A stretch of DNA of 64,000 nucleotides. Origin: an uncultured Planctomycetota bacterium. GTDB taxonomy: Bacteria; Planctomycetota; SKW154; DAOVDS01. Shown piece after piece: positions 1-64,000 of this stretch. The translations under genes and the position numbers were made by a program. The notes below the pieces were generated by a model. That model ran no database searches, had not been told where the DNA came from, and was given only the letters and a program-made list of their open reading frames with translations. The stretch spans positions 65 to 64,064 of the forward strand of contig CAZXNM010000010.1 in the NCBI GenBank assembly GCA_964641955.1, given 5' to 3'. Numbering within the stretch: position 1 is the first letter of the stretch; each line of letters opens with the position of its first letter.

Positions 1-139
1 TCTCAAGTATCTCGCAGGCCCGACTCTGACTGAGCGGGACAGGGATTTCATGGCAGTGCTGGGGTTCGAGAAGCGCAACGGAACCGGCGGTCCTGCCGCC
101 CCGGCGCAGCAGGAGGCCTGCGCCAACTGCGGGCCCTGA
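1..139 (+). CDS. 3' end of an unidentified CDS entering from upstream of the window (partial)
   Basis: Frame 2 is open from the window edge to TGA at 137-139 (..GFEKRNGTGGPAAPAQQEACANCGP*). No start inside the window and no family recognised. Confidence 0.25.
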   Translation, partial: LKYLAGPTLTERDRDFMAVLGFEKRNGTGGPAAPAQQEACANCGP

Positions 140-156
140 AGCCGCTGCAATAATCA

Positions 157-175
157 GGAGCCAGTGTCTGGCTCC
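157..175 (+). terminator. Stem-loop after the partial CDS (GGAGCCA-gtgtc-TGGCTCC) followed by a C/T-rich tract
   Basis: 7-bp perfect stem seen directly in sequence. There is no clean U-run, so it is only terminator-like. Confidence 0.25.
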
Positions 176-244
176 CCTCTCTTGACCCCCGAAAGGTGGC
201 TGTGTAACTGATTGAGATTTACATTTTGAGAAGGATGGAGTGCG

Positions 245-553
245 ATGGGGGATACTATGTCTGTAGAGAGAGATGAGATTGCCACGTCGGGCTTCGCCCT
301 CCTCGCAATGACGGAGATGGCGCCGGTGGAATCATTTGTAAAAATCTTTCGTAACCTGTTGGCGGATAAGGGAGTCGATGTACAACGACATCACCACGTC
401 TGCGACGTGGTGTTTCCGGTATTATCCCTGGGTACTCGCTACTGGTTACTGGATACTATCATCAGCCGCTACTTGACATTGCAGGCTGCGAATGGGCAGA
501 ATAGCATGAAGCTCGATGACAAAAGGAGGAAGCGACGATGCCGCAGGGGTTGA
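245..553 (+). CDS. Small hypothetical protein (102 aa), possibly co-transcribed with the downstream hydrolase
   Basis: ORF in a locally lower-GC stretch, overlapping the next gene by 16 nt. I recognise no domain, and it could be spurious. Confidence 0.25.
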   Translation: MGDTMSVERDEIATSGFALLAMTEMAPVESFVKIFRNLLADKGVDVQRHHHVCDVVFPVLSLGTRYWLLDTIISRYLTLQAANGQNSMKLDDKRRKRRCRRG

Positions 554-1095
554 TAAAGAAGGATGACTGCATTCTGCTGGTGCTCGATATCCAGGGGACG
601 CTCTTCAAGACGATGGTGGAGAAGGAGCGCATGCTGGAGAAGTCGCTCAAGATGATAGACTTCGCCCGGCGAGTGGAAATTCCCATCGTGGTCACGGAGC
701 AGTACCCGAAGGGACTCGGCCCCAGCCTGCCGGAGATACTCGAAGCGCTGCCCGACGGCATCGAGGTCATCCCCAAGACGTCGTTCTCCTGCTTCGGCGA
801 GCCGAAGTTCGACGCGACTATCCGCTCGCTCGACCGAAAGACGATTATCGTCGTCGGCATGGAGACGCATATCTGCGTGAACCAGACCACGCTGGAGGGG
901 CTGGAAAAGGGCTACGACATGTACCTGGTCGCCGACGCGATTTCCTCTTACTCGGAGTTCGACACTCGAATCGCGTTCGAGCGGCTGCGCGCCGCCGGCG
1001 CGACGATAGCCACGTCCGAGATGGCGATGTTCGAGATACTGCGGGTGGCGAAGACCGGCAGTTTCAAGAAGTGCTTCGACCTTCTCAAGCGTTAG
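538..1095 (+). CDS. Isochorismatase-family cysteine hydrolase
   Basis: 185-aa product with the typical isochorismatase/CSHase fold signature (VLDIQ..., catalytic Cys region MCHICV-like ETHICV). ATG is preceded by AAAAGGAGGA (spacing 8), and the ORF ends at TAG. Confidence 0.75.
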   Translation: MPQGLIKKDDCILLVLDIQGTLFKTMVEKERMLEKSLKMIDFARRVEIPIVVTEQYPKGLGPSLPEILEALPDGIEVIPKTSFSCFGEPKFDATIRSLDRKTIIVVGMETHICVNQTTLEGLEKGYDMYLVADAISSYSEFDTRIAFERLRAAGATIATSEMAMFEILRVAKTGSFKKCFDLLKR

Positions 1096-1999
1096 CCCGA
1101 CGCCACTCGTTGTCGGCCTTCACGCGGCGGCAGAGCTCGACGTGGATATCGACGACGTCCTGCGTGTCCGTCGAGTAGCCGCCTGCCAGCACGGCCGCGA
1201 CCGGAAGGCCATGCTTTTGTGCTGTGCCCAACACCAGTTCATCGCGCCGCCCGAGGCCTTCCTTGGTGAGTTCGAGGTCGCCGAGCTGGTCGCGCATGAA
1301 GGGGTCTGCGCCCGCGACGTAGAAGAGTAAATCGTAAGTGTGGCCTTCGAGCGCGGTGCCTATTCCCTCTTCGAGACGGGCGAGATACTCGTCGTCGCCC
1401 GTGTGGTTGTCGAGGCCGATGTCGAGACTGCTTCGCTCCTTGACGGGGTAGAGGCGCTCCTGGTGAATGGAAAGGGTGAAGACGGAGTCGTCGTTCTCGA
1501 AGATTTTTGCGGTGCCGTTGCCCTGGTGCAGGTCGCAGTCCACGACGAGGACGTCCCCGGCGAGGCCTGCCTTCTGCACCGCGCGGATGGAGACGCCTAT
1601 GTCGTTTATGAAGCAGAAGCCCTCGCCGTGGGCGGGGTAGGCGTGGTGGAATCCGCCGCCCAGGTTGACCCAGGCCTCTTGCCTCCTTATCGCCTCGGTG
1701 GCGGCGATTATGGAGCCGCCGGCGGCGGCGATTACCGCGTCGAGCGTGCGGCGCTCGAGCGGCGCCTCGAACCGCGCCACGGCGAGCATGGGCGATGCGG
1801 TGAGGGCGTCGAGCTCGTCGAGGTACCCGCCGTCGTGGACGAGCAGAAGCTCCTCGCGCGTGGCCGGGCGCGGCGGGGCGAAGTCTTCGCCGCCGGCGAT
1901 GCCCTGCTCTTTCAGCGCGTCGCGGACGCGGCGGTACTTGTCGGTCGGGAAGACATGTGTGGCCCAGCCCAGGTCGTACTCGTCGCCGTAGATGAACAT
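1085..1999 (-). CDS. Histone deacetylase-family protein (AcuC/acetoin-utilisation-like deacetylase)
   Basis: The ORF track extends to 2347, but the first ATG is at 1999 (MFIYGDEYDLG...). The HDAC core is present: GGGFHHA, CFINDIG, DCDLHQGNG and the YxxGGY end motif (LAGGYS). Confidence 0.85.
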   Translation of the reverse strand: MFIYGDEYDLGWATHVFPTDKYRRVRDALKEQGIAGGEDFAPPRPATREELLLVHDGGYLDELDALTASPMLAVARFEAPLERRTLDAVIAAAGGSIIAATEAIRRQEAWVNLGGGFHHAYPAHGEGFCFINDIGVSIRAVQKAGLAGDVLVVDCDLHQGNGTAKIFENDDSVFTLSIHQERLYPVKERSSLDIGLDNHTGDDEYLARLEEGIGTALEGHTYDLLFYVAGADPFMRDQLGDLELTKEGLGRRDELVLGTAQKHGLPVAAVLAGGYSTDTQDVVDIHVELCRRVKADNEWRRANA

Positions 2000-2051
2000 G
2001 CTTGCTCCGTCACAGTTAGGAGAAGGATTGTATTGGGGACGCGGCCCTCTG

Positions 2052-4301
2052 TCAAGCGCGCCGCCTGCGGCGGGCGGCAAGCACGAGAAGCAGCAGTGCC
2101 AGGGGCCAGAACGCCGCTGGGCTCCCGGCCGGGACGATGGCGCAGGCGCCGCCCTTCCAGCGGTTCTCGGCGCAGAAGACGAGTTCGCGGCTGTTGGTCG
2201 CGCCGGTCGCGTCGGTGACCCGCACGGTGAAGCGCCAGGTCCCGCGTCCCGCCGGCACGCCACCGAGGATGCCGTTGGCGGCGAGTTGCAGGCCGCCGGG
2301 CAGCTTACCCGCGGCGAGGCTCCACGCGTACGGCTCCCTGCCGCCATCTGCGCACAGCGGAACCGAGTAGGCCCGCCCTTCCCTGCCGGGGGGCAGAGCG
2401 CGGGTCCTGATGCGCAGGATGCCCAGCCCGCAGGTTGGCTCGCCGTAGAGGTTGAAGGTCATGAGGTTGGCGCCGTGGTAACCCTGGCCGCGGGACGACA
2501 TGAAGCAGTAGGTGTTGCGCGCGTTCTGAAGGACCTCGCCCAGCGGGCGGCGCTTGATGAACAGCTCGCGCGCCATGAGATAGCCGAGGTCCTGCATGCC
2601 GCCCTGGTTGGGGCGCTCCCAGCCGTTCAGGTACCAGGTGCTGCGCGTGGCGCAGACCGTGCCGACCACGTGGTTCCTGAGAAGCTCGCAGCCGAGGTTG
2701 AGCGGTGTCTCGGGGTAGCCGCTGAGGCAGCAGACCTGCAGCACGATGGGAGGCGCGTCGTCAGGAATCTGCCAGGCCTGGTCATCGCGGAACACATCCT
2801 CCGCTTCGCGCTGCAGGCCGTGGCAGAGCCACAGGACGACGCCGTATCGGTTCTGCCATTCGGTCGCGATGTCGTTCGTGGTGTAGCCGGTCATGTCGGG
2901 CGGCGGGTCGGCGCCGTAGTCCTCGTCGTGCGCGACGAAGGTCGAGAAGCCGCCGGGGTCGGTCAGGTTCAGGCGCAGGTACCGGCTGAACTGGTACGAG
3001 GGGGTCTGTTCGTCGAGCCTGTGGGTGATGCAGAAGACCTTGCTGCGGTAGTCGAGCGCGCCGGGCTGGCTCCAGTCGTAGCCGTCGCCGGCCGTCTCGT
3101 AGGCAATTATGTTGTTCAGACAATCTCTTGCGTCGGAGGAGTCGTAGAAGGGTATGCGGCCCACGATTATCTCGGGCGCGAAGTCGATGCCGCCGGGCAC
3201 GAGGTCGCCCGTGAAGCCCCACAGCTCGGAGTAGGCCTCGCCGTAGTAGCCGTCCCCGTCGGCGTCCCAGTCGCCGGTCAGGTCGGCGAAGTAGTAGTCG
3301 GTCGCGGCCTCTATCTGGTCGGACGGCTTGTCGGTCCAGTAGCTCTGCGGGTAGCAGAGCTTCATGGGGACGGTGCCAACGGTATCGCCGCCGTGGTCCG
3401 GTATATCAGGGTCGGGTGTGCCGACAAGGAGCAGGTACTTCAGGCTCCAGTCGGCGTAGTTGGCCTGGAGGTAACTTCTTATCTGGTCGGCGAGCTCGGG
3501 ACCGGGCACCAGGGCGAAGTCCTCGATGGGAGTGACCTGCACGGTGAAACCCTGCGATTCCTTGAGGGCCACGAAGTCGGCCATGACGCCGCTGGCGGCC
3601 AGCGAGCCGGTGGTGATTATCAGGTAGTCCACGTGCCCCTGAGCCGCGAGAACGGGGTTATCGGGCGGGTGGTACTCGTCCTCGAACTGCTTCGCGTTGG
3701 CGAAGTCCGGGAGAGCGCCGGGCAGCCAGTCGTCGCGAAGCAGGCTCGAAGGGACCGCTGTGGCCGCGTCACGGTCGAACGTGAGCGTGAACGGGACGCG
3801 GCTTGCCGAGATGAGCCGCCCCGTCGCAAGCTCGCACCTGAAGGGGAAGACATCAACAAGAGCATAGCGGTACTTGCGAAACTGGCCCGCCGCCGCGACC
3901 CGGACCCACGAGCCGGGCCACAGTTCGCCCGGTGCGCCAGTCGCCGCGGGGACCTCGCTGCCGGGAAGCTGTGTAACCTCAACCGGCTTGTCCGGGATAA
4001 ATTCCACGGTCCGGCTGGGCGCTCCCGTGACGGAGACGCTTCCAAGCACGGCATCGGGCGGCAGGAGGACACGCACCCTCTTCACCGGGAGGCGCGGGCA
4101 GCCCGGCTCCCAGGTGAAGCCCCAGCCGTCGTCCTGCGGTATCTCAAACGCGCAGTCGCTCTCTCGCTGCAGCAGTCGCGGTGCGTCCGTCCTGACGGCG
4201 AGCGAGACCGTATTCGCGGGACCGTCCGCATCAATGACGCGGGACCCGGCCAGGAAGCACAGTCCCAACAGAACGAGGATGGACAAAGGTCGCACAAGCA
4301 T
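2052..4301 (-). CDS. Secreted peptidase C25 (gingipain-like) family protein with a C-terminal sorting-signal-like tail
   Basis: ATG at 4301 gives a signal peptide (MLVRPLSILVLLGLCFLAGS). The product contains a large Gly/Asp/Trp-rich C25-type catalytic region with an HG motif (WLCHGLQ) and Cys motif (QVCCLSGYP). The C-terminus ends ...PAAFWPLALLLLVLAARRRRRA (hydrophobic helix plus poly-Arg). Confidence 0.65.
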   Translation of the reverse strand: MLVRPLSILVLLGLCFLAGSRVIDADGPANTVSLAVRTDAPRLLQRESDCAFEIPQDDGWGFTWEPGCPRLPVKRVRVLLPPDAVLGSVSVTGAPSRTVEFIPDKPVEVTQLPGSEVPAATGAPGELWPGSWVRVAAAGQFRKYRYALVDVFPFRCELATGRLISASRVPFTLTFDRDAATAVPSSLLRDDWLPGALPDFANAKQFEDEYHPPDNPVLAAQGHVDYLIITTGSLAASGVMADFVALKESQGFTVQVTPIEDFALVPGPELADQIRSYLQANYADWSLKYLLLVGTPDPDIPDHGGDTVGTVPMKLCYPQSYWTDKPSDQIEAATDYYFADLTGDWDADGDGYYGEAYSELWGFTGDLVPGGIDFAPEIIVGRIPFYDSSDARDCLNNIIAYETAGDGYDWSQPGALDYRSKVFCITHRLDEQTPSYQFSRYLRLNLTDPGGFSTFVAHDEDYGADPPPDMTGYTTNDIATEWQNRYGVVLWLCHGLQREAEDVFRDDQAWQIPDDAPPIVLQVCCLSGYPETPLNLGCELLRNHVVGTVCATRSTWYLNGWERPNQGGMQDLGYLMARELFIKRRPLGEVLQNARNTYCFMSSRGQGYHGANLMTFNLYGEPTCGLGILRIRTRALPPGREGRAYSVPLCADGGREPYAWSLAAGKLPGGLQLAANGILGGVPAGRGTWRFTVRVTDATGATNSRELVFCAENRWKGGACAIVPAGSPAAFWPLALLLLVLAARRRRRA

Positions 4302-4409
4302 TCTCCCCGGCGAGCAGGCAGCATGGGCTCGCGTGCGCTCACCTGTTCCAAGTATACGACAATCCATGGCAAGCGCAACCTGAATTGGATAAAACCAATA
4401 CCGACGGGG

Positions 4410-6593
4410 TCACGCGTTCCCGGGGTCTATTTCGACCATTTCGCTCGATGCGAACCCGGCAGCCAGCTCGTCGAAGAAGAGGGAGTCTTCCACGGCAGTG
4501 GTGAGATACAGGTTCTCTTTGGCCCGGGTGAGCGCCACGTAGAATATCCGCCGCTCCTCCTGGTCATGCCGCTCCCGGGCTCGGAGCCGTTCGAGCATCT
4601 CCTCGTAGTCCGGCGTCGCTTTCTTCGCGCCCGGCAAGTGCTTGGCTATGACCCTTCCGGCTGCTGGTTTCTCGCCGGCAGTCGGCAGGTCGAGGAGGAA
4701 CGGTGCAGCCTTCCTGTATCTGGCCGGGCGGACGTCCGCGGCGAAGACGCTGTGGAATTCGAGGCCCTTGGCCTTGAAGGTGGTCAGGATTTTAACGGCA
4801 TCGCCCTCTTCCTGCGGGTCCGCCTCGGCCTCGCGCAACTCGCCTCTCCTGACCAGCCTGTGCAGGTAGTGGACGAATTCGGGCAGTCCGTTGAGCGGCG
4901 AGCGCGACTCGAAATCGACCGCGAGGTCGATTATCTTCGATATGTTGCTTACGCTCCGGAGCGCCGCCGGGGAGTCATCGCCCGAAAGGATGGAAAGCAG
5001 CCCGCTCTCGCAGAACGCGCGCTCCGCCAGCACGGGGAGCGGCTCGAGCATGCGAAGCGAATGCAGTCTCTCGATGCACGCGAGTGCATCGCCGACTCTT
5101 TCCCGCGCGGGCGGTTCGAGCTTCCCGATAGCTCCACCTTCTCGGAGCGCATCGAACAGCGAGACTTCCTCCCCGGACTGGTCACGCAGCCGACCGCGCT
5201 CAGCCGCTACCATCGCAAGCTGCGCCTGAGAAAGGGAAACGGGCGCGCGGGACAGGAGCCTCACTGCGGCCTGGTCGGCCGCGAGGTTCGAGGCGAGTTC
5301 GAGGCAGGCAAGCAGGTCGCGGACCTCTTCTCTCTCGAAGAAACCCGCCCCGAGGGCCGTGTACGGTATGCCCAGCCCCCGGAACTCGTCTTCGAGGCTC
5401 TTCGTGTGGGTCGTGGACCTGTAGAGCACGGCGATGTCGCCTGGATTTACGCCGGAGCTGATAAGGCACTGCGTCTCCTGCGCTATATATACCGCCTCCT
5501 CTTTTCTGGCGTCGAACCGCGCCATGCGGACGCGCCCGCCGCCGCTGTAGCCCTTGACGGGATTGGCGAGTTTAATCTCCCCCGCCCGCCCGGCGAAGTA
5601 GCTGTCACGTGTGATGGAATAATTCGCCAAGTCGAGCACGTCGTTGTACGAGCGGTAGTTGTCCGCGAGGAAGCGCTCATCGGCCGCGAACTCGCGGAGG
5701 TTCTCGATTCTCGCGCCGCGCCATTCGTAGATTGCCTGCTTGTCATCGCCCACGACGGTGACGTTGGAGAATCCGTCACGGGCGAGGAGTCGCAGCAGCT
5801 CGAGCTGCGCGAGGCTCGTGTCCTGGAACTCATCCACTATGATGTAGTCGAAGCGGGCGCACAGCCTCTTCCTCACTTCGTTGCTTCTGCACAGGAGATG
5901 ATACAGACCGTTGATAAGGTCCGTGTAATCCACTACTCCCGCGGCGCGCTTCGCACTCTCGAACTCGCGGAAGAGCCTTGCCGCAACACAGGCGACCTGA
6001 TGCTCGTATGCCGCCTGTTCCGTACCGCCGGGCGTGCCGCCGCACAGGGCTGCCTCGAACGAATCGGTCGTGTGAAGCTTCTCCCTCGCGGAATCGATAA
6101 TGCCCCAGCCGGCCTCGAGAATCGAGCCGAGCGAGCCGGGAGGAATCCGGGAGCGCTCTTCTCGGGACAGCGCCCCTCGCGCGAGGATGGAGGCTGCCAG
6201 GTCGTCTTTCAGCAGCATTATCTCGGCTTCGCCGGCCACGCGGTAAGGGACCGGCAGGCCCGCCAGCACAGGATATTCTCCGAGAACGCGCGCACAGAAC
6301 GAGTGGAAAGTATGGACCCAGAGCTGCTCCAGCTGCACGCCGCCCGCGAGCGCCTCGACGATGCGGTCACGCATCGAACCGGCTGCGCGGTCAGTGAAGG
6401 TGAGACAGAGCATGGATGAAGGCGAAGCACCGGGAATGTTCCTGAGCGCTTCGAGAAAGCGGAACGTGACGACGGTCGTCTTGCCCGTACCGGCGCCGGC
6501 CGTAACCTTGAGCGCGCGGTCGAACGGGAATCGGACCGCCTCGCGCTGCGCTTCGTTGAGGTCATCGAAAGTAAGCATGGCGTCACTCCGCAT
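4410..6593 (-). CDS. UvrD/PcrA-family ATP-dependent DNA helicase
   Basis: Carries helicase motif I (AGAGTGKTTV), motif II (VDEFQDTS) and the remaining UvrD-like motifs; length 727 aa. ATG at 6593, or alternatively at 6578. Confidence 0.85.
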   Translation of the reverse strand: MRSDAMLTFDDLNEAQREAVRFPFDRALKVTAGAGTGKTTVVTFRFLEALRNIPGASPSSMLCLTFTDRAAGSMRDRIVEALAGGVQLEQLWVHTFHSFCARVLGEYPVLAGLPVPYRVAGEAEIMLLKDDLAASILARGALSREERSRIPPGSLGSILEAGWGIIDSAREKLHTTDSFEAALCGGTPGGTEQAAYEHQVACVAARLFREFESAKRAAGVVDYTDLINGLYHLLCRSNEVRKRLCARFDYIIVDEFQDTSLAQLELLRLLARDGFSNVTVVGDDKQAIYEWRGARIENLREFAADERFLADNYRSYNDVLDLANYSITRDSYFAGRAGEIKLANPVKGYSGGGRVRMARFDARKEEAVYIAQETQCLISSGVNPGDIAVLYRSTTHTKSLEDEFRGLGIPYTALGAGFFEREEVRDLLACLELASNLAADQAAVRLLSRAPVSLSQAQLAMVAAERGRLRDQSGEEVSLFDALREGGAIGKLEPPARERVGDALACIERLHSLRMLEPLPVLAERAFCESGLLSILSGDDSPAALRSVSNISKIIDLAVDFESRSPLNGLPEFVHYLHRLVRRGELREAEADPQEEGDAVKILTTFKAKGLEFHSVFAADVRPARYRKAAPFLLDLPTAGEKPAAGRVIAKHLPGAKKATPDYEEMLERLRARERHDQEERRIFYVALTRAKENLYLTTAVEDSLFFDELAAGFASSEMVEIDPGNA

Positions 6594-6697
6594 GTAGGCT
6601 AATTGTATGGCGGCTCGCGTGTCAAGAGAAAAGACTTTTGACCCCGTTGGGCCGGTCTGTTAGTATTCCGACTGGCACGTACTGAAGGAGCCGACGA

Positions 6698-7612
6698 TTG
6701 AGCGAGAACCTGACCGCGAGGATTGCGGAACTTAAGCAACAGCGCAATGCAATCATCCTGGCGCACAACTACCAGCGCGGCGAAATACAGGACATTGCGG
6801 ACTTCACCGGCGACTCGCTCGGCCTCGCACGAAAGGCGGCAGGCACGGACGCCGACGTGATTATCTTCTGCGGCGTCCATTTCATGGCGGAGATGGCGGC
6901 GATAATCAACCCGGACCGCATCGTCCTCATACCCGACACGAACGCGGGCTGCCCCATGGCCGACATGATAAACGCGCGCCAGCTCAGGAAACTGAAATCG
7001 CAGCACCCGGATGCAGCAGTCGTGTGCTACGTGAACTCCACGGCGGCAATCAAGGCCGAAAGCGACGTCTGCTGCACTTCGGCGAACGCGCCGGATATAA
7101 TGGCATCGATTCCGCCGGAGCGGCCCGTCATTTTCGTGCCGGACAAGAGCCTCGGAAGCTGGGCCGCGAAGAAGCTGGGCCGGGACAATGTCATACTCTG
7201 GGATGGCTACTGCCCCACGCATCACAGAATACTTGCCCGCGACATAATGGAGAGGAAAGCAGAGCACCCCGGCGCAAAGGTCGCGGTGCATCCCGAGTGC
7301 ACTGAGGACGTCATCGAGCTTGCCGACGAGGTGGGTTCGACGTCCGGGATTCTGCGCTTCGCCTGCGAAAGCGGGGCGAAGGAAGTGATAATGGGCACGG
7401 AAATCGGGATGCTGCACAGGATACGCAAGGAGTGCCCCGGGGTCGAAATCTACCCGGCGAGCCCGTTGGCAGACTGTCCCAATATGAAACTCAACACGCT
7501 CGAAAAAGTCATCTGGTCGCTCGAAGACATGGAATACAGGGTCACGGTGGACCCGGCGGTCGCGGACGGCGCGAAGCGTGCGATAGAGAAGATGCTCGAG
7601 ATAACGCCTTGA
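6698..7612 (+). CDS. nadA: Quinolinate synthase NadA
   Basis: TTG start with GAAGGAG at spacing 7. The product MSENLTARIAELKQQRNAIILAHNYQ...CPTHHR...HPEC shows canonical NadA motifs over its full 304-aa length. Ends at TGA. Confidence 0.9.
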   Translation: MSENLTARIAELKQQRNAIILAHNYQRGEIQDIADFTGDSLGLARKAAGTDADVIIFCGVHFMAEMAAIINPDRIVLIPDTNAGCPMADMINARQLRKLKSQHPDAAVVCYVNSTAAIKAESDVCCTSANAPDIMASIPPERPVIFVPDKSLGSWAAKKLGRDNVILWDGYCPTHHRILARDIMERKAEHPGAKVAVHPECTEDVIELADEVGSTSGILRFACESGAKEVIMGTEIGMLHRIRKECPGVEIYPASPLADCPNMKLNTLEKVIWSLEDMEYRVTVDPAVADGAKRAIEKMLEITP

Positions 7613-7832
7613 ACAGGCGGGCCGGATTAGCTGCTTGAATTGCGGACGCGGATGTCTACAATAAGCTGACCCGGCATTCCCGCCGGTAAGCCCTCGGAGG
7701 TGGCAGATAGCACGGGAAGCAGGGCTTGAAGCCTATTTCAGAGAGATAAACAAGTACAAGCTCCTCACGTCCGAGGAAGAGAAGTCGCTTTCCCGGACGG
7801 CGCGCAAGGGCGACAAGGAGGCGCGCGACAAG

Positions 7833-8564
7833 ATGGTTCGCGCCAACCTCCGCCTCGTCGTCTCGATAGCCAAGCACTACATGCGCCGCGGCCTGCCGCT
7901 CCTGGACCTGATAGAAGAGGGCAATCTCGGGCTTCTGAAGGCGGTCGAGAAGTTCGACCCGGCGGCCAACTGCCGGTTTTCCACTTACGCCTCCTGGTGG
8001 ATTAAGCAGGCCATCAAGCGGGCGCTGATTGACACCGTGCGCACGGTGCGCATACCGGGCTACATGGTGGAGCTTATCGCGCGCTGGAAGGAAGCCAAGA
8101 CCCATCTCACGCTCGAGAAGGACCGGCAGCCGACGCTTTCGGAAATCGCGGGCGAAATGGACATACCGTCCGGCACCCTCGAAGTCATCTACGGCGCGCT
8201 CATGGCTTCCAAGACTTCCGTCCCGCCGCCGGACGCGGAAGGCGGCTGGACCCTGACCGAGATGCTCGAGGATGAAGAAGCCAAGAAGCCCGACGAGCTG
8301 CTCGTGCAGATGCACGAGATTGAGATGATAAGGGAGCTTCTCGGGGCGATCGATGAGCGCGAGGCGAAGGTGCTGCGGATGCGCTTCGGACTCGACGACC
8401 GCGAGCCCAGAACGCTCAAGGAGATTGGGCAGGTGCTCAAGCTCTCGCGCGAGAGGGTGCGCCAGATAGAGCAGGAGGCGCTGCGCAAGCTCAACCTCAT
8501 CGTGACGCGCCGCGGCGACCTCTACAGGAGACTCGATGAAAAGCTTAAGAGAAAAAATCCGTGA
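7833..8564 (+). CDS. RpoD/RpoS-family sigma-70 factor; annotated from the first ATG, but region 1.2 is encoded upstream of it
   Basis: Regions 2.1-4.2 are clear ([65 protein letters not shown]). The same frame translated upstream of 7833 encodes region 1.2 ([36 protein letters not shown]). No ATG, GTG or TTG occurs between the upstream stop at 7662 and 7833. Confidence 0.8.
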
Positions 8565-9054
8565 CATCCCTGACTTCCCCAAGCAGGGCATCGTATTCAA
8601 GGACATCACGCCCCTCCTGATAGACCCCGAGTGCCTGAAGCTTGCAGTCACTTCGATTGCCGGGGAGTTCCGGGACGAAGAGATTACGAAGGTCTGCGCC
8701 GTCGAGGCGCGGGGCTTCATCCTCGGTGCAGCGGTCGCCTGCGAGCTGGGCGCCGGATTCGTGCCCATCCGCAAGCCGGGAAAGCTCCCGGCACAGACGC
8801 GCTGCTGCACCTACGATCTCGAATACGGAACCGACACGATAGAGATTCACGCGGATGCCATCTCGCAGGGCGACAGGATTCTCATGGTGGACGACCTTCT
8901 CGCCACGGGCGGCACCATGGCGGCCGCATGCAAGCTCGTCAGGGAGCTGGGCGGCGAGATTGTCGGCGTCGCTTTCCTCGTGGAGCTGGCTTTCCTGAAC
9001 GGCGCCGAGAAGCTCAAGGACTGCCGGACCGTCTCGCTGATAACATACGAGTGA
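8536..9054 (+). CDS. apt: Adenine phosphoribosyltransferase
   Basis: 172-aa product with the PRPP-binding motif [10 protein letters not shown] and an Apt-like N-terminus ([18 protein letters not shown]). Overlaps the sigma-factor 3' end by 29 nt and ends at TGA. Confidence 0.9.
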
Positions 9055-9179
9055 ACCGCAGGTATTTACCGTTTTATTTTGCACTCTCCCGCTTCGCCCT
9101 GCTATAGTCGACACGTGCGCTTAAAGGAGGGAGGCACCTGGACACGCGCCTCGCCAAGACCACAATCGGCATAAAGGGC

Positions 9180-11573
9180 ATGTTCTGCGCGACGTGCGTG
9201 CGCGCCATCGAGAAATCGCTCCTCAAACTGGAAGGAGTGTCCGAGGCGAGCGTGAACCTCGCGGCGGGCAGCGTCACTGTTACCCACGATGCCGCCACGA
9301 CCGGGCATTCGGACATGGAAGATGCCATCAGGGAAGCAGGTTACGAGCCGGTAAGCATGCTGCATAAGACCGTAATCGGAATCAAGGGCATGACCTGCGC
9401 GGCCTGCGTGCGAGCCGTGGAGAAGGCGCTTGCCGGGCTCGAAGGCGTGGAAAGCGCCTCCGTCAACCTGGCTGCAAACAATGCCGTGGTCACATACGAC
9501 CCGGCAAGAGTATCTTTCGCCCAGTTCGAGAAGGTCGTAGCGGATGCAGGATACAAAGCCATACCGCCTCTGGAAACGGGCGCCGTTTCCGCGCCGCAAG
9601 ACTACGGCGAGGTTCGCCGGCTGAAGGTGCAGTTCATCGTAGCGGCCGTCTTCGCCGCGCCCCTTGCATACGTCGCAATGGGATCTCACTTCGGCGGTCC
9701 AATCCCGGCGTTCGTCGAGCGCAACATGGCGCTCGTGCAGCTTCTCCTGACCCTGCCGATAATTATTGTAGGCTACCGGTTTTATACTCGCGGTCTTGTT
9801 TCGCTCGCCAGGACGCGCGTGGCGAATATGGACACGCTTGTCGCGCTCGGCACGGGAACTGCGTTCGTTTACAGCCTCGTCGCATCCATCGGCATCTGGA
9901 CCGGGTCGCGCACCTTCACCGCCCATCAACTTTATTACGAGACTGCGGGGATACTTATAACCTTCATCCTGCTGGGCAACATGCTCGAGGCCGTGGCCAA
10001 GGGCCGCACGGGCGAGGCAATCCGGAAGCTCGCGGGGCTGCAGGCGAGGACGGCGCTGATCGAGCGCGACGGCTCCGAGACCGACATTCCCGTCGAACAG
10101 GTACGCGCCGGCGACATCGTCATCGTGAGGCCGGGCGAGAAGATTCCCGTGGACGGCGAGGTGACTGACGGCGCCTCGACCGTAGATGAATCCATGCTCA
10201 CGGGAGAGCCCGTCCCCGCGACGAAGAAGCCGGGCGACGCCGTCACTGGCGCAACTATCAACAGGTCCGGCTCGTTCAAGTTCCGGGCGACCCGCGTCGG
10301 CGCAGACACGGTGCTCGCGCAGATAATCAGGCTGGTCCAGGAAGCGCAGGGCTCGAAAGCGCCGGTGCAGAGGCTTGCCGACACGATAGCCGCCTTTTTC
10401 GTGCCGGTCGTAGTGAGCATTGCCATCGCGGCGTTCATCGTATGGCTGCTGACTGGCCATGATTTCTCGTTCGCCCTGAAAGCCGGGATAGCCGTGCTCA
10501 TTATCTCGTGCCCCTGCGCGCTCGGGCTCGCGACGCCCACGGCGATAATGGTCGGAACCGGCCTCGGCGCGAGCAAGGGGATACTGGTCAAGAACGCACA
10601 GGCGCTGCAGGCCATGAACTCGGTCACGACAGTCGTTTTCGACAAGACGGGCACACTAACCCGGGGAGAAATCCGGCTAACCGACACGGTGCCCCTCGGC
10701 GGCATGTCGAAGGACGAGATACTCAGGCTCGCGGGGATTGCCGAGAAGCGCTCCGAACATCCGCTCGGCGAGGCGATAGCGCTGGCGGCGGGCGAAACGC
10801 CCGACCCGGATGAATTCGAAACGGTGGAAGGCAAAGGGGTTCGAGTGAAATCCGAAGGCAAGACCGTGCTGGTCGGGTCGCGGAAACTTCTGTCAGATGC
10901 CGGAATCGATTCAGGCCCCGCCGAGGACAGGCTTGCCGCTCTGGAGCGGGACGGCAAGACGGCGGTCCTCGTCGCGGTGGATGGCGGGCTGGCGGCGGTC
11001 ATTGCAGTGGCCGACACTCTCAAGGAAAACGCCGCCGGGGCGGTGCGCCGGCTCAGGGAGATGGGCAAGTCGGCCATCATGCTGACCGGCGACAACGAGC
11101 GCACGGCCAGGGCAATCGCCGCCCGGGCCGGCATAGACGAGGTAATCGCCGATGTGCTGCCCGCCGAAAAGGCACAGCAGGTGAAAAACCTGCAGCAGGC
11201 CGGCAGGAAGGTCGCAATGGTTGGGGATGGCGTAAACGACGCCCCCGCCCTCGCACAGGCGGACGTGGGCATAGCCATCGGCTCCGGCACGGACGTGGCA
11301 ATCGAGTCGGCTCAGATTGTGCTCGTGCGCGACGACGTAATGGATGTCGCAAGGGCGGCCGCGTTGAGCGCTTACACCATGCGCAAGATTCGGCAGAACC
11401 TGTTCTGGGCGTTTTTCTACAACTCAGTGGGGATACCTGTGGCGGCAGGCGCGCTCTACCCCGTGTTCAAGACGCTCCTGCACCCGATAATCGCGGGGCT
11501 GGCCATGTCGTTCTCCTCGGTCAGCGTGGTCACCAACTCGCTGCTCATGAAACGCTTCGGCAGAAAAATATAA
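9180..11573 (+). CDS. copA: Copper-translocating P-type ATPase with two N-terminal heavy-metal-associated domains
   Basis: Carries GMxCxxC twice, TGE, the CPC transmembrane motif (SCPCALG), [15 protein letters not shown] and an HP motif. The first ATG at 9180 lies inside the first HMA domain. The in-frame upstream sequence encodes the missing beta1 strand ([14 protein letters not shown]), with GGAGG plus a CTG at 9138. Confidence 0.85.
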
Positions 11574-11677
11574 TCCCGGCCACACGTTCGCATAGTTTGC
11601 AAAATGGTTGCCATCTGCAACCGAATATGTCACAATTCTCATGCGGAACCCGACTGTCGAGGTCACGGAGGAGTCCG

Positions 11678-12034
11678 GTGCAGGACAGGCGGAAATTCAA
11701 ACGGCTCAGGTACGGTGTGCGGGTGGAAATTTCGTACTACCGGAACAAGCCCGGCGACACGGACGTCATAAGGAAGCTCACCACAAAGGACATCAGCACC
11801 GGCGGGATACGTGTCGTCCTCAAGGATAAGCTGGAGGAAGGCACCCTCGTTTCCCTAAGGCTGGTCCTGCCGGATACGGGCAGGGATGTCACATGCTTCG
11901 CCCAGGTTGCCTGGACCGCGCCCGCCGGGGCGGACGAATTCGAGACGGGTTTCGCGTTCATGGACATTTCCAACCAGGAAACGAACATCCTGCAGGAATT
12001 CATAGACATGGAACTCGACAAGGGAATCGAATAA
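11678..12034 (+). CDS. PilZ-domain protein (c-di-GMP receptor)
   Basis: RRKFKRLRY and DISTGGIRV match the two PilZ motifs RxxxR and D/NxSxxG. The ORF track starts at 11597, but GTG at 11678 is preceded by GGAGG (spacing 6) and gives a typical 119-aa PilZ protein. Confidence 0.65.
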   Translation: MQDRRKFKRLRYGVRVEISYYRNKPGDTDVIRKLTTKDISTGGIRVVLKDKLEEGTLVSLRLVLPDTGRDVTCFAQVAWTAPAGADEFETGFAFMDISNQETNILQEFIDMELDKGIE

Positions 12035-12059
12035 ACCGAAGCAGGCGAACATATAAGCA

Positions 12060-12089
12060 AAGCCCCGGAAGAAAAATCCTCCGGGGCTT
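12060..12089. terminator. 10-bp perfect hairpin (AAGCCCCGGA-N10-TCCGGGGCTT) between convergent genes
   Basis: Seen directly in sequence between the PilZ gene (+) and the 12112..13638 gene (-). No strong U-tract on either side. Confidence 0.3.
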
Positions 12090-12111
12090 CTGCCTGGGTA
12101 AAGGCAATACG

Positions 12112-13638
12112 TCAATGTAATGTCAGGATATAGGTCCTCCATTCCTGGTCGAGCTTCTCTTCCTCCCAGGGGAATATCTTGTTGAACTGCGCGACCGGTT
12201 CCACGCCCTCTTTCTTGAACTCCTTGAAGTATTTCTTGAACTTGTCGCGCATCTTCGACGAATGGTGAATCAGGAAGTAGCACAGCCCCCAGCCGTGGGC
12301 GTAATGGAACGCGGAGTAGCCGCGCTGCGTCATCCTAATGAGGTCCGAGAGCTTGGTGTAGCGATTTCTCGCCATTGCCCCGCGCAGCGTGCCGAGCCGG
12401 CCCTTGTTGACCTGGCCTGTGGCAAGCTGCCCGCTGCCTGTCACCTGCGCGCACTCGAAGTAGGTCGCCAGCCCTTCCACCATCCAGATACCGCCCTGCA
12501 CCTGCGTCAGGCGCCCCATGTCGGGCCAGATAAGCCCCTGGAACTGGTGCGTCCCCTCGTGGAAGAGCACAGTCTGGGTGTTCAGGTTCCCGGCGCGGCC
12601 CAGGAAGCAGACAATCTTAGAGCCGTCGTAGTACCCGCCTACGCCGGGACCCTTGTGGTCTTTCGCCATGAATTCCCTCTGGTCCGCGTACATGTGGACA
12701 AGGAACGGCTGCTCCTGCTTCTCCTTGTAGGCGAATATCCGGCAGTACTCCTTGTACATCTTGTCCATGAGCTGGGCGTAGTATTTAGTCTTGTCGGAAG
12801 GGCCGTTGGACATGAAGATGTAACTCTTCGACTCGTAGTGATTTTTCCAGCCGAGCTTCTGCTTGTATGATTCAATCCATTTATTGCGCTCGTCCTTGCC
12901 CTTGGGGATGGGATTCTTCCGGCCGAACGCGCCTTTCTTACGGCGTATGGCCGCAGCTGCATCGCCGGACTCATCCTCGCCGGGGTCTTCCTCGACTTTC
13001 TCGCCTTTTGCCTTCTTTTCCTCGCGCTCCTGCTCTTTTTGCTTCAGGTACGCGGCGCGGCGCTTCTTTTCCTCCTCGTCCCATATCTTCTTGGAAATCC
13101 ACTTGCCGTCGTCCGTCTTGACGAGGCCGGCCATGTACTTGTCCTTGTCGGCCGGCGGCATCCATACTCCGCCGTACTCGACCCAGCCCCGCGCTTTCTG
13201 GTATTCCGCTTCGCTCTCGTACCACGTGCCCTTGTGCTTCATGTGCCCGAGCTTCGTGCGGGCCTCCATGTGCTCGGGATTGGCCTCTATGACTTTCCGG
13301 AAGCATTCCCTGGCCTTGTCCTCGCGCTGGTACTCCTCGCACCACAGCCCGAGCTTGTACCAGCCGGTCGGGTCGCTCTTGGACAGCTTCTCTGCGCGCC
13401 GCTTGAACTCCGTGTCGAAGTCGAACCCGCGCTCCATGGAGGATATCTCGTCGCGCGCTATGCGCTGGTCGCCGTATTTGCCGCGAAGGACTATGTGCTC
13501 ATCGCCCTCTTCAATGATTTTACCGCGCAACTCCTTCCCGTCCGTCAGTCGCACAATGTCTTCCGCGTGGACTGCGCTGCAGACGAGAAACAGCAGTAAC
13601 ATGGTCAGTGCGGCAGGCAGCAGTTGCTTCGCTCTCAT
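12112..13638 (-). CDS. Secreted HExxH metallopeptidase-like protein (DUF1570-like) with an N-terminal beta-module and TPR-like region
   Basis: ATG at 13638 gives a signal peptide (MRAKQLLPAALTMLLLFLVCSAVHA). A VLFHEGTHQFQ zinc-binding motif lies in the C-terminal domain. It has a Lys/Glu-rich linker, and its N-terminal region is paralogous to the 18485..19747 protein. Confidence 0.55.
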   Translation of the reverse strand: MRAKQLLPAALTMLLLFLVCSAVHAEDIVRLTDGKELRGKIIEEGDEHIVLRGKYGDQRIARDEISSMERGFDFDTEFKRRAEKLSKSDPTGWYKLGLWCEEYQREDKARECFRKVIEANPEHMEARTKLGHMKHKGTWYESEAEYQKARGWVEYGGVWMPPADKDKYMAGLVKTDDGKWISKKIWDEEEKKRRAAYLKQKEQEREEKKAKGEKVEEDPGEDESGDAAAAIRRKKGAFGRKNPIPKGKDERNKWIESYKQKLGWKNHYESKSYIFMSNGPSDKTKYYAQLMDKMYKEYCRIFAYKEKQEQPFLVHMYADQREFMAKDHKGPGVGGYYDGSKIVCFLGRAGNLNTQTVLFHEGTHQFQGLIWPDMGRLTQVQGGIWMVEGLATYFECAQVTGSGQLATGQVNKGRLGTLRGAMARNRYTKLSDLIRMTQRGYSAFHYAHGWGLCYFLIHHSSKMRDKFKKYFKEFKKEGVEPVAQFNKIFPWEEEKLDQEWRTYILTLH

Positions 13639-13666
13639 TTCTCGTTCCTCTCGGCAATACGGCATT

Positions 13667-13708
13667 CAGGGACAGGCGTATTGACATTGTCCCTGCCCAT
13701 CATAAATA
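13667..13708 (+). promoter_or_regulatory. Candidate sigma70 promoter of aroA (TTGACA-N16-TAAATA) with an 8-bp inverted repeat (CAGGGACA/TGTCCCTG) bracketing the -35
   Basis: Hexamers and the inverted repeat are read directly from sequence. The predicted start site lies about 2 nt before the aroA ATG at 13717, so the mRNA would be near-leaderless. Confidence 0.35.
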
Positions 13709-13716
13709 ATGGGGGC

Positions 13717-14985
13717 ATGGAGGTTTCCGTTAGCACGGTCAAGAAGATTGACATTAGCTTTACATTGCCCGGCTCGAAGTCCATCGGCGCCCGCGCGGCG
13801 CTCCTTTCGGCCCTCGCGCACGGCCGGACGAAGCTCGCGAACATTCCCACCTGCCGCGATTTCCACGTAGTCGTCGAAGCCCTCGGCGCGCTCGGCTTTG
13901 AGTGCCGGCTCGACAGGCAGGCCGGCACGCTCGAAGTCAATGGCACCGGAGGAGTGCTGCCCACACCGGGAGGCAGTATTTTCATCGAGGACAACGGCAC
14001 TGCCCTGCGGTTGCTGACGGCGTTCTGCACGCTCGGTAAAGGCATGTTCACCTTGGACGGCAGCCCGCGCCTGCGCGAGCGTCCCGTCAGGCCGCTTGCC
14101 GACGCTCTCAACAGCCTTGGTACCAGCGTAGCCTGCACGGGCGAAGGCGCGCCCGTCACAGTGGAAGCCGCCGGCCTGCCTGGCGGCGAGACTGAAATCG
14201 ACTGTTCCGCCTCGTCGCAGTTCCTCTCCGGGCTGCTAATTGCAGGCCCGTTTTCCGAATCCGGCGTGAAGGTCAGGGCACTCAACCTCGTGTCCCGGCC
14301 CTACGTCGATATAACACTCGCCCTCATGCAGCACTTCGGCCTCGACGTGAGTGCCGGCCCCGACGATAACTACCAGACGCCGGGCCGTCAGACAGCCCGG
14401 GCGAAAGACCTCGTCATCGAGTCGGACGCCTCCAGCGCGGCCTACTTCTTCGCCGCTGCGGCAGTCTGCGGCGGCAGGGTCCGCATACTCAACCTGAAGC
14501 CCGGCTCCATGCAGGCTGACATGCTCTTCGTCTCGCTCCTCGGTGGCATGGGCGCGGACCTCGCATACGGCGACGACTGGGTCGAAGTTCGCGGCACAGG
14601 CCGCCTGACAGGCATAGAGACAGACATGAGCGACTATCCCGACTCCGTCCCGCTGCTGGCCGCAATAGCCCCGTTCTGCACTTCGCCCACCACTATTCGT
14701 AATATCCCCCACCTGCGCCACAAGGAGTCCGACCGCATAGCCGCCATACAGCAGGAGCTGGAGCGCTGCGGCGTCACTGTCGAGTCCGGCCCCGACTGGC
14801 TCACGGTCCACCCGTCCGAAGTCAGGGGCGCAGCCGTCCAGTCGCACAACGACCACAGGATAGCCATGTCCATGTCGGTGCTGGGCCTGCGCGCGGGCGG
14901 TGTCACGATTACCGGCGCCGAGTGCGTCGAAAAATCCTTCCCCGAGTTCTTCGACTACCTCAGTAGAGTATCGAGTAACCCGTAG
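13717..14985 (+). CDS. aroA: 3-phosphoshikimate 1-carboxyvinyltransferase (EPSP synthase)
   Basis: LPGSKSIGARAALLSALA..., the conserved D-x-S-S-AAYF and R-x-KESDR motifs, and a 423-aa length from the ATG at 13717. The ORF track begins earlier at an alternative start. Confidence 0.9.
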   Translation: MEVSVSTVKKIDISFTLPGSKSIGARAALLSALAHGRTKLANIPTCRDFHVVVEALGALGFECRLDRQAGTLEVNGTGGVLPTPGGSIFIEDNGTALRLLTAFCTLGKGMFTLDGSPRLRERPVRPLADALNSLGTSVACTGEGAPVTVEAAGLPGGETEIDCSASSQFLSGLLIAGPFSESGVKVRALNLVSRPYVDITLALMQHFGLDVSAGPDDNYQTPGRQTARAKDLVIESDASSAAYFFAAAAVCGGRVRILNLKPGSMQADMLFVSLLGGMGADLAYGDDWVEVRGTGRLTGIETDMSDYPDSVPLLAAIAPFCTSPTTIRNIPHLRHKESDRIAAIQQELERCGVTVESGPDWLTVHPSEVRGAAVQSHNDHRIAMSMSVLGLRAGGVTITGAECVEKSFPEFFDYLSRVSSNP

Positions 14986-15017
14986 CGGGTAACGAAGAAG
15001 AAGCGACGCTACAGTCG

Positions 15018-15521
15018 TTATTTTCTGCGGCTGAAGTGCATGATAACGCCGCCGTATACTACTGGATTGGAGAGCAGTCCGCCGGGCGCCTTCGCCTTCA
15101 GCACCAGACAGACAGGCGTGAAGTAGGTGTGCTTCGTCTTCAGGTCCAGAGGCTCGCGCATGCCCTTCGATTCGCGGATAACCGCTTCTTCAGCACTTAC
15201 CGAGACCGAAACCTCCGTTGACGGCTCGGTGGTCACTTTGTCTCCATCTTCCACATCCCAGTACAGCACGCCGGTACAGACAAAGATACCTTTCCAATAG
15301 TTGAAGCAGATGGCCCCCGGCTTGCCCTCTACGAACGTGAATGATGCCGCTTCTTCGCAATAAGATTCTGAACTGGCATCAGTCTTCAGCAGACTCAACT
15401 TGACGTGAACATCCACATTCCACGTTCCCGGTTTCGAGTGCTGCGTCTCGGATACCGACGCTGTCGTTGCTATGCAGCCGGCAAGGACCGTAATGACCAC
15501 AATTGCTATCCACTTCGCCAT
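15018..15521 (-). CDS. Hypothetical lipoprotein
   Basis: MAKWIAIVVITVLAGC is a signal peptide plus lipobox. It sits in a locally lower-GC islet, with no recognised domain. Confidence 0.45.
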   Translation of the reverse strand: MAKWIAIVVITVLAGCIATTASVSETQHSKPGTWNVDVHVKLSLLKTDASSESYCEEAASFTFVEGKPGAICFNYWKGIFVCTGVLYWDVEDGDKVTTEPSTEVSVSVSAEEAVIRESKGMREPLDLKTKHTYFTPVCLVLKAKAPGGLLSNPVVYGGVIMHFSRRK

Positions 15522-15545
15522 ACCATCGTCCCGGATAGTGTGATA

Positions 15546-16106
15546 TCAGTATTGCTTGAGCTTGTTATCCATTCGCTTCAGGTGCTTCTCGATAATCGTG
15601 TTCATTGCTGCGACAAAATGCTTCCCTTCCTCAGTCTCATCGCCTCCTGCTACATGAAAATGCATGTAACAACCCTCGTTTTTCAACTTGACCAGGGGTG
15701 CGCGCTTACCGAGTCGATGGAAGTCTTCGGGGTGCTTCGCGTAGTCCATCTGAACCCAAATTACCCAGACAAGCTTTCTGGCTCTTGGGATTCCGTCATC
15801 TCCGCGAGATGACTCAGGACCGAAGTAGTTCAAGCTGTAGGAACCGAACTCATGACCAGACCCGCCTGAGTCATTGAGTGCTTCCACTATCTTTACTTCG
15901 TCTATGCGTGCAAGCTGAGGGATTTTTGGCTTCGTCTCTATCATCTCGGCCTGGATGTCCTTCAAGGTGTTTACCATCATGGCGCGGATTGTCTCCCAGC
16001 CGCCAGTATCTGCGCTCGCGGGCTCTGATTCCCTCCCGCTTTTTTGGCCGTTGCACGCCGCCAACACAATCAGCGCCAGCAGTGCAACAGCTACCCATTT
16101 CCCCAT
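15546..16106 (-). CDS. Hypothetical lipoprotein (signal peptide similar to the neighbouring lipoprotein)
   Basis: MGKWVAVALLALIVLAAC lipobox in the lower-GC islet. Confidence 0.45.
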   Translation of the reverse strand: MGKWVAVALLALIVLAACNGQKSGRESEPASADTGGWETIRAMMVNTLKDIQAEMIETKPKIPQLARIDEVKIVEALNDSGGSGHEFGSYSLNYFGPESSRGDDGIPRARKLVWVIWVQMDYAKHPEDFHRLGKRAPLVKLKNEGCYMHFHVAGGDETEEGKHFVAAMNTIIEKHLKRMDNKLKQY

Positions 16107-16220
16107 CTCGTCGCTCCATATTGTGTGAATTCATCAGGAATAATACCATCGCGCCGAGGGCGGAGGCAAATTGGGCTATGCATGCCCCATCTTAACCACT
16201 GATTTGCAACTCAGGACGCG

Positions 16221-18227
16221 TCAGTACGGGATTTCGGGCGGGTTGATGTATACTGTGTTTATTCCGGCTTTTGCACATGCCTGGAGCACGTAGGCCACGT
16301 GGAAAGACGGCACGAAGGCGTCCAGCTCCAGCTCGATGCAGTCTGTTTTAGACTTCTCCCTCTGCTCCTTGAGATGGTACATCAGCTTCAGGTAGTCCGG
16401 CAGTCTCTCGCCCATTTTATTCACGACAAACGGCAGATACTGCCCGCCCGCCTTCAACTGAGTACGCCCGTCGTTCGGGTTCTTTGTTCTTCTGCGGCTG
16501 TCCATTCTGCACCACCACAGCTTCACAGGCACCCTTCCGCTGTTTTCCTGAGTCGCGGGCAGAATAACGACCTTGACCTCCTGCGGGAGTACAAGCCTCT
16601 CATCCTGGATGAACCTGTACCCTCTTATCTCCTTCCCGACACGGAATTCCGATACTCCCGCCTGTACGCAGGCACCCATCACCCGCTGGAGAGTTTCGAC
16701 ACACGCGCTGCTTCCAAGAAGTATCTGCAGAATCCTGCCGCCTGCCTGCGCGTTGCGGGCCATACTTGCGCAAAGCATTTCGCACACTTTCCCCGCCCTG
16801 AAAGACCTCTTCTCATCAACTACGTAATGCAACTGCTCGCCTACAATCTCGGCAGCTGCGGGGCTTTTCTCGCTGCAGAGCGTCTCCAGCAGCACATCGC
16901 CCGTCCCGGCGTTTTCGCTCTCCTCGAGCAGGAACCACGTGGCGAAAAGGTGCCAGTAGTACTCGCGAGGATTAAGCATGAGCGACCTGAGAAATTCCAT
17001 TCCCCCGTCGGTTTCCAGCCGGGCGATATCGCTGCCCGCCGATTTTCTTGCAGCCTTGTATTCTTCGGGGTTGCGCCTCTCCCTGAGCGCGACCGATACT
17101 CTTCTGAGCGAGGCGCGGTATCCGCTTTCGTACAGCCCGGCAAACGCGGCAATAACAAGCGCCGCAAGCACCGCCACCCGCGCCCGCAGGAAGACGGGCG
17201 ACCTGCCCTGCTCTTCCGCAGCAGGCATTTCCTCCTGTTCCTCGCGGGGACGGAGCGCAAAGGCGCACAGAATCGGTACTAAAATCGAGGAAAAGAGCAT
17301 GATGACGGCCAGTAAATAGCCCGAAGTTATCGGCGCGAACACGAACCGGCCGATTTCCTCGGCCGACTGGAATCTCTCGAAACCTGCCGATGAACTCCGG
17401 AGCACTCCCAGGGTCCAGCCCCAGAAAAGGGCGCACAGCAGCCCGGCTACGACCGGCAGTACGACTGCAAGCATGGAAGCTTTTCCGGGCCTGGTTTTGC
17501 GGACAGTGAGCGCCCAAATGAAGATTGCTACAGCCGCAATTGGGAAGAGAGCCGCCAGAAAAGTGAAGACACTACCGTGAAACGGCAGACTGCCATAGCT
17601 TACTCCCAGCTCTTCCGGCCTCAGCCTCGAATGCGCAAGCAGCACGAAAGCAGGCGCAGCAGAGGCGGCCGGCAGCGACCATCCGCGTCCCTTGCGGTAA
17701 ACGTAGATTGCTCCTGCAAGCAGGAAAAACCCCGCGGTCAGGAGAATTGCACTGCTAATGGCTGACAGGCCCTCGGAGAATACGGCGCTTCTCAATGCCT
17801 CCAGGCCCGGCCCTTCGGAGATATTGTATACCGGGGAGGCTACCGTCTTGAGCGTCCACGTCACAATCCCCGTCGCGGGCGATGAGACTGCCGCGAAAGC
17901 GAAGCAGGCGGCGGAACCGGCGCCCAGCATCGCCGCATGGGCGGCAATCCGCGGACGTTCCCGGTTCTCCTCCGAAACGCGGCGCAGGAACAGGAAAAAC
18001 AGTATGCCGAGCCCCGCAAGCTTCAGGACCAGCCCGACTCGCGATACACCGTGGGCCCAGTCGTAGTAGCCGATGTTGATGTCATCCCAGCCGGGCCATC
18101 CGGCCGACTGCGAGATAATGGATGCGGCCTCTACTCCTCCGAAGGAAAGCCGTAGATCTTGATACCAGGTGCCGATTGCCAGAACGGCGATTCCCGCGAC
18201 GAGGAGGACCAGGTTGCGTCGGTTCAT
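16221..18227 (-). CDS. Large multi-pass membrane protein with a C-terminal ExbD/TolR-like domain
   Basis: At least 10 predicted hydrophobic helices. The C-terminal ...ELELDAFVPSFHVAYVLQACAKAGINTVYINPPE resembles the ExbD/TolR periplasmic domain. Confidence 0.5.
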   Translation of the reverse strand: MNRRNLVLLVAGIAVLAIGTWYQDLRLSFGGVEAASIISQSAGWPGWDDINIGYYDWAHGVSRVGLVLKLAGLGILFFLFLRRVSEENRERPRIAAHAAMLGAGSAACFAFAAVSSPATGIVTWTLKTVASPVYNISEGPGLEALRSAVFSEGLSAISSAILLTAGFFLLAGAIYVYRKGRGWSLPAASAAPAFVLLAHSRLRPEELGVSYGSLPFHGSVFTFLAALFPIAAVAIFIWALTVRKTRPGKASMLAVVLPVVAGLLCALFWGWTLGVLRSSSAGFERFQSAEEIGRFVFAPITSGYLLAVIMLFSSILVPILCAFALRPREEQEEMPAAEEQGRSPVFLRARVAVLAALVIAAFAGLYESGYRASLRRVSVALRERRNPEEYKAARKSAGSDIARLETDGGMEFLRSLMLNPREYYWHLFATWFLLEESENAGTGDVLLETLCSEKSPAAAEIVGEQLHYVVDEKRSFRAGKVCEMLCASMARNAQAGGRILQILLGSSACVETLQRVMGACVQAGVSEFRVGKEIRGYRFIQDERLVLPQEVKVVILPATQENSGRVPVKLWWCRMDSRRRTKNPNDGRTQLKAGGQYLPFVVNKMGERLPDYLKLMYHLKEQREKSKTDCIELELDAFVPSFHVAYVLQACAKAGINTVYINPPEIPY

Positions 18228-18484
18228 CCCCTGCTCCCCTCAAACCGTGCGCGTGATAAATGTATAATAACCCCGGTTTCGACAGAAACAAGAGCGCATC
18301 AATAAATTTTTATGATGCCTCGATTGCAGGCTGGATTTCCCGAATGAAACGCCGATATGCTCGTCCAATTGGCCTGGCGGGGGAGTTTGGGGAGTGTTTT
18401 TGAACAAATTTGGGTCAATAAAGCATGTTGTGTCGTGTTAAAATAGTGTACCGGGCGAAGCTAAATACCGCAGGAGGTTTACTC

Positions 18485-19747
18485 ATGCGTTCCCTGTTAG
18501 TATTGCCGCTGTGCCTGCTGCTTGCAGCGCCCGTCCTGGCTGACACGGTCGTCATGAAGGACGGCGGGAAAATAGTCGGGAAGGTCACCGTGACCCGGAC
18601 CGACGTGGTGGTGGATATCAGGCCCGGCATGAGGGTCGCCTTCCCCAAGGAGCAGGTCAAGCAGATAATCTTCGAGGATACTCCGCGCGAGGTCTTCCAG
18701 CAGAAGTTCGCCGCGCTCGGCGACAAGGATGCGCCTGGGTTCTACAGCCTCGGCATGTGGGCGAAAAATAAGGGCCTCAAGGAGGAGGCGAAGCTCTGCT
18801 TCGAGAAGGTCATCGGCATAGAGCCGGACCACACCGCCGCCCGCAAGGAACTGGGCTATGTCCGGCACGAAGGCAAGTGGCTGCCCTACGACGAGGCGAT
18901 GAAGGCGAAGGGGCTTATCGAGTACGACGGGCGCTGGGTCACACCCGAACAGAAGGAGAAGCTCGAAAAGAGGGATAAAATCGAGGCTCTCAAGAAGCAG
19001 GTGAAGCGCCTGCTCAATCGCCTTGCAAGCACCGACAAGAAGGTGGTTGACAAGGCGGTCGAGGAATACATGAAGATAAGGGACCCGCTCGCCGTGCCCG
19101 CCCTGGACGAAGGGGCAAAACACAGAAAGGGATTTATCCGCTTCCTCACGGTGAACCTCTACGCCGAGTTCGCTCCCGAACTCGTAACCGACTCGCTCGT
19201 ATCGCGCGCCGTGGCCGATTCCGACGAGCGCATAAGGACGAAAGCCGTCGAGGTGCTGCGCAAGATAAAAAGCAAGACGGCCTATATCGGCGTGCTCAAG
19301 AACTTCTACTACAACCCGAACGGCGACGTGCGGCTGTGGGCGATGGAGGCGCTCGGCGCGCTCAAGGACAAGAACTCCATCGAGCCGCTCATCGAATCGG
19401 TCGCCTACAACGTCCGCAGGGTCGTAACAATTCCCGACTCCACGCCCGACACGTTCATCGGCACCCAGGCAAGGAAAGTCATTGGCGTACGGAGGATGGC
19501 GGACGCTTTCGGACGGGTCGTGGAGGTGCCGATAATCGGCGATGTTACGTCCGGCTTCGGCGGCGGGGCGAAGCAGGCGGTCGTCGATGATGTGATTTTC
19601 AACCTCGGGGCGAGGCTTGCGCTGCGAGCGATTACGGACCAGGACCACAACTACGACAAGAACGCATGGCGCAAGTGGTGGAAGGAAAACAAGGACAAGT
19701 ACGGCCCGTTCATGGAAAAAAAGAAGAAGGATGACGACGACGAATAA
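18485..19747 (+). CDS. Secreted HEAT-repeat (PBS-lyase-like) protein with an N-terminal beta-module and TPR-like region
   Basis: ATG at 18485 with AGGAGG at spacing 7. Signal peptide MRSLLVLPLCLLLAAPVLA. Repeats such as ERIRTKAVEVLRKIKS and DVRLWAMEALGALKD. Acidic/basic tail KKKKDDDDE. Confidence 0.6.
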   Translation: MRSLLVLPLCLLLAAPVLADTVVMKDGGKIVGKVTVTRTDVVVDIRPGMRVAFPKEQVKQIIFEDTPREVFQQKFAALGDKDAPGFYSLGMWAKNKGLKEEAKLCFEKVIGIEPDHTAARKELGYVRHEGKWLPYDEAMKAKGLIEYDGRWVTPEQKEKLEKRDKIEALKKQVKRLLNRLASTDKKVVDKAVEEYMKIRDPLAVPALDEGAKHRKGFIRFLTVNLYAEFAPELVTDSLVSRAVADSDERIRTKAVEVLRKIKSKTAYIGVLKNFYYNPNGDVRLWAMEALGALKDKNSIEPLIESVAYNVRRVVTIPDSTPDTFIGTQARKVIGVRRMADAFGRVVEVPIIGDVTSGFGGGAKQAVVDDVIFNLGARLALRAITDQDHNYDKNAWRKWWKENKDKYGPFMEKKKKDDDDE

Positions 19748-19765
19748 CGTTCCCGGAGGCCCGGC

Positions 19766-20764
19766 ATGAGAAGAATCCTCCCGTTAGGCGCCGCCGTCGC
19801 GGTCGCCGCGCTGCTGTCGCTCACCGTCCTTGCGCAGGAAAAGCCCGACAGGGAACCCGCTGACAAGCCCGCGGAAAAGCCGTTCACCCTGCCGGAGCAG
19901 CAAGACAAAATGATCGAGATGGAGAAGCTGCTCTCGAAACTCTACCAGCATCTCGCCAACGGCGACGACGAGAATGCACTCGCAACGCACGAGAAGATGA
20001 AAAAGCTCCATGAGACGCTCGAACAGGGCAGAATCACCAAGCCGGAATACAAGGAGCGGATGGCCAAGAGCTGGGCGCTCGCGCTCGAGAAGATGGGCGA
20101 CAAGCTCAAGCAGGCGAAGCCGGAAGAGAAACAGCCCTCGGAGCCCGAGAAGAAACCGGAAGACAAGCCTGCTGAGGAGCCGAAGAAGGCCGAGAAGAAA
20201 AAGCCGGAAGGGTCTGAGTATTTCCCGCTGGAGCCGGGCACGTCGTGGACGTACCGCTCGCCGGGCGGAGCAGAGGCGCTCGTCAACGTCAGCAGGACGG
20301 AAAAATACAAGGACAAGGAATGTGTCGTGACGGAGACTGTCTCGGCGCTGAAGATAGTGCAGCGCCAGTGGCTCCACGTCAGCGACGACGGTATCTACAT
20401 CATGAAGAACTGGAACCCAAGAGCGGTCGAGGAGTACGCCAAGCCGTTCCCGAGGGCAAAGTTCCCGTTCAAGAAGGGGCAGAACTGGAGCTGGACCGGC
20501 AGGATGTCGGGCCGGGACGTGTCGTACTCTTTCCGGGTCGAGGGCGAGAAGACGGTGCAGGTGCCCGCGGGCAAATTCACGGGTCTCGAAATCATAACTA
20601 TAATCAAGGTAAACCGGGAACTCACCACGATAAAGGAGGTGTTCGCGCCGGGGGTCGGGCTTGTCTGCCTGGAGCGCGAGCTTCCCAACCGCAGGCAGAA
20701 GCAGAAGATAGAACTCGTCAAATATTCCACTCCCGACGGCAAGAAGGAAGACAAGAAGAAGTAA
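19766..20764 (+). CDS. Secreted hypothetical protein, distant paralog of the 45687..49452 tandem family
   Basis: Signal peptide and a Lys/Glu/Pro-rich linker. Segments EYFPLEPGTSWTYR, VPAGKFTG and FAPGVGLVCL parallel FLQLAKGNYWKY, TPAGTFKGC and WWAKGVGLVKL of the tandem paralogs. Confidence 0.5.
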   Translation: MRRILPLGAAVAVAALLSLTVLAQEKPDREPADKPAEKPFTLPEQQDKMIEMEKLLSKLYQHLANGDDENALATHEKMKKLHETLEQGRITKPEYKERMAKSWALALEKMGDKLKQAKPEEKQPSEPEKKPEDKPAEEPKKAEKKKPEGSEYFPLEPGTSWTYRSPGGAEALVNVSRTEKYKDKECVVTETVSALKIVQRQWLHVSDDGIYIMKNWNPRAVEEYAKPFPRAKFPFKKGQNWSWTGRMSGRDVSYSFRVEGEKTVQVPAGKFTGLEIITIIKVNRELTTIKEVFAPGVGLVCLERELPNRRQKQKIELVKYSTPDGKKEDKKK

Positions 20765-20887
20765 TCGCAGCCCACTCAAGTGGTTCCCCAGCGCTTCATC
20801 GAAATGTCTTGACAATCGCCACTCTCATCGCTTGAATTACGCATCCTAATTGACCTTGCAGGTTTTTTTACCGATGGAGGTGCTGCC

Positions 20888-22003
20888 GTGATAATAGGTG
20901 TTCCGAAGGAGATCAAGAACAACGAGTACCGCGTCGGCATGACGCCGGCGGGCGTGGATGTGCTCGTGAGCGAAGGGCACGAGCTGTACGTCGAAACCAG
21001 CGCGGGAGCGGGCACCGGCTTCGACGACGCGGACTACGAGAAGGCCGGCGCGAAGATACTCAAGACCGCGGACGAGGTCTTCAAGAAGGCCGACATGATT
21101 ATCAAAATCAAGGAGCCTCTCGACCCCGAGTTCCCGAGACTCCGCAAGGGCCAGATACTCTTCACGTACCTGCACCTCGCGGGCGACAGGGCGCTTACGG
21201 AGAAGACGCTCGAAACAGGCTGCATAGGCATCGCATACGAGACTATGGAGCTGAAGAACGGCTCTCTGCCGCTGCTTGTGCCGATGAGCGAGGTGGCGGG
21301 CAGGCTCGCTACGGTCGAAGGCGCGAAGTACATGCAACGCACGTTCGGCGGACGCGGGATCTTCCTGGGCGGCGTTCCCGGGACGCAGCCGGCGCAGGTG
21401 CTGGTCCTGGGCGCGGGAATCGTCGGCAGGCACTCGATGCAGATGGCCGTCGGGCTGGGCGCGGACGTGACGATAATGACACGCAACGTGAACAGGCTGC
21501 GCGAAATCGACGCGACATACCAAGGCCGCGTCAAGACCCTGAAGATGACACCGTATTCCGTCAGGGAAGCGGTGACCCAGGCGGACCTGATTGTCGGCAG
21601 CGTTCTCGTGACAGGCGACAAGGCCCCATGGATTATCACCAGGGACATGCTCAAAACGATGCGAAAGGGCGCGGTCATCGTGGACGTGTCAATCGACCAG
21701 GGCGGCTGCTGCGAGACTTCGAAGCCGACGACCCACAGCGAGCCGATTTACGAGGTTGATGGCGTGATTCACTACTGCGTGGCAAACATGCCGGGCTGCG
21801 TGCCGCGGACATCGACTTTCGCGCTCACGAACGAAACCCTGCCCTACGCGGTCGAGATAGCCAACAAGGGCTGGAAGCAGGCCTGCAAGGACAACTACAC
21901 CATAAAGACAGGCCTTAACACGTTCGAGGGCAAGCTTACGTGCAAACCGGTAGCGGATGTGTTCGACATGCCCTTCACGCCGCCGGAGGAAGTCCTGGGA
22001 TAG
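20888..22003 (+). CDS. ald: Alanine dehydrogenase
   Basis: GTG start with GGAGG at spacing 8. [23 protein letters not shown]..., a Rossmann GAGIVG motif, and a 371-aa length typical of Ald. Ends at TAG. Confidence 0.9.
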
Positions 22004-22027
22004 AGCGGCGTTTCTCTTAAAGAAGAA

Positions 22028-22057
22028 GGCGGCAGGCTGAAGCCTGCCGCCTTTTCA
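22028..22057. terminator. Bidirectional intrinsic terminator (GGCGGCAGGC-tgaa-GCCTGCCGCC with T-rich flanks on both strands)
   Basis: 10-bp perfect GC-rich stem with a 4-nt loop, between convergent ald (+) and the GltB-like gene (-). TTTTCAT follows on the plus strand and TCTTCTTTAAG on the minus strand. Confidence 0.6.
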
Positions 22058-22078
22058 TACCTCTGGTGCCGCCTCGAA

Positions 22079-23656
22079 CTAACCCAGAATCTTCTCCACT
22101 TCTTCCCTGTCGAGGTCGCTCACCATCGGTATACCGCTGATTTTCGACGCCTCGGGCGTCAGGGCCGCGAGGTCGTCGCGTGAGATGTGCTCGAGTGCGA
22201 ACTTGCGCGAGCCGCACATGAGCTGGCGCATGCCTTGCGCAAGCCGCTCGTAATAAGTGTAGACACCCAGCGCGGCGGTCGGGATATCCTTGTAGTCGGC
22301 GCCGAACTCGCGCTTGAGGTGTTCGGCGGTGACGAAGATGGATTCCCTGTCCCTGCCGAAGCGCTCGAGGAATATGGGGAGCTGTCCGCTGTCGAGCGCC
22401 TTGCCGATAGTCTTGCCGACCATTGCGGCCGCGAGCGGAGCCCTGGCCATGCCGATTGCCTTGACGTACGGCGCGCCGAGGGCGAAGCACTTGAATATCT
22501 GGTCTTCGAGCACAATGCCGCTGGCGAAGACAATATCGGGCACGTACTCGCCCTTCGCGGCGAGCCTTTCGCAGTACTGGCGCGTGAGCGACCAGAGTTC
22601 GATGGGCGGCACGCCCCACTCGTTCATCATGCGCCACGGGCTCATGCCCGTGCCGCCGCCGGCCGCATCGACCGTCAGGTAGTCTATCTTGCCGAGGGAC
22701 GAGAACTTGACGGCGCGGGCGAGGTCGGCGGGCCTGTAGGCGCCCGTCTTGAGCGTGATGTACTTCGCGCCCGCGTTGCGGAGTTCCTCGACGCGGGCGA
22801 GGAAGCTCTCCTCGGTGACCATGCCTACGCGCGAGTGGCGCTCGAACTCGGTGAATACGCCTTTCTTGAACTCCTCGACGACGTTCGGGTCGAGCGGGTC
22901 GGGCAGTACGACGTAGCCGCGCTTCTTGAGAAGCTGGGCCTTTTCGAGGTTCTTTATCTTTACCTCGCCGCCTATGTCCTTGGCGCCCTGGCCCCACTTG
23001 AGCTCGACGGTGCGAATGCCGAGCTTCTCCAGAGCGTATTCCTGCGCGCCCAGCCGCGTGTCCTCGATGTTCGCCTGCAGGATTATCTCGCCGAAGCCGT
23101 CGCGCTGCCACTTCTGGAAGAGCTTGATGCGCCACTCGAGGTCGGGCGAATGCTGGACGCGACCGTTCTCGATTTTCGACTCGACATCCATGCCGCAGAC
23201 GTTCTCGCCTATCGTGAGCGCTCCTCCCGCAAGAGCGGAGCCGACCGCGAGGCCGTCCCAGTTTATCTTCGCGACGTTAGTGGAACCCAGACCCGGAATG
23301 ATAATGGGGAGACGCAGCTTGATGCCCTTGTCGTGCCCGAGCCTCGCCTCGAGGTTCACATTCGGGAAAATGGCCTTGTCCGAATCGGCCTCGATTCCGA
23401 TTGCTCCGACCGCCGTCCCCATTACGTTGAAGTGCGACAGGTCAACCGGGTAGTCCTTCTGCGAGGCGGTCGTGATAATGCCGAACGGCTGCGGGTAGAT
23501 GACCTCGTGGCCGCGGTAGGCGCTCTTGCCTATCTCGCACATGCCTATGCAGCCATCGACGCAGGTGACGCACATGCCGCTGCCCGGCGACCAGTCACCG
23601 CCCGTCCTGTTCTTCGTCAGCGTTGCCGCCGTCGCGTTGTACCTTGTCAACGTCAT
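22079..23656 (-). CDS. Standalone glutamate-synthase central-domain (FMN/Fe-S, Glu_synthase-family) protein, paralog 1; last gene of the sigma54-controlled operon
   Basis: N-terminal 4-Cys cluster (CVTCVDGCIGMCEIG), then the FMN-binding GltB domain-2 core (MSPWRMMNEWGVP, GG(T)GxSP-like motifs). AAGGAG lies 7 nt before the ATG at 23656. No amidotransferase or GXGXG domains. Confidence 0.8.
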   Translation of the reverse strand: MTLTRYNATAATLTKNRTGGDWSPGSGMCVTCVDGCIGMCEIGKSAYRGHEVIYPQPFGIITTASQKDYPVDLSHFNVMGTAVGAIGIEADSDKAIFPNVNLEARLGHDKGIKLRLPIIIPGLGSTNVAKINWDGLAVGSALAGGALTIGENVCGMDVESKIENGRVQHSPDLEWRIKLFQKWQRDGFGEIILQANIEDTRLGAQEYALEKLGIRTVELKWGQGAKDIGGEVKIKNLEKAQLLKKRGYVVLPDPLDPNVVEEFKKGVFTEFERHSRVGMVTEESFLARVEELRNAGAKYITLKTGAYRPADLARAVKFSSLGKIDYLTVDAAGGGTGMSPWRMMNEWGVPPIELWSLTRQYCERLAAKGEYVPDIVFASGIVLEDQIFKCFALGAPYVKAIGMARAPLAAAMVGKTIGKALDSGQLPIFLERFGRDRESIFVTAEHLKREFGADYKDIPTAALGVYTYYERLAQGMRQLMCGSRKFALEHISRDDLAALTPEASKISGIPMVSDLDREEVEKILG

Positions 23657-23716
23657 GCCCTGACTCCTTTCAAACCTTGCTAGCTATCCTTTGCCTTGAT
23701 TTCTCCTGGTCCCACT

Positions 23717-24382
23717 TTAATAGACTTTGTGGCCCGCGGCTCCCACGCTTTCCGAGCATCCTATGCATATTGGGCACGTCTCTACGGGTTCAAGATTTTG
23801 ACACCCGCCGCAGAGGCCATTGCTGAGACGGCCCGCAAGGCAGGCATTCTCACAAGCGGGGCATACCCACTCGCAGCCCCCGCAGTTGCGGCACTCCTCC
23901 GGCGTCACACCGAATGCAGTAGCCACCCTGCGCTGGTTACCGCGGCCCACAAAGCCTATTCCACCTGATTGCATCTGTTCCTTGCAATACCTGACACAGA
24001 GGCCGCAGAGGATGCAGCCCTTGTCCTTGATTTTGAAGCGTATCTCATTCAGCCCCATGTTAGAGGCCATGTCCTGAAGCGTCTTGGAGTTGGGGCATGA
24101 TGCAATGAGAAGCTCCAATATGACCTTCCGGGCCTTCTTTACGCGCTCTGTGCTCGTCAGAATCACCTGGCCCTGCGCCACCGGCAGGGTGCAGGAGGTC
24201 TCGAGCTTCGATTTCTTGCCCCTCACCACCTCCACAAGGCACATCCTGCACGCGCCGTACGTGCTCAGGCCCGGGTCGTAGCAGAGAGTGGGAATGATTA
24301 TCCCCATCTGCCTTGCAGCTTCGAGGACGGTGGTCCCTTCCTCGGCTCTTACGGGCATCCCGTCGATAGTAAGCTCAACCAT
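23717..24382 (-). CDS. NuoG-N-terminal/HndD-like ferredoxin ([2Fe-2S] plus two [4Fe-4S] motifs)
   Basis: MVELTIDGMPVRAEEGTTVLEAARQMGIIIPTLCY...CRMCLVEV is the 2Fe-2S region. CILCGLCVRYC and CRNCGGCEWVCP are the 4Fe-4S motifs. 221 aa. Confidence 0.7.
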   Translation of the reverse strand: MVELTIDGMPVRAEEGTTVLEAARQMGIIIPTLCYDPGLSTYGACRMCLVEVVRGKKSKLETSCTLPVAQGQVILTSTERVKKARKVILELLIASCPNSKTLQDMASNMGLNEIRFKIKDKGCILCGLCVRYCKEQMQSGGIGFVGRGNQRRVATAFGVTPEECRNCGGCEWVCPACENACLAGRLSNGLCGGCQNLEPVETCPICIGCSESVGAAGHKVY

Positions 24383-24398
24383 GTCAGCTCCATCCCGG

Positions 24399-26258
24399 TT
24401 AAGTTACGATAATAGCCTCGAACTTGCAGCTGTCGCGGCACAGGCCGCATCTTATGCACTTATCCGAATCGATGCTGTGCGGCTTCTTCTTTTCTCCCAA
24501 TATCGCCTCCTGGGGGCACGCCTTCGCGCACCTGCCGCATCCCGTGCATTTCTCCTCGTCAATGGAGAATGTGATAAGCGCCTTGCACGCGCCAGCCGGG
24601 CATCTTTTGTCCCTGATGTGGGCCTCGTACTCGTCGCGGAAGTAGCGAATCGTAGAGAGGACAGGATTCGGTGCCGTCCCGCCCAGAGCGCACAACGCCG
24701 CATCCTTGATGACGCCTCCGAGTTCCTCGAGCAGCTCGATGTCGCCTTCCTTCCCGCGGCCCTCGGTTATATCGGTGAGGATGTCGAGAATCCTATCGAG
24801 GCCCTCGCGGCAGGGAACGCACTTGCCGCAGGACTCTTCGGTCAGGAATTTCGTAAAGTAGCGGGCGAGGTCCACCATGCAGGTGGTCTCGTCCATAACA
24901 ATCATGCCGCCGGAGCCCATCATGGACCCGACCTTCGTAAGCTCGTCGAAGTCCACCGGCGAGTCTATAAGGCTCTCGGGAATGCATCCGCCGGATGGGC
25001 CTCCGGTCTGGACCGCCTTGAACTTCCTCCCGCCCGGGATTCCTCCGCCAATCTCGTATATTATTTCCCGCAGGGTGATGCCCATGGGCACTTCCACGAG
25101 GCCCGTGTTGTTAATCTTTCCCACGAGCGAGAATATCTTGGTGCCCTTGCTGCCCTCGGTGCCAATGCTCGAATACCAGTCGGCCCCCTTGCCGATTATC
25201 AGCGGTATGTTCGCCCAGGTCTCGACGTTGTTGAGGTTGGTTGGCCTGTTGTGCAGGCCGCTGACCACGGTGTGTATGTGTTTCGGCCTGGGCTCGCCAA
25301 TCTTGCCCTCGAGCGAGGCCATGAGCGCAGTTGACTCGCCGCAGACGAACGCGCCGCCGCCGCGCGAGACCTTGATGTCGAAGTTGAACTTCGAGCCCAG
25401 TATCTTCTTTCCCAGCAGCCCGTACTTCTTCGCCTGCTTGAGCGCCTTCTCCAGGTTTTCGACCGCGAGGGGATACTCGTGCCTGACGTAGACGTATCCC
25501 TCGCTGCTGCCTATCGCGTACGCACCTATAATCATGCCCTCGATGACGCTGTGGGGGTTGCCTTCGAGCAGGCTGCGGTCCATGTATGCGCCCGGGTCGC
25601 CCTCGTCCGCATTGCAGATTACGTAGCGGATGCCGTCGTGGGCAGGCGCGTTTCGCGCCGTCTCCCATTTCCTTCCGGTCGGAAATCCGCCGCCCCCGCG
25701 TCCGCGAAGCCCCGACTTCTTCACTTCCTCGATCACTTCCTCGGGCTTCATCTCGAAGAGGACCTTCGACAGCGCGGAATACCCGCCGATTGCCATGTAA
25801 TCTTCAATGCTGGTGGGGTCGATAAAACCGTTGCTGCCGAATACGAGCCTTTTCTGCTTCGCGTAGAATGGCACTTCTTCTTCGAGCTTGATTTTTTCCT
25901 TCGAGACTGGATCCCTGTACAGTAACCTCTCCACAATCCTGCCGTTCGCGAGCGTCTCTGTCACTATCTCGGGCATGTCATTCGGCTCGACCCGCTCGTA
26001 CATTATCTTTTCCGGATGTACCACGACAAGCGGACCGCGCTCGCAGAACCCGTGGCAGCCGGTGAGTTTCATCTCGATGCTGCCGTCGAGTCCCTGCTTC
26101 TTGATTTCCTTCTTGAGCCTGTTCGCGACCTTGACGCAGCCGTAAGCGCGGCATCCCGTGCCGCCGCAGACCGTGACAAGCCTCTTCTGCCTGCCTTTGT
26201 CGCCCTGGAGTCCCGCCCTGAATTCTTCCAGCTCAGTCGCCGACCGCAACTTTTTCAT
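24399..26258 (-). CDS. NuoF/HndC-like NAD(P)H-binding flavoprotein (51-kDa-subunit homolog) with extra ferredoxin domains
   Basis: NAD(H)/FMN motifs (GRGGGGFPTGRKWE, CNADEGDPGA), the SLBB region, the 4Fe-4S motif CGKCVPCREG, and C-terminal 2x[4Fe-4S] (CTGCGRCAKACP, CIRCGLCRDSC). 619 aa. Confidence 0.85.
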   Translation of the reverse strand: MKKLRSATELEEFRAGLQGDKGRQKRLVTVCGGTGCRAYGCVKVANRLKKEIKKQGLDGSIEMKLTGCHGFCERGPLVVVHPEKIMYERVEPNDMPEIVTETLANGRIVERLLYRDPVSKEKIKLEEEVPFYAKQKRLVFGSNGFIDPTSIEDYMAIGGYSALSKVLFEMKPEEVIEEVKKSGLRGRGGGGFPTGRKWETARNAPAHDGIRYVICNADEGDPGAYMDRSLLEGNPHSVIEGMIIGAYAIGSSEGYVYVRHEYPLAVENLEKALKQAKKYGLLGKKILGSKFNFDIKVSRGGGAFVCGESTALMASLEGKIGEPRPKHIHTVVSGLHNRPTNLNNVETWANIPLIIGKGADWYSSIGTEGSKGTKIFSLVGKINNTGLVEVPMGITLREIIYEIGGGIPGGRKFKAVQTGGPSGGCIPESLIDSPVDFDELTKVGSMMGSGGMIVMDETTCMVDLARYFTKFLTEESCGKCVPCREGLDRILDILTDITEGRGKEGDIELLEELGGVIKDAALCALGGTAPNPVLSTIRYFRDEYEAHIRDKRCPAGACKALITFSIDEEKCTGCGRCAKACPQEAILGEKKKPHSIDSDKCIRCGLCRDSCKFEAIIVT

Positions 26259-26748
26259 GCTTCTCGCCCTTCGGTGCTTTCCTGTATTTCTTGAGAATAT
26301 CCTTAACCTTCCCAGGAGTCATCTGGCCGTGGTATGTGCCATCTACGACCACGATGGGGCCGAGCGCACACGCACCGAGGCAGTTGACCGTCTCGAGCGT
26401 AAATTTCATGTCCCCGGACGTCTCGCCGGCCTTGATGCCCAACTCGCGCTGCAGCTCGTCGAGAACAGCCGGCGCTCCGCGAACGTGGCAGGCCGTCCCG
26501 AGGCAGACGCTGACAAGGTGTTCTCCCCTGGGCTTCAGGCTGAACGCCCGGAAGAACGTAGCGACCCCGTAGACCTGGATGTGGGGCAGGTTCAAGCTGT
26601 CGGCAACGCGCCTGAGAGCCTCTTCGGGCAGGTAATGATATTCGGATTGAATATCCTGCAGAATGGAGATAAGCGAGTCGCGGTTCCTGCCGTTTCTGTC
26701 GATTATCTTATCCACCCTTCGGGCAATACCCTCTACTCTCCGTATCAT
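26233..26748 (-). CDS. NuoE/HndA-like thioredoxin-fold [2Fe-2S] protein (24-kDa-subunit homolog)
   Basis: The four Cys of the NuoE cluster are present (CLGTACHVRG...CLGACALGP). Overlaps the nuoF-like start by 26 nt. Confidence 0.8.
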   Translation of the reverse strand: MIRRVEGIARRVDKIIDRNGRNRDSLISILQDIQSEYHYLPEEALRRVADSLNLPHIQVYGVATFFRAFSLKPRGEHLVSVCLGTACHVRGAPAVLDELQRELGIKAGETSGDMKFTLETVNCLGACALGPIVVVDGTYHGQMTPGKVKDILKKYRKAPKGEKHEKVAVGD

Positions 26749-26751
26749 TGT

Positions 26752-27060
26752 CTATGACCTTCCTTCGCTGAGTTTTCTGGCATAGCTTAGGTAGTGCCTG
26801 AGCAGCCACATCTTCTCCATATACTCGCTCCAGCCACACTCGGGCTTGAAGCCCTTTTCCGCCCTCGGAAGCACCATGCATCCTTCGGTCACGCAGCCTT
26901 TCATCTCTTCCCACATGTCAGACCAGACCTTCAGCGCATCCCGCAAAACAGAGGCGGTGACATTCCTGAGATGTCTGAGCTTCTTTTCGGGCGTGCAGAG
27001 TTCTGACAGGAGTTCGCCGTCTTTGCCAACGCCTATCGGTACGTCAAACTTCCCGCGCAT
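26752..27060 (-). CDS. Small conserved hypothetical protein (102 aa), paralog of the upstream gene
   Basis: ATG at 27060 with GAGGAGG at spacing 8; the ORF track extends to 27138. The C-terminal half (ALKVWSDMWEEMKG...LRHYLSYARKLSEG) matches the upstream paralog (ALEIWMEISRACN...LGHYLDYTRRLCDG). Stop lies 3 nt before the nuoE-like start. Confidence 0.45.
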   Translation of the reverse strand: MRGKFDVPIGVGKDGELLSELCTPEKKLRHLRNVTASVLRDALKVWSDMWEEMKGCVTEGCMVLPRAEKGFKPECGWSEYMEKMWLLRHYLSYARKLSEGRS

Positions 27061-27436
27061 CCGTTGTTCCTCCTCTTTTTTCTCGAGCGGCAATTGAGCC
27101 GTCACAGAGCCTTCGTGTATAATCGAGGTAATGCCCAAGCAGGTCGAGCTTCCTCCTCAAATCATCCCAGCCATGCAAAGGAAGCCGACTGGCGGGTTGT
27201 TCATCACCCTCAAGAATTTGCTCAACAGAGCGCACGTCATTACAGGCTCTGGAAATCTCCATCCAGATCTCAAGAGCCTTATTGATGATTGTGGCAGAGA
27301 TTCCCATGAAGTGCCTCATCTGGGCATTTACGCGTTCCATTTCTTTACGGAGATGCTCGTCATGACTGCTCACTGGAGAATCATGCGCATCCTTCAGGTT
27401 GTTACTTCTTCTTACCACCAGAAATAATCCTCTCAC
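27044..27436 (-). CDS. Small conserved hypothetical protein, first gene of the sigma54-controlled operon (start uncertain)
   Basis: GTG at 27436. Internal ATGs at 27340 and at 27307 (the latter with GAGG at spacing 6) are alternative starts. Paralogous to the 26752..27060 product. Confidence 0.4.
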   Translation of the reverse strand: MRGLFLVVRRSNNLKDAHDSPVSSHDEHLRKEMERVNAQMRHFMGISATIINKALEIWMEISRACNDVRSVEQILEGDEQPASRLPLHGWDDLRRKLDLLGHYLDYTRRLCDGSIAAREKRGGTTDAREV

Positions 27437-27693
27437 TTCAGATAATCACTGCCTCTCGCAGGTCCGGGATTTCAACTTCACTGCTGTTGAGGTTTATCTT
27501 CCGAATTGTTTCGTTCCTTCTCCGACAGCGTCGCGGACGGCTTCACCTGCGTATCTTCTTCAAACTCATCGCACTCAAGCACCCAGCCTTCAGGCTTTAT
27601 GTATGTACATGTTCCTCTCTTCTTGCAGCGTTCACAAATGCCCCGGGTCACAGGCAGTTACCTTCTAAAAATTCACAGAAACAGCGCCGAATT

Positions 27694-27712
27694 AAGCAAC
27701 CTGCGTGCCACT
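27694..27712 (-). promoter_or_regulatory. Sigma54 (-24/-12) promoter: minus-strand TGGCACG-cagg-TTGCT driving the operon below
   Basis: Minus-strand read of 27712..27696 is TGGCACGCAGGTTGCTT, matching the consensus TGGCACG-N4-TTGCW with GG-N10-GC spacing exact. Predicted start site near 27684, about 250 nt upstream of the first operon gene and next to an NtrC-family activator gene. Confidence 0.6.
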
Positions 27713-27737
27713 TGTGGTTAACTAAAGGAGTTGAATC

Positions 27738-27923
27738 GCAACCTCTTGCCATAAAAGGACTTGAGGTTGCACAAAGCCTTTGCCTGTCGGAGAAAGCGGG
27801 ACGACCTCTGCTGCTAGTGCAACAGCAATGCTGTCTTGCGCTGCACTAAGGCATCTAACATATTGTCAGACAAGGGCTTATGGATGTGTGCAAGGATTGA
27901 ACACTACTGATGGATTTCCATCA
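27738..27923. promoter_or_regulatory. Three palindromes upstream of the sigma54 promoter (candidate enhancer/UAS sites)
   Basis: GCAACCTC-N17-GAGGTTGC at 27738-27770, TAGTGCA-N20-TGCACTA at 27815-27848, and TGATGGA-tt-TCCATCA at 27908-27923, all 25-215 bp upstream of the -24 element. Confidence 0.4.
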
Positions 27924-27931
27924 CGCATCAG

Positions 27932-29374
27932 CTATTCGGGGCTGCTGGTCACGATACCGTATTTCTTGATTCTGTGCCGCAGAGTGTTTCTGCTGACACC
28001 CAGCATTCTGGCGGCTTTGACCTGGTTGTTGCCGCATTCCCCGAGAGACCTTCTGACAAGCATTTCTTCAACCAAGTCTATGAGATTCGCATGTATCCCC
28101 TGACTGGAAATCTGGAGTACGTCGGATATCGCATCTTCAATTCTGGCTTTGACGTTAGCGAGGAGTTTCTCTTGGATTCCAGTGCGAGAAATGTCTTTCT
28201 CGTCTTCAAGTTCTATATGCTCATCAGCAACAACATCGCTCTTGCAGATTAGAATCGCCCGCTTTATACAGTTCTCAAGCTCCCTTACGTTGCCCGGCCA
28301 TGAGTACGACTGGAGCTTTCTTATCGCCGTATCGGCAACGAATCGCACCGGTTTGTCGAGTTCCTTGCCGAAACGTCCGACAAAGTAATCTACAAGAGCA
28401 GGGATGTCTTCCAGGCGTCTCCGTAGAGGAGGAAGGTCGATGGAGATCACCTTGAGGCGCCAGTACAAGTCTTCTCTGAACTTCCCTTCCTCGACCTCCT
28501 TTTCCAGATTCTTGTTAGTGGCCGCTATCATGCGCACGTTTATCTTGACAGTCTCCGAACCTCCAAGCCTTTCAAACTCTCCTTCCTGCAGTACTCTCAA
28601 CACCTTGGACTGAGTGGATAGCGACATATCTCCTATCTCATCGAAGAACAGCGTGCCGTTGTTGCATCTCTCAAACTTGCCGATGAAACTGCGATCGGCA
28701 CCGGTAAAAGCACCGCGCTCGTATCCAAACAGCTCACTTTCAAAGAGGTTGTCGGGTATAGCCGCGCAGTTTATCGCTAAAAAGGGCTTGTCTTTCCTGT
28801 GACTGTGGTGGTATATCGCCCTCGCGACAAGCTCCTTTCCCGTCCCGCTCTCCCCTGTTATCAGGACACTAACGTCCTTACCCGCGACCTGTCCAATGAG
28901 CTTGAATACTTCCTGCATTCTCTGGTGGCTGCCGACAATCTTGACGACGCCCTTGCCCGCCGGAGAGACCTTACTCACGTCGTGAGGGAAGCTAACAACC
29001 TCTTTCATTAAACGGTTCACTTCGAGTGCATCTGCAGCTATCCTTTTAAGCTGCTCCATGTCGAAAGGCTTGAGCAGGTAATCGTACGCACCCAGCTTCA
29101 TAGCTTCGATGGCGGTTTCCGTCGTTCCGTATGCAGTCATAATTATCACGGGCGTCTTGAGTTGCGCTTTCCTGATTTCCTTGAGCGTCTCAAGCCCGCT
29201 CAATCCCGGCATCTTGTAGTCAAGCAAGACCAAGTCGAATTGTTCCTCCGACAATCGCTTGAGCGCTGAGGTGCCGTCGGTGCATGTGCTCACATTATAT
29301 TTCTGCTTCGTGAACAGCCGCTTCAGGAAATGCAGCAGACTCTCATCATTGTCAACCAGCAGTATCTTATCCAT
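27932..29374 (-). CDS. Sigma54-dependent response regulator (NtrC/Fis family; receiver, AAA+ and HTH domains)
   Basis: From the ATG: MDKILLVDNDESLL...D54-like LLDYKMPG, a sigma54-interaction domain (GESGTGKELVARAIH, GAFTGA, ESELFGYERGAFTGA) and a C-terminal Fis-type HTH (VKAARMLGVSRNTLRHRIKKYGI). The ORF track begins at an upstream TTG (29464). Confidence 0.85.
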   Translation of the reverse strand: MDKILLVDNDESLLHFLKRLFTKQKYNVSTCTDGTSALKRLSEEQFDLVLLDYKMPGLSGLETLKEIRKAQLKTPVIIMTAYGTTETAIEAMKLGAYDYLLKPFDMEQLKRIAADALEVNRLMKEVVSFPHDVSKVSPAGKGVVKIVGSHQRMQEVFKLIGQVAGKDVSVLITGESGTGKELVARAIYHHSHRKDKPFLAINCAAIPDNLFESELFGYERGAFTGADRSFIGKFERCNNGTLFFDEIGDMSLSTQSKVLRVLQEGEFERLGGSETVKINVRMIAATNKNLEKEVEEGKFREDLYWRLKVISIDLPPLRRRLEDIPALVDYFVGRFGKELDKPVRFVADTAIRKLQSYSWPGNVRELENCIKRAILICKSDVVADEHIELEDEKDISRTGIQEKLLANVKARIEDAISDVLQISSQGIHANLIDLVEEMLVRRSLGECGNNQVKAARMLGVSRNTLRHRIKKYGIVTSSPE

Positions 29375-29429
29375 GTGCTCTGTCACCTTCCGAGGTCTTG
29401 AGGCGGGAAGCTGTTCTCTGCTGCCGGCC

Positions 29430-31274
29430 CTAGTCGCCTCGCTCGTGTACCACGGGAAGAACAATCGAGAAACTCGACCCCTTTCCCTGTTTACTCTCTA
29501 CATGGATTTCTCCTCCATGCGCCCGTATGGTGGTTTGGGCAATTGAGAGTCCCAGCCCCGTTCCCGACGCCTTTGTAGTGAAGAACGGGTCAAACAATTT
29601 CAGGATGGATTCTGATTCTATCCCAGGGCCCGTATCACCCACCTCGATTCGCACACAATTTTGCAACCTGCCATCAAGCTCCTCGCGGCCAGAAGTCGCC
29701 CTTATGGTCAAGACGCCCTTCACGGTCATGGCCTCAAGTGCATTCACCAGAAGATTCAGGAGAGCTTCGCCGAGTTGCTTCTTGTCACCTCTTATATCCG
29801 GGAGGCCATTGGCGATGTCCTTTCTGACGATGGTCTCCTGCTGGTAGGCTTTCGGCTGGACGACGAGAAATGAGTCATCAATCAGCTGCGCGATATTCAC
29901 GGTCGAGAAGACAGGTTCCTGGGGTTTGGCGAAATCGAGGAACCGGTTTATCGTCGCCTCTATCCGCTTTACCTGCAACATGGCAAGCTCGAAATCCTTT
30001 GTGTATTCTGGCGAGATTTCTATCTCGCTTTTCACCGACTGCAGAAAGAGCTTCAATGACGAAAGCGGCGTTCTTATCTCATGCGTGACACCGGCTGCCA
30101 GCTGCCCAAGTGCGGCAAGCCGCTGCGACCTGGCTGCCGCTTCCTCGGTTCTGCGCAGCTTCACGTCGGTTTCTTTCAATTCCGTCTGTGTTGACTCTAC
30201 TTTTTCCTCGAGGCTGTTGTGTTTGGCCTGAAGCTGACTCGCCATGTTGCCAAACGCAGTGTAGAGAACGCCTATCTCGTCGCCGCGGTCCGTCTTCAAC
30301 TGCGTACCCGTAAAATCGCCTCTCGCCAACATGTCCGCCGCGCTGCTCAGTCGTTCTACTGGCCTGGCGATGTAGTACCCGAGGAGCCAAGCAACTGCGA
30401 TGGCGGCGAGGATTGACAGGATAAATACTGTAAGCACGTAGCGCTTCAGTCGATCCGAGCTTTCAAATGCTTCATCCCTGTCCTGCTCGACCACGAGATG
30501 CCAATCCGTGCCAGAAACACCACGTGTTGCTCCAAGAACTTCGATACCCCTGTAGTCCGTGTAGGCACTCTTCCGGTTTCTCTTGCCAAAGATGTTCTTG
30601 AAGCTCCCCGACTGGGCTATGCTCTCAGAAAGAATCCGTTGGGGCTCCTTGTGCGCAAGGAAGGTTCCCTCCTTGTCCACAAGATAGCATTCGCCTGTCC
30701 GGCCAAGAGAAACCTTGAGCACTATGGAAGAAATCGCCTCCGTGCCCACCACTTCGCAGATAACACCACGGATTGCGCCTTTCTCGCCGTATATCGGCGC
30801 TGAAATCCGAAAGACAGATTCGTTCCAGTGCGGCTCGATACTGATTTCGGACAGATACAGCTCGCCAGCCCGGGCCCGTTTGAACCATTCCTCGCCTGAA
30901 TGGTCTCCCTTTTCCGGGGAGTTATTGAAAAGAGTGTCCCCATCCTTGTTGACAATCATAAATCCCCTGTAAACCCCGTATTCTTTCCCGACAAGCTCGA
31001 TATACGGGCGCATCAGGGACGGGTCCATCGCTTTCACCACAGACGAACCGGCTATTACCCGAGCATCCGCCTTGCGTTCCAAGAGCCACCTTTCAACCAG
31101 GTCCCTCTTGTCGTTGGCAACATTTTCCAGGCGGCTGGTTACCATGTTCGTGATAAGCTCATCCGCAGTGTGCACTGAGAAGACACTTACTACTCCCAAA
31201 GGCACGATTGATACTATCATGAAGAGTAGCATTACTCTGACGTGAAGCCTGTTGAGGAATCCGACAGCTGCCAA
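29430..31274 (-). CDS. Sensor histidine kinase (extracytoplasmic Cache/PDC-like sensor, HAMP, HisKA, HATPase_c)
   Basis: N-terminal transmembrane helix, a sensor domain of about 250 aa, a second helix, HAMP, an H-box (LAAGVTHEIRTPLSSL), and N/G1/G2 boxes (LLNLLVNALEAM, DTGPGI, GTGLGLSI). Its 3' end overlaps the regulator gene. Confidence 0.8.
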   Translation of the reverse strand: MAAVGFLNRLHVRVMLLFMIVSIVPLGVVSVFSVHTADELITNMVTSRLENVANDKRDLVERWLLERKADARVIAGSSVVKAMDPSLMRPYIELVGKEYGVYRGFMIVNKDGDTLFNNSPEKGDHSGEEWFKRARAGELYLSEISIEPHWNESVFRISAPIYGEKGAIRGVICEVVGTEAISSIVLKVSLGRTGECYLVDKEGTFLAHKEPQRILSESIAQSGSFKNIFGKRNRKSAYTDYRGIEVLGATRGVSGTDWHLVVEQDRDEAFESSDRLKRYVLTVFILSILAAIAVAWLLGYYIARPVERLSSAADMLARGDFTGTQLKTDRGDEIGVLYTAFGNMASQLQAKHNSLEEKVESTQTELKETDVKLRRTEEAAARSQRLAALGQLAAGVTHEIRTPLSSLKLFLQSVKSEIEISPEYTKDFELAMLQVKRIEATINRFLDFAKPQEPVFSTVNIAQLIDDSFLVVQPKAYQQETIVRKDIANGLPDIRGDKKQLGEALLNLLVNALEAMTVKGVLTIRATSGREELDGRLQNCVRIEVGDTGPGIESESILKLFDPFFTTKASGTGLGLSIAQTTIRAHGGEIHVESKQGKGSSFSIVLPVVHERGD

Positions 31275-31356
31275 GAGAACTTCCTTCCCTGTTGTAGCTT
31301 ATGGCCTCACTGACATTCTACCAGTTGTTTCGCCAGCGTCAACCTTGCCTGCGAGG

Positions 31357-31392
31357 GAAATGGCGGCAGGTTGTCAAACCTGCCGCCATTTC
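31357..31392. terminator. 14-bp perfect hairpin (GAAATGGCGGCAGG-ttgtcaaa-CCTGCCGCCATTTC) between the GltB-like paralog 2 and the kinase gene
   Basis: Seen directly in sequence. A T-run follows on the plus strand only. It may act as a terminator or processing element separating the gdh-gltB2 unit from the two-component genes. Confidence 0.35.
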
Positions 31393-31420
31393 TTTATCCT
31401 TCGCTCGAAGCAGTGCCCGC

Positions 31421-33010
31421 TCACGAATTTAGGATTTCTTCCGCCTGAGACCTATAAGCATCCATGACGTATGGAATGCCCGTAATATCGGTGCATTCCC
31501 TCGAAAGGCTCATGAGGTCATCGCGGGAAATCTTGTCGAGAGTGAAGTGCCGGGCTCCAGCCATCAGCTGCTGAAGTCCGACCGACATCTTCTGGGCGTA
31601 CGAGTATATTCCAATCGCGCCCAGCGGTATGTTCTTCATCTCGTCCTTGCCGACTATGTCTGCCACTTCCTCCCAGCAGACGAAAAGCTCTTCCGGCTTC
31701 GCGCCGTAGCCTTCAAGTGACTTGGGCAGATTGTTGTCCTTGATCCACTCGGCTGCGTTCTTGCCGACCATACCGGGTATCATAAGCGCGCGTCCCATGC
31801 AGATTGCCTTCACGTAAGGAGCGCCAAGCGCGATAGCCTTGAAGGCATGGTCTTCTGCGCTGAATCCGCCTGCAAACGCCAGGTCGGGAACCCTCTCGCC
31901 ATTCTTGGTCAGCTTATCGGCAAACTGGACTGCCGCAGCGTGCAGGTGCAGAGTCGGCACGCCCCACTCGTTCATCATGCGCCACGGGCTCATGCCGGTA
32001 CCGCCACCAGCGCCGTCTATCGTGAGAAGGTCAACTTCGCCCTTGCTGCCCCATTTGAGGGCCATGGCGAGTTCGCGAAGACCGTAGGCCCCAGTCTTGA
32101 GAGTGATTCTCTCGAATCCGATCTTACGCAAACGGTCACATTCCGCGAGGAACGACTCCTCGCTTATGAAGCCCAGCCTGCTGTGACGCTCGAATTCCTT
32201 TATCGCTCCGTCCTTGAATGCGGCCTGAACGACAGGATCCTCGGGGTCGGGTGTCACGATGTAGCCCCGGCCCTTCAACTGCAGTGCTCTTTCCAGTGAG
32301 CCTATCTTTATCTCGCCGCCGATGCATTTCGCGCCCTGGCCCCACTTGAGTTCTATCGTGTTCAGGCCGTGCTTCTCGTGAACGTACTCCCCAACACCAA
32401 GCCGGGTGTCTTCTACGTTCATCTGAACGAGAATCTCACCGTAACCTCTGTGGTAGCGCTTGTAGACCTCCATGCGGCGGTCCATGTCGGGCGCTTTGAC
32501 GACCTTGCCGTTCTTGAGCTCAAGCTTGGGGTCAATACCGCAGACATTCTCGCCACATACGATGGTGCATCCGGCCAGTGCCGCGCCGATTGCGAAGTGC
32601 TCCCAGTTCGCCCGTGCTATTTCCGTTGAACCCAGCGCACCTGTAAAGAACGGGGCGAGCATCTTGACTTTCTTCTCCCAGCCGTACTCGGTTTCAACAC
32701 TTACAGCGGGAAAAGTACATGTGTCAGGGTTTGCATCTACGCCCTCAGGGAGCCCATCGCCGCCAAGTGCGTAACCCTGGATGTTAAGGTGCGTGTAGTC
32801 AACGGGATAGTCCTTGTCGGCACCTGCGGTTACCTTGCCGAACGGTCCCGGGTAGATAAGTTCCCTGCCCCGGAAAGTTGCCAGCCAGACTTCGCAAGTA
32901 CCGCGACAACCATCAACGCACCGTGAACATAAACCTGAAAGCGGCGCCACGCTCCGCGACCTGTTTGAGGTCTTGGTGGCATCATCTGCATTTGGCCTCT
33001 GCAGCGTCAT
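31421..33010 (-). CDS. Standalone glutamate-synthase central-domain (FMN/Fe-S) protein, paralog 2
   Basis: Colinear with the 22079..23656 product (CSRCVDGCRGTCEV ... MSPWRMMNEWGVP ... same C-terminal region) at about 40% identity. AAGGAAGG RBS. Confidence 0.8.
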   Translation of the reverse strand: MTLQRPNADDATKTSNRSRSVAPLSGLCSRCVDGCRGTCEVWLATFRGRELIYPGPFGKVTAGADKDYPVDYTHLNIQGYALGGDGLPEGVDANPDTCTFPAVSVETEYGWEKKVKMLAPFFTGALGSTEIARANWEHFAIGAALAGCTIVCGENVCGIDPKLELKNGKVVKAPDMDRRMEVYKRYHRGYGEILVQMNVEDTRLGVGEYVHEKHGLNTIELKWGQGAKCIGGEIKIGSLERALQLKGRGYIVTPDPEDPVVQAAFKDGAIKEFERHSRLGFISEESFLAECDRLRKIGFERITLKTGAYGLRELAMALKWGSKGEVDLLTIDGAGGGTGMSPWRMMNEWGVPTLHLHAAAVQFADKLTKNGERVPDLAFAGGFSAEDHAFKAIALGAPYVKAICMGRALMIPGMVGKNAAEWIKDNNLPKSLEGYGAKPEELFVCWEEVADIVGKDEMKNIPLGAIGIYSYAQKMSVGLQQLMAGARHFTLDKISRDDLMSLSRECTDITGIPYVMDAYRSQAEEILNS

Positions 33011-33507
33011 CTCGACCTTCCTTTCTCTATAAAACCCTGTCTAAACCGAATCCCAAACACGTGTGCCTATTTTCACCCCCTTCTTGCTATCGGTCTGAAG
33101 ACTCGTTCGAAAAGACCAATGACAGCCAACCTTGTCTATGCAAACCCCGAATCACCGGGGACAGCAACATACTGGCGAGGCAGATGTGTCCGGACTGGAT
33201 TTCGTGACGAAGCAGGGCGGGTGGGTTGTGCAAAACCTCTTCTGCGGCAACCATACAGCGCGTTTCTGGCAAAATATAACCTCCTGGCCCTTTGCTTGTC
33301 ATGCTCCCACTCCTTTTGCATGCATGACACGGCCGAGGAGGTACCTTGGTAACCACCAAATCTTGCCAAAAGCAGCCCAAGTCATAGTATGACTTGAGCT
33401 GCATTCAGCCCTGAGGAGGGCAGTCCCCCCACGGGTAGCACAGCCGTTGCTGTCTCAGCTGCTGGTGGTTCCTCGGCACCTCAAAACCCTTAATTAACCC
33501 GGTTGTC

Positions 33508-34629
33508 TTACAGATTGTGCTTGCGGAACCCCATGGCCGCCTTCACCCTCTCCTTGGCCATGTTGATTGCCGCGTCCCTGGGCAGGTCGCCGCCCTTGAC
33601 CCTGTCGAGAAGTTCCTTCACGTTCTGCTCGATTCTGAATTTGATGAACGGGAAGACCTCGTTTTCGCTCTTGTCGTGATACTCAAGGGCACCACAGATG
33701 ACTCCGCCGGCATTGGCGATGAAGTCCGGTATGACCAGGACGCCCCTTTTGTGAAGCTCGGCCTCCGCCTCGACTGTCGCGGGAATGTTTGCGCCCTGAA
33801 CAATCAGCCTGGCCTTGACGCCCGCGACGTTGTCCATGGTGATGCAGTCCGGCCTTGCTGAAGGATAGAGAATGTCGCACTCGGCCGTGACGACATCCTC
33901 TTTCTTCGAGAGCTTCTCGGCTTTCTTGTAATCCGTGACCTTGCCGGTCTTGGCCTTGACCTTGACGAGTTCATCGACGTCGATGCCGTCGGGGTTGTAG
34001 ATGGCGCCCTTGCTGTCGCTGGCGCCGACGAGAATCGCGCCCCTCTCGTCCATGAATTGCGCCGTGGGCCGGCCCACGTTGCCGAACCCCTCGATGACGT
34101 ACTTGGAGCCTTTGATGTCTATCTTCGCCGTCGGGGCGGCCACTTCGGTCGCAATTACGCAGCCGTACGCGGTCGCGCCGATTTCATCAAGCGGAATGCC
34201 GCCGAGGCTCCTCGGCAGGCCGACGCAGCGCCCTATCTCGTCGAAGACGTACGCCATGCTGCCTTCGTCGGTGCCCATGTCCGGGCCGGGGATGTACTCG
34301 GTGACGTTGCGAATCATCCGGGCGAAGGTGCGAATCAGTTCTTCGCGCTTCTCCTCGGGCTGGGTCGGGTCGGCGATAATGCCGGATTTCCCGCCGCCGT
34401 GCTTCAGGCCAGCCGCAGCGTTCTTAAAGGTCATGCCCCTGGCGAGCCTGAAAACCTCGGTTGTCGTGACATCGGGCACCATCCTGACGCCGCCTATCGC
34501 GGGGCCCCTCGCCACGTTGTCAACGCATACTATAGCTCTCAGCCCCACTTTCGGCTCATAGAGATGCATTACTCTCATGGGACCAATATCATCCTGCAGA
34601 TTTTCGCAGATGAAATCGCAAGGTTCCAT
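33508..34629 (-). CDS. Glu/Leu/Phe/Val-family amino-acid dehydrogenase (glutamate dehydrogenase-like)
   Basis: A GGxK active-site region (KHGGGKSGI) and an NAD(P) Rossmann motif (GFGNVG), 373 aa. GGAGGTG RBS 5 nt before the ATG at 34629. Confidence 0.85.
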   Translation of the reverse strand: MEPCDFICENLQDDIGPMRVMHLYEPKVGLRAIVCVDNVARGPAIGGVRMVPDVTTTEVFRLARGMTFKNAAAGLKHGGGKSGIIADPTQPEEKREELIRTFARMIRNVTEYIPGPDMGTDEGSMAYVFDEIGRCVGLPRSLGGIPLDEIGATAYGCVIATEVAAPTAKIDIKGSKYVIEGFGNVGRPTAQFMDERGAILVGASDSKGAIYNPDGIDVDELVKVKAKTGKVTDYKKAEKLSKKEDVVTAECDILYPSARPDCITMDNVAGVKARLIVQGANIPATVEAEAELHKRGVLVIPDFIANAGGVICGALEYHDKSENEVFPFIKFRIEQNVKELLDRVKGGDLPRDAAINMAKERVKAAMGFRKHNL

Positions 34630-34674
34630 AATTCACCTCCTCTACGCGCTGTTGAAACAATCGTTTACCGAAGA

Positions 34675-34693
34675 GCGCCATTGTAAATGGCGC
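34675..34693. promoter_or_regulatory. Perfect palindrome GCGCCATT-gta-AATGGCGC about 45 nt upstream of the GDH start
   Basis: 8-bp arms seen directly in sequence. Candidate operator in the GDH promoter region. Confidence 0.3.
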
Positions 34694-34828
34694 GCCACGC
34701 GAGTCAACCCCAAATGAAGACTATTTGCTAAAAAAACCTTCCGCTGCGGTCTGTGACAAAACCGTGACAGTAACCGGTAGTATTAATCGTACTGGAATGA
34801 ATGCGCCACAGCGTAACCGCGGGGAAGC

Positions 34829-35734
34829 ATGGGACCTGAACGCGAAAGCGCCGATGCAGAGCTGCAGGAGCTTCGCGGAAAGCTCGCCTCGAAGCTTGAC
34901 GACGCCGTCAGGCGCCAGCGGGGAAAGCTCAAGAAGCTGTCCGAGGCGCTCGCCGAGTGCGATTCTGAGGAGAAGTACTGGCGGTTCGGCGAGCTGCTCA
35001 AGGCGAACCTCTCGAAACTCAGGCGCGGACAGGAAAAAGTGAAAGTTCCGGACTACTACGCCGAGGGCCAGCCCGAAATCGAAATCGAGCTTATGCCCGA
35101 GAAGACGCCGCTCGAGAACATGGAGCGGTATTTCAGGCGCGCCAGGAAGCTCAAACGCGGCAGGCCCCGCATAGAGAGGGAGATGGAGGCGGCACAGGAC
35201 GCGGCCGGCCAGCTCGAAGGCTTGGCCGCCTCGGTCGCGAACATCTCCGATTACGAGAAGCTCGTGGAAGTCGCCGGAAAGGTCGAAGAGGCGCTGGCGC
35301 CCAAAAGGCCTAAAAAGCCCAAGGGCACGCCGCTGGCGAAGCTCGGGCCCAAGCGGTTCGTCAGCTCAGAAGGATTCGAGATTCTCGTGGGCCGCAACCA
35401 GAAACAGAACGACAGGCTGACCCTGACTATCGCGCGCGGGTCGGACCTGTTCATGCACGCGGGCGGCGCTCCCGGCTCGCACGTCATAATCCGCGCAGGA
35501 AGCGCCAACGACTTCCCGAAACAGACCATGCTGGAGGCGGCCAACCTCGCCGCGTACTATTCTAAAGCCCGCAACAGCCGCTTCGTCGAGGTCTCCTGGA
35601 CCCGCGTGAAAAACGTCCGCAAGCCCCGTGGCGCGAAACCCGGCCTGGTCTATCTTGCCCGGCACAAAATACTCGCTATTGAACCCGACGAGGACATGGT
35701 TAGGATACTGCATGAGAATGCCAAGGAGTTATAG
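34829..35734 (+). CDS. NFACT-R (DUF814) domain protein resembling the C-terminal half of RqcH/FbpA
   Basis: A coiled-coil region followed by a DUF814 core (FEILVGRNQKQNDRLT...MHAGGAPGSHVIIR). No NFACT-N domain is encoded upstream; 34630-34828 is non-coding. Confidence 0.55.
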   Translation: MGPERESADAELQELRGKLASKLDDAVRRQRGKLKKLSEALAECDSEEKYWRFGELLKANLSKLRRGQEKVKVPDYYAEGQPEIEIELMPEKTPLENMERYFRRARKLKRGRPRIEREMEAAQDAAGQLEGLAASVANISDYEKLVEVAGKVEEALAPKRPKKPKGTPLAKLGPKRFVSSEGFEILVGRNQKQNDRLTLTIARGSDLFMHAGGAPGSHVIIRAGSANDFPKQTMLEAANLAAYYSKARNSRFVEVSWTRVKNVRKPRGAKPGLVYLARHKILAIEPDEDMVRILHENAKEL

Positions 35735-35743
35735 GAGGTAGAC

Positions 35744-36406
35744 ATGAAGCTTCTGACTGGCATGATGCTGTTCTGCCTGATAGCCGCCGGCTGCGCATCG
35801 ACGCAGAGCGATGCGTATGAGAACGCCGTGAAGGCGTTCAACGAGATTAAGAAAGGCGACGAGGCGCTCAAGAAGAATGACCTGGACACGGCCATTAAGC
35901 ATTACGAGCAATCACTTGCAATCGCGCCCGAAGCGCCCAAGCACAGGTTCGCCTACGCGCAGCTCCTTTACTGGAAAGGGCTCACGTACGCCCAGGCGAG
36001 CCACAGGGAATGGGCCAGAACCGAGGGCTGGACGCTGGATGACAAGATAAACGAATGGCAGAAGACGCAGGATGCTCTCTCCGAAGCGGAAAAGCAGCTC
36101 AAGCTCAAGAAGAGCGCCGAATGGAGGCGCGAGGGGCTGATATACTTCACGAAAGCCATCAGGGAACTCGAACTCTGCGACGCCGCCTGGGGCTACGCCG
36201 TCGAGGCCGTGCCTTACGCGAAAGGCATCGTCTTCGTGTTCATGGACAGGTTCGATGATGCCGTCAAGGAGTTCAACAGGGTGCTCGAAAGCCAGCGCGT
36301 CAGGGATGATATCCGGCAGAAAATCCAGAACGTCATCAAGCACATAAGAAAGTACCAGCAGGACCTCGCAAACCAGGGCCGCAGCATGGACACGTCCGAG
36401 CCATAG
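35744..36406 (+). CDS. Hypothetical TPR-like lipoprotein
   Basis: MKLLTGMMLFCLIAAGC lipobox, then an alpha-helical repeat-like sequence. Confidence 0.45.
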   Translation: MKLLTGMMLFCLIAAGCASTQSDAYENAVKAFNEIKKGDEALKKNDLDTAIKHYEQSLAIAPEAPKHRFAYAQLLYWKGLTYAQASHREWARTEGWTLDDKINEWQKTQDALSEAEKQLKLKKSAEWRREGLIYFTKAIRELELCDAAWGYAVEAVPYAKGIVFVFMDRFDDAVKEFNRVLESQRVRDDIRQKIQNVIKHIRKYQQDLANQGRSMDTSEP

Positions 36407-36420
36407 GAGGGAAGCGGCGG

Positions 36421-36834
36421 GTGGCTCTGCTCGGCAAAGGCGCGAAAGCAAGCGGGGCGATGGCTGTCATCGTCGTTCTCTCGATAATCATCATAACTAC
36501 CGACCTTGCCTCTTACGACCGGAAGGGATTTGTAAAGGTCTTCGGTATCGGCGCTGCAGCGGGCTTCTGCGCAAGTATGTTCGCAACGATGCTTATGAAG
36601 CGCAGGGCCGCAAACCTCAGGCTCAAGAACCTCGTCGTTACCGTCGGGGCGCTCCTGGGAGGTGCCGCCATCCTGTCCGCCGATTCTGTTGCGCTGTACC
36701 TTGCCGGGCAGCCCGGTATTGACCAGAAGGGCGTCTATTTGCTCAACTATGCCATAGGCTACTTTGCGGTCGGCGTGTCCATGGACACAATAAGAGTAAT
36801 AAGAGCAATGCACAGGCAGAACGCCAAGAAATGA
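36421..36834 (+). CDS. Small membrane protein (about 4 transmembrane helices)
   Basis: Hydrophobic segments only, with no recognised family. The start could be the internal ATG. Confidence 0.35.
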   Translation: MALLGKGAKASGAMAVIVVLSIIIITTDLASYDRKGFVKVFGIGAAAGFCASMFATMLMKRRAANLRLKNLVVTVGALLGGAAILSADSVALYLAGQPGIDQKGVYLLNYAIGYFAVGVSMDTIRVIRAMHRQNAKK

Positions 36835-36843
36835 GGTGATAAT

Positions 36844-37464
36844 TTGGAAGAAAAGATTCTCGTCATCCCGAGGGCGAAGCTGTTCGCGGGAATGGAGACC
36901 CCCCAAGGCTTCGGCACGGAAAGCCTCGCGCAGCTTGTCGAGCGCATTCGAGACTTCCACGAGTTCGCCGACCGCAGGGCCGCGGAGGAAGACCCCTCGC
37001 TAAAGCAGATAATCCCCTACATGGTGCTCGTCAGCGACCGGAAGGTCTTCCTGATGCGCCGGTTCGACAACCAGGATGAGGAAAGGCTCAGGAACCTCTA
37101 CTCGCTCGGTGTGGGAGGCCACATAAATCCCGCCGAGGATGCGGGCGAATCGGACATCCTGATGGCGGGGCTCCGGCGCGAGCTTGGCGAAGAGGTACAA
37201 ATCGCGGGCAGCTTCGAGCTTGAACCCGCCGGCTACATTAACGACGAAACCAACGCCGTCGGGCAGGTTCATTTCGGCCTCGCCTACAAGGTTGCAGTTC
37301 AGGGCGAAGCAGCCGAAGTGCGCGAGAAGGACATCATGTCCGGCAGCTTCGTCAGCGTCGAGGAGCTTCAGTCGGCATACCCCGAGATGGAGACCTGGTC
37401 GCAGATTATTTTTAGGAATATCGATGCGTTCGTCCCGGAAGCCTCTCAACCGCAGGGAGAATAG
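36844..37464 (+). CDS. NUDIX-like hydrolase (degenerate Nudix box)
   Basis: GVGGHINPAEDAGESDILMAGLRRELGEEV approximates the Nudix box Gx5Ex7REUxEExGU. Confidence 0.4.
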   Translation: MEEKILVIPRAKLFAGMETPQGFGTESLAQLVERIRDFHEFADRRAAEEDPSLKQIIPYMVLVSDRKVFLMRRFDNQDEERLRNLYSLGVGGHINPAEDAGESDILMAGLRRELGEEVQIAGSFELEPAGYINDETNAVGQVHFGLAYKVAVQGEAAEVREKDIMSGSFVSVEELQSAYPEMETWSQIIFRNIDAFVPEASQPQGE

Positions 37465-37581
37465 CTTATCCGGCGGCTGACCGCATCCTGCGCACCGCCA
37501 GCAGCAGTCCCGCTTGATGTTGCCCTGCACGGCGATGCCGTGTTAATATCTAAGCAAGAACCCACGTAAAGGTATTATGCC

Positions 37582-39351
37582 GTGAGTCTGCTGCGTTATA
37601 TTTCGAGAATCATACTCCTAATTGTCCTGTCGTCTGTCTTGCTGGCGACAGGGCACAGTGTCAATGCACAGGAAAAGGCCTCTGCGCCTGAGATACGCCG
37701 GCAAATCACAGACCTGCTCAAGAGAAGAGATGATGTCAGATTCAGCGATTCCACCATTGACAGTTTCGCAAAGCTGGGCGAGCCGACTGTCGAGAATCTT
37801 GTCAGCGTGTTGAAAAACAACAAAAATCCCATGTTCAGGCTCTATGCCGCAATCGTACTCGGTGCACTCGGTGACAGCCGGGCGGTTGAGCCGCTGATCG
37901 GCGTCCTCGACGACGTCGACGAGAATAGTCGGAGGTATGCAGCTGCATCGCTCGGCATGATAGGCAACCCGAAAGCGGTCAAGGCCCTGGCTGGAGTTCT
38001 TGAAGACAAGGATTCCGGCGTTCGGGTATCTGCCGTGGACGCGCTCGGCAGGATCGGCACTAAGGAAACTTTGAAACCCCTTATCGGCGCCCTGCAGGAT
38101 AAGGACCGGTATGTGCGAATGAGTGCAGCGGAAATGCTGGGCAGGATAGGACGCAGGAGCGCCGCCGCGCCTCTTATACAAGTTCTCAATGACCAAAACG
38201 CGGATGTCCGCGACAAAGCTGCCCGAGCACTTGGCAGGATAAAGGATGCCGCGTGCATCAAGCCGCTGGTCAAGCTGCTGAAGAACGACCTCGAAACTTC
38301 GCAGTATGCAGTAAAGAAAGCTCTGGCTGATGTTGGCGCCACAGCGGTTCCGGCAGTCTTAGAATTCCTTGACTCCCAGAACCCCAAACTGAGAGAGTGC
38401 GCCGCAGAGATACTCGGTCGCATTGGGAATGCCGAATCGGTATCCCGTCTCGTGAAGATACTGAGAGATACCGAGCCTGGTGTATATAAAGCCGCAGCCG
38501 AGGCGCTGGGAAAAATCGGCGACCGGAAGGCTGTCGCACCTCTGATTGACATGCTGAGCGGTCAATATGACAGCCGGCGCCTCGCTGCCGCGCGTGCGCT
38601 TGGAAAGCTGCGCGACAAGTCGGCTGTGAGGCAGCTCGGCCGCATGCTCCTTGACACCAACCCCGAGCTGCGTTCTGCTGCGGCCACGGCCCTCGCGGAA
38701 ATCGGTGACAAGTCGGCAGAGCAATCGCTGAAGGATGCTTTGGGGCGGGAAAAGAAGGCAAGAGAGCCGGACGCCCTGTGTGATATTGCGGCTGCACTCG
38801 TGAAAATCAGCGGCAGCAGCAAAGCGCTCGAATACATCAAGAAACAGCTCAAGACCGGCGGCGTGAAGGAGCGCCGCAGAGCGCTCCACGCCCTGGCGCG
38901 AACGGGAAAGACGGAGGCGGTCACCCCGATACTGGAAATAGCCAAATCGGGCAAAGGGTTAGACAAGTTGGAAGCTGTTTATACCCTCGGTAATGTGCGT
39001 GACAAAAGGGCAGTCGAGACATTGATAGAGGTGCTTAACGACAAATCCTCGTCCTCTCACTGCAGAGATGGTGCAGCATTCGCCCTGGGCAAGGTTGGCG
39101 ACAGGGCGGCAGTCGAACCTCTTATCCGGACCATTGACAGCGAGAGTTCATTTCCTCTAGCAGATAATATCACAGCACTCGGGAAACTGGGCGACAAGAA
39201 GGCAGTAGAGCCGCTTATCGAGGCGCTGAGGCATTCGGACGATCACGTCTACTCCGCGGCGGCTGAGGCGCTCAGGAAGCTCACAAGCGAGAATCACGGC
39301 GAAAGTTACTACAGATGGAAACAATGGTTCAAGAATCGTAAGGACAAGTAG
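37582..39351 (+). CDS. Secreted HEAT-repeat (PBS-lyase type) protein, about 16 repeats
   Basis: GTG start, signal peptide (LLIVLSSVLLATGHSVNA). Repeated xxVRxxAAxALGxIGDxxAVxPLIxxLxD units throughout the 589-aa product. Confidence 0.7.
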   Translation: MSLLRYISRIILLIVLSSVLLATGHSVNAQEKASAPEIRRQITDLLKRRDDVRFSDSTIDSFAKLGEPTVENLVSVLKNNKNPMFRLYAAIVLGALGDSRAVEPLIGVLDDVDENSRRYAAASLGMIGNPKAVKALAGVLEDKDSGVRVSAVDALGRIGTKETLKPLIGALQDKDRYVRMSAAEMLGRIGRRSAAAPLIQVLNDQNADVRDKAARALGRIKDAACIKPLVKLLKNDLETSQYAVKKALADVGATAVPAVLEFLDSQNPKLRECAAEILGRIGNAESVSRLVKILRDTEPGVYKAAAEALGKIGDRKAVAPLIDMLSGQYDSRRLAAARALGKLRDKSAVRQLGRMLLDTNPELRSAAATALAEIGDKSAEQSLKDALGREKKAREPDALCDIAAALVKISGSSKALEYIKKQLKTGGVKERRRALHALARTGKTEAVTPILEIAKSGKGLDKLEAVYTLGNVRDKRAVETLIEVLNDKSSSSHCRDGAAFALGKVGDRAAVEPLIRTIDSESSFPLADNITALGKLGDKKAVEPLIEALRHSDDHVYSAAAEALRKLTSENHGESYYRWKQWFKNRKDK

Positions 39352-39356
39352 CCCGG

Positions 39357-40217
39357 CTACAGCACTGCCGCCGTCTTTCTTCGCGACACAAGCAGCAGAC
39401 CGAAAGCGCCGGCAAGGAAAACGACACTCGACCATCCGGAAGGAGCCTCGGGAGACAGCGCGCAGCCGCTCTTCTTGCTCCTCGGCAGGAGCGCAGCCTT
39501 CGCCGCAGCCCAGGCATTGTACTCGTCGCGCAGCGTGTCAATCGGGTCTTCGCTGCCAGCGGCCTCCGGGGTCGAGGGAACATCTATATCCAGGTACGGA
39601 CTTGCGCCATCGCCCGGTTTCAGCACCGTGATGAACGCCGACAGGGCCGTCTTACCGTAGGAAGTGCAACGCGCATCCCCGCCGGCATCATCGCCAGCCT
39701 CCAGCACCGCCATGAGCCGTTTGGCAAGGCTGCCGCTCGTGCCCCTGAACGCAGTCTCCATATCGTCGAGCACGGTCTGGTCTACCAGGATGTTGCCTTG
39801 CACGGAGTACACGAAGTCGCCGATTGTCCCGGTGCGATGGCCTTTCTCGGCGTCGGCGTTGCTCCCTGTGAACGCATCCACCCTGCCCTCCAGGTCAACT
39901 ATCCCATACTGGCGCCACTGGTGATTGGCATCCTCTATCGCGAGCTGTGCTATAATCTCAGCAGGTGTGTAGCCGAGCTGCATGAGTTCCCGGGCTCTAT
40001 CGCGGTATGTCGGGCTGAGGTATGCCTGCGCCGCGATTGCACCCACGCCCTCGACCAGGGCGCGAAGCATCGAGCAGTTGTCAATTCACGATGCGCCCGC
40101 AATCCCGACCTCGCCGGTCCGCAGATTCACTCCAACAACCGAATAAGTCGCGTACGCGGGCGCACACATCGCTATCACAAGCACGACCGCACCGCCGATT
40201 AATGTAATCCGCCTCAT
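39357..40217 (-). pseudogene. DUF1028-family (Ntn-hydrolase-like) gene interrupted by an in-frame TGA at 40086-40088; signal peptide plus PEP-CTERM-like tail
   Basis: ATG at 40217 (GGAGG at spacing 6) gives MRRITLIGGAVVLVIAMCAPAYA|TYSVVGVNLRTGEVGIAGAS, then TGA. The same frame continues IDNCSMLRALVEGVGAIAAQAYLSP... to 39357 and is colinear with DUF1028 (TFSIVA..TGE.GVAVASK..AVG...AGVGAIATQ). C-terminus: ...SPEAPSGWSSVVFLAGAFGLLLVSRRK.... Confidence 0.5.
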
Positions 40218-40315
40218 GAAACACCTCCCATCCCTTGTACACATCCCAAGCGGTTTTGTTCCATATCAGGCAGGCTGCACTGGACAAGCGCAGTTCCATC
40301 GAGTAGCCTGAGTAC

Positions 40316-40831
40316 ATGGCTGACTCCAAGACTATTTTCATTGTTGGGCCGAGGTTTTCGGGGAAGAGCCGGTTTGTCGAGAATCTCCTGCCGGAGATGC
40401 GCGACAGCGGCCTGAAGCTCACAGGCTTCCTGCAGCGTGGAATCTTCGACGAGGTTGGCGTGAAGGTCGGATATGACCTTGTAAGCGTTGAAGATGGGTC
40501 TACCATCCCTCTTGCCCGGCGTGCCGCGCCGGACAGCCTGTGGGAGTTCCGCAACGAAGCGTTCGATAAAGCCGCCGGACTCGTGCGTGAAGACGCCGAT
40601 GTCTGCATCCTCGATGAAATCGGCCCGCTCGAACTCTCGGGCGGCGGACACGCCGAGACTATGCGCCGGGCGCTTTCGACAGGTGCCGCAGTGATTATCG
40701 TGGTGCGCGAAGAACTCGAAGAGCATCTTCTCAAGCTCATCCCGGACACGCGGGACGTTCACGTCGTACACTTCTCGCCGGGAACCGAAGATGAGTCAAG
40801 TCGGCGGATTCTCTCTCTTCTTCTGGCTTGA
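40316..40831 (+). CDS. THEP1/DUF2478-like P-loop NTPase
   Basis: Walker A variant IFIVGPRFSGKS and the Walker B/THEP1 motif ILDEIGPLEL. 171 aa. Confidence 0.55.
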   Translation: MADSKTIFIVGPRFSGKSRFVENLLPEMRDSGLKLTGFLQRGIFDEVGVKVGYDLVSVEDGSTIPLARRAAPDSLWEFRNEAFDKAAGLVREDADVCILDEIGPLELSGGGHAETMRRALSTGAAVIIVVREELEEHLLKLIPDTRDVHVVHFSPGTEDESSRRILSLLLA

Positions 40832-40889
40832 CGCTGCAGCGTAACGCTATATAATGCATATCTTCACATCCAGCTTAAAGGAGCGGAAC

Positions 40890-41600
40890 ATGAGGAAACT
40901 TGCCCTGATTTCTGTTGTACTTGTGCTTTCGACTGCGGTGCTGGGATGCTCGAAGAGGGAATTTTATTCCGACGCTTCGGACCGCTACTACTCTGCAATG
41001 CTCGGGCCAGTCGCGGACTGCGAGTATCCGGTGCTGACCTTCAGGATGCCGGACGGCTCGCTCAAAGAGCTTGACATAAACGGCATTCCGACGCGCAGCT
41101 TCTGGGGCGCGCAGCTTATATGCCAGTCCTGTAACGACCCGGCAAACTGGAAAGTCCTGAGGCGGCAGGGCGTCAGCCTCGCTGTGATTTTCGAAGCCGC
41201 CGGAATCGACCTCCCTGATTCGACGCCCGTTAACTTCATTGGTCGCGACGGCTGGGACCCGTGGCGTACGGTGCTGGGCTGCAACCCCGACAAGCTCATG
41301 ACCTTCGGCTACCTGCGTGAGAACACTTACATCTACGTCGGCAGCCCGGGCTTGAAAGACCCGTCGCTTCCGGTTGACGCTCCCGGCAACTACGCCAAGG
41401 ACCCGCTCTACCCCGCGATGGAGGGGAAGAGTCTCTGCCTCGGCTTCGATTTCGAGACAGTAGAGGGCGCCCAGGCGGAAGCTTACATCTGGGGCATGGA
41501 ATGTCCCGCGGAAGGGTGCTTCGGGCAATACCGATACAGCATGCTCGAGAAATACTCCGGGTCGATGCGCGGCATTATCGAGATTGACCCGCAGCCGTAG
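40890..41600 (+). CDS. Hypothetical Cys-rich lipoprotein
   Basis: ATG at 40890 with AAGGAG at spacing 6. MRKLALISVVLVLSTAVLGC lipobox. Confidence 0.45.
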   Translation: MRKLALISVVLVLSTAVLGCSKREFYSDASDRYYSAMLGPVADCEYPVLTFRMPDGSLKELDINGIPTRSFWGAQLICQSCNDPANWKVLRRQGVSLAVIFEAAGIDLPDSTPVNFIGRDGWDPWRTVLGCNPDKLMTFGYLRENTYIYVGSPGLKDPSLPVDAPGNYAKDPLYPAMEGKSLCLGFDFETVEGAQAEAYIWGMECPAEGCFGQYRYSMLEKYSGSMRGIIEIDPQP

Positions 41601-41606
41601 CAGGTT

Positions 41607-42431
41607 TTAAGAAGGATACCTGCCCGCCATCATTATCATGGCCCGGACTATGCGGTAAGCCTCCCGGTAGTTGGGCGCTGTGTACGACACGGTCGCAGCC
41701 GACTTCCTTTCCGTTCCCGGAATCATAGCAGCGCAGTCAGCCATGCCGGTGCGCACGAAATCGACTTCTACAGCGACCTTACCCTCGATAACCACCGGTG
41801 CGACAAAGACCCTCTCACTGAGGGCTTTCCTGGCGGTTTCTGCAATTTGCCGGCATGCCTCGGTCGGGTGCAGGCTCTCGGCCGCCACGCTCCCGATACC
41901 ACGCTTGGTCTGTGCAGTCAGAATCTCCGGGAAGAGTTCCTTTGCCTCTCTACAGACTGCCTCATCGCCTGCCACCATGACGACCGGGACGCCGAAGCTG
42001 CCGGCGAGCGCGGCGTTCAGGCCTGTCTCGCCAGTGGGCTTGCCGTTAATTGTTATGCCGTGGACGTGGCGGCCGCTTATGGTGTGGTTCAGCACACCGT
42101 CAGCCGTGCCGCGCATCGAGTGGTAGCCTGCGAACATCGCAGCGTTGAAGGAGTCATCCAATCCCTGCATCATGCCCAGCGGCCGCAGGTCGCCCTGGAT
42201 TAACCTCACCATTTCCGGCAGTTCTTCGTGCAGCAGGTTGGTGCCCCCGCCGTGGGCATCGTTTACGACGATTTCTTTCGCACCGGCTTCGATGGCGCCG
42301 TTCGCAGCGGCGGCAACCTCGCCTGTCATGAGCTTCCGTGCGCGCTCGTAATCGAAACCTTCCCTCGTGGTCTGCTTCCCCAGCATGATGCCGCTCACAC
42401 CTTCAATATCCGCCGAGATATACACCTTCAT
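41607..42431 (-). CDS. dppA: D-aminopeptidase DppA (peptidase M55)
   Basis: MKVYISADIEGVSGI... with M55 family motifs. 274 aa. Confidence 0.75.
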   Translation of the reverse strand: MKVYISADIEGVSGIMLGKQTTREGFDYERARKLMTGEVAAAANGAIEAGAKEIVVNDAHGGGTNLLHEELPEMVRLIQGDLRPLGMMQGLDDSFNAAMFAGYHSMRGTADGVLNHTISGRHVHGITINGKPTGETGLNAALAGSFGVPVVMVAGDEAVCREAKELFPEILTAQTKRGIGSVAAESLHPTEACRQIAETARKALSERVFVAPVVIEGKVAVEVDFVRTGMADCAAMIPGTERKSAATVSYTAPNYREAYRIVRAMIMMAGRYPS

Positions 42432-43762
42432 TTCGATTTCTCCTCTTTTTCCTCATTTCCCGGAATGCCCCAGAGAATGATACAGTTTGTTTCGGAACCA
42501 GAGCCGTGATAGATTGCTGTCCGGCTTGTACTGCTGCCGATTCCTGCCGCAAGGAACCTGCCATCGCGACTGAAATCAAGAGAAAGGACAAAAGGCGGGT
42601 TCTCATTATCCGCACATGGAACAAGTGTCCGCAGGCATTCGCCTGTAACCGTATCCCACATGCGAATATTCTTGCCCTGACAACCTGCGGCAAGTATCCG
42701 GCCCTTGGGATAGAATGCCAGAGATGGCGATCCTGCGTCTATTGGATGGTACTCGCCAAGCTTGTGACAGCGTTTACCGGTACGCCAGTTCCAGAGCAGC
42801 ACAAGGCCGTCCTCGCACGCCGCGCCAAGCAGACTGCCATCCGGGCTGAATCTGATGTTGTAGATGGTTGCCTCCCGGTGAGAAATTGCCTCGCCTTCAA
42901 GTGTCCGGATGCATCTCCCGGTTTCGACATCCCATATCTTTACCTGGTCGTAGTCATCCGAAGAAGCAACAGCCTTGCCGTCAGGGCTGAATACGACACA
43001 GCATGCCGCCTCCTCGTGGCCGGTTAGAGTCTTGACATGGTCCCATGTACTCGTGTTCCATATATGTACGACTCCCTCATCAAACCCACCGCAGGAAGCT
43101 AGCAGTTTTCCATCCGGACTGAAAGCTACGGACCTCATTTTATTCTTACATTTCAGAATCTGAAGGCATCTTCCGGTATCGGCATTCCAGACGTTCACTG
43201 CTTTGTCCGCCCCAGCGGATGCAATTAGCCTTCCGTCGGGGCTGAAAACAGCGGAGTACGCTCCTCCTTTGTGTGCACTCATCAAGCGGGTACATCTGCC
43301 AGTCGCAATATCCCATACCCTTACAGTCTCATCTTCGCTTGCACTTACAAGCAGCTTCCCATCCGGGCTGAAGGCAACCGAATAGACCGGCTTGCAGTGC
43401 TCACGAAGTGTTTGCAGCTTCTGCAGATATTTCCAGGGGTATAAATACTGGTCAAGCACTGCTTTAATACGATAGCGGACTTCAGCATCATGTAATTCAT
43501 CAGAGCGCTTTTGAAGGAATGCTACAAGTTCTTTGCGAATTTCAAATGCTTCTTTCAGAAGAACGCATAAAGCTTTTGTCGCCTCTTCGCGGGTTTTATA
43601 GTCCTCCGAAGCCATTTCCATGAGCAGTTTGTCGGCCTGGGATTTTAGTTCGTTGAGGGTTATTTTCCGCGGGGATGAGTCCTGCGGTTCTGGAATGTTC
43701 GGTGACTGGGTGCAGGCACCAAGTATGAATGCACAGACGGTAATTTCCAGGAACTGTCTCAA
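42428..43762 (-). CDS. WD40-repeat lipoprotein (7 WD repeats) with an N-terminal helical region
   Basis: Repeated SVAFSPDGKLLAS.G.D..V.IW units. The ORF track extends to 43891. An in-frame TTG at 43762 preceded by AGAGG gives M-RQFLEITVCAFILGAC (signal plus lipobox). The 3' end overlaps the dppA start by 4 nt. Confidence 0.65.
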   Translation of the reverse strand: MRQFLEITVCAFILGACTQSPNIPEPQDSSPRKITLNELKSQADKLLMEMASEDYKTREEATKALCVLLKEAFEIRKELVAFLQKRSDELHDAEVRYRIKAVLDQYLYPWKYLQKLQTLREHCKPVYSVAFSPDGKLLVSASEDETVRVWDIATGRCTRLMSAHKGGAYSAVFSPDGRLIASAGADKAVNVWNADTGRCLQILKCKNKMRSVAFSPDGKLLASCGGFDEGVVHIWNTSTWDHVKTLTGHEEAACCVVFSPDGKAVASSDDYDQVKIWDVETGRCIRTLEGEAISHREATIYNIRFSPDGSLLGAACEDGLVLLWNWRTGKRCHKLGEYHPIDAGSPSLAFYPKGRILAAGCQGKNIRMWDTVTGECLRTLVPCADNENPPFVLSLDFSRDGRFLAAGIGSSTSRTAIYHGSGSETNCIILWGIPGNEEKEEKSK

Positions 43763-43777
43763 CGCAACCTCTATTCG

Positions 43778-44877
43778 TTGAGCAAACGGTCGTATTTGGC
43801 GGCTTCCCTGATTTTTTCCATGACGTCGATGCCCTGTGTGCATTTCTCCACGCACTCGCCGCACTGCGAGCATTCGGCGGCCGGCTTCCACTTCTCGTTC
43901 TTCCTGATAAACGGCACGAGATCGCGGAAGTACTCCTTAGCCGCCTCCTCGCCCGCAACGCGCTCGCGGTCGAGAGTTCTGACATAGAAGAAGATGGGCA
44001 CGCCGGAAGGACACGGCATGCAGTAGCCGCAGGAGGTGCAGAATTTCTCTCCGAGCGCCTCGAACTGCGCGCGAATCTTCTGAACTGTCTCCTCGTCGGG
44101 CTCGACATCGACCTCGGCTGCCGCGACATTCTCCTCGACCTCGGCAATCCTGCCCATGCCGGATAGCGCGACAGTCAGGCCGGGAGTCGCGAAATTGTGG
44201 CGAAGTGCGGTCGCTATGAGCGACTCGCCCTCCCCTGCGGCGTCGGAGAAGAACTCCCTGCCTTGCGGCACGAGGCCGCCGGCGAGCGAATTCATGGAGA
44301 CCGCGCCTATGCCCGCCTCGCGTGCGGCATCAATCCCCTCGCGCCGGAAGGGTGCGTTAATCACGTTGTAGCCCATTGTCACGCCTTCGAAAAGGCCCGT
44401 TTCTATAATGCGGCGGATGACATCGCCGGGCGCGTGGGTCGTGAAGCAGATATGGCGAATCAGCCCTTCCTCTTTCGCCTTGACCGCTCCTTCATAAGGC
44501 CCGCCGGGTGCGGTCACCTTCTCGAACTGTTCCCACGAGGCGATGTTCCACATCTGGTAGAACTCGATGCGGTCGGTCCGGAACTGTTCGAGCGATTCCT
44601 CGAGCCGCTTGCGCATTTCCCCGGCGGTCGCATCGCGCCCGATATGCGACTTCGTGGACAAGTAAGTCCTATCCCGGATTCCTTCGAGAGCTTGCCCGAT
44701 AAGCCCTTCGCTGCGGTCGTCGCAGTAGCCGGGCGCGGTGTCTATGTAGTTTATACCCAGCTCGACCGCCCGCCTGACGACGGCGATCGCTTCATCATCA
44801 TCGTCGGTGAAACGCATCCCGCCGAAACCAAGCACCGAGACTTCCTTGCCTGTTTTACCGAATGCCTTGTACCTCAT
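43778..44877 (-). CDS. Aldo/keto reductase fused to a C-terminal Fe-S (ferredoxin-like) domain
   Basis: AKR core (GFGGMRF, YIDTAPGY) plus a C-terminal Cys-rich tail (CTSCGYCMPCP ... CSQCGECVEKC). Confidence 0.75.
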
Positions 44878-45001
44878 CGCTAACCCGCCCTGCCAAGAAT
44901 TATTGAGTAATCCAGTGTATCTAACGGTTCGCGGCAGCAGGATGCAAGCGTCTTTATGGAGCTATTGAGAGAATGGCTGGCAGTATGAGGAGTTCGGAGT
45001 T

Positions 45002-45547
45002 CTATTTGTGCCGTCGGGGTATCTCGCCCGAGTCCCTAGTCTGAATGGTAAGCGCTTTCCGGAGCTGCTCGCGCGTAAGCTTGCCGACGGCAAGCAGGAG
45101 TTCGCCGAGGCGCGGGCTTATGCCTGTCTCTCGCAGGATTTCCTGGCGCTGCAGCGCATGCTTGAGCGTCGCCTCGTCTATGTAGGCACATTCCACGAGA
45201 ATTTCGCCCAAAAGCCTTCTTCCCGTGCTTTCGGAGGCCTGTTTACTGGTGAAGTCGCCCATCTTCTCCTGAATTGACAGAACCTCGGAGACCTGCTCTT
45301 CTGTCATCTTGCCGCGCTCCAGCATAATGTCGCCGAGCTGGCGCGGCTTCTTGGATTCCTGCTGTGCTTCGAGGCAATCGTCAAGCTGTTCCTTGCTTAT
45401 CATGCCCATGCTCAGCGCAATCATGCCGAAGAGCCTTCTGCTGGGTGACTTGCCGCTGGCCAAAGCTGCCTCCATTACACTCGGATACCGTACTAGTCGC
45501 CGAATACTATATGCTGAAAAAACCGGAATGTCAAGATTCTCGGCCAT
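45002..45547 (-). CDS. Protein built of four tandem MshEN/T2SSE_N-like motifs (predicted c-di-GMP binding)
   Basis: RLFGMIALSMGMISKEQLDDCLEAQ, RQLGDIMLERGKMTEEQVSEVLSIQ, RRLLGEILVECAYIDEATLKHALQRQ and PRLGELLLAVGKLTREQLRKALTIQ each match RLGxxLLxxGLIxxxxLxxxLxxQ. ATG at 45547; the track's upstream extension is antisense to the neighbouring gene. Confidence 0.5.
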   Translation of the reverse strand: MAENLDIPVFSAYSIRRLVRYPSVMEAALASGKSPSRRLFGMIALSMGMISKEQLDDCLEAQQESKKPRQLGDIMLERGKMTEEQVSEVLSIQEKMGDFTSKQASESTGRRLLGEILVECAYIDEATLKHALQRQEILRETGISPRLGELLLAVGKLTREQLRKALTIQTRDSGEIPRRHK

Positions 45548-45603
45548 ATTAGAGGATGGCTGCAGCCTTGCACAAACGCCGGCGCAGTCTTCCCGGTTTG
45601 TGC

Positions 45604-45632
45604 TTGCATCATCCGGTGGAGAATTGTAATCT
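45604..45632 (+). promoter_or_regulatory. Candidate sigma70 promoter (TTGCAT-N17-TAATCT) for the tandem paralog operon
   Basis: Hexamers read from sequence. About 50 nt upstream of the ATG at 45687, which has GGAGAGGAG at spacing 6. Confidence 0.4.
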
Positions 45633-45686
45633 CGGTGCAAATTTGTCACCAAGAACGGTAATAAACAAACCGGAGAGGAGAATTCC

Positions 45687-46907
45687 ATGAGAAGGCCGAT
45701 TTTTCTAATGCTCGCATTGTCGCTTGTGGCCATTTTCGCGCTGGCCGAGGGCAAGGAAGAACCGTTCCTGCAGTTCGCCAAGGGCAATTACTGGGAATAC
45801 GAGGTCGCCGGTCCATTCGACGAGACGAAGAATGGCAAGATGGAAATAGTGGAAATTGGTGCTGACGGCGCTTTCAAGATGACTCTCAAGGACTTCGGTC
45901 CAATCGGAAGAGAGATGAAAGGCAAACTCACCAAGGAATACCTCACCTGGAACTGGGGAGGAGAGTTCGACTGGAAGGTCCTGAAGTTCGGGGTTAAGAA
46001 GGGCGACAGTTGGGTATCAAAGATAAGCCGCGGAACGCGAGAGATGACTCTCAAGTCAAAGGTGATAGCTGTCGAAGACCTCAAGACACCGGCCGGGACT
46101 TTTAAAAACTGCCTGAAGATTGAGAATTACCCGGAGGAGGAGCCTCAAGAGGTTGTACACACGTGGTGGGCCAACGGAGTAGGGCTGCTGAAGCTCGCCG
46201 TCGCGGAAGCAGGCAGGTCGGAGATGAGCTGGACGCTCAAGTCCTACAAGGTCGGTCCGGACATTAGCGACAAGCAGCTCAAGGAGATGGTCGGGAAAGC
46301 GGACATCATAGCCCTGGTCTCGATTCCGAAAGATGCCGAGAAGTCCGATAAGGCGGAGGTAACTGTTACCGGCATATACAAGGGCAAAGTCGAGACGAAA
46401 GATGGCAAGATGGAAATCACCCAGCCCGGTAAGGACTCGAAGCTTAAAAGACTCAAGGAAGGTGATTACCTCGCCTTCCTGAAGAAGGACGGCGACAAGC
46501 TTGTACTCGCATGCGACACTTTGAAATCTCAAGAGACGCTGACGAAACAGCTTGTCAAGCTTCTCAAACCGGAGGATAAGGGCGACGAACTCCTCAAGAG
46601 CCTGTGCGACAAAGCCGAAACCGTGGCGGCAGTCGAAGTCGTGAAACTCGAAGACAGGGGCGAGTTCAAGTATTACGTTGTGAAAGTGCTCTCAGCAGTG
46701 AAGAATGCCGAGGAAGGCAAGCACCTCGATGTTCTCGTGCCTGCGGGCGTAACATTGAAAGAAAACGCAAAACACATTCTGTTTCTCGTTGCGACCAAAG
46801 AACATGGGCGCAGAATGATGCAGCTTGTGGATGTGGTCAAGGGAGTCCTCGACCACAAGGAAGAAACCCTCAAGAAGATCGAGGAGATTGTCAAGAGTTC
46901 CAAGTAA
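45687..46907 (+). CDS. Secreted protein, tandem paralog family member 1
   Basis: Signal peptide MRRPIFLMLALSLVAIFALA, then the conserved EGKEEPFLQFAKGNYWEYEV ... TPAGTFKNCLKIENYP ... WWANGVGLLKL ... VEVVKLEDRGEFKYYVVKVLSAVK ... EGKHLDVL. Confidence 0.6.
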   Translation: MRRPIFLMLALSLVAIFALAEGKEEPFLQFAKGNYWEYEVAGPFDETKNGKMEIVEIGADGAFKMTLKDFGPIGREMKGKLTKEYLTWNWGGEFDWKVLKFGVKKGDSWVSKISRGTREMTLKSKVIAVEDLKTPAGTFKNCLKIENYPEEEPQEVVHTWWANGVGLLKLAVAEAGRSEMSWTLKSYKVGPDISDKQLKEMVGKADIIALVSIPKDAEKSDKAEVTVTGIYKGKVETKDGKMEITQPGKDSKLKRLKEGDYLAFLKKDGDKLVLACDTLKSQETLTKQLVKLLKPEDKGDELLKSLCDKAETVAAVEVVKLEDRGEFKYYVVKVLSAVKNAEEGKHLDVLVPAGVTLKENAKHILFLVATKEHGRRMMQLVDVVKGVLDHKEETLKKIEEIVKSSK

Positions 46908-46937
46908 CCGTCCAGATCAAACAGGAGACGAAGAATC

Positions 46938-48170
46938 GTGAAAAAACTGGCCGTTGTGTTGATACTGGCCGCCGGCGCCTGCGGCATTGCGCTGGCGGAA
47001 GGCAAGGAAGAGCCGTTCCTGCAGCTCGCCAAGGGCAACTACTGGAAGTTCGACGTGGAGAAGCGCGGCAACAAGACTTCCGGCAAGATGGAAGTGACGG
47101 AGATGGGCAAGGAGGGCAAGATAAAGGTCAAGCTCACCGACATGAGCGGCCCCATGGGCAATGAGATGGTCATGGAGATGTCAGGCGGACATCTCATCTG
47201 GGAAATGGATGAGCGCAGGGCCAAGTTCCGCTGGAAAGTACTCAAGCTAAACGCGAAGAAGGATGACTCCTGGGAGTCGGATGTAGCTGAATTTGACGAG
47301 AAGATGGTGCTGACGTCCAAGGTCACGGCAGTCGAGGATGTCAAGACGCCGGCCGGGACGATAAAGGGCTGCCTCAAGGTGGAGAACTACCCTTCCGGAG
47401 AGCCCGACAGGAAAGTCATCATGTGGTGGGCGAAAGGCGTTGGGCTCGTCAAGCTCGAAGTAACCAGGCGCGCAGAAGTGAGCGAGAGCTGGACGCTCAC
47501 TGCCTACAAGGTCGGGCCGGACATAAGCGACGAGAAGCTCAAGGAGATGGTCGATAAGTCGGATGTCATTGCGCTCGTCTCGGTACCGAAAGAAACCGCC
47601 AAGTCCGACAAGGTGCAGGTAAAATTGACCGGCAGCTACAAGGGCGAGCCGGAAACGCAGGACGGCAAGATGGAAATCGCCCGGCCCGGAAAAGACTCGA
47701 AGCTCAAGGCGCTTAATGAAGGCGATTTTATCGTGTTCCTGAAGAAGGACGGCGACAAGCTCTCTCTCCTCTACGACGCCGTCAGGTCGCAGAAGGAGCT
47801 TACCGACCGGCTGACCAAGCTCCTGAAGCCCGGCGATGAGGCCGAGGATGCGCTTGGCAAACTTTGCGGCAAAGCGGAAGTCATCGCCGCGGCGGAAATT
47901 GTGAAGCTCGAAGACAGGGGAACGTTCAAGTACTACGTCGTCAAGGTCTTATCTGCTCTTAAAGGCAGCGCAAAGGAAGGGAAGCATCTGGATGTATTGA
48001 GCCCGCAGGGTCTCGACCTGAAAGAAGGCGGGAAGCACATCCTGTTCCTCGAAGCGACGGAGCAGTCAGGCCGGAAGATGTGGCGGCTGGCCGACCTTGT
48101 CAGCGGCGCGGCCGAGTTGAAGGATGACCTGCTCAAGAAAGTCAAAGAATTTGTGAAAGGCTCGAAGTAA
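46938..48170 (+). CDS. Secreted protein, tandem paralog family member 2
   Basis: GTG start 30 nt after member 1. Colinear with members 1 and 3 at about 50% identity. Confidence 0.6.
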   Translation: MKKLAVVLILAAGACGIALAEGKEEPFLQLAKGNYWKFDVEKRGNKTSGKMEVTEMGKEGKIKVKLTDMSGPMGNEMVMEMSGGHLIWEMDERRAKFRWKVLKLNAKKDDSWESDVAEFDEKMVLTSKVTAVEDVKTPAGTIKGCLKVENYPSGEPDRKVIMWWAKGVGLVKLEVTRRAEVSESWTLTAYKVGPDISDEKLKEMVDKSDVIALVSVPKETAKSDKVQVKLTGSYKGEPETQDGKMEIARPGKDSKLKALNEGDFIVFLKKDGDKLSLLYDAVRSQKELTDRLTKLLKPGDEAEDALGKLCGKAEVIAAAEIVKLEDRGTFKYYVVKVLSALKGSAKEGKHLDVLSPQGLDLKEGGKHILFLEATEQSGRKMWRLADLVSGAAELKDDLLKKVKEFVKGSK

Positions 48171-48195
48171 CAAGCCCCGCAAGGAAGGAGAGACC

Positions 48196-49452
48196 ATGAA
48201 GAAAGCGGTTGTGACGCTATTCGCGCTTCTGTCGCTGTGCGCGGTCGCGCTGGCGGAAGGCAAGGAAGAGCCGTTCCTGCAGCTCGCAAAGGGCAATTTC
48301 TGGAAATATGACGTCGTGGAGCACGGGGACAAGTCGTCCGGAAAACTCGAAGTAGAAGAAGTCAAGGCAGATGGGACGGCCAAAATCAAGGTCACTGAAA
48401 TGGCCGACTTCCCCGCCTCTATCAACTGGAAGATGACCAAAGAGTATCTTGTCTGGGAACTGTCGGAGGCGGGAATTTCCTTCAAGTGGAACATGCTTAA
48501 GTTCGGTGCGAAAAAGAACGACTCCTGGACAACCGATATGATGCCAGAGGGAATCGAGGTGCCCGATGGCGTACCGCCCGAACAGCTCAAGCTCACCATC
48601 AAATCGACAGTTGTAGCAGTAGAGGATGTCACCACGCCTGCCGGGACCTTCAAGGGATGCCTGAAAGTCAAGCACGTGACTCCCGGACCGAACGAGGGAG
48701 TATATATGTGGTGGGCAAAGGACATCGGCCTTGTCAAACTGCTGGTGGAAAAGGCAAACAACGATGTGGACACAAGCTGGACTCTCACCGGCTACAAGGC
48801 CGGGCCGGATATCACCGATAAGCAGCTAAAGGAGATGGTCCAGAAGGCCGAAATGGTCGTAATCATCCACGTTGACAAGGAAGCGCTCGGCGAGGAAGAC
48901 GTGCAGGTAAGTCTCAGGGGCGCGTACAAGGGCGACCCGAAGGCAAAGGACGGGAAGATAGTCATCACCCAGCCGGAGAAAGGCTCAAAGATAAAGGCGC
49001 TCGAAGAGGGCGATTACGTCGTGTTCCTGAAGAAGGACGGCGAGAAGCTGGTGCTTTCAGGCGCTGCTGTCAAGTCCCAGAAGGACTTAATCGCCCGGCT
49101 CGACAAGCTCTTCAAGCCGGAGTCCGGCGATGAGAAGCTCAAGCAGCTCTGCGAGAAGGCGGAAATCGTCATCGTGGCCGAGGCCGTCAAGCTCGAAGAC
49201 AGGGGCAGCTACAAGTACTATGTCGTGAAAATCGTATCGGGCCTGAAGGGAGCCGACGAGGGCAAGCACATGGATGTCCTTTGCCCGCAGGGCGTGACGC
49301 TCAAGGAAGGCGCGAAGTATATCATGTTCCTTGCCAGGACGGAGGAGACGGGCCGTAAGATGGCGCGTCCCGTGGATGTCGTCCGCGGCATTATCGAGCA
49401 CGACGAAGACGTCGTCAAGAAGCTGAAAGAGACCGTAGGAGGCTCCAAGTAG
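48196..49452 (+). CDS. Secreted protein, tandem paralog family member 3
   Basis: ATG with AGGAGAG RBS, 25 nt after member 2. Colinear with members 1 and 2. Confidence 0.6.
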   Translation: MKKAVVTLFALLSLCAVALAEGKEEPFLQLAKGNFWKYDVVEHGDKSSGKLEVEEVKADGTAKIKVTEMADFPASINWKMTKEYLVWELSEAGISFKWNMLKFGAKKNDSWTTDMMPEGIEVPDGVPPEQLKLTIKSTVVAVEDVTTPAGTFKGCLKVKHVTPGPNEGVYMWWAKDIGLVKLLVEKANNDVDTSWTLTGYKAGPDITDKQLKEMVQKAEMVVIIHVDKEALGEEDVQVSLRGAYKGDPKAKDGKIVITQPEKGSKIKALEEGDYVVFLKKDGEKLVLSGAAVKSQKDLIARLDKLFKPESGDEKLKQLCEKAEIVIVAEAVKLEDRGSYKYYVVKIVSGLKGADEGKHMDVLCPQGVTLKEGAKYIMFLARTEETGRKMARPVDVVRGIIEHDEDVVKKLKETVGGSK

Positions 49453-49465
49453 CGGGTTGCCGGGT

Positions 49466-50407
49466 TCAGGACGGCGCCTGTTCCAGCCGCTCGCGCGCGA
49501 GCTTAACGATTGTCCTTGCCGTGTCGCAGGACAGAGCCCCGTCGAAGGCTTCCCATCTCGGCGCGCGGTTTGCCTCGATGATTCTCAGTCCGTCTGAGGC
49601 CGTCTCCCCGATATCGACGCCGAAGATGCCTATTTTGCTCACGTTGCTGCATGCGTAATCGACTATGTCGGGCCGGTCCACGGCGACGAAAGTGCCGCCC
49701 TGCGCCGCATTAGCCGCCACCGAGCCCTCGGCCGCTATCTTGCGCGCAATCCCCAGCGACCGCCCGAAAAACAGGATGACCCGGAACTCGTTCACGAACT
49801 CCTCGAACGGTTGCAGCATGAGCGGCGTCTTCCTTTTCTTGCTGTAAAAGCTCCTCACATACTGCAGCAATCCCTGTTTGTCGTCCAGCTTCACAACACC
49901 CTTGCCGCCGCTGCCGCCTATCGGCTTGGCTATCAGGGGAAAGCGCCCCGCCCTCTCAAGCCTCTTCGCCAGGTCTTCCGCTGCGGCGCGGCCGAACGCG
50001 AGGTACGTGGTCGAGCCGACTCCCTCGCTGAATCTCTTAATGCTGGTCCCGAGCTTGCCGCTCCTCCTACCGCCTTGAAGTCCGATGCGGTCGAGAATGT
50101 CGCAGCCCCGCAACGCGAGGCAGCGCAGCGTCGCATTGAGCCCGCCGCCGAGCCGGTATGTGGACCTGACTATCAGGGAATCGATTTCCGGCATTGGCCG
50201 GCCTTCCTGATAAAGGCTCGGAGCTTCTTCCCCGCGCGGCAGCTCGACGGACACGAGGTTGGTATTTATCAGGAACACCTCCCCGTATATCTCGCGTCCC
50301 ACCTCCAACAGCCTGCGCGTTTCGTAGGTCAGCGCGCTTTCGCCCCGGCCCCAGTTGTTGGCGATAAGGCTGCTGACAAGTCCCAGCGTTTTTCCGCCTC
50401 GCGCCAT
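49466..50407 (-). CDS. RimK-like ATP-grasp ligase
   Basis: ATP-grasp motifs (PLIAKPIGGSGGKGV; GVDIGETASDGLRIIEANRAP). 313 aa. Confidence 0.65.
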   Translation of the reverse strand: MARGGKTLGLVSSLIANNWGRGESALTYETRRLLEVGREIYGEVFLINTNLVSVELPRGEEAPSLYQEGRPMPEIDSLIVRSTYRLGGGLNATLRCLALRGCDILDRIGLQGGRRSGKLGTSIKRFSEGVGSTTYLAFGRAAAEDLAKRLERAGRFPLIAKPIGGSGGKGVVKLDDKQGLLQYVRSFYSKKRKTPLMLQPFEEFVNEFRVILFFGRSLGIARKIAAEGSVAANAAQGGTFVAVDRPDIVDYACSNVSKIGIFGVDIGETASDGLRIIEANRAPRWEAFDGALSCDTARTIVKLARERLEQAPS

Positions 50408-50678
50408 CTCAATACTCCGCGACTATCCAGGTTCCCGGCAGGAATAGTAAACGCGCCGGGGGCGGATTGCAAGCAGTGACACGCCCCTTTGAAAAAGCCA
50501 AACCCGCGGCGCCGAAAAAGTGTATCAATATATGGGCCGGATTTCATCGAGTATTCCGGCCCTTTGGGCGCAACTAAGACATTAGCGGAGACGTTTGACT
50601 GAATAGGGGAAAGCTTCCTTCGTTGACAACTAAGCAGATTGAAGTACAATCTATCGGAAGCTTGCCCGGAGAGAGAGA

Positions 50679-52877
50679 ATGTCACAGGTCCTTACATGTC
50701 CGAACTGTGGTGCCACCGCCGAGATAGGCGAAGGCATAGAGAGCGGGCAGTTCGTCTGCGCGAAGTGCAGGAGCACCGTGGGATTCGGGCCCGGGGCGAC
50801 AATGGTTCTCGAAAGGACAGAAGTCAACGACGACATGGTCGGCAAAACTCTCGCCGGTTACGAAGTTAAAAGCCTGCTGGGCGCGGGCGGAATGGGCAAG
50901 GTCTACCTCGCCAGGCAGATTTCCATAGACAGGCCGGTAGCGCTCAAGATACTGGCTGCCCGCCTTGCGGAGAACGACAACTTCACAAAGCGCTTCATCA
51001 GGGAAGCTCAGGCCGCGGGCAGGCTCCTGCACCCCAATCTCGTAACAGTCTTCGACGCGGGAAAGGAAGGCAACACCTACTTCTTCTCGATGGAATACGT
51101 CAAGGGCGAGCCGGCATCGAAGCTTATATTCGAGACGGGAAAGGTTGCGCCGGTCGAGGCACTCAGGATAGTCAGGCAGGTCGCCGAAGCGCTGCGCTGC
51201 GCCTTCGAGCAGGGCATAATCCACCGCGACATTAAGCCCGACAACATAATGATAACCCCCTCCGGGCTGGTGAAGCTGGCCGACCTCGGGCTGGCCAAGC
51301 ACATAGAGGGCGAGGCGGGCGAGTCGGGGCTGACCGTGGCCGGCGCGGTCATGGGCACGCCGCACTACCTCGCGCCCGAGCAGGCCCGCAACTCGAAGGA
51401 CGTAGACCAGAGGGCGGACATATACTCGCTGGGCTGCACGCTTTACCATATGCTTACAGGCTGCGTGCCCTTCTCCGGAAGCTCGACGTACGAAATTCTC
51501 AGAAAGCACGAAATAGAAGAGCCGGAATTTCCCGAGGATTCCGGAATACCGGAGCAGGTTTGCCGGCTCGTGTGCTCAATGATGGCAAAGGACCCCGAAG
51601 ATAGACCCCAGACGCCAAGCGAGGTTCTCTCCGCCATAGACCAGATACTGGGCACCCCCAGCACGGCAGCCGGCGGCACCGCGCCGCTGACAGCGGGCGG
51701 CCTGCAGACGCCAACCGGGGCGATGCGGACTCCCACACCTGTGGAGCCGGGGTCAGGCGCCGCGACGCAGCCGGCGGAACCAGCGCGCAAGAAGAAGCGC
51801 CTCAGGTGGATACTCGCGGCAGTTATAGTCGTGCTAATCCTCTTTATGATTGCCTCGTCCGCAAAAGACAGGGAATCGGCGCGCAGGTTCGACGAAGCCC
51901 GGCAGTACGCGGAGAACAATCCCGCAGACATCCAAGGCACTCTGCGCCAGTACTACGATTTCGCCGGCGATTACAAGGGAACGAAATGGGCGAACAAGGC
52001 CCACGAGGCGATTTTCGCGGCTGTACAGGCCTACGCCGGGGAACACCCGGAAGACACGGAGAACACGCTGGCCATGTACAACGACGTTGTCACAAGGCTG
52101 GAGGGAACAACCTGGGCCACCAAGGCGAAGCAGGCGATACTCGATATCGGCTACTCCCAGCTCGAAGAAGCCCTTGAGAAGGGGCCGGGCAAGCTCGACA
52201 AGCTGCTGGAGCAGCTCAAGGAAATCAAGGAAGCCACGCCGGACGAGGAGTTCGCCGGCAGCGTGGACACGTGGATAGAGAGGCTCAAGGACGCCCGCGA
52301 CAAGGGCGTGGAACTCGAATTCAGGCGCTTCAAGGAAGATGTCGAGAAGCTCTTCCGCGAGGGCAAGTGGGGCGAGGCACTGGTGCGAGTCGAGAAGTAT
52401 CCCGGCGAGAAGGGTTTAGTCAGGATTCCGGCGCCTATACAGAAGTTCATGGAAAGAACGCTGGCTATGGCCGAAATCGAGAGAACCGCAAAAGGCTTCT
52501 ACAATGCTGCATTCAAGAAGGACTGGCTCGCCGTGGCCAAATTCATCGACCCCGAACAGGTCAAGCAAGATGACAAACTCCAGGGACTGCAGTTGGCGGG
52601 AAACATCGCGCTCGCGTGGACGCGCGCCAGGGACTACCGCGTAGACCGCATAGAAGTGTCCCTGCCGGATAACAAGGCTCAAATACACGGGACCGTCAAG
52701 CGCAGAGGAATCGGAGGCCGGACGGAAGATACAGACATGCCGGTCAGCAACAATGCGATAAGGCGCAACGGTAAATGGTACATTCGCCTCGACCCGAAGC
52801 CGGAAAGAGAGCACAGGGACCCCGAGAATACGACTCCCCGCCATCCCCGAAGACCGCGGCGCACTGACTCCAAGTAG
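50679..52877 (+). CDS. Ser/Thr protein kinase with an N-terminal zinc ribbon, Pro/Ala-rich linker, transmembrane helix and extracytoplasmic C-terminal domain
   Basis: CPNCG...CAKC; kinase subdomains (GAGGMGKVY, ALKIL, HRDIKPDNIM, DLGLAK, GTPHYLAPE); transmembrane helix ILAAVIVVLILFMIA. Confidence 0.85.
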   Translation: MSQVLTCPNCGATAEIGEGIESGQFVCAKCRSTVGFGPGATMVLERTEVNDDMVGKTLAGYEVKSLLGAGGMGKVYLARQISIDRPVALKILAARLAENDNFTKRFIREAQAAGRLLHPNLVTVFDAGKEGNTYFFSMEYVKGEPASKLIFETGKVAPVEALRIVRQVAEALRCAFEQGIIHRDIKPDNIMITPSGLVKLADLGLAKHIEGEAGESGLTVAGAVMGTPHYLAPEQARNSKDVDQRADIYSLGCTLYHMLTGCVPFSGSSTYEILRKHEIEEPEFPEDSGIPEQVCRLVCSMMAKDPEDRPQTPSEVLSAIDQILGTPSTAAGGTAPLTAGGLQTPTGAMRTPTPVEPGSGAATQPAEPARKKKRLRWILAAVIVVLILFMIASSAKDRESARRFDEARQYAENNPADIQGTLRQYYDFAGDYKGTKWANKAHEAIFAAVQAYAGEHPEDTENTLAMYNDVVTRLEGTTWATKAKQAILDIGYSQLEEALEKGPGKLDKLLEQLKEIKEATPDEEFAGSVDTWIERLKDARDKGVELEFRRFKEDVEKLFREGKWGEALVRVEKYPGEKGLVRIPAPIQKFMERTLAMAEIERTAKGFYNAAFKKDWLAVAKFIDPEQVKQDDKLQGLQLAGNIALAWTRARDYRVDRIEVSLPDNKAQIHGTVKRRGIGGRTEDTDMPVSNNAIRRNGKWYIRLDPKPEREHRDPENTTPRHPRRPRRTDSK

Positions 52878-52985
52878 CGCGACATGCCGCCGGCACACCG
52901 GTTGCATCTCAGTAATCGATTGACACGGAAGAGGTTGTGAATTAAAATCCGGCTCTGCTCGTTCCTTTGAATCACGGGATAAGAA

Positions 52986-54431
52986 GTGGAAGAATACTAC
53001 GAAGAAAGACTGAAGAAGGCTGAAGAACTCCGGGAAAAGGGCATTGACCCTTACGGCCACAGGTTCGACGGCACCGCGCCCATAGAAGACGTTGTCGCAA
53101 ACTTCACGGAGGGCAGCGAGGAGAAAATCCGCATCGCCGGCAGGATTATGGCCATGCGAAGCCACGGCAAGGCCGCCTTCTTCGACGTGCACGACAGGAC
53201 CGGCAAGGTACAGGCATACGTCAAGAGGAACGCGATTGGCGACGAGGCTTTCGAGGTCTTCAGGATGCTCGACATCGGGGACATTATCGGCCTCGAGGGG
53301 CCGGTCGCGAAGACGCGCACGGGAGAAATTACCGTCTTCGTCGAGAAGTTCGAGCTTCTCTCCAAGGCGCTCATGCCCATGCCGGAAAAGTGGCACGGCC
53401 TGAAGGATGTCGAGCTGAGGTACCGCAGGCGATACGTTGACCTGGTCGCCAACCCGCAGTCAAAAGAAACCTTCATGCGCAGAATAAAGGCCATTGCGCG
53501 CATAAGGGAAATCCTGCACGCACGCGGGTTCATCGAGGTGGAAACCCCGGTAATGCACTCGATACCCGGCGGGGCGGCGGCGAGGCCTTTCGTTACGCAC
53601 CACAACGCGCTGGATATCGACCTGTACCTGCGCATAGCCCTCGAACTACACCTGAAGCGCCTGCTCGTCGGCGGACTCGAGCGCGTCTTCGAAATCAGCC
53701 GCGTGTTCCGCAACGAGGGCATCTCCACGAGGCATTCGCCCGAGTTCACCATGCTGGAACTCTACCAGGCTTACGGCAACTACGAAACCATGATGGAGAT
53801 AACCGAAGAGGTTTTCTCTACGCTCGCCGTCGAGGTATGCGGCAGCCACGAAGTCACTTACGGAGGCAAGACTTTCGACCTCAAGCCCCCCTACCCTAAG
53901 CGCACTTACGCCGAGCTGTTCGAAGAGCACGCGGGTTTCTCCATGAACGACGAGGCGGCAGTGAGGAAGAACGTGGCCGAACTCGAGCAGACTGTTGACG
54001 GCGGCCTCAGCGTATGGGCCATGGTTGATGTGCTCTTCGAGCACTACGTTGAGCCGAAGCTCGACGGGCCGGTCTTCGTGATTGACTATCCTGTCGCCAT
54101 CTGCCCGCTGGCGAAGCAGAAGACGGGCAGTCCCGAAATCGCCGAGCGCTTCGAGCTTTACATAGGCTCCGTCGAAGTGGCCAATGCATTCACCGAGCTT
54201 AACGACCCAGTAGAACAGAGAAAGCGCTTCGAGGAGCAGGCGCAGCACCTGGCGGACGTGACCGGCAAAATCGACGAGGACTACGTTCTCGCCCTGAGCT
54301 ACGGGATGCCGCCTGCGGGCGGGCTCGGGATAGGAATCGACCGGTTGGTCATGCTTCTCACGGACAGTCATTCGATACGCGACGTAATCCTGTTCCCGCT
54401 CCTCAAACCTCCTGACAAGGCGAAACAGTAA
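52986..54431 (+). CDS. lysS: Lysine--tRNA ligase (class II)
   Basis: N-terminal anticodon-binding OB fold (RIMAMRSHGKAAFFDVHDRTGKVQ) and class II motifs 1-3 (the last being GGLGIGIDRLVMLLT). 481 aa, ends at TAA. Confidence 0.9.
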   Translation: MEEYYEERLKKAEELREKGIDPYGHRFDGTAPIEDVVANFTEGSEEKIRIAGRIMAMRSHGKAAFFDVHDRTGKVQAYVKRNAIGDEAFEVFRMLDIGDIIGLEGPVAKTRTGEITVFVEKFELLSKALMPMPEKWHGLKDVELRYRRRYVDLVANPQSKETFMRRIKAIARIREILHARGFIEVETPVMHSIPGGAAARPFVTHHNALDIDLYLRIALELHLKRLLVGGLERVFEISRVFRNEGISTRHSPEFTMLELYQAYGNYETMMEITEEVFSTLAVEVCGSHEVTYGGKTFDLKPPYPKRTYAELFEEHAGFSMNDEAAVRKNVAELEQTVDGGLSVWAMVDVLFEHYVEPKLDGPVFVIDYPVAICPLAKQKTGSPEIAERFELYIGSVEVANAFTELNDPVEQRKRFEEQAQHLADVTGKIDEDYVLALSYGMPPAGGLGIGIDRLVMLLTDSHSIRDVILFPLLKPPDKAKQ

Positions 54432-55877
54432 GTGTACAAGCTTTTCATAGCACTCAGGTACCTCAAGCGCAGAATAATCACCTACATCGCCATTGCCGGC
54501 GTCAGCGTGGGCGTCATGGTCCTGGTAATCGTGCTGTCGGTCATGGGCGGGTTCCAGCGGGAATTCCACGAGAAAATCCGCGGCACCATGGCCGATATCA
54601 TAATCACCCAAGAAGGCTTCGCAATGAAGAACCATGACGAGATAATGAAGAAGGTGGTGAAGATACCCGGCGTCAAAGGTGTCGCGCCCTTTGTCCAGAA
54701 CATTATCCTTATCAAGGGTCTTCACATCGACTTCGGGTTCATCAAGGGCATCGACCCGCTCGAAGAGCCGAAAGTGAGTCAAATCAGGGAATACCTTCTC
54801 CGCCGGGAAGAAACGGAGATTATCGCCCGCCACGACCAGTTGGATATCTGGATTGAAGATGCCGAAAGCACCGAGAAATTGGCAAAACAGAGGGGCATTG
54901 ACCTGTCGCAAAACCCGCTATACAAATCATATTTGCAGAGGCTCGATTCCTGGCGCGTTGAGTTCGATGAGGTCAGCGACAAGCATGACAAGCTCAACGA
55001 CCGCAAGCCCATGACTGATGAGGAAATCCTGCTGCTTTTCAGCGAAAGAAGCACGGACCTCCCGGGCATAATAGTCGGCATCGAGATGTTCAAGTACTAC
55101 CAGATGGAGGTAGGAAGCGAAGTCACGCTCCTGACGGCCGCAAGCCTCGACGTCGAGGAGGCGAGCCAGCAGCGGTTCGAGGTACTCGGCGCGTTCCGGA
55201 CCGGGATGTTCGAGAACGACTTCCGCTACGTCTACGCGCAGCTATGGGAAGCCCAGCAGTTCGTCGGCGTGCCGGACTGCGTCTCCGGCGTCAGCGTGAA
55301 GCTTGACGACTACCGCAGGGCGGACGAAATCAAGCCGGTCATCGAGCGCGCCATTAACGCCGACCCATACCTCGGCCTTGCCGTGCGCACGTGGAAGGAG
55401 CAGAACAAGACGCTCCTGCAGGCCGTTCAGATGGAGAAGTGGCTGCTGGCGTTCATAATCTTTTTCATCGTGATAGTCGCCGGCTTCACCATCGTATCCA
55501 TACTGGCCATGATGGTAATCGAGAAGACCAAGGACCTCGGGATTATCAAGTCGCTCGGCGGCACCATGACCGGCATCATGAGCATATTCCTCGTCGCCGG
55601 CTCCTTCATAGGAATCGTCGGCAGCGCAATCGGCACTTTCCTCGGACTCATGTTCGTCTACAACATTAACGAGATTGCGGACCTGATAGAGGACGTTACC
55701 GGCTACCACCCCTTCCCGCCGAACGTCTATTACCTGACCGAAATCCCGACGATAGTTGACTACGGCGAGATAGCACAGGTCGTTGTTCCCACTATCGTCG
55801 TTTCCTTTATTTTCGCGCTCTACCCGGCGCTGAAGGCATCGAGGCTTAATCCCGTCGAGGCGCTGCGTTATGAGTAA
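54432..55877 (+). CDS. FtsX-family ABC-transporter permease (LolC/LolE-like)
   Basis: GTG start directly after the lysS stop. N-terminal helix, a large periplasmic MacB-like domain, then three C-terminal helices (FtsX). 481 aa. Confidence 0.7.
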   Translation: MYKLFIALRYLKRRIITYIAIAGVSVGVMVLVIVLSVMGGFQREFHEKIRGTMADIIITQEGFAMKNHDEIMKKVVKIPGVKGVAPFVQNIILIKGLHIDFGFIKGIDPLEEPKVSQIREYLLRREETEIIARHDQLDIWIEDAESTEKLAKQRGIDLSQNPLYKSYLQRLDSWRVEFDEVSDKHDKLNDRKPMTDEEILLLFSERSTDLPGIIVGIEMFKYYQMEVGSEVTLLTAASLDVEEASQQRFEVLGAFRTGMFENDFRYVYAQLWEAQQFVGVPDCVSGVSVKLDDYRRADEIKPVIERAINADPYLGLAVRTWKEQNKTLLQAVQMEKWLLAFIIFFIVIVAGFTIVSILAMMVIEKTKDLGIIKSLGGTMTGIMSIFLVAGSFIGIVGSAIGTFLGLMFVYNINEIADLIEDVTGYHPFPPNVYYLTEIPTIVDYGEIAQVVVPTIVVSFIFALYPALKASRLNPVEALRYE

Positions 55878-56622
55878 GTCGGATGCCCCATCGCAGGCGA
55901 AAGGCGAGGAGCTGGTTCGGGCCACAGGCCTGAAGAAAAGCTACTTCGCCGGCAAGCGCGAGCTGCCGGTCGTGAAGGGCGTCAATATGAATATATCGCG
56001 CGGCGAAGTGCTCATGATATGCGGCCCGAGCGGCGCCGGCAAGAGCACTCTGCTGCATATGCTGGGCCTTCTGGACCCGCCGTCGGCGGGCGATGTCTTC
56101 TACGAGGGGGAAAACCTCACGTCGGCTCCACCCCGGCGCCAGTCTTCCGTTCGCAACCGCCGGATAGGCTTCGTGTTCCAATTCTATCACCTTCTGCCCG
56201 ACCTCGACGTCGTCGAGAATACGCTGCTTCCGCTCATGATAAGGGAGTCTACCTTCTCCTGGTTCGGGGCAAGGCGCCGCTACCGAGAGAAGGTCGAGAA
56301 GGTGCTCGCAAGCATGGGGCTGGGCGAGCGCCTCAAGCACAGGCCTTCTCAGCTTTCCGGCGGCGAGAGGCAGCGCGTGGCTATAGCGCGGGCGCTTATT
56401 AACGACCCGGAAGTCCTCTTCTGCGACGAGCCCACGGGCAATCTCGACACCAGAACTGCCGAGGAGATTCTCAAGGTGCTCTGGCGAATCAGGGAAGAGT
56501 TCAGCCAGACGCTCGTGGTCGTAACCCACAATCGCACCTTGGCCGAGCAGGGCTCGCGGCGCCTGAACATGATTGACGGCAAACTCTACCGCCCCTCAGA
56601 GCGCGACCTGCCATCCAGTTGA
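55870..56622 (+). CDS. lolD: ABC-transporter ATP-binding protein (LolD-like)
   Basis: Walker A GPSGAGKST, signature LSGGERQRVAIARAL, Walker B LFCDEPTGNLD. Overlaps the permease gene by 8 nt. Confidence 0.8.
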   Translation: MSKSDAPSQAKGEELVRATGLKKSYFAGKRELPVVKGVNMNISRGEVLMICGPSGAGKSTLLHMLGLLDPPSAGDVFYEGENLTSAPPRRQSSVRNRRIGFVFQFYHLLPDLDVVENTLLPLMIRESTFSWFGARRRYREKVEKVLASMGLGERLKHRPSQLSGGERQRVAIARALINDPEVLFCDEPTGNLDTRTAEEILKVLWRIREEFSQTLVVVTHNRTLAEQGSRRLNMIDGKLYRPSERDLPSS

Positions 56623-56779
56623 GACAACTGGGTTCTTGACTTTCCGCCTTTCTTTCTATAGACTCAATCTGTTTTACGGGCCCGTTTTCGCGCAAAACTG
56701 ATATTGTCTTGCCTGCCACGTCCAGCGGGAAAGGCCCGGCGGAAGCGTCCTTTCAGTCTGTGTCGTTTGGAGGTGCGCT

Positions 56780-57205
56780 GTGAAAAAGCTGTTGGCAGCC
56801 GTCGCGCTAATCGTCATCCCCGTGCTGGTGCATGCCGATGTCGTGGAACTGACTACGGGCGAGAAATTCGAAGGCAAGATAATTTCCAGGGATGAGTCGG
56901 GCGTTACGCTCAAAGTGCCGTTCGGCAAGATAATAATCGAAAACAAGTTCATCAAGTCCGTCCAGGAAGAAAAGACCGGCGGCGACAAGAAAGAAGATGC
57001 CGCGGAAAAAAAAGGCAACGACCAGGACTCGAAAGAGACGGAACTCGAGGAGAGGAAGCTCAAGACGCGCGTATCGCGCTGGATGAACAGCCGGAACAAG
57101 CTCATCTGCAGCAAGTGCGGCGGCGATGGCAAGAAAAAGTGCACGGCGTGCGGAGGGACCGGCCAGCAGTACGCAGACCCGTATAACAAGACGACGCGCG
57201 GGTGA
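56780..57205 (+). CDS. Secreted protein: N-terminal beta-module plus two DnaJ-type CxxCxGxG zinc-finger motifs; apparently the 5' fragment of a gene split by in-frame TGA codons
   Basis: GTG start with GGAGG at spacing 7. Signal peptide MKKLLAAVALIVIPVLVHA, then DVVELTTGEKFEGKII..., then CSKCGGDGKKKCTACGGTG. TGA at 57203-57205 and again at 57212-57214, with the same frame continuing afterwards. Confidence 0.4.
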   Translation: MKKLLAAVALIVIPVLVHADVVELTTGEKFEGKIISRDESGVTLKVPFGKIIIENKFIKSVQEEKTGGDKKEDAAEKKGNDQDSKETELEERKLKTRVSRWMNSRNKLICSKCGGDGKKKCTACGGTGQQYADPYNKTTRG

Positions 57206-57268
57206 ATTCCCTGAGGCGCCAAGGGAATCCTTGGCCCCTGCAAGTCTTGCGGGGGAACCGGCTTCAAC

Positions 57269-57595
57269 ATGAAGTACCTGAAGGTGTGTTTCTGGGAAAT
57301 GAAAACCAAGAAGTTCCGCGACGAGAAGACCGCATCCGCCGGAAAGGTTGACAAGTACCTGGACACACTGGCCCAGGAACTGCGCGGCGGCTCGAACGAG
57401 CACTCCTCGCATACGAAGCCTTTCCAGACCTATAAGATAGACGAGGTGACAGTCAAGGGTGATCGGGGCGTATCCAAGGTGACCGTAACCTACGAAGCCG
57501 CAGCGGGTTCCACAACCACGGAAGAAATCAAGTGGAAGAAAGTGGGAAGCCAGTGGTATCTGGCTTCTCCCTGCGACGAAGAGGACGACGAGTAG
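57269..57595 (+). CDS. Probable 3' continuation (C-terminal beta-rich domain) of the 56780 gene
   Basis: Same reading frame as 56780..57205. The intervening in-frame codons encode a third CKSCGGTG motif before the ATG at 57269. The product ends with the acidic tail DEEDDE. Confidence 0.35.
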   Translation: MKYLKVCFWEMKTKKFRDEKTASAGKVDKYLDTLAQELRGGSNEHSSHTKPFQTYKIDEVTVKGDRGVSKVTVTYEAAAGSTTTEEIKWKKVGSQWYLASPCDEEDDE

Positions 57596-57658
57596 CCGAA
57601 AGCAATTGCTGCGCCGTGGCAGCTCCGGTGGAATGAGACAAACGGAGGATGAGACCGG

Positions 57659-59170
57659 ATGGTCTGTCTGAAGGTCAAAGACGGTCCACATAAGGGCGTA
57701 ATCTACTCGCTCGAGGGGCACATCGTTACGATAGGCCGCGACAACGAGGCCCAGATACAGATTATGGACCAGGGCGTCAGCCGCCGCCATGCCGAGATTT
57801 TCGCCGTCGGCGAGATGTACTTCATACGCGACCTCGGCTCCCGAAACGGCACCTACGTCAACGAAGAGCGCATATCGGAAGAGTTGCTAAGGGAAGGAGA
57901 CCGGGTCAGAATAGGCCAGACGACTCTCGTTTTCGAAGGCAGGGCCCCGACCACGGGGGACCTGTCTCCGCAGATAGAGTTCTCCCACATCGACGCCGAG
58001 CCGAGCGCGACCATGGAGTTCCGTTTCGGCGTCATGGACTTCGCCGATATCGAAGAGCCCGACGAGACGAGGCGCACGGCGGTCACCGAATCCCAGAAAT
58101 CCAAGCAGCTCTCCGTGCTGTATCAGGTTTCGCGCGCCGTTTCGAACGAAACGGACTCCAAGAAGATGCTTTCCAGGATTGTAGTCCTCTCTTCGGAGGC
58201 AATCAACGCCGACCACGGATTCATATTCGTGAAAGACGACGAGTCATCCAAGCCCGAACTCAACCTCGAAGCAAGCTTCGAGAAGGAAGGCAGCTCCACG
58301 CCCGCCGTATCGACGAGCATAATTAAGCGCGTCGTCAAGTACGGCCGCGCCGTGCTCACTTCCGACGCGGGCACCGACGAGCGCTTCGGGGATAAGAGTT
58401 CCGTCATTATTCAGGGTGTCAAGTCGGTTATCTGCGCTCCGCTCGCGGCAATGGACAAGATAATCGGCGTGGTCTATCTCTCGAGCTCCGACGCCAGAGT
58501 GCAGTTCTCAACGGGCGACCTCGAACTTATCACGGCAATCGGCATACAGACCGGCATGGCCTTGAACGGCATTAGCATCGCCACGGAACAGCGCAAGATG
58601 TTTACCTCCATAATATCGACTCTTGTCAACGCTGTCGAGATGCGCGACCCCGCGCTGAAAGGGCGTTCGGCCCGCGTGTCGCGATTCGCCAGGGCAATGG
58701 CAAGAGCGCTCGACTTGCCTGCAACCGATGCGAACTCGGTCGCGCTCGCCGCTCTGCTCCATAATATCGGACGGCTGTCCATCTCGGAAGCCGACATCAT
58801 CCAGTCGCAGTCCGCCGCGACGCGAGAGGAGACTCTTGAATACAAGCAGGCCATGCGCTCGCAGGAACTGCTGCTGAACATCACGGGCCTTCGGGAGATT
58901 CTGCCCGCGGTCAAGCATTCTTTCGAGAAATTCGACGGCAGCGGATACCCGGACGGACTGGCCGGCGAAGAGATACCACTTCACGCCAGAATCATTGCCG
59001 CAGCCCACGCCTTCGACGAGATACTGCAGGGTTCCCCCGGCGAAAAACTCTCTCCGAAAGAAGCACTGTTCCAGTTGAACACCCTCTCGCAGCAGGGACA
59101 AATCGACCCCGACCTTGTGAAAGCTCTGGCAATAGCTTACCGGATGGGCCTGCTGGACATCGGCGAATGA
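57659..59170 (+). CDS. FHA-GAF-HD-GYP multidomain signalling protein with a degenerate HD-GYP domain
   Basis: FHA (TIGRDNEAQIQIMDQGVSRRHAEI...RDLGSRNGTYVN); GAF (residues ~170-300); HD-GYP with GYP intact (FDGSGYPDGL) but GHSxRV changed to GRSARV and HD changed to HN (LLHNIGRL). Confidence 0.75.
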   Translation: MVCLKVKDGPHKGVIYSLEGHIVTIGRDNEAQIQIMDQGVSRRHAEIFAVGEMYFIRDLGSRNGTYVNEERISEELLREGDRVRIGQTTLVFEGRAPTTGDLSPQIEFSHIDAEPSATMEFRFGVMDFADIEEPDETRRTAVTESQKSKQLSVLYQVSRAVSNETDSKKMLSRIVVLSSEAINADHGFIFVKDDESSKPELNLEASFEKEGSSTPAVSTSIIKRVVKYGRAVLTSDAGTDERFGDKSSVIIQGVKSVICAPLAAMDKIIGVVYLSSSDARVQFSTGDLELITAIGIQTGMALNGISIATEQRKMFTSIISTLVNAVEMRDPALKGRSARVSRFARAMARALDLPATDANSVALAALLHNIGRLSISEADIIQSQSAATREETLEYKQAMRSQELLLNITGLREILPAVKHSFEKFDGSGYPDGLAGEEIPLHARIIAAAHAFDEILQGSPGEKLSPKEALFQLNTLSQQGQIDPDLVKALAIAYRMGLLDIGE

Positions 59171-59261
59171 CAGAGAACCCCCGGCGGCAAGGACTTCGGA
59201 CGGTAATCCAGCGCACAGGGAGAGAATCCTGAAAAAATCGAGTAAAAGCGCTTCTGCCAGA

Positions 59262-61769
59262 TTGATTACAGGTTTCGGCGGCGCATCGCTTGCGCAGGCC
59301 ATTACCGATATCGTGCGTGTCTCCCCGGATGCCGAATACACTATAATAACCGCGCGTCCCCGTAGAGAACACGCCCTGCGTAAAATCCTCGAAGCCGAAG
59401 GTCTTGGAGACACACGGACGACAACTTTTACAGGATTTGCCGAGGAACTTATCCGGCAGTTCGGGTCCGGCGCAATCCCGGAAGCGGCAAAGATGCTGCT
59501 TTTCCTGAGAGCATTAAAAGACGCAGACCTGCCCGGCGAGTGGCGCGCATACACAGGCACAGCCCAAGGCGCGCAAACCCTCTTCGACATCCTAGACAGC
59601 CTTCGGTCCGCATCTCTACGGAGCGCGGACCTCGCGAAGCTGAAGGGCAAGCCGCCGGCGGCCAACTCTTTGGCGAAGCTCCTGAAAAACTATGAACAGC
59701 TTCTTCGTGAAGGGAAATTTTTCGACAATCATGACCTTATTGAGAAAGCGGCAGACGCAGTCCAGGCCGGGCAGGCGGTACTCACCCGCCGTTACCTGTT
59801 CGATTGCATCCACGATGCAGCCCCGGACGAGTTCAGGCTGGCGGTGGCCATCGCGCAGGCCGACATCGACTGCGTTTTCCTCTGCGACCCGTCGGCACCG
59901 CCGCCCCCGGCCCGCGCAGTCATTATCCGGACAGACAGGGAACTCGCGGCAAATCTGCCGGACCTGAAGTCCAAGACCGCACCCCGGCCACCGGGATACG
60001 AACTCGGCAGAAGTATCGCCGAAGGCTCTTTGGAAGGAAAGTCTGAGTTGCTTCAGTTCAATGATTTTGCCTCAGAATGCCGCGGTCTGGCCAGACGCGC
60101 GCGAGACATCGAGCTGGAAGAGGGCCTTTCCGAAAAAGATATCGCCTTCTTCTTTCAGGATTGGTCGGTGCAGGCCGACCTTCTGCGCTACGAACTGCAA
60201 AGAGCAGACTTATTGACAGAAGACATGCCGGCGCATCCGGCCCGTACAGCGCTCCTGCGCGAAATGAGGTTGATTACAGACCTGCTGGCCGAGCCGGACA
60301 GGATGGACCCGAGAGCCAGGATTGTCTCAGCCGGGCTGGCTGCAGATGAGTCACAGCTTGAGGGATTGCTTGCATCCATCCTGCCGCGCCGCGAGACTGA
60401 TTCCCTGCCTGAGCTTATAGCAAACGCCATTGAATCCTTACTTCCCGCCACTTCGGCTGCACAGAAAGAAGCGCTCGACAGATACATAGAGACAGCGCGG
60501 CTATTTAATGATTTTTTCGCGCCGGGAGCAGGCCCGGCGGCTCTGCGCGATTTTGCCTCAGCCGTTGATTTGCTCCAGACAAAGGCATGGCCCGGTGACT
60601 TGCTTCCTCGGGCCTTTCTTTCGCCTGACGCTCCTCCTGCTCGCTTTTACGATACCGTGTTCCTTCCGTGCCTTCTTTCCGAGACCCGGACAGGCGCGCC
60701 GCTCCCGCCCGGCATCCGGGAGCTAATGCCCGGATTTTCGCACCTGCTGCCGGGGCCCGTGCAACTGCCGGACGTGGCAAGCGCACAACTCCGCGAGCGC
60801 TGGGAGGCTGGCAGCGCCGCTGCAAGCGCCGCGAGGGTCATAATGTCTTTTCACCGGCAGTCGAGCGGCAGGCATATCGAGCCTGCTATCTGGCTCAGGG
60901 ACAAAGCCGGCTCAGCCCGACCAGGTCCGGAGGCGGCATGCAGCGGACCTCGCCGACCGCTTCCAGCGAAGCCCGTCGCAGACAGAGTCCCTGTGCCGCA
61001 AGTGCTCAGCGTCACGAGCATAAAGCAGTATTCGACGTGTCCGCACCGGTTTTTCCTCAACCGGATATTGCAAATAGCGCCGCCGCCCAGCGAACGCATG
61101 AAACTGGGCTCGCTCATTCACAGGGTCCTGGCGAGATTTCACTCTCCCGGAGAAACCGACTTCTCGCCAGAACGGCTCGCCCATCTTCTTGCCGAAGAGA
61201 CAGAAAGAGAAACCCTTCTTCCCGCGTCGCAGGAAGAGGCGCAAACTCTCCTGAGCGCCTACGCCGCGGATGCTACAACCGGCTCCAGACGAACGCTCAA
61301 GACCGAACACTCCTTCAGGATGGACTTCGCCGGCACGCGCGTATCAGGTCGGATAGACCGGATAGTTGCCGCGCCGGGAGGCATCAGGATAATCGACTAC
61401 AAGATATCCGGGTCCGGCAAGGTCAGGAAACACAGGAACGCGGTAATGGACAGGCTCGACGACGTGCAGTTGCCCCTGTATGTGCTTGCTGCCCGCGAGG
61501 CGGGCATGAAAGTGGCCTGCTTTTCCTATCTCTATCTCAACTACGAGGGCACCGGTCGGCCGGCCGAAGTCACGCTGCGCCTGGACGAAAGCGATGCTCA
61601 GGACTCGATAGGAGAGGCTGCGCTCCAGCAGTCCCTCGAACGAATCGAAAACGTGGTCGCCGAGATACTCGCGGGAAAGGAAACGTACGAGAGAGGCGAG
61701 AATGCGCCGTGCCGCGAGTCGCCCGCACGCTGCGACTACGCCGCCATGTGCCCCCTGATGACGAGTTGA
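59262..61769 (+). CDS. AddB-like protein: C-terminal PD-(D/E)XK nuclease with an Fe-S staple and a helicase-like N-terminal region lacking a Walker A motif
   Basis: C-terminal CPHRFFLNRIL ... GRIDRI ... IIDYK ... CRESPARCDYAAMCP follows the AddB/Cas4-type iron-staple nuclease layout. No GKT/S P-loop in the N-terminal 500 aa. Confidence 0.5.
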   Translation: MITGFGGASLAQAITDIVRVSPDAEYTIITARPRREHALRKILEAEGLGDTRTTTFTGFAEELIRQFGSGAIPEAAKMLLFLRALKDADLPGEWRAYTGTAQGAQTLFDILDSLRSASLRSADLAKLKGKPPAANSLAKLLKNYEQLLREGKFFDNHDLIEKAADAVQAGQAVLTRRYLFDCIHDAAPDEFRLAVAIAQADIDCVFLCDPSAPPPPARAVIIRTDRELAANLPDLKSKTAPRPPGYELGRSIAEGSLEGKSELLQFNDFASECRGLARRARDIELEEGLSEKDIAFFFQDWSVQADLLRYELQRADLLTEDMPAHPARTALLREMRLITDLLAEPDRMDPRARIVSAGLAADESQLEGLLASILPRRETDSLPELIANAIESLLPATSAAQKEALDRYIETARLFNDFFAPGAGPAALRDFASAVDLLQTKAWPGDLLPRAFLSPDAPPARFYDTVFLPCLLSETRTGAPLPPGIRELMPGFSHLLPGPVQLPDVASAQLRERWEAGSAAASAARVIMSFHRQSSGRHIEPAIWLRDKAGSARPGPEAACSGPRRPLPAKPVADRVPVPQVLSVTSIKQYSTCPHRFFLNRILQIAPPPSERMKLGSLIHRVLARFHSPGETDFSPERLAHLLAEETERETLLPASQEEAQTLLSAYAADATTGSRRTLKTEHSFRMDFAGTRVSGRIDRIVAAPGGIRIIDYKISGSGKVRKHRNAVMDRLDDVQLPLYVLAAREAGMKVACFSYLYLNYEGTGRPAEVTLRLDESDAQDSIGEAALQQSLERIENVVAEILAGKETYERGENAPCRESPARCDYAAMCPLMTS

Positions 61770-61775
61770 CCGAGT

Positions 61776-63353
61776 CTATTCCTGCCGCAGCGCGATTTGA
61801 AGTCCCTTGACCGAGTAACTTTCCCTGACTTCGATCATCTCGGCCGCCGCGTTGATGTAGGTTCTGGGCCGTTCCTCGAGCGTCAGCGCCCTGACTTCCA
61901 CCGAATACGTGCCAGCGGGGATGTCGTCAATCTTGAAAATCCCCCTCGAATCCCTGGATATTTTCTGTTTTATAAGTTTCGGCTTCCTGCCCGGTTCGGT
62001 CGGATTGTCATAAAGAATGACGTTGAATTCCTTTATCGGCACGTCTGCGAGCACGCGTCCCTCCACGGAGCCGCCCTTGCTCAATTCGAGCCGAAGGTCC
62101 ACGCTGTTTGCGGGCACCTGCCGCTTGATAAGCAGTATGTACCCCGGCGCCCTGACGCTCATGTTGACCACATCTTCGGTAAAGCCGCTTATCGAAAACT
62201 CGCCGTTCTTGTCGGTGCGGGTAGTCTCATAGCTGCCCTTGCCGCTCACCGTGACCGTGGCACCGACGACCGGCTCGTCCACGTAGTTGACAACGATGCC
62301 CGAAATGACGTTGCCGCGCTCGAGCCTGAAATCGATGCCTTCCGTCAGGCGGCTCTCTACAATCGAGACGTTGGTTTTTGTGGAGTCCACGTAGCCGCGG
62401 GCTATAACCCTGATATTCACGAGGCCGCCTTTCAGCCCGTTGAGTTCGTACCTGCCGTCCTTGTCGGTATTCGTGCCCTTGTTAAAGAAGACCGTGCTGT
62501 CAGCCGAAGAGAGGAATATCTGTATGCCTGCAAGCGGCTGGTCGTTTTCGTCAGTAACAATTCCGTTGACTGACCCGCCGAGTTCGAGCACCAGCTTGCG
62601 CGTCGTCTGCTCGCCGGCCTCTATGTTCACCGCAATCCGCTCGCCGGGCAGGTAGTCGGCATGCGTGGCGGTGGCGCGGTACTCGCCGGGCGGGGCGCCG
62701 TCAATCTCGAAGCGTCCATCCTCGTCAGTCGTCACCCGGAAGACGCGTTCCAGCCCGCTGCCGCTTTCGACCGGTCCCGAAGCGTAGAGGATAACCTTGG
62801 CCCCGGCTACTGGCTTCTCGTCCCTGGCTTCCACGACAAAGCCGAAAAAGGTTCCTGCAGGCACAAGCTCGAAGTCCACTCCGGTCAGCGTTACAAGCTT
62901 CTCGACCGTAAGGTCCTGCCTTACGACCGATGCATAGCCTTTCTTGTCGGCCTGGACAGCGTAGCGACCGGGAGGCAGTTTCTTCAGAAGATACTTGCCA
63001 TCCTCCATGGTGAAGGTGGATTTCACCGCATCGCGCGAGTATATCGCCGTAACCATGACATCCGGGAGAGGTTTGCCGTTTTCATCCACCACCATGCCTT
63101 CGATGGCCCCTCCGTCCTGAACGTCGCGAAGAAGCTTGATTTCCGGCGCTTCTATCTGTATGGGGACGTGGTCCGGCGGACCCGGCACCGGCGGCTCATT
63201 CGGCTTCTTCGGGGGGTCAATCTCCGGTCCCGGCGGGGGTGCAACCACATTCGCCTCCGAAGAAGGAACGTGCAGGAGCCAGATTCCGAGCACGACGAGC
63301 GCGGTTACGCCCGTAGAGATGACAACAACGAGAATTCTCTCTTTCCTCGTCAT
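61776..63353 (-). CDS. Membrane-anchored protein with four carboxypeptidase-regulatory-like (CarboxypepD_reg) beta-sandwich repeats
   Basis: N-terminal transmembrane helix (ILVVVISTGVTALVVLGIWLL), a Pro-rich linker, and repeats of the form G.V.DENG.PL..V.V......T.TD.DG.Y.L..L..G.Y. Confidence 0.6.
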   Translation of the reverse strand: MTRKERILVVVISTGVTALVVLGIWLLHVPSSEANVVAPPPGPEIDPPKKPNEPPVPGPPDHVPIQIEAPEIKLLRDVQDGGAIEGMVVDENGKPLPDVMVTAIYSRDAVKSTFTMEDGKYLLKKLPPGRYAVQADKKGYASVVRQDLTVEKLVTLTGVDFELVPAGTFFGFVVEARDEKPVAGAKVILYASGPVESGSGLERVFRVTTDEDGRFEIDGAPPGEYRATATHADYLPGERIAVNIEAGEQTTRKLVLELGGSVNGIVTDENDQPLAGIQIFLSSADSTVFFNKGTNTDKDGRYELNGLKGGLVNIRVIARGYVDSTKTNVSIVESRLTEGIDFRLERGNVISGIVVNYVDEPVVGATVTVSGKGSYETTRTDKNGEFSISGFTEDVVNMSVRAPGYILLIKRQVPANSVDLRLELSKGGSVEGRVLADVPIKEFNVILYDNPTEPGRKPKLIKQKISRDSRGIFKIDDIPAGTYSVEVRALTLEERPRTYINAAAEMIEVRESYSVKGLQIALRQE

Positions 63354-63437
63354 GCTAAAGAGACCTCCGGGGAGACAGATACTCCCCGCAGTTTATACTT
63401 CATGAAGCATACGCGGGTTCACCGCGCCCGGGAAAAA

Positions 63438-64000
63438 TCAGCCGGAAAGAACATCCCTGTTTTTGTGTGCATTTTCTGCCCCGCCTTTCCTCGGCCACAG
63501 CACGGCGGATAAAGCGGCCAGCAGCAGTCCAAGCAGCGCAACCGCCGCAAGGACCAGGCCCCGCGGCCTGCGCATTATCTCAGCCTGCGATAAAGGACGA
63601 GGCCCGGATACGGTCAGCCGGAAAAGCTCGCTCGGACCCTCCCGGCTCGAACGGGAATCGGCATGGGATACTCTCAGATAGAACTGGCCGCCTTCCGGCC
63701 GCTTGAGCATGAACGTTCCCGGCTTTTCGCCGGGGCTCAGTCTCTGCCACCCCGAGATGTACCGGATGCTGCCGTTTGCGGAACTCAGGCTGAAATCGTC
63801 CATGTAGAATCCCTCGCGGGGAACCTTTCGATACTGGTCGTTCGTGACGTACCGGAATCGCAGATATGCCGGTCCCTCTCCCACGGAGAAACTAACGGAT
63901 TCCATCGTCCAATGCGGGTTGTGCATGTCGAACAGGGGGTTCTTGCTGCTTGCTCCGGTGTGGACTCTCAGTGGTTCCCAGAGCCTGCCATCCTGCGATT
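63438..64000 (-). CDS. Hypothetical protein with a transmembrane helix near its C-terminus (partial; 5' end beyond the window or ATG at 63926)
   Basis: The reading frame stays open from 63926 to the window edge. The C-terminal region carries LVLAAVALLGLLLAALSAVLWPRKGG. Lies upstream of the CarboxypepD_reg gene on the same strand. Confidence 0.35.
   Translation of the reverse strand, partial: SQDGRLWEPLRVHTGASSKNPLFDMHNPHWTMESVSFSVGEGPAYLRFRYVTNDQYRKVPREGFYMDDFSLSSANGSIRYISGWQRLSPGEKPGTFMLKRPEGGQFYLRVSHADSRSSREGPSELFRLTVSGPRPLSQAEIMRRPRGLVLAAVALLGLLLAALSAVLWPRKGGAENAHKNRDVLSG

What the first reader, a model, noticed from the sequence alone, without database searches (positions are those of the whole stretch)
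40080..40095. In-frame TGA interrupting an otherwise intact DUF1028 (Ntn-hydrolase-like) gene
The frame reads MRRITLIGGAVVLVIAMCAPAYA|TYSVVGVNLRTGEVGIAGAS-TGA-IDNCSMLRALVEGVGAIAAQ.... It is colinear with DUF1028 through the stop codon, and the stop aligns to a Lys/Arg position, not Cys. Both halves look intact: the 5' part has an RBS, signal peptide and Ntn Thr; the 3' part has a PEP-CTERM-like tail. This suggests a very recent nonsense mutation, a sequencing error, or programmed readthrough. Re-initiation at the ATG 15 nt downstream would yield a product lacking the signal peptide and the nucleophile.
Basis: seen in the sequence. Interest (0 to 1): 0.55.

Follow-up and report, generated by a model that had tools for sequence, protein, structure and literature searches.

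The report
Selenocysteine codon in secreted DUF1028 enzyme
The "stop" inside this gene is most likely a selenocysteine codon, conserved in every close relative and followed by the hairpin bacteria use to read UGA as selenocysteine, so this would be a selenoprotein family missing from current catalogues.

Summary
The in-frame TGA is real. It lies on the minus strand at 40086-40088, as codon 44 of a 286-codon DUF1028 gene (39357-40217).

It is not a recent mutation or a sequencing error:
- The same TGA sits at the same codon in 7 other distinct orthologues from independent metagenomes. They are 59-89% identical downstream of the stop, or 81-93% in the N-terminal piece where only that was recovered.
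- An independent assembly carries the identical gene.
- A ninth orthologue, for which no DNA was available, is called as the same two-gene split.
- Codons on both sides are under purifying selection.

In the secreted subfamily this gene belongs to, 143 of 143 Cys-type homologue sites found in the fetched loci carry Cys at that position.

A hairpin, CGCGCCCU-GGUCG-AGGGCGUG, has its loop starting 29 nt after the UGA. It meets every criterion of the published bacterial SECIS model. Nineteen of its 21 nt are invariant across orthologues, including synonymous sites.

TGA is an ordinary stop elsewhere in the window, so the genetic code is standard.

Best explanation (about 0.85): a Sec-UGA/SECIS selenoprotein gene. 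A 2026 catalogue of 119 prokaryotic selenoprotein families does not list DUF1028.

Unproven: no selA, selB, selD or tRNA-Sec lies in these 64 kb, the stem shows no compensatory covariation, and there is no experimental evidence.

The parts
39357..40217 (-). Full recoded coding sequence: 286 codons plus a TAG stop, with UGA (proposed Sec) at codon 44. Encodes a secreted DUF1028 / Ntn-hydrolase-fold protein.
   Evidence: Translation. Pfam DUF1028 match across the stop. Gene callers split it into a 43-aa and a 237-aa gene here and in all orthologues.
40224..40229 (-). Ribosome-binding site GGGAGG, 6 nt upstream of the ATG at 40215-40217.
   Evidence: Read directly from the sequence.
40149..40217 (-). 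Signal peptide MRRITLIGGAVVLVIAMCAPAYA. An AxA cut would expose Thr as residue 1.
   Evidence: Sequence. The mature start T[WY]S is invariant in 137 distinct homologues, and the listed homologues show a small-x-Ala site just before it. Cleavage itself is inferred.
40089..40148 (-). Mature N-terminus TYSVVGVNLRTGEVGIAGAS (strands 1 and 2 of the Ntn fold). Thr1 codon at 40146-40148.
   Evidence: Between orthologues, 7-11 synonymous against 0-2 non-synonymous codon differences in these 20 codons. The AlphaFold2 model of Cys homologue P0010 has strands 21-28 and 33-40 with the Cys at residue 41, right after strand 2.
40086..40088 (-). In-frame UGA, proposed selenocysteine codon (mature residue 21).
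   Evidence: Conserved TGA in 8 distinct orthologous DNA sequences. Cys at 143/143 Cys-type homologue sites.
40074..40076 (-). Cys four residues after the UGA (U-I-D-N-C). Present in most Sec-clade members but absent in L008; Phe in most Cys homologues.
40044..40064 (-). Candidate SECIS upper stem-loop CGCGCCCU-GGUCG-AGGGCGUG. The 5-nt loop is at 40052-40056 and starts 29 nt after the UGA.
   Evidence: Folding. A 19-nt run is invariant in 6 orthologues while the next longest run is 5 nt. 7 of 8 stem pairs never vary in 8 sequences, and one changes G-U to G-C. It meets the bSECIS criteria quoted from PMC13188914.
40034..40072 (-). Possible extended or lower stem around the hairpin (weakly supported).
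   Evidence: Present in the MFE folds, but the pairings differ between orthologues and there is no significant covariation.
39666..39668 (-). Second invariant Cys (mature residue 161, in GGDARC). Candidate partner of Sec21.
   Evidence: Cys in 137/137 subfamily members. Across DUF1028, positions 21 and 161 co-vary as C..C (47), R/K..G (13) and C..G (2). Spatial contact is inferred, not measured.
39360..39476 (-). C-terminal sorting-type tail KKSGC + hydrophobic helix + RRK (MYXO-CTERM-like).
   Evidence: NCBIfam TIGR03901 at 19.4 bits against a cut-off of 20, with no PEP-CTERM hit. The G-C of this motif is invariant in 7 orthologues.

Best explanation
The TGA at 40086-40088 (minus strand) is a selenocysteine codon, and the 43-aa and 237-aa 'genes' are one selenoprotein gene. 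Shown: the codon, its conservation in orthologues, the Cys at this position in homologues, and a conserved hairpin that fits the SECIS model. Inferred mechanism: while the ribosome translates the mRNA, SelB carrying Sec-tRNA(Sec) binds the hairpin CGCGCCCU-GGUCG-AGGGCGUG, whose loop starts 29 nt after the UGA, and Sec is inserted instead of termination. The 286-residue product is exported. Signal peptidase cuts after AYA and so exposes Thr1, the nucleophile position of the Ntn-hydrolase fold. A C-terminal GC + helix + RRK tail (MYXO-CTERM-like) probably anchors or sorts the protein at the cell surface. Sec is mature residue 21, directly after beta-strand 2. In the strand 1-strand 2 hairpin that places it next to Thr1. 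It replaces a Cys that is invariant in this secreted subfamily. It may form a selenenylsulfide, or act as a redox or nucleophilic pair, with the other invariant Cys at residue 161 (GGDxRC). The enzyme's substrate is unknown.
For: (1) The same in-frame TGA at the same codon occurs in 8 distinct orthologous DNA sequences (window/L089, L150, L001-3, L151, L004/5/153, L006/152, L007, L008/154). They share 59-89% identity downstream of the stop, or 81-93% in the N-terminal piece where only that was recovered, and come from independent samples. A ninth orthologue is split the same way but has no DNA. (2) Cys is aligned at 143 of 143 Cys-type homologue sites in the fetched loci, mostly Planctomycetota MAGs, and in PDB 2IMH. 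(3) Both sides are under purifying selection in one frame: 7-11 synonymous against 0-2 non-synonymous codon differences in the 20 codons before the TGA. (4) All 6 sequences tested meet the published bSECIS constraints: loop 5 nt (allowed 3-9), upper stem 8-10 bp (4-16), G in the first two loop positions (GGUCG), spacing 29 nt (16-37), MFE -20 to -28 kcal/mol (threshold -7.5). (5) The hairpin is conserved at nucleotide level. Six consecutive codons (RALVEG) are identical in all sequences, while only 23 of 113 invariant degenerate amino-acid columns keep one codon. The invariant run is 19 nt against a next-longest of 5 nt. The shuffle p is about 0.009. (6) A hairpin this strong is rare: 3 of 400 random TGAs in the window and 3 of 127 Cys homologues. 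Among TGAs with open frames on both sides, only this site and one out-of-frame site inside nadA have one. (7) TGA is a normal stop here: about 16 of 52 genes, including the complete UvrD helicase. (8) Some Planctomycetes have full Sec machinery (PMC4807772), and the window's LysRS is nearest to Planctomycetota.
Against: No selA, selB, selD or tRNA-Sec lies in the 64-kb window or in the short orthologous contigs, so Sec competence of the organism is unverified. The hairpin stem is invariant, so there is no compensatory covariation; the only stem changes are one G-U to G-C and one lost pair. The loose bSECIS model alone has low specificity: 55% of Cys homologues and 37% of random TGAs pass it. 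Four of the six invariant codons are the preferred codons of this genome, which softens the synonymous-site argument. There is no selenium-labelling, proteomic or ribosome-profiling evidence. The phylum assignment is weak (55-58% LysRS identity to named relatives).
Confidence: 0.85

Rival explanations
1. SECIS-independent recoding: the UGA is read through at low level by a near-cognate tRNA (Trp, Cys or Arg) or by another programmed readthrough signal, and the conserved hairpin merely stimulates readthrough.
For: The frame is conserved on both sides and a structure lies downstream. No Sec machinery was seen in the window.
Against: The aligned residue is an invariant Cys, which is the classic Sec/Cys signature. 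The hairpin has the spacing and G-G/U loop of bacterial SECIS elements. I know of no case where readthrough is conserved over this divergence in place of a simple TGC/TGT codon (own knowledge).
Confidence: 0.07
2. Two genuine separate products: a 43-aa secreted peptide, plus a 237-aa cytoplasmic protein re-initiated downstream of the stop.
For: Gene callers annotate it this way everywhere. In the window an ATG lies 15 nt after the stop.
Against: One Pfam domain and one predicted fold span the stop. Strands 1 and 2 with the Thr nucleophile would be on the short piece. The downstream ATG is missing in L007 and L008. The same-frame relation is kept in all orthologues. The 237-aa piece keeps a C-terminal export or sorting tail but would have no signal peptide.
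Confidence: 0.04
3. Pseudogene: a nonsense mutation inactivated the gene.
For: An in-frame stop in an otherwise intact gene.
Against: The TGA is shared by 8 orthologues down to 59% identity. There are no other stops or frameshifts, and synonymous changes far outnumber non-synonymous ones upstream of the stop.
Confidence: 0.02
4. Sequencing or assembly error, or a lineage-wide reassignment of TGA (genetic code 4 or 25).
For: None beyond the stop itself.
Against: The identical sequence occurs in an independent Logan assembly, and orthologues from about nine other samples carry the TGA. TGA ends about 16 of 52 genes in the window, for example uvrD at 4410.
Confidence: 0.01

Closest known systems
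Bacterial selenoprotein genes decoded by UGA plus an in-ORF SECIS hairpin bound by SelB (prototype: E. coli fdhF)
   Same: An in-frame UGA aligned to Cys in homologues. A hairpin immediately downstream inside the coding sequence, with a small apical loop starting G-G-U and spacing within 16-37 nt. From my own knowledge, the fdhF loop also contains GGUC with G and U contacting SelB.
   Different: The host protein family (DUF1028, Ntn-hydrolase fold) is absent from the 119 families and subfamilies catalogued in 2026. The loop starts 29 nt after the UGA, which from memory is about 10 nt further than in fdhF. The machinery and Sec incorporation have not been demonstrated.
Cys-containing secreted DUF1028 proteins of Planctomycetota and other MAGs (e.g. 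P0009/P0010, P0037, L009-L149)
   Same: The same architecture: signal peptide, AxA|T(W/Y)S...A(S/T)-C......GGDxRC..., and often a Cys-containing C-terminal sorting tail. They are 30-45% identical.
   Different: They use TGC/TGT where this clade uses TGA, and they lack the RALVEG-encoding hairpin. Only 3 of 127 have any comparably strong hairpin there.
SPO2555 of Silicibacter pomeroyi (PDB 2IMH), the only solved DUF1028 structure
   Same: The same fold: the model of homologue P0010 matches it with TM 0.81 and E 2.7e-15. It has Thr at the start and Cys at the aligned position 21.
   Different: It is cytoplasmic (no signal peptide) and has Gly instead of the second Cys at position 161. It has no Sec and no published function that I could find.
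Thr1 Ntn hydrolases: proteasome beta subunits, HslV, BPH
   Same: Next-best structural matches (Foldseek E 3e-5 to 1e-2). An N-terminal Thr nucleophile on strand 1.
   Different: Sequence identity is only 12-17% and RMSD is large. Those enzymes are self-compartmentalised cytoplasmic proteases activated by autoprocessing. Here the Thr would be exposed by signal peptidase, and a Cys/Sec sits beside it.

Membership tests
Bacterial selenoprotein gene (Sec-UGA recoding) | In-frame UGA conserved in orthologues, with intact coding sequence under selection on both sides | tested here: met
   8 distinct orthologous DNA sequences carry the TGA. 7-11 synonymous against 0-2 non-synonymous codon differences upstream, and 35-63 synonymous against 17-52 non-synonymous downstream.
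Bacterial selenoprotein gene (Sec-UGA recoding) | Cys-containing homologues aligned at the UGA (Sec/Cys pair) | tested here: met
   143/143 Cys-type homologue sites, 137/137 distinct mature sequences with the 5 Sec-clade members scored as Cys, and 2IMH.
Bacterial selenoprotein gene (Sec-UGA recoding) | [quoted passage not shown] | tested here: met
   Loop GGUCG, stem 8-10 bp, spacing 29 nt, -20 to -28 kcal/mol in the 6 sequences tested. Criteria taken from PMC13188914. The model alone is permissive, but this hairpin is far stronger than background and its nucleotides are invariant.
Bacterial selenoprotein gene (Sec-UGA recoding) | Compensatory covariation supporting the SECIS stem | tested here: inconclusive
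   7 of 8 upper-stem pairs never vary, and one changes G-U to G-C. The covariation score is no better than the shuffles.
Bacterial selenoprotein gene (Sec-UGA recoding) | selA, selB, selC (tRNA-Sec) and selD present in the same genome | tested here: inconclusive
   None in the 64-kb window or the orthologous contigs. The rest of the genome was not available. Some Planctomycetes do have the full set.
Bacterial selenoprotein gene (Sec-UGA recoding) | Selenium actually incorporated (75Se labelling or mass spectrometry) | not testable with these tools
   Requires an experiment.
DUF1028 (PF06267), Ntn-hydrolase superfamily | Pfam model match above the gathering score | tested here: met
   143.7 bits against 26.2, residues 24-218, profile positions 1-188 of 193.
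DUF1028 (PF06267), Ntn-hydrolase superfamily | Ntn fold with the nucleophile as first residue of the mature chain | tested here: met
   Thr directly follows the AYA signal-peptidase site. The model of homologue P0010 (pLDDT 88) matches 2IMH and proteasome beta subunits. Actual processing was not tested.
PEP-CTERM sorting signal | Match to a PEP-CTERM model, i.e. a conserved PEP motif before the helix | tested here: not met
   No PEP-CTERM hit. 'PE' is not conserved among the orthologue tails.
MYXO-CTERM sorting signal (TIGR03901) | Model score above the cut-off: Cys-containing motif + helix + basic cluster | tested here: inconclusive
   19.4 bits against a cut-off of 20 for the tail alone. The G-C of the motif is invariant in orthologues.
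Alternative genetic code with TGA as sense (codes 4 and 25) | TGA not used as a stop, and frequent in-frame TGA in genes | tested here: not met
   About 16 of 52 genes end in TGA. uvrD ends at a TGA with its domains complete.

The most novel reading that the evidence does not exclude
This is the first selenoenzyme with an Ntn-hydrolase fold. It would be a surface-anchored DUF1028 protein in which Sec sits beside the Thr1 nucleophile and pairs with the invariant Cys161. If so, the whole 'C..C' subfamily of secreted DUF1028 proteins, widespread in Planctomycetota, would use a redox-active or nucleophilic Cys/Sec in its chemistry rather than being plain Thr hydrolases.
Probability: 0.45. Interest if true: 0.7.

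Novelty: new member of a known kind. Interest (0 to 1): 0.6.

Why it matters
Selenocysteine almost always marks a catalytic, redox-active position. A Sec/Cys pair in DUF1028, a family with a solved structure but no known function, would therefore single out residue 21 next to the Thr nucleophile as functionally central. That gives a concrete hypothesis to test for hundreds of secreted homologues. It would also add a hydrolase-fold, exported, surface-anchored protein to a selenoproteome dominated by thioredoxin-fold oxidoreductases. Finally, it shows that every database entry for this clade is mis-annotated as two genes, a 43-aa 'hypothetical protein' and a truncated DUF1028.

Tried and rejected
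- Rfam (gathering threshold) and ARAGORN on the window found no RNA families and no tRNAs.
- Pfam over about 50 window ORFs found no selA, selB or selD and no other selenoprotein.
- The other large pair of ORFs joined by a TGA (2052-6593, minus strand) is two unrelated genes, UvrD helicase and Peptidase_C25. The 1475-aa plus-strand ORF over them is a shadow ORF.
- The in-frame extension upstream of gene 16221-18227 does not look coding.
- The 137-aa and NUDIX genes (36421-37464) share a frame here but not in L001, so they are two genes.
- Protein-based scans of genome contigs and metagenome contigs returned only Cys homologues at 46% identity or less. They served as controls but added no Sec-clade members.
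- Covariation counting on the hairpin was uninformative because the stem is invariant.
- I could not measure the Sec21-Cys161-Thr1 distances, because the structure tool returns no coordinates.
- Literature searches for DUF1028 with selenoprotein, and for Ntn hydrolase with selenocysteine, found nothing relevant.
- BSepDB supplementary tables were not available.
- Neighbouring genes are not conserved upstream of the orthologues (kinase, HEAT, thioredoxin-like, unknown), so there is no operon clue.

Full report
OBSERVATION. The gene lies on the minus strand. From the ATG at 40215-40217, which is preceded by GGGAGG with a 6-nt spacer, the frame reads MRRITLIGGAVVLVIAMCAPAYA-TYSVVGVNLRTGEVGIAGAS-TGA-IDNCSMLRALVEGVGAIAAQ... 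and ends at a TAG at 39357-39359. The TGA occupies + coordinates 40086-40088. A single Pfam DUF1028 match (E 7.9e-42; 143.7 bits against a gathering score of 26.2) runs straight through it, residues 24-218.

THE STOP IS OLD AND SHARED.
- A protein search showed that the nearest relatives, P0001-P0004, cover only 81-83% of the query and all begin at MLRALVEG. P0005 also starts there. P0006 and P0007 start at a GTG directly after the stop.
- A search with the 43-residue N-terminal piece found seven 43-aa 'hypothetical proteins' that end at ...GIA[GS]AS.
- Reading their contigs shows the same in-frame TGA at the same codon in eight distinct DNA sequences: window, L150, L001-3, L151, L004/5/153, L006/152, L007 and L008/154. 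They are 59-89% identical downstream of the stop, or 81-93% identical in the N-terminal piece where only that was recovered, and come from different sequencing projects.
- A ninth orthologue (P0002/P0123, no DNA available) is called as the same two-gene split, with the same 15-nt gap.
- An independent Logan assembly (L089) contains the window's gene base for base.
- This excludes a sequencing error and a recent mutation.

BOTH HALVES ARE UNDER SELECTION IN ONE FRAME. In the 20 mature codons before the TGA, orthologue pairs differ at 7-11 codons synonymously and at only 0-2 non-synonymously. Downstream, synonymous differences number 35-63 and non-synonymous 17-52 over 169 codons. No other stops or frameshifts occur.

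THE STOP ALIGNS WITH AN INVARIANT CYS.
- In 140 loci fetched by protein similarity, mostly Planctomycetota MAGs, the motif ...A-T-W-S-I...T-G-E-V-A-I-A-S-A-T-X was found 151 times. X was Cys 143 times and a stop 8 times, and all eight stops belong to the Sec clade.
- In 137 distinct mature sequences the fully invariant residues include T1, S3, E13, position 21 (Cys, with Sec in the five Sec-clade sequences), Q41, R79, G82, F93, G95, G118, G156, D158, R160 and C161.
- The solved DUF1028 structure 2IMH also has Cys at position 21.
- Across a broader alignment, positions 21 and 161 co-vary as C..C in 47 sequences, R/K..G in 13 and C..G in 2.
- A TGA aligned to a conserved Cys is the standard signature of selenocysteine.

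A SECIS-LIKE HAIRPIN.
- An 8-bp stem with a 5-nt loop, CGCGCCCU-GGUCG-AGGGCGUG, lies at 40064-40044 on the mRNA strand. Its loop starts 29 nt after the UGA.
- A 2026 review quotes the bacterial SECIS model as follows: loop 3-9 nt, upper stem 4-16 bp, at least one G in the first two loop positions (typically G[G|U]), 16-37 nt between the UGA and the loop, and MFE of -7.5 kcal/mol or lower (PMC13188914).
- All six sequences tested meet every criterion: loop GGUCG, spacing 29 nt, stem 8-10 bp, and -20 to -28 kcal/mol for a 45-nt window.
- That model is permissive. My implementation also accepts 70 of 127 Cys homologues and 147 of 400 random TGAs in the window.
- A hairpin with a stem of at least 8 bp and an energy of -19.9 kcal/mol or lower is rare, however: 3 of 127 Cys homologues and 3 of 400 random TGAs.
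- Among all TGAs in the window with open frames on both sides, only this one and an out-of-frame site inside nadA have such a hairpin.

THE HAIRPIN IS CONSERVED AT NUCLEOTIDE LEVEL.
- Only 23 of 113 invariant, degenerate amino-acid columns use one codon in all sequences. The six consecutive codons of the stem-loop (CGC GCC CTG GTC GAG GGC) are nevertheless identical in all of them.
- This gives a 19-nt invariant run, against a next-longest run of 5 nt anywhere in 570 nt.
- Shuffling the columns gives a run of six or more in 0.9% of trials. Four of the six codons are this genome's preferred codons, which weakens the argument somewhat.
- Because the stem is invariant there is no compensatory covariation. 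The only stem changes are one G-U to G-C (L007) and one lost terminal pair (L151).
- A lower stem can be drawn but is not supported.

GENETIC CODE AND MACHINERY.
- TGA ends about 16 of 52 predicted genes. One is a complete UvrD-type helicase whose TGA is followed in the same frame by an unrelated Peptidase_C25 gene. The organism therefore uses the standard code.
- Pfam scans of about 50 window ORFs found no selA, selB or selD. ARAGORN found no tRNA in the window or in the orthologous contigs.
- This is the main gap: Sec competence of the organism could not be checked.
- The window's LysRS is nearest (55-58% identity) to Planctomycetota and Brocadiales proteins.
- Full Sec-insertion gene sets are documented in several Planctomycetes (PMC4807772).

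THE PROTEIN.
- An AlphaFold2 model of the Cys homologue P0010 (pLDDT 88, pTM 0.81) has strand 1 at residues 21-28, beginning with the Thr, and strand 2 at residues 33-40. The Cys is residue 41.
- In an antiparallel hairpin this puts the Cys/Sec next to the N-terminal Thr. This is an inference, because no coordinates were available.
- The model matches 2IMH (TM 0.81, E 2.7e-15), and then proteasome beta subunits, BPH and HslV, which are Thr1 Ntn hydrolases.
- The homologues listed show a small-x-Ala site directly before the invariant T(W/Y)S, so signal peptidase rather than autoprocessing would expose the nucleophile.
- The C-terminal KKSGC + helix + RRK tail scores 19.4 bits against the MYXO-CTERM model (cut-off 20) and does not match PEP-CTERM.
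- Orthologues P0005-P0007 insert Big_1/Invasin_D3 Ig-like domains before the tail, which is consistent with surface display.
- Most Sec-clade members also have a Cys four residues after Sec (U-x-x-x-C), but L008 does not.

COMPARISON WITH WHAT IS KNOWN.
- The mechanism proposed is the ordinary bacterial one: UGA plus an in-ORF SECIS plus SelB.
- What appears new is the protein family. Table 1 of the May 2026 review lists 119 prokaryotic selenoprotein families and subfamilies with their domain identifiers, and neither PF06267/DUF1028 nor any Ntn hydrolase is among them.
- No paper in the searchable library mentions DUF1028 together with selenoprotein. DUF1028 itself appears in a single unrelated paper.
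- I therefore class it as a new member (a new family) of a known kind.

RIVALS.
- Hairpin-stimulated readthrough by a near-cognate tRNA cannot be excluded without data on the machinery or the protein, but it does not explain the Cys alignment (about 0.07).
- Two separate genes (about 0.04), a pseudogene (about 0.02) and an error or reassigned code (about 0.01) are contradicted by the results above.

VERDICT. The best-supported explanation, at about 0.85, is a previously uncatalogued, secreted, Ntn-fold selenoprotein with a conserved SECIS element.

Noticed in passing
window 1992-6593: The 1475-aa plus-strand ORF (1992-6419) has no Pfam hit and an abnormal GC1 of 0.82. It is a shadow of two real minus-strand genes: a UvrD-like helicase (4410-6593) and a Peptidase_C25 + He_PIG protein (2052-4367). 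These lie in the same frame separated by a single, ordinary TGA stop.
   Followed up: yes
window 20888-34629: A redox and nitrogen-metabolism cluster. It holds alanine dehydrogenase, two 525/529-aa Glu_synthase-domain proteins, a Fer2_4/Fer4 protein, NuoF-like and NuoE-like subunits, a sigma-54 response regulator with a Cache histidine kinase, and a Glu/Leu/Phe/Val dehydrogenase.
   Followed up: partly
loci L009-L149 and window 40146-40217: In the secreted DUF1028 homologues listed, the signal peptide ends in a small-x-Ala site directly before the Thr, and T(W/Y)S is invariant in all 137 distinct mature sequences. Export-coupled cleavage, not autoproteolysis, would therefore create the Ntn nucleophile.
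   Followed up: partly
window 39360-39476; P0005-P0007, P0021, P0037, P0046: The C-terminal GC-motif + helix + Arg-rich tail (MYXO-CTERM-like, just below cut-off) recurs in Sec and Cys relatives. Some orthologues insert Big_1/Invasin_D3 Ig domains or low-complexity linkers before it.
   Followed up: partly
window 37582-39351 compared with L001 and L006: A 589-aa HEAT-repeat gene sits between the DUF1028 gene and the NUDIX gene in the window. It is absent in orthologous loci, where NUDIX follows directly. Upstream neighbours also differ between orthologues (kinase, HEAT, unknown).
   Followed up: partly
L008 259-1302: In the most divergent Sec-clade orthologue, the gene upstream encodes a secreted protein with a tandem thioredoxin-like fold (Thioredoxin_2 at 32 bits, plus a weak Sep15/SelM hit) that lacks a CxxC motif. 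It could be a redox partner, but it is seen only at this locus.
   Followed up: partly
window 40854-41600: A conserved 248-aa predicted lipoprotein with no Pfam family keeps its place between Peptidase_M55 and the NTPase_1 gene, both here and in the contig of P0002.
   Followed up: no
L153 (after about position 905); L006/L152: Contig L153 diverges from its orthologues immediately after the hairpin. Two contigs from one sample (L006, L152) break at the TGA-hairpin region. These may be assembly breakpoints caused by strain variation.
   Followed up: no
window 52986-54431: The LysRS has a group of unnamed relatives at about 80% identity, but its nearest named relatives (Planctomycetota, Brocadiales) are only 55-58% identical. 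The organism therefore seems to belong to a poorly described lineage.
   Followed up: partly

Follow-up and report, generated by a model that had tools for sequence, protein, structure and literature searches.

A tandem array of old paralogues for a lineage-restricted, predicted exported protein with a DUF3108-like domain and OB-type modules

The window, that is, the whole stretch of 64,000 nucleotides analysed here, carries three consecutive genes, g1, g2 and g3 (Table 1), that form a single operon-like array and encode old paralogues of an exported protein with a lineage-restricted distribution. The host lineage of this protein is probably Planctomycetota or a related group, and the window also encodes a DUF1570 protein of the Planctomycete type. 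We tentatively propose that the family members bind a hydrophobic ligand of the envelope in the periplasm and dock onto other proteins through their tail, and that they would serve as carriers, adaptors or sensors in outer-membrane biogenesis.

Table 1. Coordinates of the array genes, their predicted domains and other genes of interest in the window
Feature	Position	Strand	Remarks
g1	45687..46907	+	406 aa; from ORF call, alignment and domain HMM coordinates
g1 signal peptide	aa 1-20	+	
g1 DUF3108-like N domain	aa ~21-192	+	
g1 middle OB module	aa ~191-281	+	
g1 C-terminal NTR-like OB module	aa ~293-406	+	
g2	46938..48170	+	410 aa; GTG start
g2 signal peptide	46938-46997	+	
g2 N domain	46998-47522	+	
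g2 middle OB module	47523-47786	+	
g2 C-terminal OB module	47787-48167	+	
g3	48196..49452	+	418 aa; architecture as g1/g2; N-domain loop with 11-aa insertion
Small protein with MshE-related c-di-GMP-binding domain	45002..45550	-	Divergent, upstream; NCBIfam NF053729, 79.5 bits vs cut-off 38
RimK-like ATP-grasp protein	49466..50407	-	Convergent, downstream; no signal peptide; Pfam RimK, GSH-S_ATP
WD40 beta-propeller protein	42428..43891	-	Possible partner of the array proteins
lolCE-like permease	54432-55877	+	Best match TIGR02212, 293 bits, below equivalog cut-off
lolD-like ATPase	55870-56622	+	Best match TIGR02211, 246 bits, below equivalog cut-off
Exported protein with one DUF3108-like domain	19766..20764	+	Signal peptide; K/E/P-rich linker; domain at aa ~147-325

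The array consists of three copies retained under purifying selection

A sequence-only reading of this DNA had described a tandem triplication of genes separated by gaps of 25 and 30 nt. The ORFs were found exactly where it had placed them, with spacers of 30 nt between g1 and g2 (46908-46937) and of 25 nt between g2 and g3 (48171-48195), and the encoded proteins are 58% (g1-g2), 52% (g1-g3) and 54% (g2-g3) identical. A Shine-Dalgarno-like GGAG lies 7 to 10 nt 5' of every gene (GGAGAGGAG ahead of g1). Judging from the N termini, which have a positively charged n-region, a hydrophobic core and then ALA/EGK, all three proteins are predicted to be exported, each with an SPase-I-type signal peptide. 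Lipoprotein status was rejected for the family, as conservation in the signal peptide extends to the AxA cleavage motif and not to the Cys. The upstream sigma70 promoter that had been suggested could not be confirmed: no convincing site of this type was present on the + strand just 5' of g1, and the scan gave a weak 9/12 site at 45301-45328 as its sole match on that strand. No terminator was found in a scan after g3, and Rfam had no matches over 44800-49800.

At the DNA level, the three genes are just 61-64% identical (repeat units of ~1250-1290 nt, 60-80% identical), which rules out an assembly artefact made of near-identical duplicates. The dN/dS ratio was 0.20-0.30 for whole genes and 0.14-0.52 across all domains. 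The dS values were saturated, at more than 1.2 for whole genes and 0.6-2.4 by domain, with one domain beyond estimation. Orthologues of each copy were separately present in other metagenomes at 72-86% identity, and the array is conserved in close relatives at two to three copies: L020 has the mshEN gene and orthologues of g2 and g3, and L021 has orthologues of g2 and g3 followed by the rimK-like gene. The saturated dS, the low dN/dS and the separate orthologues of each copy together show that g1 to g3 are old copies retained under purifying, not diversifying, selection. Two duplications, one after the other in a single lineage, produced the array. Therefore, of the earlier description as an expanding, possibly diversifying family, the tandem expansion stands and the diversification does not. 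Gene conversion among the three genes was also considered and rejected, since pS was 0.42-0.48 even in the conserved N-terminal motif. A tandem pair in L016 has old N domains (dS 1.17, 60% identity) and a homogenized OB tail (dS 0.33, 92% identity).

The central region had been regarded as the divergent part. Comparison by domain instead gave the lowest identities for the N domain (49-54%), followed by the middle module (52-66%) and the C-terminal module (58-61%). Likewise, the two motifs described as invariant are not strictly so, because g2 has WKFDV instead of W[EK]Y[ED]V in the N-terminal motif and g1 has LKEN instead of LKEG in the C-terminal block.

A DUF3108-like N domain with a predicted LolA/RseB-like fold

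Profile and model comparisons identify the N domain as DUF3108-like, with predicted homology and a modelled fold match to the structures 4FVS and 3FZX. When the family profile was searched against PDB, it matched 4fvs (E 1.6e-6) and 3fzx (E 1.1e-5). The Pfam family DUF3108_like (PF21347) was matched by 25 of the 28 family members, with a best E of 7e-11 and some members above the cut-off; g1, g2 and g3 individually gave 18.2, 19.9 and 23.8 bits, all below the gathering score of 27 bits. The closest known relatives are DUF3108 and DUF3108-like proteins (PF11306 and PF21347), whose members 3FZX and 4FVS, solved by structural genomics, are exported proteins or lipoproteins of Bacteroidales. These have the hallmark block TPAG.F..C.KV...W.A.GVGLV and the fold in common with the N domain of the window proteins. 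However, the known members are single-domain proteins of ~200 aa, to which g1 to g3 add two OB modules after the domain. Relatives of the N domain gave about 4,200 matches, many of them to stand-alone exported proteins of ~190 aa. A literature search found no functional data (ligand, partner or phenotype) for DUF3108, DUF3108-like, DUF6263, 4FVS or 3FZX. This and the signal peptides agree with the earlier view of an extracytoplasmic family of no characterized function.

We then turned to structure prediction. The AF2 model of full-length g2 had a pLDDT of 81.8, and a Foldseek search with it returned 4fvs (E 4.9e-6, probability 1.0, TM 0.46), RseB (E 1.5e-5) and also MucB, EPDR1 and LolA. The N domain is thus modelled as a LolA/RseB/MucB-like open beta-barrel, and since its TM-scores against LolA and RseB are low (0.3-0.46), the likeness is at the level of the fold only. 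A lipocalin-like fold, which had been guessed for these proteins, comes close for the N domain; the C-terminal modules are modelled as OB folds instead. LolA, LolB, RseB and MucB are periplasmic lipoprotein or lipid carriers and sensors, and g1 to g3 would resemble them as exported open beta-barrels. RseB and MucB also join the barrel to a smaller C-terminal protein-binding domain, as g1 to g3 join it to their tail. Nevertheless, there is no sequence similarity between the two groups, and their C-terminal modules differ in fold.

The C-terminal module is a candidate new bacterial domain family

A model of the C-terminal half of g2 (pLDDT 87.6) superposed on agrin NtA with a TM of 0.68 and an rmsd of 3.0 over 124 columns. 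The C module itself, of ~125 aa, is modelled with an N-terminal helix, a five-stranded barrel and a C-terminal helix; it gave TM values of 0.66-0.68 (rmsd 3.0 Å) against 1jb3, 1jc7, 3i70 and 1pxu, and rmsd values of 4.1 against C3c and 3.8-4.2 against TIMP-1, and the C345C modules of C3/C5 were matched as well. By hhalign, the middle module and the C module are homologues of one another (85-90%, E about 1e-6). On the basis of the model, we consider the C module to have an NTR/TIMP-like OB fold, a resemblance in fold and not demonstrated family membership. At the sequence level, Pfam NTR (PF01759) matched 2 of the 28 family members, with E 0.04 and a score of 14.2 bits (cut-off 21.9), and the Pfam TIMP HMM matched none of the 28. 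Unlike NTR, C345C and TIMP modules, on which its fold superposes, the C module lacks their conserved cysteines and disulfides and has no free N-terminal Cys: in neither of two alignments (A2 and A4) is any Cys invariant or nearly so, and that of the 'LC.KAE' motif is A or T in several members. To our knowledge, NTR/TIMP-like OB modules are otherwise known from animal extracellular proteins, and our literature search found nothing on bacterial TIMP-like modules.

The full three-domain architecture is rare (28 proteins), and its parts also occur in other combinations. P0029 has three N domains on one OB tail, and in P0041 the C module is joined to a FecR_C/STN-like signalling domain. The C module was also found after DUF6263 domains (E 1e-26 to 1e-31 against the family profile). 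These exported DUF6263 proteins, one of which is encoded beside a family member in L002, have the same C-terminal OB module as the family but differ in the N-terminal domain and in having a single OB module. When the C-module profile was searched against PDB sequences, only chance-level matches were obtained, and against a word-indexed protein database it gave two short fragments and no informative new relatives. Because at least two kinds of N-terminal domain carry it, the C module is a candidate new bacterial domain family, one with neither a Pfam family nor a sequence match to solved structures.

Genes for outer-membrane biogenesis recur near family members

Family neighbourhoods hold lolCD, lptFG, bamA-skp-lpxDC and glmU, a likeness in context to the LolA/LolB/RseB/MucB group. 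In five more distant genomes (L001, L003, L004, L006 and L016/L017), the family gene lies between glmU and prs, and in the first four of these loci it overlaps glmU by 4 bp; the linkage is apparently coupled in translation. GlmU scored 451 bits against TIGR01173. L006 is labelled Planctomycetota. The cluster was seen to run on as rplY-rpsF-ssb-rpsR-rplI-dnaB-bamA-skp-lpxD-lpxC in L001 and L003. In L018 and L019, the family gene is convergent with lptG/lptF. The glmU-prs linkage may be a mere insertion into a stable housekeeping operon, and g1 to g3 themselves lie away from the glmU site.

Within the window, the flanking genes were those named by the sequence-only reading, namely, an MshE-related c-di-GMP-binding protein, a RimK-like ATP-grasp protein and a Pkinase protein. 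The MshE-related protein, whose N terminus is orthologous in L020, neighbours the array only in close relatives. The lolCE-lolD pair lies ~5 kb 3' of the array on the same strand, beyond the Ser/Thr kinase gene and lysS; between it and the array are three genes and a strand switch. Upstream, the WD40 protein aligns along its entire length, the non-WD N-terminal region included, with an exported WD40 protein encoded beside the L002 member (38% identity). P0032, on a 2.5-kb contig, is a fusion of the family N and middle modules with WD40 repeats. By sequence, the exported WD40 protein is a weak lead to a partner of the family: the link consists of a single adjacency, a single gene nearby and a single fusion, and the genomes seem rich in WD40 proteins.

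Proposed function and alternatives

In the proposed mechanism, the barrel of the N domain would bind a hydrophobic envelope molecule in the periplasm, such as lipoprotein acyl chains, an LPS/lipid A intermediate or a phospholipid. The OB tail would dock the protein onto a partner, for which the exported WD40 propeller protein is a candidate. The paralogues vary mainly in the N domain and may for this reason differ in ligand specificity. Binding by the barrel, docking by the tail and specificity among the paralogues would together suit a carrier, adaptor or sensor that works in the manner of LolA or RseB. In a bolder version, which we find rather improbable, the family would be specific to a Planctomycetota-like lineage and would carry lipid or lipoprotein in the periplasm, or act there as an adaptor, in addition to or in place of canonical LolA/LptA-type factors. 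Its NTR/TIMP-like OB modules would then dock on the exported WD40 propeller or on Lol, Lpt or Bam machines, and its paralogues would divide different cargo among themselves. If the envelope-carrier reading is true, the family would add a component not yet described to outer-membrane biogenesis in a lineage that is little studied and for the most part uncultured, and would provide the first functional context for the large DUF3108/DUF3108-like superfamily. As matters stand, it is a well-delimited 'conserved hypothetical' family with a context that is suggestive if indirect, and no surprising mechanism.

A periplasmic sensor of envelope stress or of other signals, in the style of RseB/MucB, is unlikely. 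Here, the barrel would sense mislocalized lipid or LPS and the OB tail would bind a regulator anchored in the membrane, for example an anti-sigma factor or a Ser/Thr or histidine kinase. The best fold matches include RseB and MucB, and the architecture of P0041 points the same way. A Ser/Thr kinase is encoded about 1.2 kb downstream of the array and, in L003 and L004, just 5' of the pair of glmU and family gene; in L001, that gene pair comes after genes for a histidine kinase and a response regulator. However, the kinases, whose genes recur across the loci examined, have only a generic kinase domain in common (31-32% identity), no anti-sigma gene is adjacent, and the C-terminal domain of RseB is not an NTR-like OB fold. 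The window kinase was also considered as an orthologue of the glmU-linked kinases and probably is not one, since only the kinase domain and the N-terminal region align.

It is quite unlikely that the proteins are secreted or surface binders of an external ligand (a glycan, a nutrient or a surface) that act outside envelope biogenesis, with tandem copies that widen the ligand range. Such a role would fit an exported and expanded family whose N domains are the most divergent part and occur alone in many small exported proteins, but the conserved, apparently translationally coupled glmU-prs linkage and the adjacency of lptFG argue against it, and no secretion-system or anchoring signals were seen.

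We regard it as very unlikely that, through its TIMP/NTR-like modules, the family regulates or inhibits a periplasmic protease or serves it as an adaptor. The superposition of the C module on TIMP-1, C345C and NtA and the faint Pfam NTR match are consistent with this, as are an S41 peptidase (Tricorn-like) encoded as the divergent neighbour of the family gene in L019 and a CtpB-like S41 peptidase three genes 5' of glmU in L016. The NTR match is below the cut-off, however, and no peptidase neighbour is conserved across loci. In addition, the TIMP mechanism requires disulfides and a free N-terminal Cys, which chelates the protease zinc, but the family modules are internal or C-terminal and have no conserved Cys.

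Most improbable are an immunity-like or fast-diversifying role and a role as substrate of the adjacent RimK-like ligase, both raised by the sequence-only reading and in line with the tandem paralogy and, for the ligase, with an adjacency that persists in the close relative L021 (80% orthologue): the dN/dS ratios and stable orthologues argue against diversification, no toxin domains were found in the genes neighbouring the array, the distant loci embed the gene in a housekeeping and outer-membrane biogenesis cluster, and the ligase would be cytoplasmic, is encoded on the other strand and has no counterpart at any of the distant family loci. The ligase (Pfam RimK 33.3 bits vs cut-off 21; NCBIfam rimK_fam weak, at 57 bits vs 143) is probably unrelated to the array.

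A single-domain relative in the same window

The gene at 19766..20764 had been taken for a fourth, distant paralogue. Its product aligned with the N domain over 171 columns (hhalign 94%, E 1.3e-7 and 7.4e-8), matched Pfam DUF3108_like at E 0.0065 and was matched in hmmsearch by the N-domain model only, with no middle or C module detected by the domain models. Without OB modules, it belongs to the very large DUF3108-like superfamily but falls outside the three-domain family, with which it has only the DUF3108-like domain in common.

Three tandem genes for predicted exported proteins

The three consecutive ORFs g1, g2 and g3 were found exactly where the sequence-only reading had placed them, each behind a GGAG-type ribosome-binding site, with gaps of 30 nt (g1/g2) and 25 nt (g2/g3). 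In colinear alignment, protein identity was 58% (g1-g2), 52% (g1-g3) and 54% (g2-g3). DNA identity was only 61-64%, and a direct-repeat scan gave units of 1250-1290 nt with 60-80% identity. Therefore, the genes are true diverged paralogues, and an assembly duplication was ruled out. The terminal motifs quoted earlier were nearly but not strictly invariant. The center had been described as divergent; the N domain was in fact the least conserved part (49-54% identity, versus 52-66% for the middle module and 58-61% for the C-terminal module).

Genes of the tandem array and their orthologues from other metagenomes
Gene	Position	Strand	Feature	Orthologues	Identity to orthologues
g1	45687-46907	+	ORF, 406 aa	P0005	72%
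g2	46938-48170	+	ORF, 410 aa, GTG start	P0002, P0003, P0004, P0011	73-81%
g3	48196-49452	+	ORF, 418 aa	P0007, P0009	80-86%

No sigma70-like site was detected close upstream of the array on the plus strand, where a promoter had been suggested. The strongest such match of the region, TTGACA-17-TATAGT (11/12), was found on the minus strand at 45506-45534 and falls inside the MshEN-domain gene, at its predicted 5' end. Conservation of the MshEN N terminus in L020, a short contig from a close relative, suggests that this match arose by chance.

At the N terminus of g1 to g3 and of every full-length relative, a basic n-region leads into a hydrophobic core and then an AxA-type cleavage site (between ALA and EGK in g1 to g3). 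Because the signal-peptide cysteine is not conserved, lipoprotein status was rejected, and all are taken to be exported, soluble proteins.

A DUF3108-like barrel followed by two OB modules

Pfam and NCBIfam searches with the window proteins gave subthreshold matches only. The sole consistent one was DUF3108_like (PF21347), at about aa 124-180, which matched 25 of the 28 family members (best E value, 7e-11). The family profile matched the PDB entries 4fvs (E value, 1.6e-6) and 3fzx (1.1e-5), structural-genomics structures of the DUF3108_like family, and both alignments spanned the block TPAG.F..C.KV...W.A.GVGLV. An AlphaFold2 model of g2, built from a 28-sequence alignment (pLDDT, 81.8), showed an all-beta N domain (aa 35-191) and then two alpha/beta units. 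In a Foldseek search of the PDB, the N domain matched 4fvs (E value, 4.9e-6) as well as RseB, MucB, an ependymin-related protein and LolA. On this model it is predicted to be a LolA-like open barrel, with modest TM-scores.

Residues 196-410 of g2 were modelled separately (pLDDT, 87.6; pTM, 0.81). This model matched the NTR/TIMP-like OB fold: agrin NtA gave a TM of 0.66-0.68 with an rmsd of 3.0 A across 124 columns, and the other matches were TIMP-1, the C345C domains from C3, C4 and C5, and tandem-OB HIN-200 domains. The middle and C-terminal modules aligned with each other in hhalign (85-90%; E value, about 1e-6), and the middle-module HMM cross-matched the C module; by these profiles, the two modules are homologous. 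The OB modules belonged to no Pfam family and matched no PDB entry at the sequence level, and the family alignments showed no conserved cysteine in them. Their likeness to NTR/TIMP modules is one of fold only, and without a conserved cysteine they cannot use the N-terminal-cysteine mechanism of TIMP. A cystatin/NTF2-like or lipocalin-like fold had been suggested as possible; profile searches and structure prediction gave a DUF3108-like N domain with a LolA-like barrel and an NTR/TIMP-like tail. The architecture is a signal peptide, a DUF3108-like barrel and two OB modules, so that the family joins a known domain of no assigned function to an undescribed OB module.

This complete architecture was rare: 28 proteins among 5.8 billion clusters, and 19 representatives at E < 1e-30 among 1.84 billion. 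The N domain alone had about 4,200 relatives, many of them exported proteins of about 190 aa and others multidomain. The gene at 19766-20764, taken earlier for a fourth paralog, encodes a single DUF3108-like domain behind a signal peptide and a K/E/P-rich linker. As it lacks OB modules, it is an N-domain relative only, outside the family in the narrow sense. The C module also occurred behind DUF6263 domains (P0039, P0041, P0043, P0077 and P0086), with an additional FecR_C/STN-like domain in P0041; at locus L002 such a gene (11264-12514, minus strand) is convergent with the adjoining family member. No account of the function of DUF3108, DUF6263 or the structures 4fvs and 3fzx was found in the literature.

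Evolution of the copies

Among g1 to g3, dS was saturated (1.2-2.0) and dN/dS was 0.20-0.30 overall (0.14-0.52 by domain). Recent gene conversion was rejected, since pS was 0.42-0.48 even in the conserved N-terminal motif. Each copy has its own orthologues, and in a neighbor-joining tree the clades grouped as (g3,(g2,g1)). Two short contigs from close relatives kept the arrangement: L020 carries mshEN (minus strand) and the g2 and g3 orthologues, with the g1 copy absent at that position, and L021 carries the g2 and g3 orthologues and a rimK-like gene (minus strand). Together, the substitution rates, separate orthologues and kept arrangement point to an old, retained array under purifying selection, and not to the possibly diversifying family first proposed.

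Tandem expansion occurred independently elsewhere in the family, as a pair in L016/L017, as three divergent copies in L007 and within P0029 (L005, 7669-10059; 768-796 aa). The last, one ORF with three consecutive DUF3108-like N domains and one OB-OB tail, is an in-frame fusion of tandem units. In the L016 pair (8702-9946 and 10001-11254; also in L017), the N domains diverged long ago (dS, 1.17; 60% amino acid identity), while the signal peptide and OB-OB tail are homogenized (dS, 0.33; 92% identity). Such a mosaic points to gene conversion over part of the gene or to divergence specific to a domain, and it suggests that specificity is set by the N domain and that the tail serves all copies for docking.

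Genomic context

The immediate neighbors, a c-di-GMP-binding MshE-related protein, a RimK-like ATP-grasp protein and a Ser/Thr kinase, were all confirmed; the first two recurred only in close relatives. In more distant genomes, the family gene lies between glmU (GlmU match, 451 bits; equivalog cutoff, 367) and prs. It shares a 4-bp overlap with the glmU stop in L001, L003, L004 and L006, and in L016/L017 the pair occupies this site, set off by a short gap. The cluster extends in L001 and L003 through rplY-rpsF-ssb-rpsR-rplI-dnaB-bamA-skp-lpxD-lpxC. Because glmU-linked copies are spread over several tree clades, this site is probably the ancestral position. At two further loci, the family gene is convergent with lptG/lptF, and in the window lysS-lolCE-lolD lies 3.5-7 kb downstream of the array. 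There (52986-56622, plus strand), lysS is directly followed by lolCE-like and lolD-like genes, with junctions that abut (54431/54432) or overlap (55870-55877).

At L002, the family member has as its divergent neighbor an exported WD40 protein (8389-9747, minus strand). The window homologue of this WD40 protein (42428-43891, minus strand), 1.8 kb upstream of g1, is 38% identical over the full length, including the non-WD N-terminal region, and on a 2.5-kb contig (L022, 421-2433) one protein joins WD40 repeats to the family's N and middle modules. The WD40 propeller is a possible interaction partner of the family.

Proposed role

The family is thus recurrently linked to genes for UDP-GlcNAc, lipid A, LPS export, lipoprotein release and BamA. 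We tentatively favor a role for g1 to g3 in binding a hydrophobic molecule of the envelope: the N-domain barrel would hold it in the periplasm, the OB tail would dock the protein to a partner, and the cargo of each paralogue would depend on its N domain. Among the main rival readings, signalling in the manner of RseB, one of the fold matches, seems unlikely, and binding of an external ligand somewhat more so. A protease adaptor or inhibitor is improbable; S41-family peptidases occur near family members at two unrelated loci (L019, 371-3637, minus strand, Tricorn-like; L016, 2299-4509, minus strand, CtpB-like) and bear on this alternative only. Immunity proteins or ligase substrates, as first suggested, are disfavored as very improbable; the earlier observation stood, and its interpretation held in part.

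Elsewhere in the window, a 1,475-aa ORF (1992-6419, plus strand) had no Pfam match at E ≤ 1e-5. A cluster at 22079-33010 (minus strand) encodes two Glu_synthase-domain proteins, a NuoF-like flavoprotein with 2Fe-2S and 4Fe-4S subunits, a Cache histidine kinase and a sigma54-type response regulator.

What the first reader, a model, noticed from the sequence alone, without database searches (positions are those of the whole stretch)
57195..57275. Two in-frame TGA codons five codons apart split a DnaJ-type zinc-finger secreted protein; a hairpin sits at the site
The 56780 ORF (signal peptide, beta-module, CSKCGGDG-KKK-CTACGGTG) stops at TGA 57203-57205. The same frame continues I-P-TGA-GAKGILGPCKSCGGTGFN-ATG..., encoding a third CxxCxGxG motif and then the 57269 ORF (a beta-rich C-terminal domain). 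This motif periodicity and the frame continuity indicate one ancestral gene. The stop region forms an inverted repeat: ATTCCCT-gaggcgcca-AGGGAAT. Either it is a pseudogene or a deliberately split gene, or the stops are bypassed. It is the second interrupted gene in this window, the other being at 40086.
Basis: seen in the sequence. Interest (0 to 1): 0.55.

Follow-up and report, generated by a model that had tools for sequence, protein, structure and literature searches.

The report
Selenocysteine pair in secreted zinc-finger protein
The two "stop" codons are almost certainly selenocysteine codons at the two cysteine positions of the third zinc-finger motif of one 271-residue exported protein, so this is an intact gene of an apparently undescribed selenoprotein family, not a broken or split gene.

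Summary
The sequence is as described, except that the TGAs are three codons apart, not five. Read as U, they give U-I-P-U-G-A-K-G. This is the missing third of four CxxCxGxG motifs of a DnaJ/BSD2-type zinc finger. Ten distinct orthologs (42-90% identity, different metagenomes) all keep TGA at the first position. The second position is TGA in three and TGC/TGT in six, and TGA arose there at least twice. Downstream codons are under the same purifying selection as upstream ones (dN/dS 0.10-0.16). The window's ATG at 57269 is not conserved. An independent assembly gives the identical sequence.

Two adjacent hairpins follow the TGAs. Hairpin A (57218-57235) lies 19 nt from UGA1 to its loop and is frozen at synonymous sites. 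Hairpin B (57236-57254) lies 29 nt from UGA2 and is more stable in all three UxxU orthologs than in any UxxC ortholog. Each fits the published bacterial SECIS model for one UGA only.

The other interrupted gene (40086) is a DUF1028 protein whose TGA aligns with an invariant Cys, so this organism probably uses selenocysteine. Neither family is among the 119 prokaryotic selenoprotein families listed in a 2026 review. Sel genes and tRNA-Sec were not found in the window, and no protein-level data exist.

The parts
56636..56664 (+). Sigma-70-like promoter match (TTGACT-17-TAGACT) upstream of the gene. It follows a terminator-like hairpin (56613-56633) at the end of lolD.
   Evidence: This is a consensus match only. 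No promoter-like or terminator-like site lies between the two ORF halves.
56769..56773 (+). Shine-Dalgarno-like GGAGG, 6 nt before the GTG start.
   Evidence: Read directly from the sequence.
56780..57595 (+). One coding sequence of 271 codons plus TAG, with UGA at codons 142 and 145. Public gene calls split it into a 141-aa and a 108-aa hypothetical protein.
   Evidence: Ten orthologs keep the frame open. dN/dS is 0.10-0.21 downstream of the TGAs.
56780..56836 (+). Predicted Sec-type signal peptide (MKKLLAAVALIVIPVLVHA | D). The A-D junction is conserved in all orthologs.
   Evidence: Inferred from the sequence pattern and alignment A2 (A19 and D20 invariant). No predictor was run.
56837..56965 (+). 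Small N-terminal beta-rich module (DVVELTTGEKFEGKIISRDESGVTLKVPFGKIIIENKFIKSV). It is followed by a charged low-complexity linker.
   Evidence: NCBIfam sub-threshold matches: PTPDL_fam N-terminus (E=3e-9) and Lepto_7_Nterm. It is conserved in orthologs. Unrelated proteins share only this module (L007-L011).
57107..57262 (+). DnaJ/BSD2-type cysteine-rich zinc-finger domain, residues 110-161. It has four motifs: CSKCGGDG, CTACGGTG, UIPUGAKG and CKSCGGTG.
   Evidence: With U read as C: Pfam BSD2_CRD E=0.0022 and DnaJ_CXXCXGXG E=0.044, both below the gathering score. A PDB profile search hits BSD2 (9ci1/6ekb, E=6.6e-4), with all four CxxC pairs aligned.
57203..57205 (+). UGA1, codon 142. Proposed selenocysteine at the first Cys position of motif 3.
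   Evidence: TGA in 10/10 distinct orthologs. It aligns with Cys of BSD2 motif 3.
57212..57214 (+). UGA2, codon 145. Proposed selenocysteine at the second Cys position of motif 3.
   Evidence: TGA in the window, L001 and L006. TGC/TGT in L005, L014, L018, L003, L012 and L004. The TGA state occurs in two separate clades.
57218..57235 (+). Hairpin A: GCCAAGG-GAAU-CCUUGGC. Proposed SECIS for UGA1. The stem starts 12 nt after UGA1 and the loop starts 19 nt after it.
   Evidence: -11.0 kcal/mol and 97% of cells paired in 10 orthologs. Stem codons are frozen: GCC 9/9, AAG 10/10, CTT 10/10, GGC 9 plus GGT 1. Only 7 of 53 conserved degenerate columns use a single codon, and CTT makes up 19% of Leu codons.
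57236..57254 (+). Hairpin B: CCCUGCAA-GUC-UUGCGGGG. Proposed SECIS for UGA2. The loop starts 29 nt after UGA2.
   Evidence: -10.6 kcal/mol in the window and -6.4 in L001/L006 (the UxxU forms). -2.5 to -4.5 in the six UxxC orthologs. One pair shows A-U versus G-C covariation. It is part of the MFE fold.
57206..57228 (+). It is an alternative pairing that overlaps UGA2 and hairpin A.
   Evidence: 80% paired and not above shuffles. It is absent from the MFE fold. It would lie inside the ribosome when UGA1 is in the A site (inference).
57374..57565 (+). C-terminal alpha+beta domain, DUF4878/Rv0361-C-terminal-like.
   Evidence: Pfam DUF4878 E=0.011. NCBIfam Rv0361_Cterm E=4.8e-4. The AF2 model has helices followed by a beta-sheet but a pLDDT of only 50.6.

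Best explanation
56780-57595 is a single gene for an exported protein of 271 residues. The protein has a signal peptide, a small beta module, a charged linker, a DnaJ/BSD2-type four-motif zinc finger and a DUF4878-like C-terminal domain.

Both in-frame UGA codons are recoded as selenocysteine. They occupy the two Cys positions of the third CxxCxGxG motif (U142-I-P-U145-G-A-K-G). By analogy with DnaJ/BSD2, motif 3 pairs with motif 2 to form the second metal centre.

Proposed mechanism (inferred, not shown): SelB carrying Sec-tRNA(Sec) binds a SECIS hairpin in the coding sequence just downstream.
- Hairpin A (57218-57235) is placed for UGA1. Its stem starts 12 nt after the codon, close to the roughly 11 nt I recall for E. 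coli fdhF.
- Hairpin A is only 3 nt from UGA2, so it should be unwound when UGA2 reaches the A site.
- UGA2 is therefore most likely served by the adjacent hairpin B (57236-57254).
- The ancestral state of the family is UxxC. The window's lineage and the L001/L006 lineage each converted the second Cys codon to UGA, and in each case hairpin B is more stable.

Proposed function (inferred): a periplasmic thiol/selenol-disulfide oxidoreductase or redox-sensitive holdase, or a metal site with Se ligands.

Shown here: the conserved in-frame UGA, the Sec/Cys pairing, purifying selection across and beyond the UGAs, and the conserved hairpins with synonymous-site constraint.

Inferred: Sec rather than another amino acid, one hairpin per UGA, export, and function.
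For: 1. Motif logic. The UGAs fall exactly on the Cys positions of the one motif missing from a four-motif finger. With U read as C, the profile aligns all four CxxC pairs to the solved BSD2 domain, and UIPU aligns with CWLC (Pfam).

2. Conservation of the UGAs. TGA1 is present in 10/10 distinct orthologs from different metagenomes and MAGs at 42-90% identity. Every N-terminal gene call ends at ...RG.

3. Sec/Cys pair at position 2. It is TGA in 3 orthologs and TGC/TGT in 6. The 89-90% identical L005 has TGC. The TGA state lies in two separate clades.

4. Translation continues past the UGAs. dN/dS downstream of UGA2 is 0.10 (window vs L005) and 0.16 (L001 vs L006, both UxxU), against 0.17 upstream for the same pair. 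The ATG at 57269 is not conserved. No promoter-like or terminator-like site lies between the halves.

5. SECIS criteria, as quoted in PMC13188914: loop of 3-9 nt, stem of 4-16 bp, G in the first two loop positions, 16-37 nt from UGA to the loop, and MFE of -7.5 kcal/mol or lower.
- Hairpin A with UGA1: loop GAAU, 7 bp, 19 nt, -11.0. Passes.
- Hairpin B with UGA2: loop GUC, 8 bp, 29 nt, -10.6. Passes.
- The crossed assignments (10 nt and 38 nt) fall outside the range.

6. RNA-level constraint. The stem codons of hairpin A are invariant, while other conserved Leu, Ala, Lys and Gly columns use 2-4 codons. Synonymous divergence (pS) is depressed between UGA1 and +21 codons.

7. The organism probably uses Sec. 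The DUF1028 gene in the same window has a TGA aligned to an invariant Cys (AGASC) in 10 full-length homologs and in PDB 2imh. It also has a SECIS-like hairpin 29 nt downstream.

8. TGA is otherwise an ordinary stop here. It ends 16 of the 51 long open frames of at least 300 codons.

9. An independent assembly is identical.
Against: - No selA, selB, selD or tRNA-Sec was found in the window or in the related loci. The rest of the genome could not be searched.
- No Rfam family matches the hairpins.
- No ortholog has Cys at position 1. The Sec/Cys pairing for UGA1 therefore rests on the internal repeat and on the distant BSD2/DnaJ alignment.
- The Pfam matches to the zinc-finger models are below the gathering score.
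- Hairpin A shows conservation, not covariation.
- The link between hairpin B and UGA2 rests on two independent lineages. In L001/L006 hairpin B alone is -6.4 kcal/mol, weaker than the -7.5 criterion.
- One ortholog (L002) has a 1-nt deletion at position 2.
- There is no protein-level evidence.
Confidence: 0.85

Rival explanations
1. The UGAs are recoded, but one or both are not read as selenocysteine. They could be read as Cys by a SelC*-type tRNA(ReC) acting with the same SECIS, or by near-cognate read-through (Trp or Cys).
For: PMC13582414 reports that genomes with UXXU motifs are enriched in tRNA(ReC), which decodes UGA as Cys in the presence of a SECIS. Position 2 switches freely between TGA and TGY, as expected if the product were much the same.
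Against: Position 1 is TGA in 10/10 orthologs down to 42% identity and is never TGY. That points to selection for something Cys cannot supply. No tRNA of any kind was found in the window or the loci, so this rival is untested rather than supported.
Confidence: 0.08
2. Only UGA1 is a Sec codon. The window's second TGA is a recent nonsense mutation (TGC to TGA), so in this genome the protein is truncated after U-I-P and the gene is dying.
For: The closest relative, L005 (89-90% identical), has TGC at this codon. Hairpin A is too close (3 nt) to serve UGA2 under the E. coli spacing rule. One ortholog (L002) carries a frameshift at this same codon.
Against: The same codon is TGA in an independent clade (L001/L006). 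In that clade the downstream 95 codons have dN/dS of 0.16, equal to the upstream value. The window-L005 downstream dN/dS is 0.10, with no further defects. The window has the most stable hairpin B of all orthologs, placed correctly for UGA2.
Confidence: 0.05
3. These are two separate genes (a deliberately split gene). A 141-aa protein ends at TGA 57203, and a 108-aa protein starts at ATG 57269. This is how public gene calls annotate it.
For: Public gene calls list a 141-aa and a 108-aa protein. An ATG exists at 57269 in the window.
Against: The ATG is not conserved in 9 other orthologs. The 21 codons between TGA1 and that ATG are conserved at the protein level (dN/dS 0.13-0.24) and encode motifs 3 and 4 of the finger. 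A split would leave neither product with a complete four-motif domain. No promoter-like site lies between the halves.
Confidence: 0.02
4. Sequencing or assembly error, or a general reassignment of TGA (genetic code 4 or 25).
For: None specific. MAG assemblies do contain errors, and L002 has a likely indel.
Against: An independent Logan assembly gives the identical sequence. The TGA is conserved in 10 orthologs from different samples. TGA closes 16 of 51 long open frames in the window, so it is not a general sense codon.
Confidence: 0.01

Closest known systems
Bacterial selenoproteins with UxxC/UxxU motifs: Prx-like thiol:disulfide oxidoreductase, the NF041115 metal-binding protein, FmdB-family TIGR02605, and UXXU-type group 4 [NiFeSe] hydrogenases
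   Same: An in-frame UGA replaces a Cys of a CxxC motif. UxxC and UxxU forms coexist among relatives. A stem-loop with G at the start of its apical loop lies in the coding sequence just downstream (PMC13188914 Table 1; PMC13582414).
   Different: The protein fold and family differ: this is a DnaJ/BSD2-type CxxCxGxG finger in an exported protein. It is not among the 119 families listed. For the hydrogenases a single SECIS serving both UGAs was proposed. Here two adjacent hairpins each fit the spacing window of one UGA.
DnaJ central cysteine-rich domain (PF00684) and J-domain-less relatives: BSD2 (PF25436; PDB 6ekb, 9ci1), ZnJ2, LQY1 and OR
   Same: Four CxxCxGxG motifs with similar spacing, and all four CxxC pairs align to BSD2. 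Members bind zinc, and several have thiol-disulfide oxidoreductase, isomerase or holdase activity (PMC5818400; PMC9225386). There is no J domain, as in BSD2, ZnJ2 and LQY1.
   Different: Motif 3 carries Sec instead of Cys, and its sixth position is Ala rather than Gly. The protein is bacterial and has a signal peptide. It has different flanking domains (an N-terminal beta module and a DUF4878-like C-terminus). The profile scores are below Pfam's gathering thresholds.
E. coli fdhF-type bacterial SECIS / the bSECIS consensus model
   Same: A hairpin in the coding sequence immediately 3' of UGA. Hairpin A's stem starts 12 nt after UGA1, against about 11 nt in fdhF (from my own knowledge). The loop starts with G, and stem length, loop length, spacing and energy meet the consensus quoted.
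   Different: There is no sequence similarity and no Rfam match. Two hairpins lie in tandem. SelB binding has not been tested.
NF041197 dual CXXC motif small selenoprotein (OS_HP3), 'RxU' motif
   Same: A Cys-rich selenoprotein in which Sec is preceded by R-x (here R-G-U).
   Different: No NCBIfam match even at E<=1. The size and architecture differ. It is not a member.

Membership tests
Bacterial selenoprotein gene (UGA recoded through SECIS and SelB) | In-frame UGA conserved among orthologs, with protein-level conservation on both sides | tested here: met
   TGA1 is present in 10/10 orthologs. dN/dS is 0.10-0.21 downstream and 0.10-0.23 upstream.
Bacterial selenoprotein gene (UGA recoded through SECIS and SelB) | Sec/Cys pair: the UGA aligns with a Cys codon in homologs | tested here: met
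   Position 2 is TGC/TGT in 6 orthologs. Both positions align with the Cys residues of BSD2 motif 3. For position 1 no close Cys-form exists: a search of 1.84e9 cluster representatives gave only 5 hits, none a full-length form.
Bacterial selenoprotein gene (UGA recoded through SECIS and SelB) | Downstream stem-loop meeting the bSECIS consensus (loop 3-9 nt, stem 4-16 bp, G in the first two loop positions, 16-37 nt from UGA, MFE <= -7.5) | tested here: met
   Hairpin A with UGA1: GAAU loop, 7 bp, 19 nt, -11.0. Hairpin B with UGA2: GUC loop, 8 bp, 29 nt, -10.6 (criteria). bSECISearch itself was not run. In L001/L006, hairpin B alone is -6.4.
Bacterial selenoprotein gene (UGA recoded through SECIS and SelB) | selA, selB, selC (tRNA-Sec) and selD present in the same genome | not testable with these tools
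   None was found in the 64-kb window or the related loci. Indirect support comes from a second TGA/Cys gene (DUF1028) in the window.
Bacterial selenoprotein gene (UGA recoded through SECIS and SelB) | Selenium in the protein (75Se labelling or mass spectrometry) | not testable with these tools
   This needs an experiment.
Rfam SECIS families | Covariance-model match | tested here: not met
   There were no matches at the gathering score in the window. At E<=10 on 57150-57350 only irrelevant chance hits appeared. Bacterial SECIS elements are known to be too diverse for one model.
DnaJ/BSD2-type cysteine-rich zinc-finger domain (PF00684 / PF25436) | Four CxxCxGxG repeats | tested here: met
   Residues 110-117, 121-128, 142-149 (UIPUGAKG, with Ala at the sixth position) and 154-161. 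This holds only if U is counted as a Cys equivalent.
DnaJ/BSD2-type cysteine-rich zinc-finger domain (PF00684 / PF25436) | Profile match above the curated threshold | tested here: inconclusive
   BSD2_CRD scores 18.6 bits against a cutoff of 27 (E=0.0022). DnaJ_CXXCXGXG scores 14.5 bits against 32.7. The PDB profile search gives E=6.6e-4 to BSD2, spanning all four motifs.
DnaJ/BSD2-type cysteine-rich zinc-finger domain (PF00684 / PF25436) | Binds two zinc ions through the eight Cys residues | not testable with these tools
Metal content needs an experiment.
DnaJ (Hsp40) proper | N-terminal J domain | tested here: not met
   No J-domain match in Pfam or NCBIfam. The N-terminus is a signal peptide followed by a beta module.
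NF041197 dual CXXC motif small selenoprotein | NCBIfam HMM match | tested here: not met
   It is not among the hits at E<=1.
Pseudogene | Relaxed selection downstream of the lesion, and a lesion not shared by orthologs | tested here: not met
   dN/dS is 0.10-0.16 downstream, and the TGA is shared by all orthologs.

The most novel reading that the evidence does not exclude
This is a previously unlisted, obligately Sec-containing family. In it, selenocysteine replaces one or both Cys ligands of the second metal centre of a DnaJ-type zinc finger in an exported protein. The closely spaced UGAs of the UxxU forms are each decoded by their own SECIS hairpin, arranged in tandem. The second hairpin was strengthened each time the second Cys codon became UGA. 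The sister pairs UxxC/UxxU (L005 vs the window) would then be a natural experiment on how bacteria decode adjacent Sec codons. The 2026 hydrogenase paper left that question open.
Probability: 0.35. Interest if true: 0.75.

Novelty: new member of a known kind. Interest (0 to 1): 0.6.

Why it matters
1. Annotation. Gene callers split this gene, and every ortholog found, into two hypothetical proteins. The same happens to the DUF1028 gene in this window. Recognising the recoding restores two complete proteins and flags the lineage as a selenocysteine user.

2. Selenoprotein biology. Neither a DnaJ/BSD2-type zinc finger nor DUF1028 appears among the 119 prokaryotic selenoprotein families compiled in 2026. 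Sec inside a CxxCxGxG zinc-finger motif would be a new chemical context: either Se as a metal ligand or a selenol-based redox switch. It sits in motif 3. In DnaJ, motifs 2 and 3 form the second zinc centre, which has been studied for thiol-disulfide oxidoreductase activity (the Shi et al. 2005 title cited, plus my own knowledge).

3. Mechanism. How two UGAs nine nucleotides apart are both decoded is an open question for UxxU proteins. This family offers UxxC and UxxU sister sequences with two distinguishable hairpins, so the question can be tested directly with reporters.

Tried and rejected
- Rfam at gathering score on the whole window, and at E<=10 on 57150-57350: nothing relevant.
- ARAGORN on the window and on 10 loci: no tRNA genes, so no tRNA-Sec.
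- Pfam scan of about 50 window ORFs for SelA, SelB or SelD: none found.
The zinc finger therefore could not be modelled.
- The AF2 model of the C-terminal 126 residues had a pLDDT of 50.6. It was judged unusable and no fold search was run.
- DNA for P0001's contig was unavailable.
- A mechanical scan for other ORF pairs joined by an in-frame TGA was too noisy in this GC-rich window. The striking 749+785-codon pair on the minus strand is just the neighbouring UvrD and peptidase C25 genes, and the 1475-aa plus-strand ORF opposite them has no Pfam hit.
- General TGA reassignment was rejected.
- NF041197 membership was rejected.
- The taxonomy of the source could not be established. The related MAG is labelled only 'bacterium', and DUF1570, WD40, Ser/Thr-kinase and Lol genes merely suggest a diderm, possibly related to the PVC group.
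Full report
**What is in the sequence.** The ORF starting at GTG 56780 is preceded by GGAGG at 56769-56773 and runs to TGA 57203-57205. The same frame reads ATT CCC TGA (57212-57214). It then continues through GAKGILGPCKSCGGTGFN and ATG 57269 to TAG 57593-57595. The two TGAs are three codons apart, not five.

Written with U for TGA, the stretch is U-I-P-U-G-A-K-G. This has the form CxxCxGxG and sits between CTACGGTG and CKSCGGTG. The joined protein therefore has four such motifs, at residues 110-117, 121-128, 142-149 and 154-161. That is the full complement of a DnaJ/BSD2-type zinc finger.

With U read as C, the profile evidence is as follows:
- Pfam gives BSD2_CRD (E=0.0022) and DnaJ_CXXCXGXG (E=0.044) across the junction. 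Both are below the gathering scores.
- A profile of five orthologs hits the solved BSD2 domain (9ci1, 6ekb; E=6.6e-4). All four CxxC pairs are aligned, and UIPU lies over BSD2's CWLC.

**Relatives.** The family is rare.
- A search of 5.8 billion proteins found only N-terminal fragments, each ending at ...RG.
- An exhaustive HMMER search of 1.84 billion cluster representatives with the C-terminal part found five hits. None is a full-length Cys form.
- Fetching the DNA gave ten distinct orthologs at 42-90% identity. They come from a GTDB MAG, an NCBI MAG, Guaymas Basin sediment, a hydrothermal vent and other JGI metagenomes.

Position 1 is TGA in all ten. Position 2 is TGA in three (window, L001, L006) and TGC/TGT in six (L005, L014, L018, L003, L012, L004). 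L002 has a one-base deletion there.

L005 is 89-90% identical to the window and has TGC where the window has TGA. In a neighbour-joining tree the window is sister to L005 inside a UxxC group, and L001/L006 form a separate UxxU clade. The second Cys codon therefore became TGA at least twice.

The window's ATG 57269 is AAG, GCG, CCG, CAG or CCT in the others. Synteny is shared by the window, L018 and L001: Ser/Thr kinase, LysS, LolE, LolD, this gene, FHA-GAF-HD protein, PD-(D/E)XK nuclease. L004 shares it in part.

**Is the downstream part translated?** Purifying selection continues past both TGAs.
- Downstream of UGA2, dN/dS is 0.10 for window vs L005.
- For L001 vs L006, which are both UxxU, it is 0.16 downstream and 0.17 upstream.
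- The 20 codons between UGA1 and the window's ATG have dN/dS of 0.13-0.24.

There is a promoter-like site and a terminator-like site before the gene, and none between the halves. TGA closes 16 of the 51 long open frames in the window, so the genetic code is standard. An independent Logan assembly of run SRR14802574 is identical over the region. Pseudogene, split gene, assembly error and code reassignment are thus all poorly supported.

**RNA structure.** The MFE fold of 57195-57290 contains two adjacent hairpins (z=-2.06 against shuffles):
- Hairpin A: GCCAAGG-GAAU-CCUUGGC, 57218-57235.
- Hairpin B: CCCUGCAA-GUC-UUGCGGGG, 57236-57254.

Hairpin A is 97% paired across the ten orthologs. It shows no compensatory changes, but its stem codons are frozen: GCC 9/9, AAG 10/10, CTT 10/10, and GGC 9 with GGT 1 (the GGT keeps a G-U pair). 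By comparison, only 7 of 53 fully conserved degenerate columns use a single codon. The six other conserved Leu columns use 3-4 codons each. CTT is 19% of Leu codons overall, and none of the window gene's other 14 Leu codons is CTT. Synonymous divergence (pS) is also depressed in this segment. This indicates selection on the RNA.

I compared the hairpins with the bacterial SECIS consensus as quoted in the 2026 review. It requires a loop of 3-9 nt, a stem of 4-16 bp, G in the first two loop positions, 16-37 nt from UGA to the loop, and an MFE of -7.5 or lower.
- Hairpin A fits UGA1 (19 nt, -11.0) but not UGA2 (10 nt).
- Hairpin B fits UGA2 (29 nt, -10.6) but not UGA1 (38 nt).

Hairpin B is -10.6, -6.4 and -6.4 kcal/mol in the three UxxU sequences. 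It is -2.5 to -4.5 in the six UxxC sequences and 0 in L002. Between the window and L005 the stem difference is a single GGG/GAG change. One pair of hairpin B shows A-U versus G-C covariation.

This supports one hairpin per UGA, but it rests on only two independent lineages, and I rate that detail at roughly even odds.

**Does the organism use selenocysteine?** No tRNA-Sec or Sel genes lie in the window or the related loci. However, the other interrupted gene is informative. On the minus strand, 40217-39357 encodes a DUF1028 protein (Pfam E=9e-42, spanning the TGA).
- Its TGA at 40088-40086 aligns with the Cys of an invariant AGASC motif in ten full-length homologs and in PDB 2imh.
- Close orthologs are truncated at the same point.
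- A 12-bp hairpin with loop GGUCG lies 29 nt downstream.

Two Sec/Cys genes within 64 kb make Sec usage very likely.

**Comparison with what is known.** UxxC and UxxU selenoproteins and coding-region SECIS elements are well known. The 2026 review lists 119 prokaryotic families, including three with UxxU. A 2026 paper describes UXXU group 4 hydrogenases. It proposes a single SECIS for both UGAs and reports enrichment of a tRNA that reads UGA as Cys. No DnaJ/BSD2-type finger and no DUF1028 family appears in that list. NCBIfam returns no selenoprotein model for the joined protein, and public gene calls split the gene.

DnaJ-like fingers bind zinc, and several show thiol-disulfide oxidoreductase, isomerase or holdase activity. 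From my own knowledge, DnaJ's second zinc centre is formed by motifs 2 and 3. The Shi et al. 2005 title in the reference list links Zn2 cysteines to the oxidoreductase activity. Sec in motif 3 fits a redox role.

**Verdict.** This is an intact gene for an exported selenoprotein of an apparently unlisted family. Its mechanism is the known bacterial Sec recoding, with a possibly new tandem-hairpin arrangement. I put about 0.85 on one gene with both UGAs recoded as Sec. The remainder is split between recoding to another residue, a recent truncation at UGA2, and the minor rivals.

Noticed in passing
window 40217-39357 (minus strand); TGA at 40088-40086; hairpin at 40068-40039: The other 'interrupted gene' is a DUF1028 (Ntn-hydrolase-like) protein with a signal peptide. 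Its in-frame TGA aligns with the Cys of an invariant 'AGASC' motif in 10 full-length homologs and in PDB 2imh. Close orthologs (89% and 69% identical) are truncated at the same spot. A 12-bp hairpin with loop GGUCG starts 18 nt after the UGA, and its loop starts 29 nt after it. This is probably a second selenoprotein, and DUF1028 is not among the 119 families in the 2026 review.
   Followed up: partly
L002 4421-4440 (GCA_026418755.1, JAOAAR010000164.1): This ortholog keeps TGA1 but has a one-base deletion exactly at the second Cys/Sec codon (CCC TG- GTC). That shifts the frame, and the public gene call restarts there (MVAKGVLGPC...). It could be an assembly error or a real inactivation. I could not decide which.
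   Followed up: partly
L001 10430-10447 and L006 979-996: In the independent UxxU clade, hairpin A is weakened (-8.9 and -6.6 kcal/mol, against -11.0 in most other orthologs and -9.6 in L004). Hairpin B and the following bases are identical between the two sequences. This hints that the balance between the two hairpins shifts when the second UGA is present.
   Followed up: no
window 50679-61769; L018 1881-12989; L001 3878-15114: The gene order is conserved around the selenoprotein gene: Ser/Thr kinase, LysS, LolE(-LolE), LolD, this gene, FHA-GAF-HD-domain protein, PD-(D/E)XK nuclease. The repeated adjacency to the Lol lipoprotein-export genes may be functional, or it may simply be inherited.
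   Followed up: partly
window 1992-6419 (+) versus 2055-4367 and 4413-6593 (-): A 1475-aa open frame on the plus strand has no Pfam hit. It lies opposite two real minus-strand genes, a peptidase C25 protein and a UvrD helicase. It is a spurious GC-rich shadow ORF. The in-frame TGA between the two minus-strand genes is an ordinary stop.
   Followed up: yes
L007-L011 (metagenome loci): The N-terminal module (signal peptide plus ADV-x-L-T-S/T-G-E-K-L-E-G-K-I) occurs on its own at the start of otherwise unrelated secreted proteins. It also gives sub-threshold matches to the PTPDL-family and Leptospira N-terminal models. It seems to be a mobile N-terminal module of unknown role.
   Followed up: no
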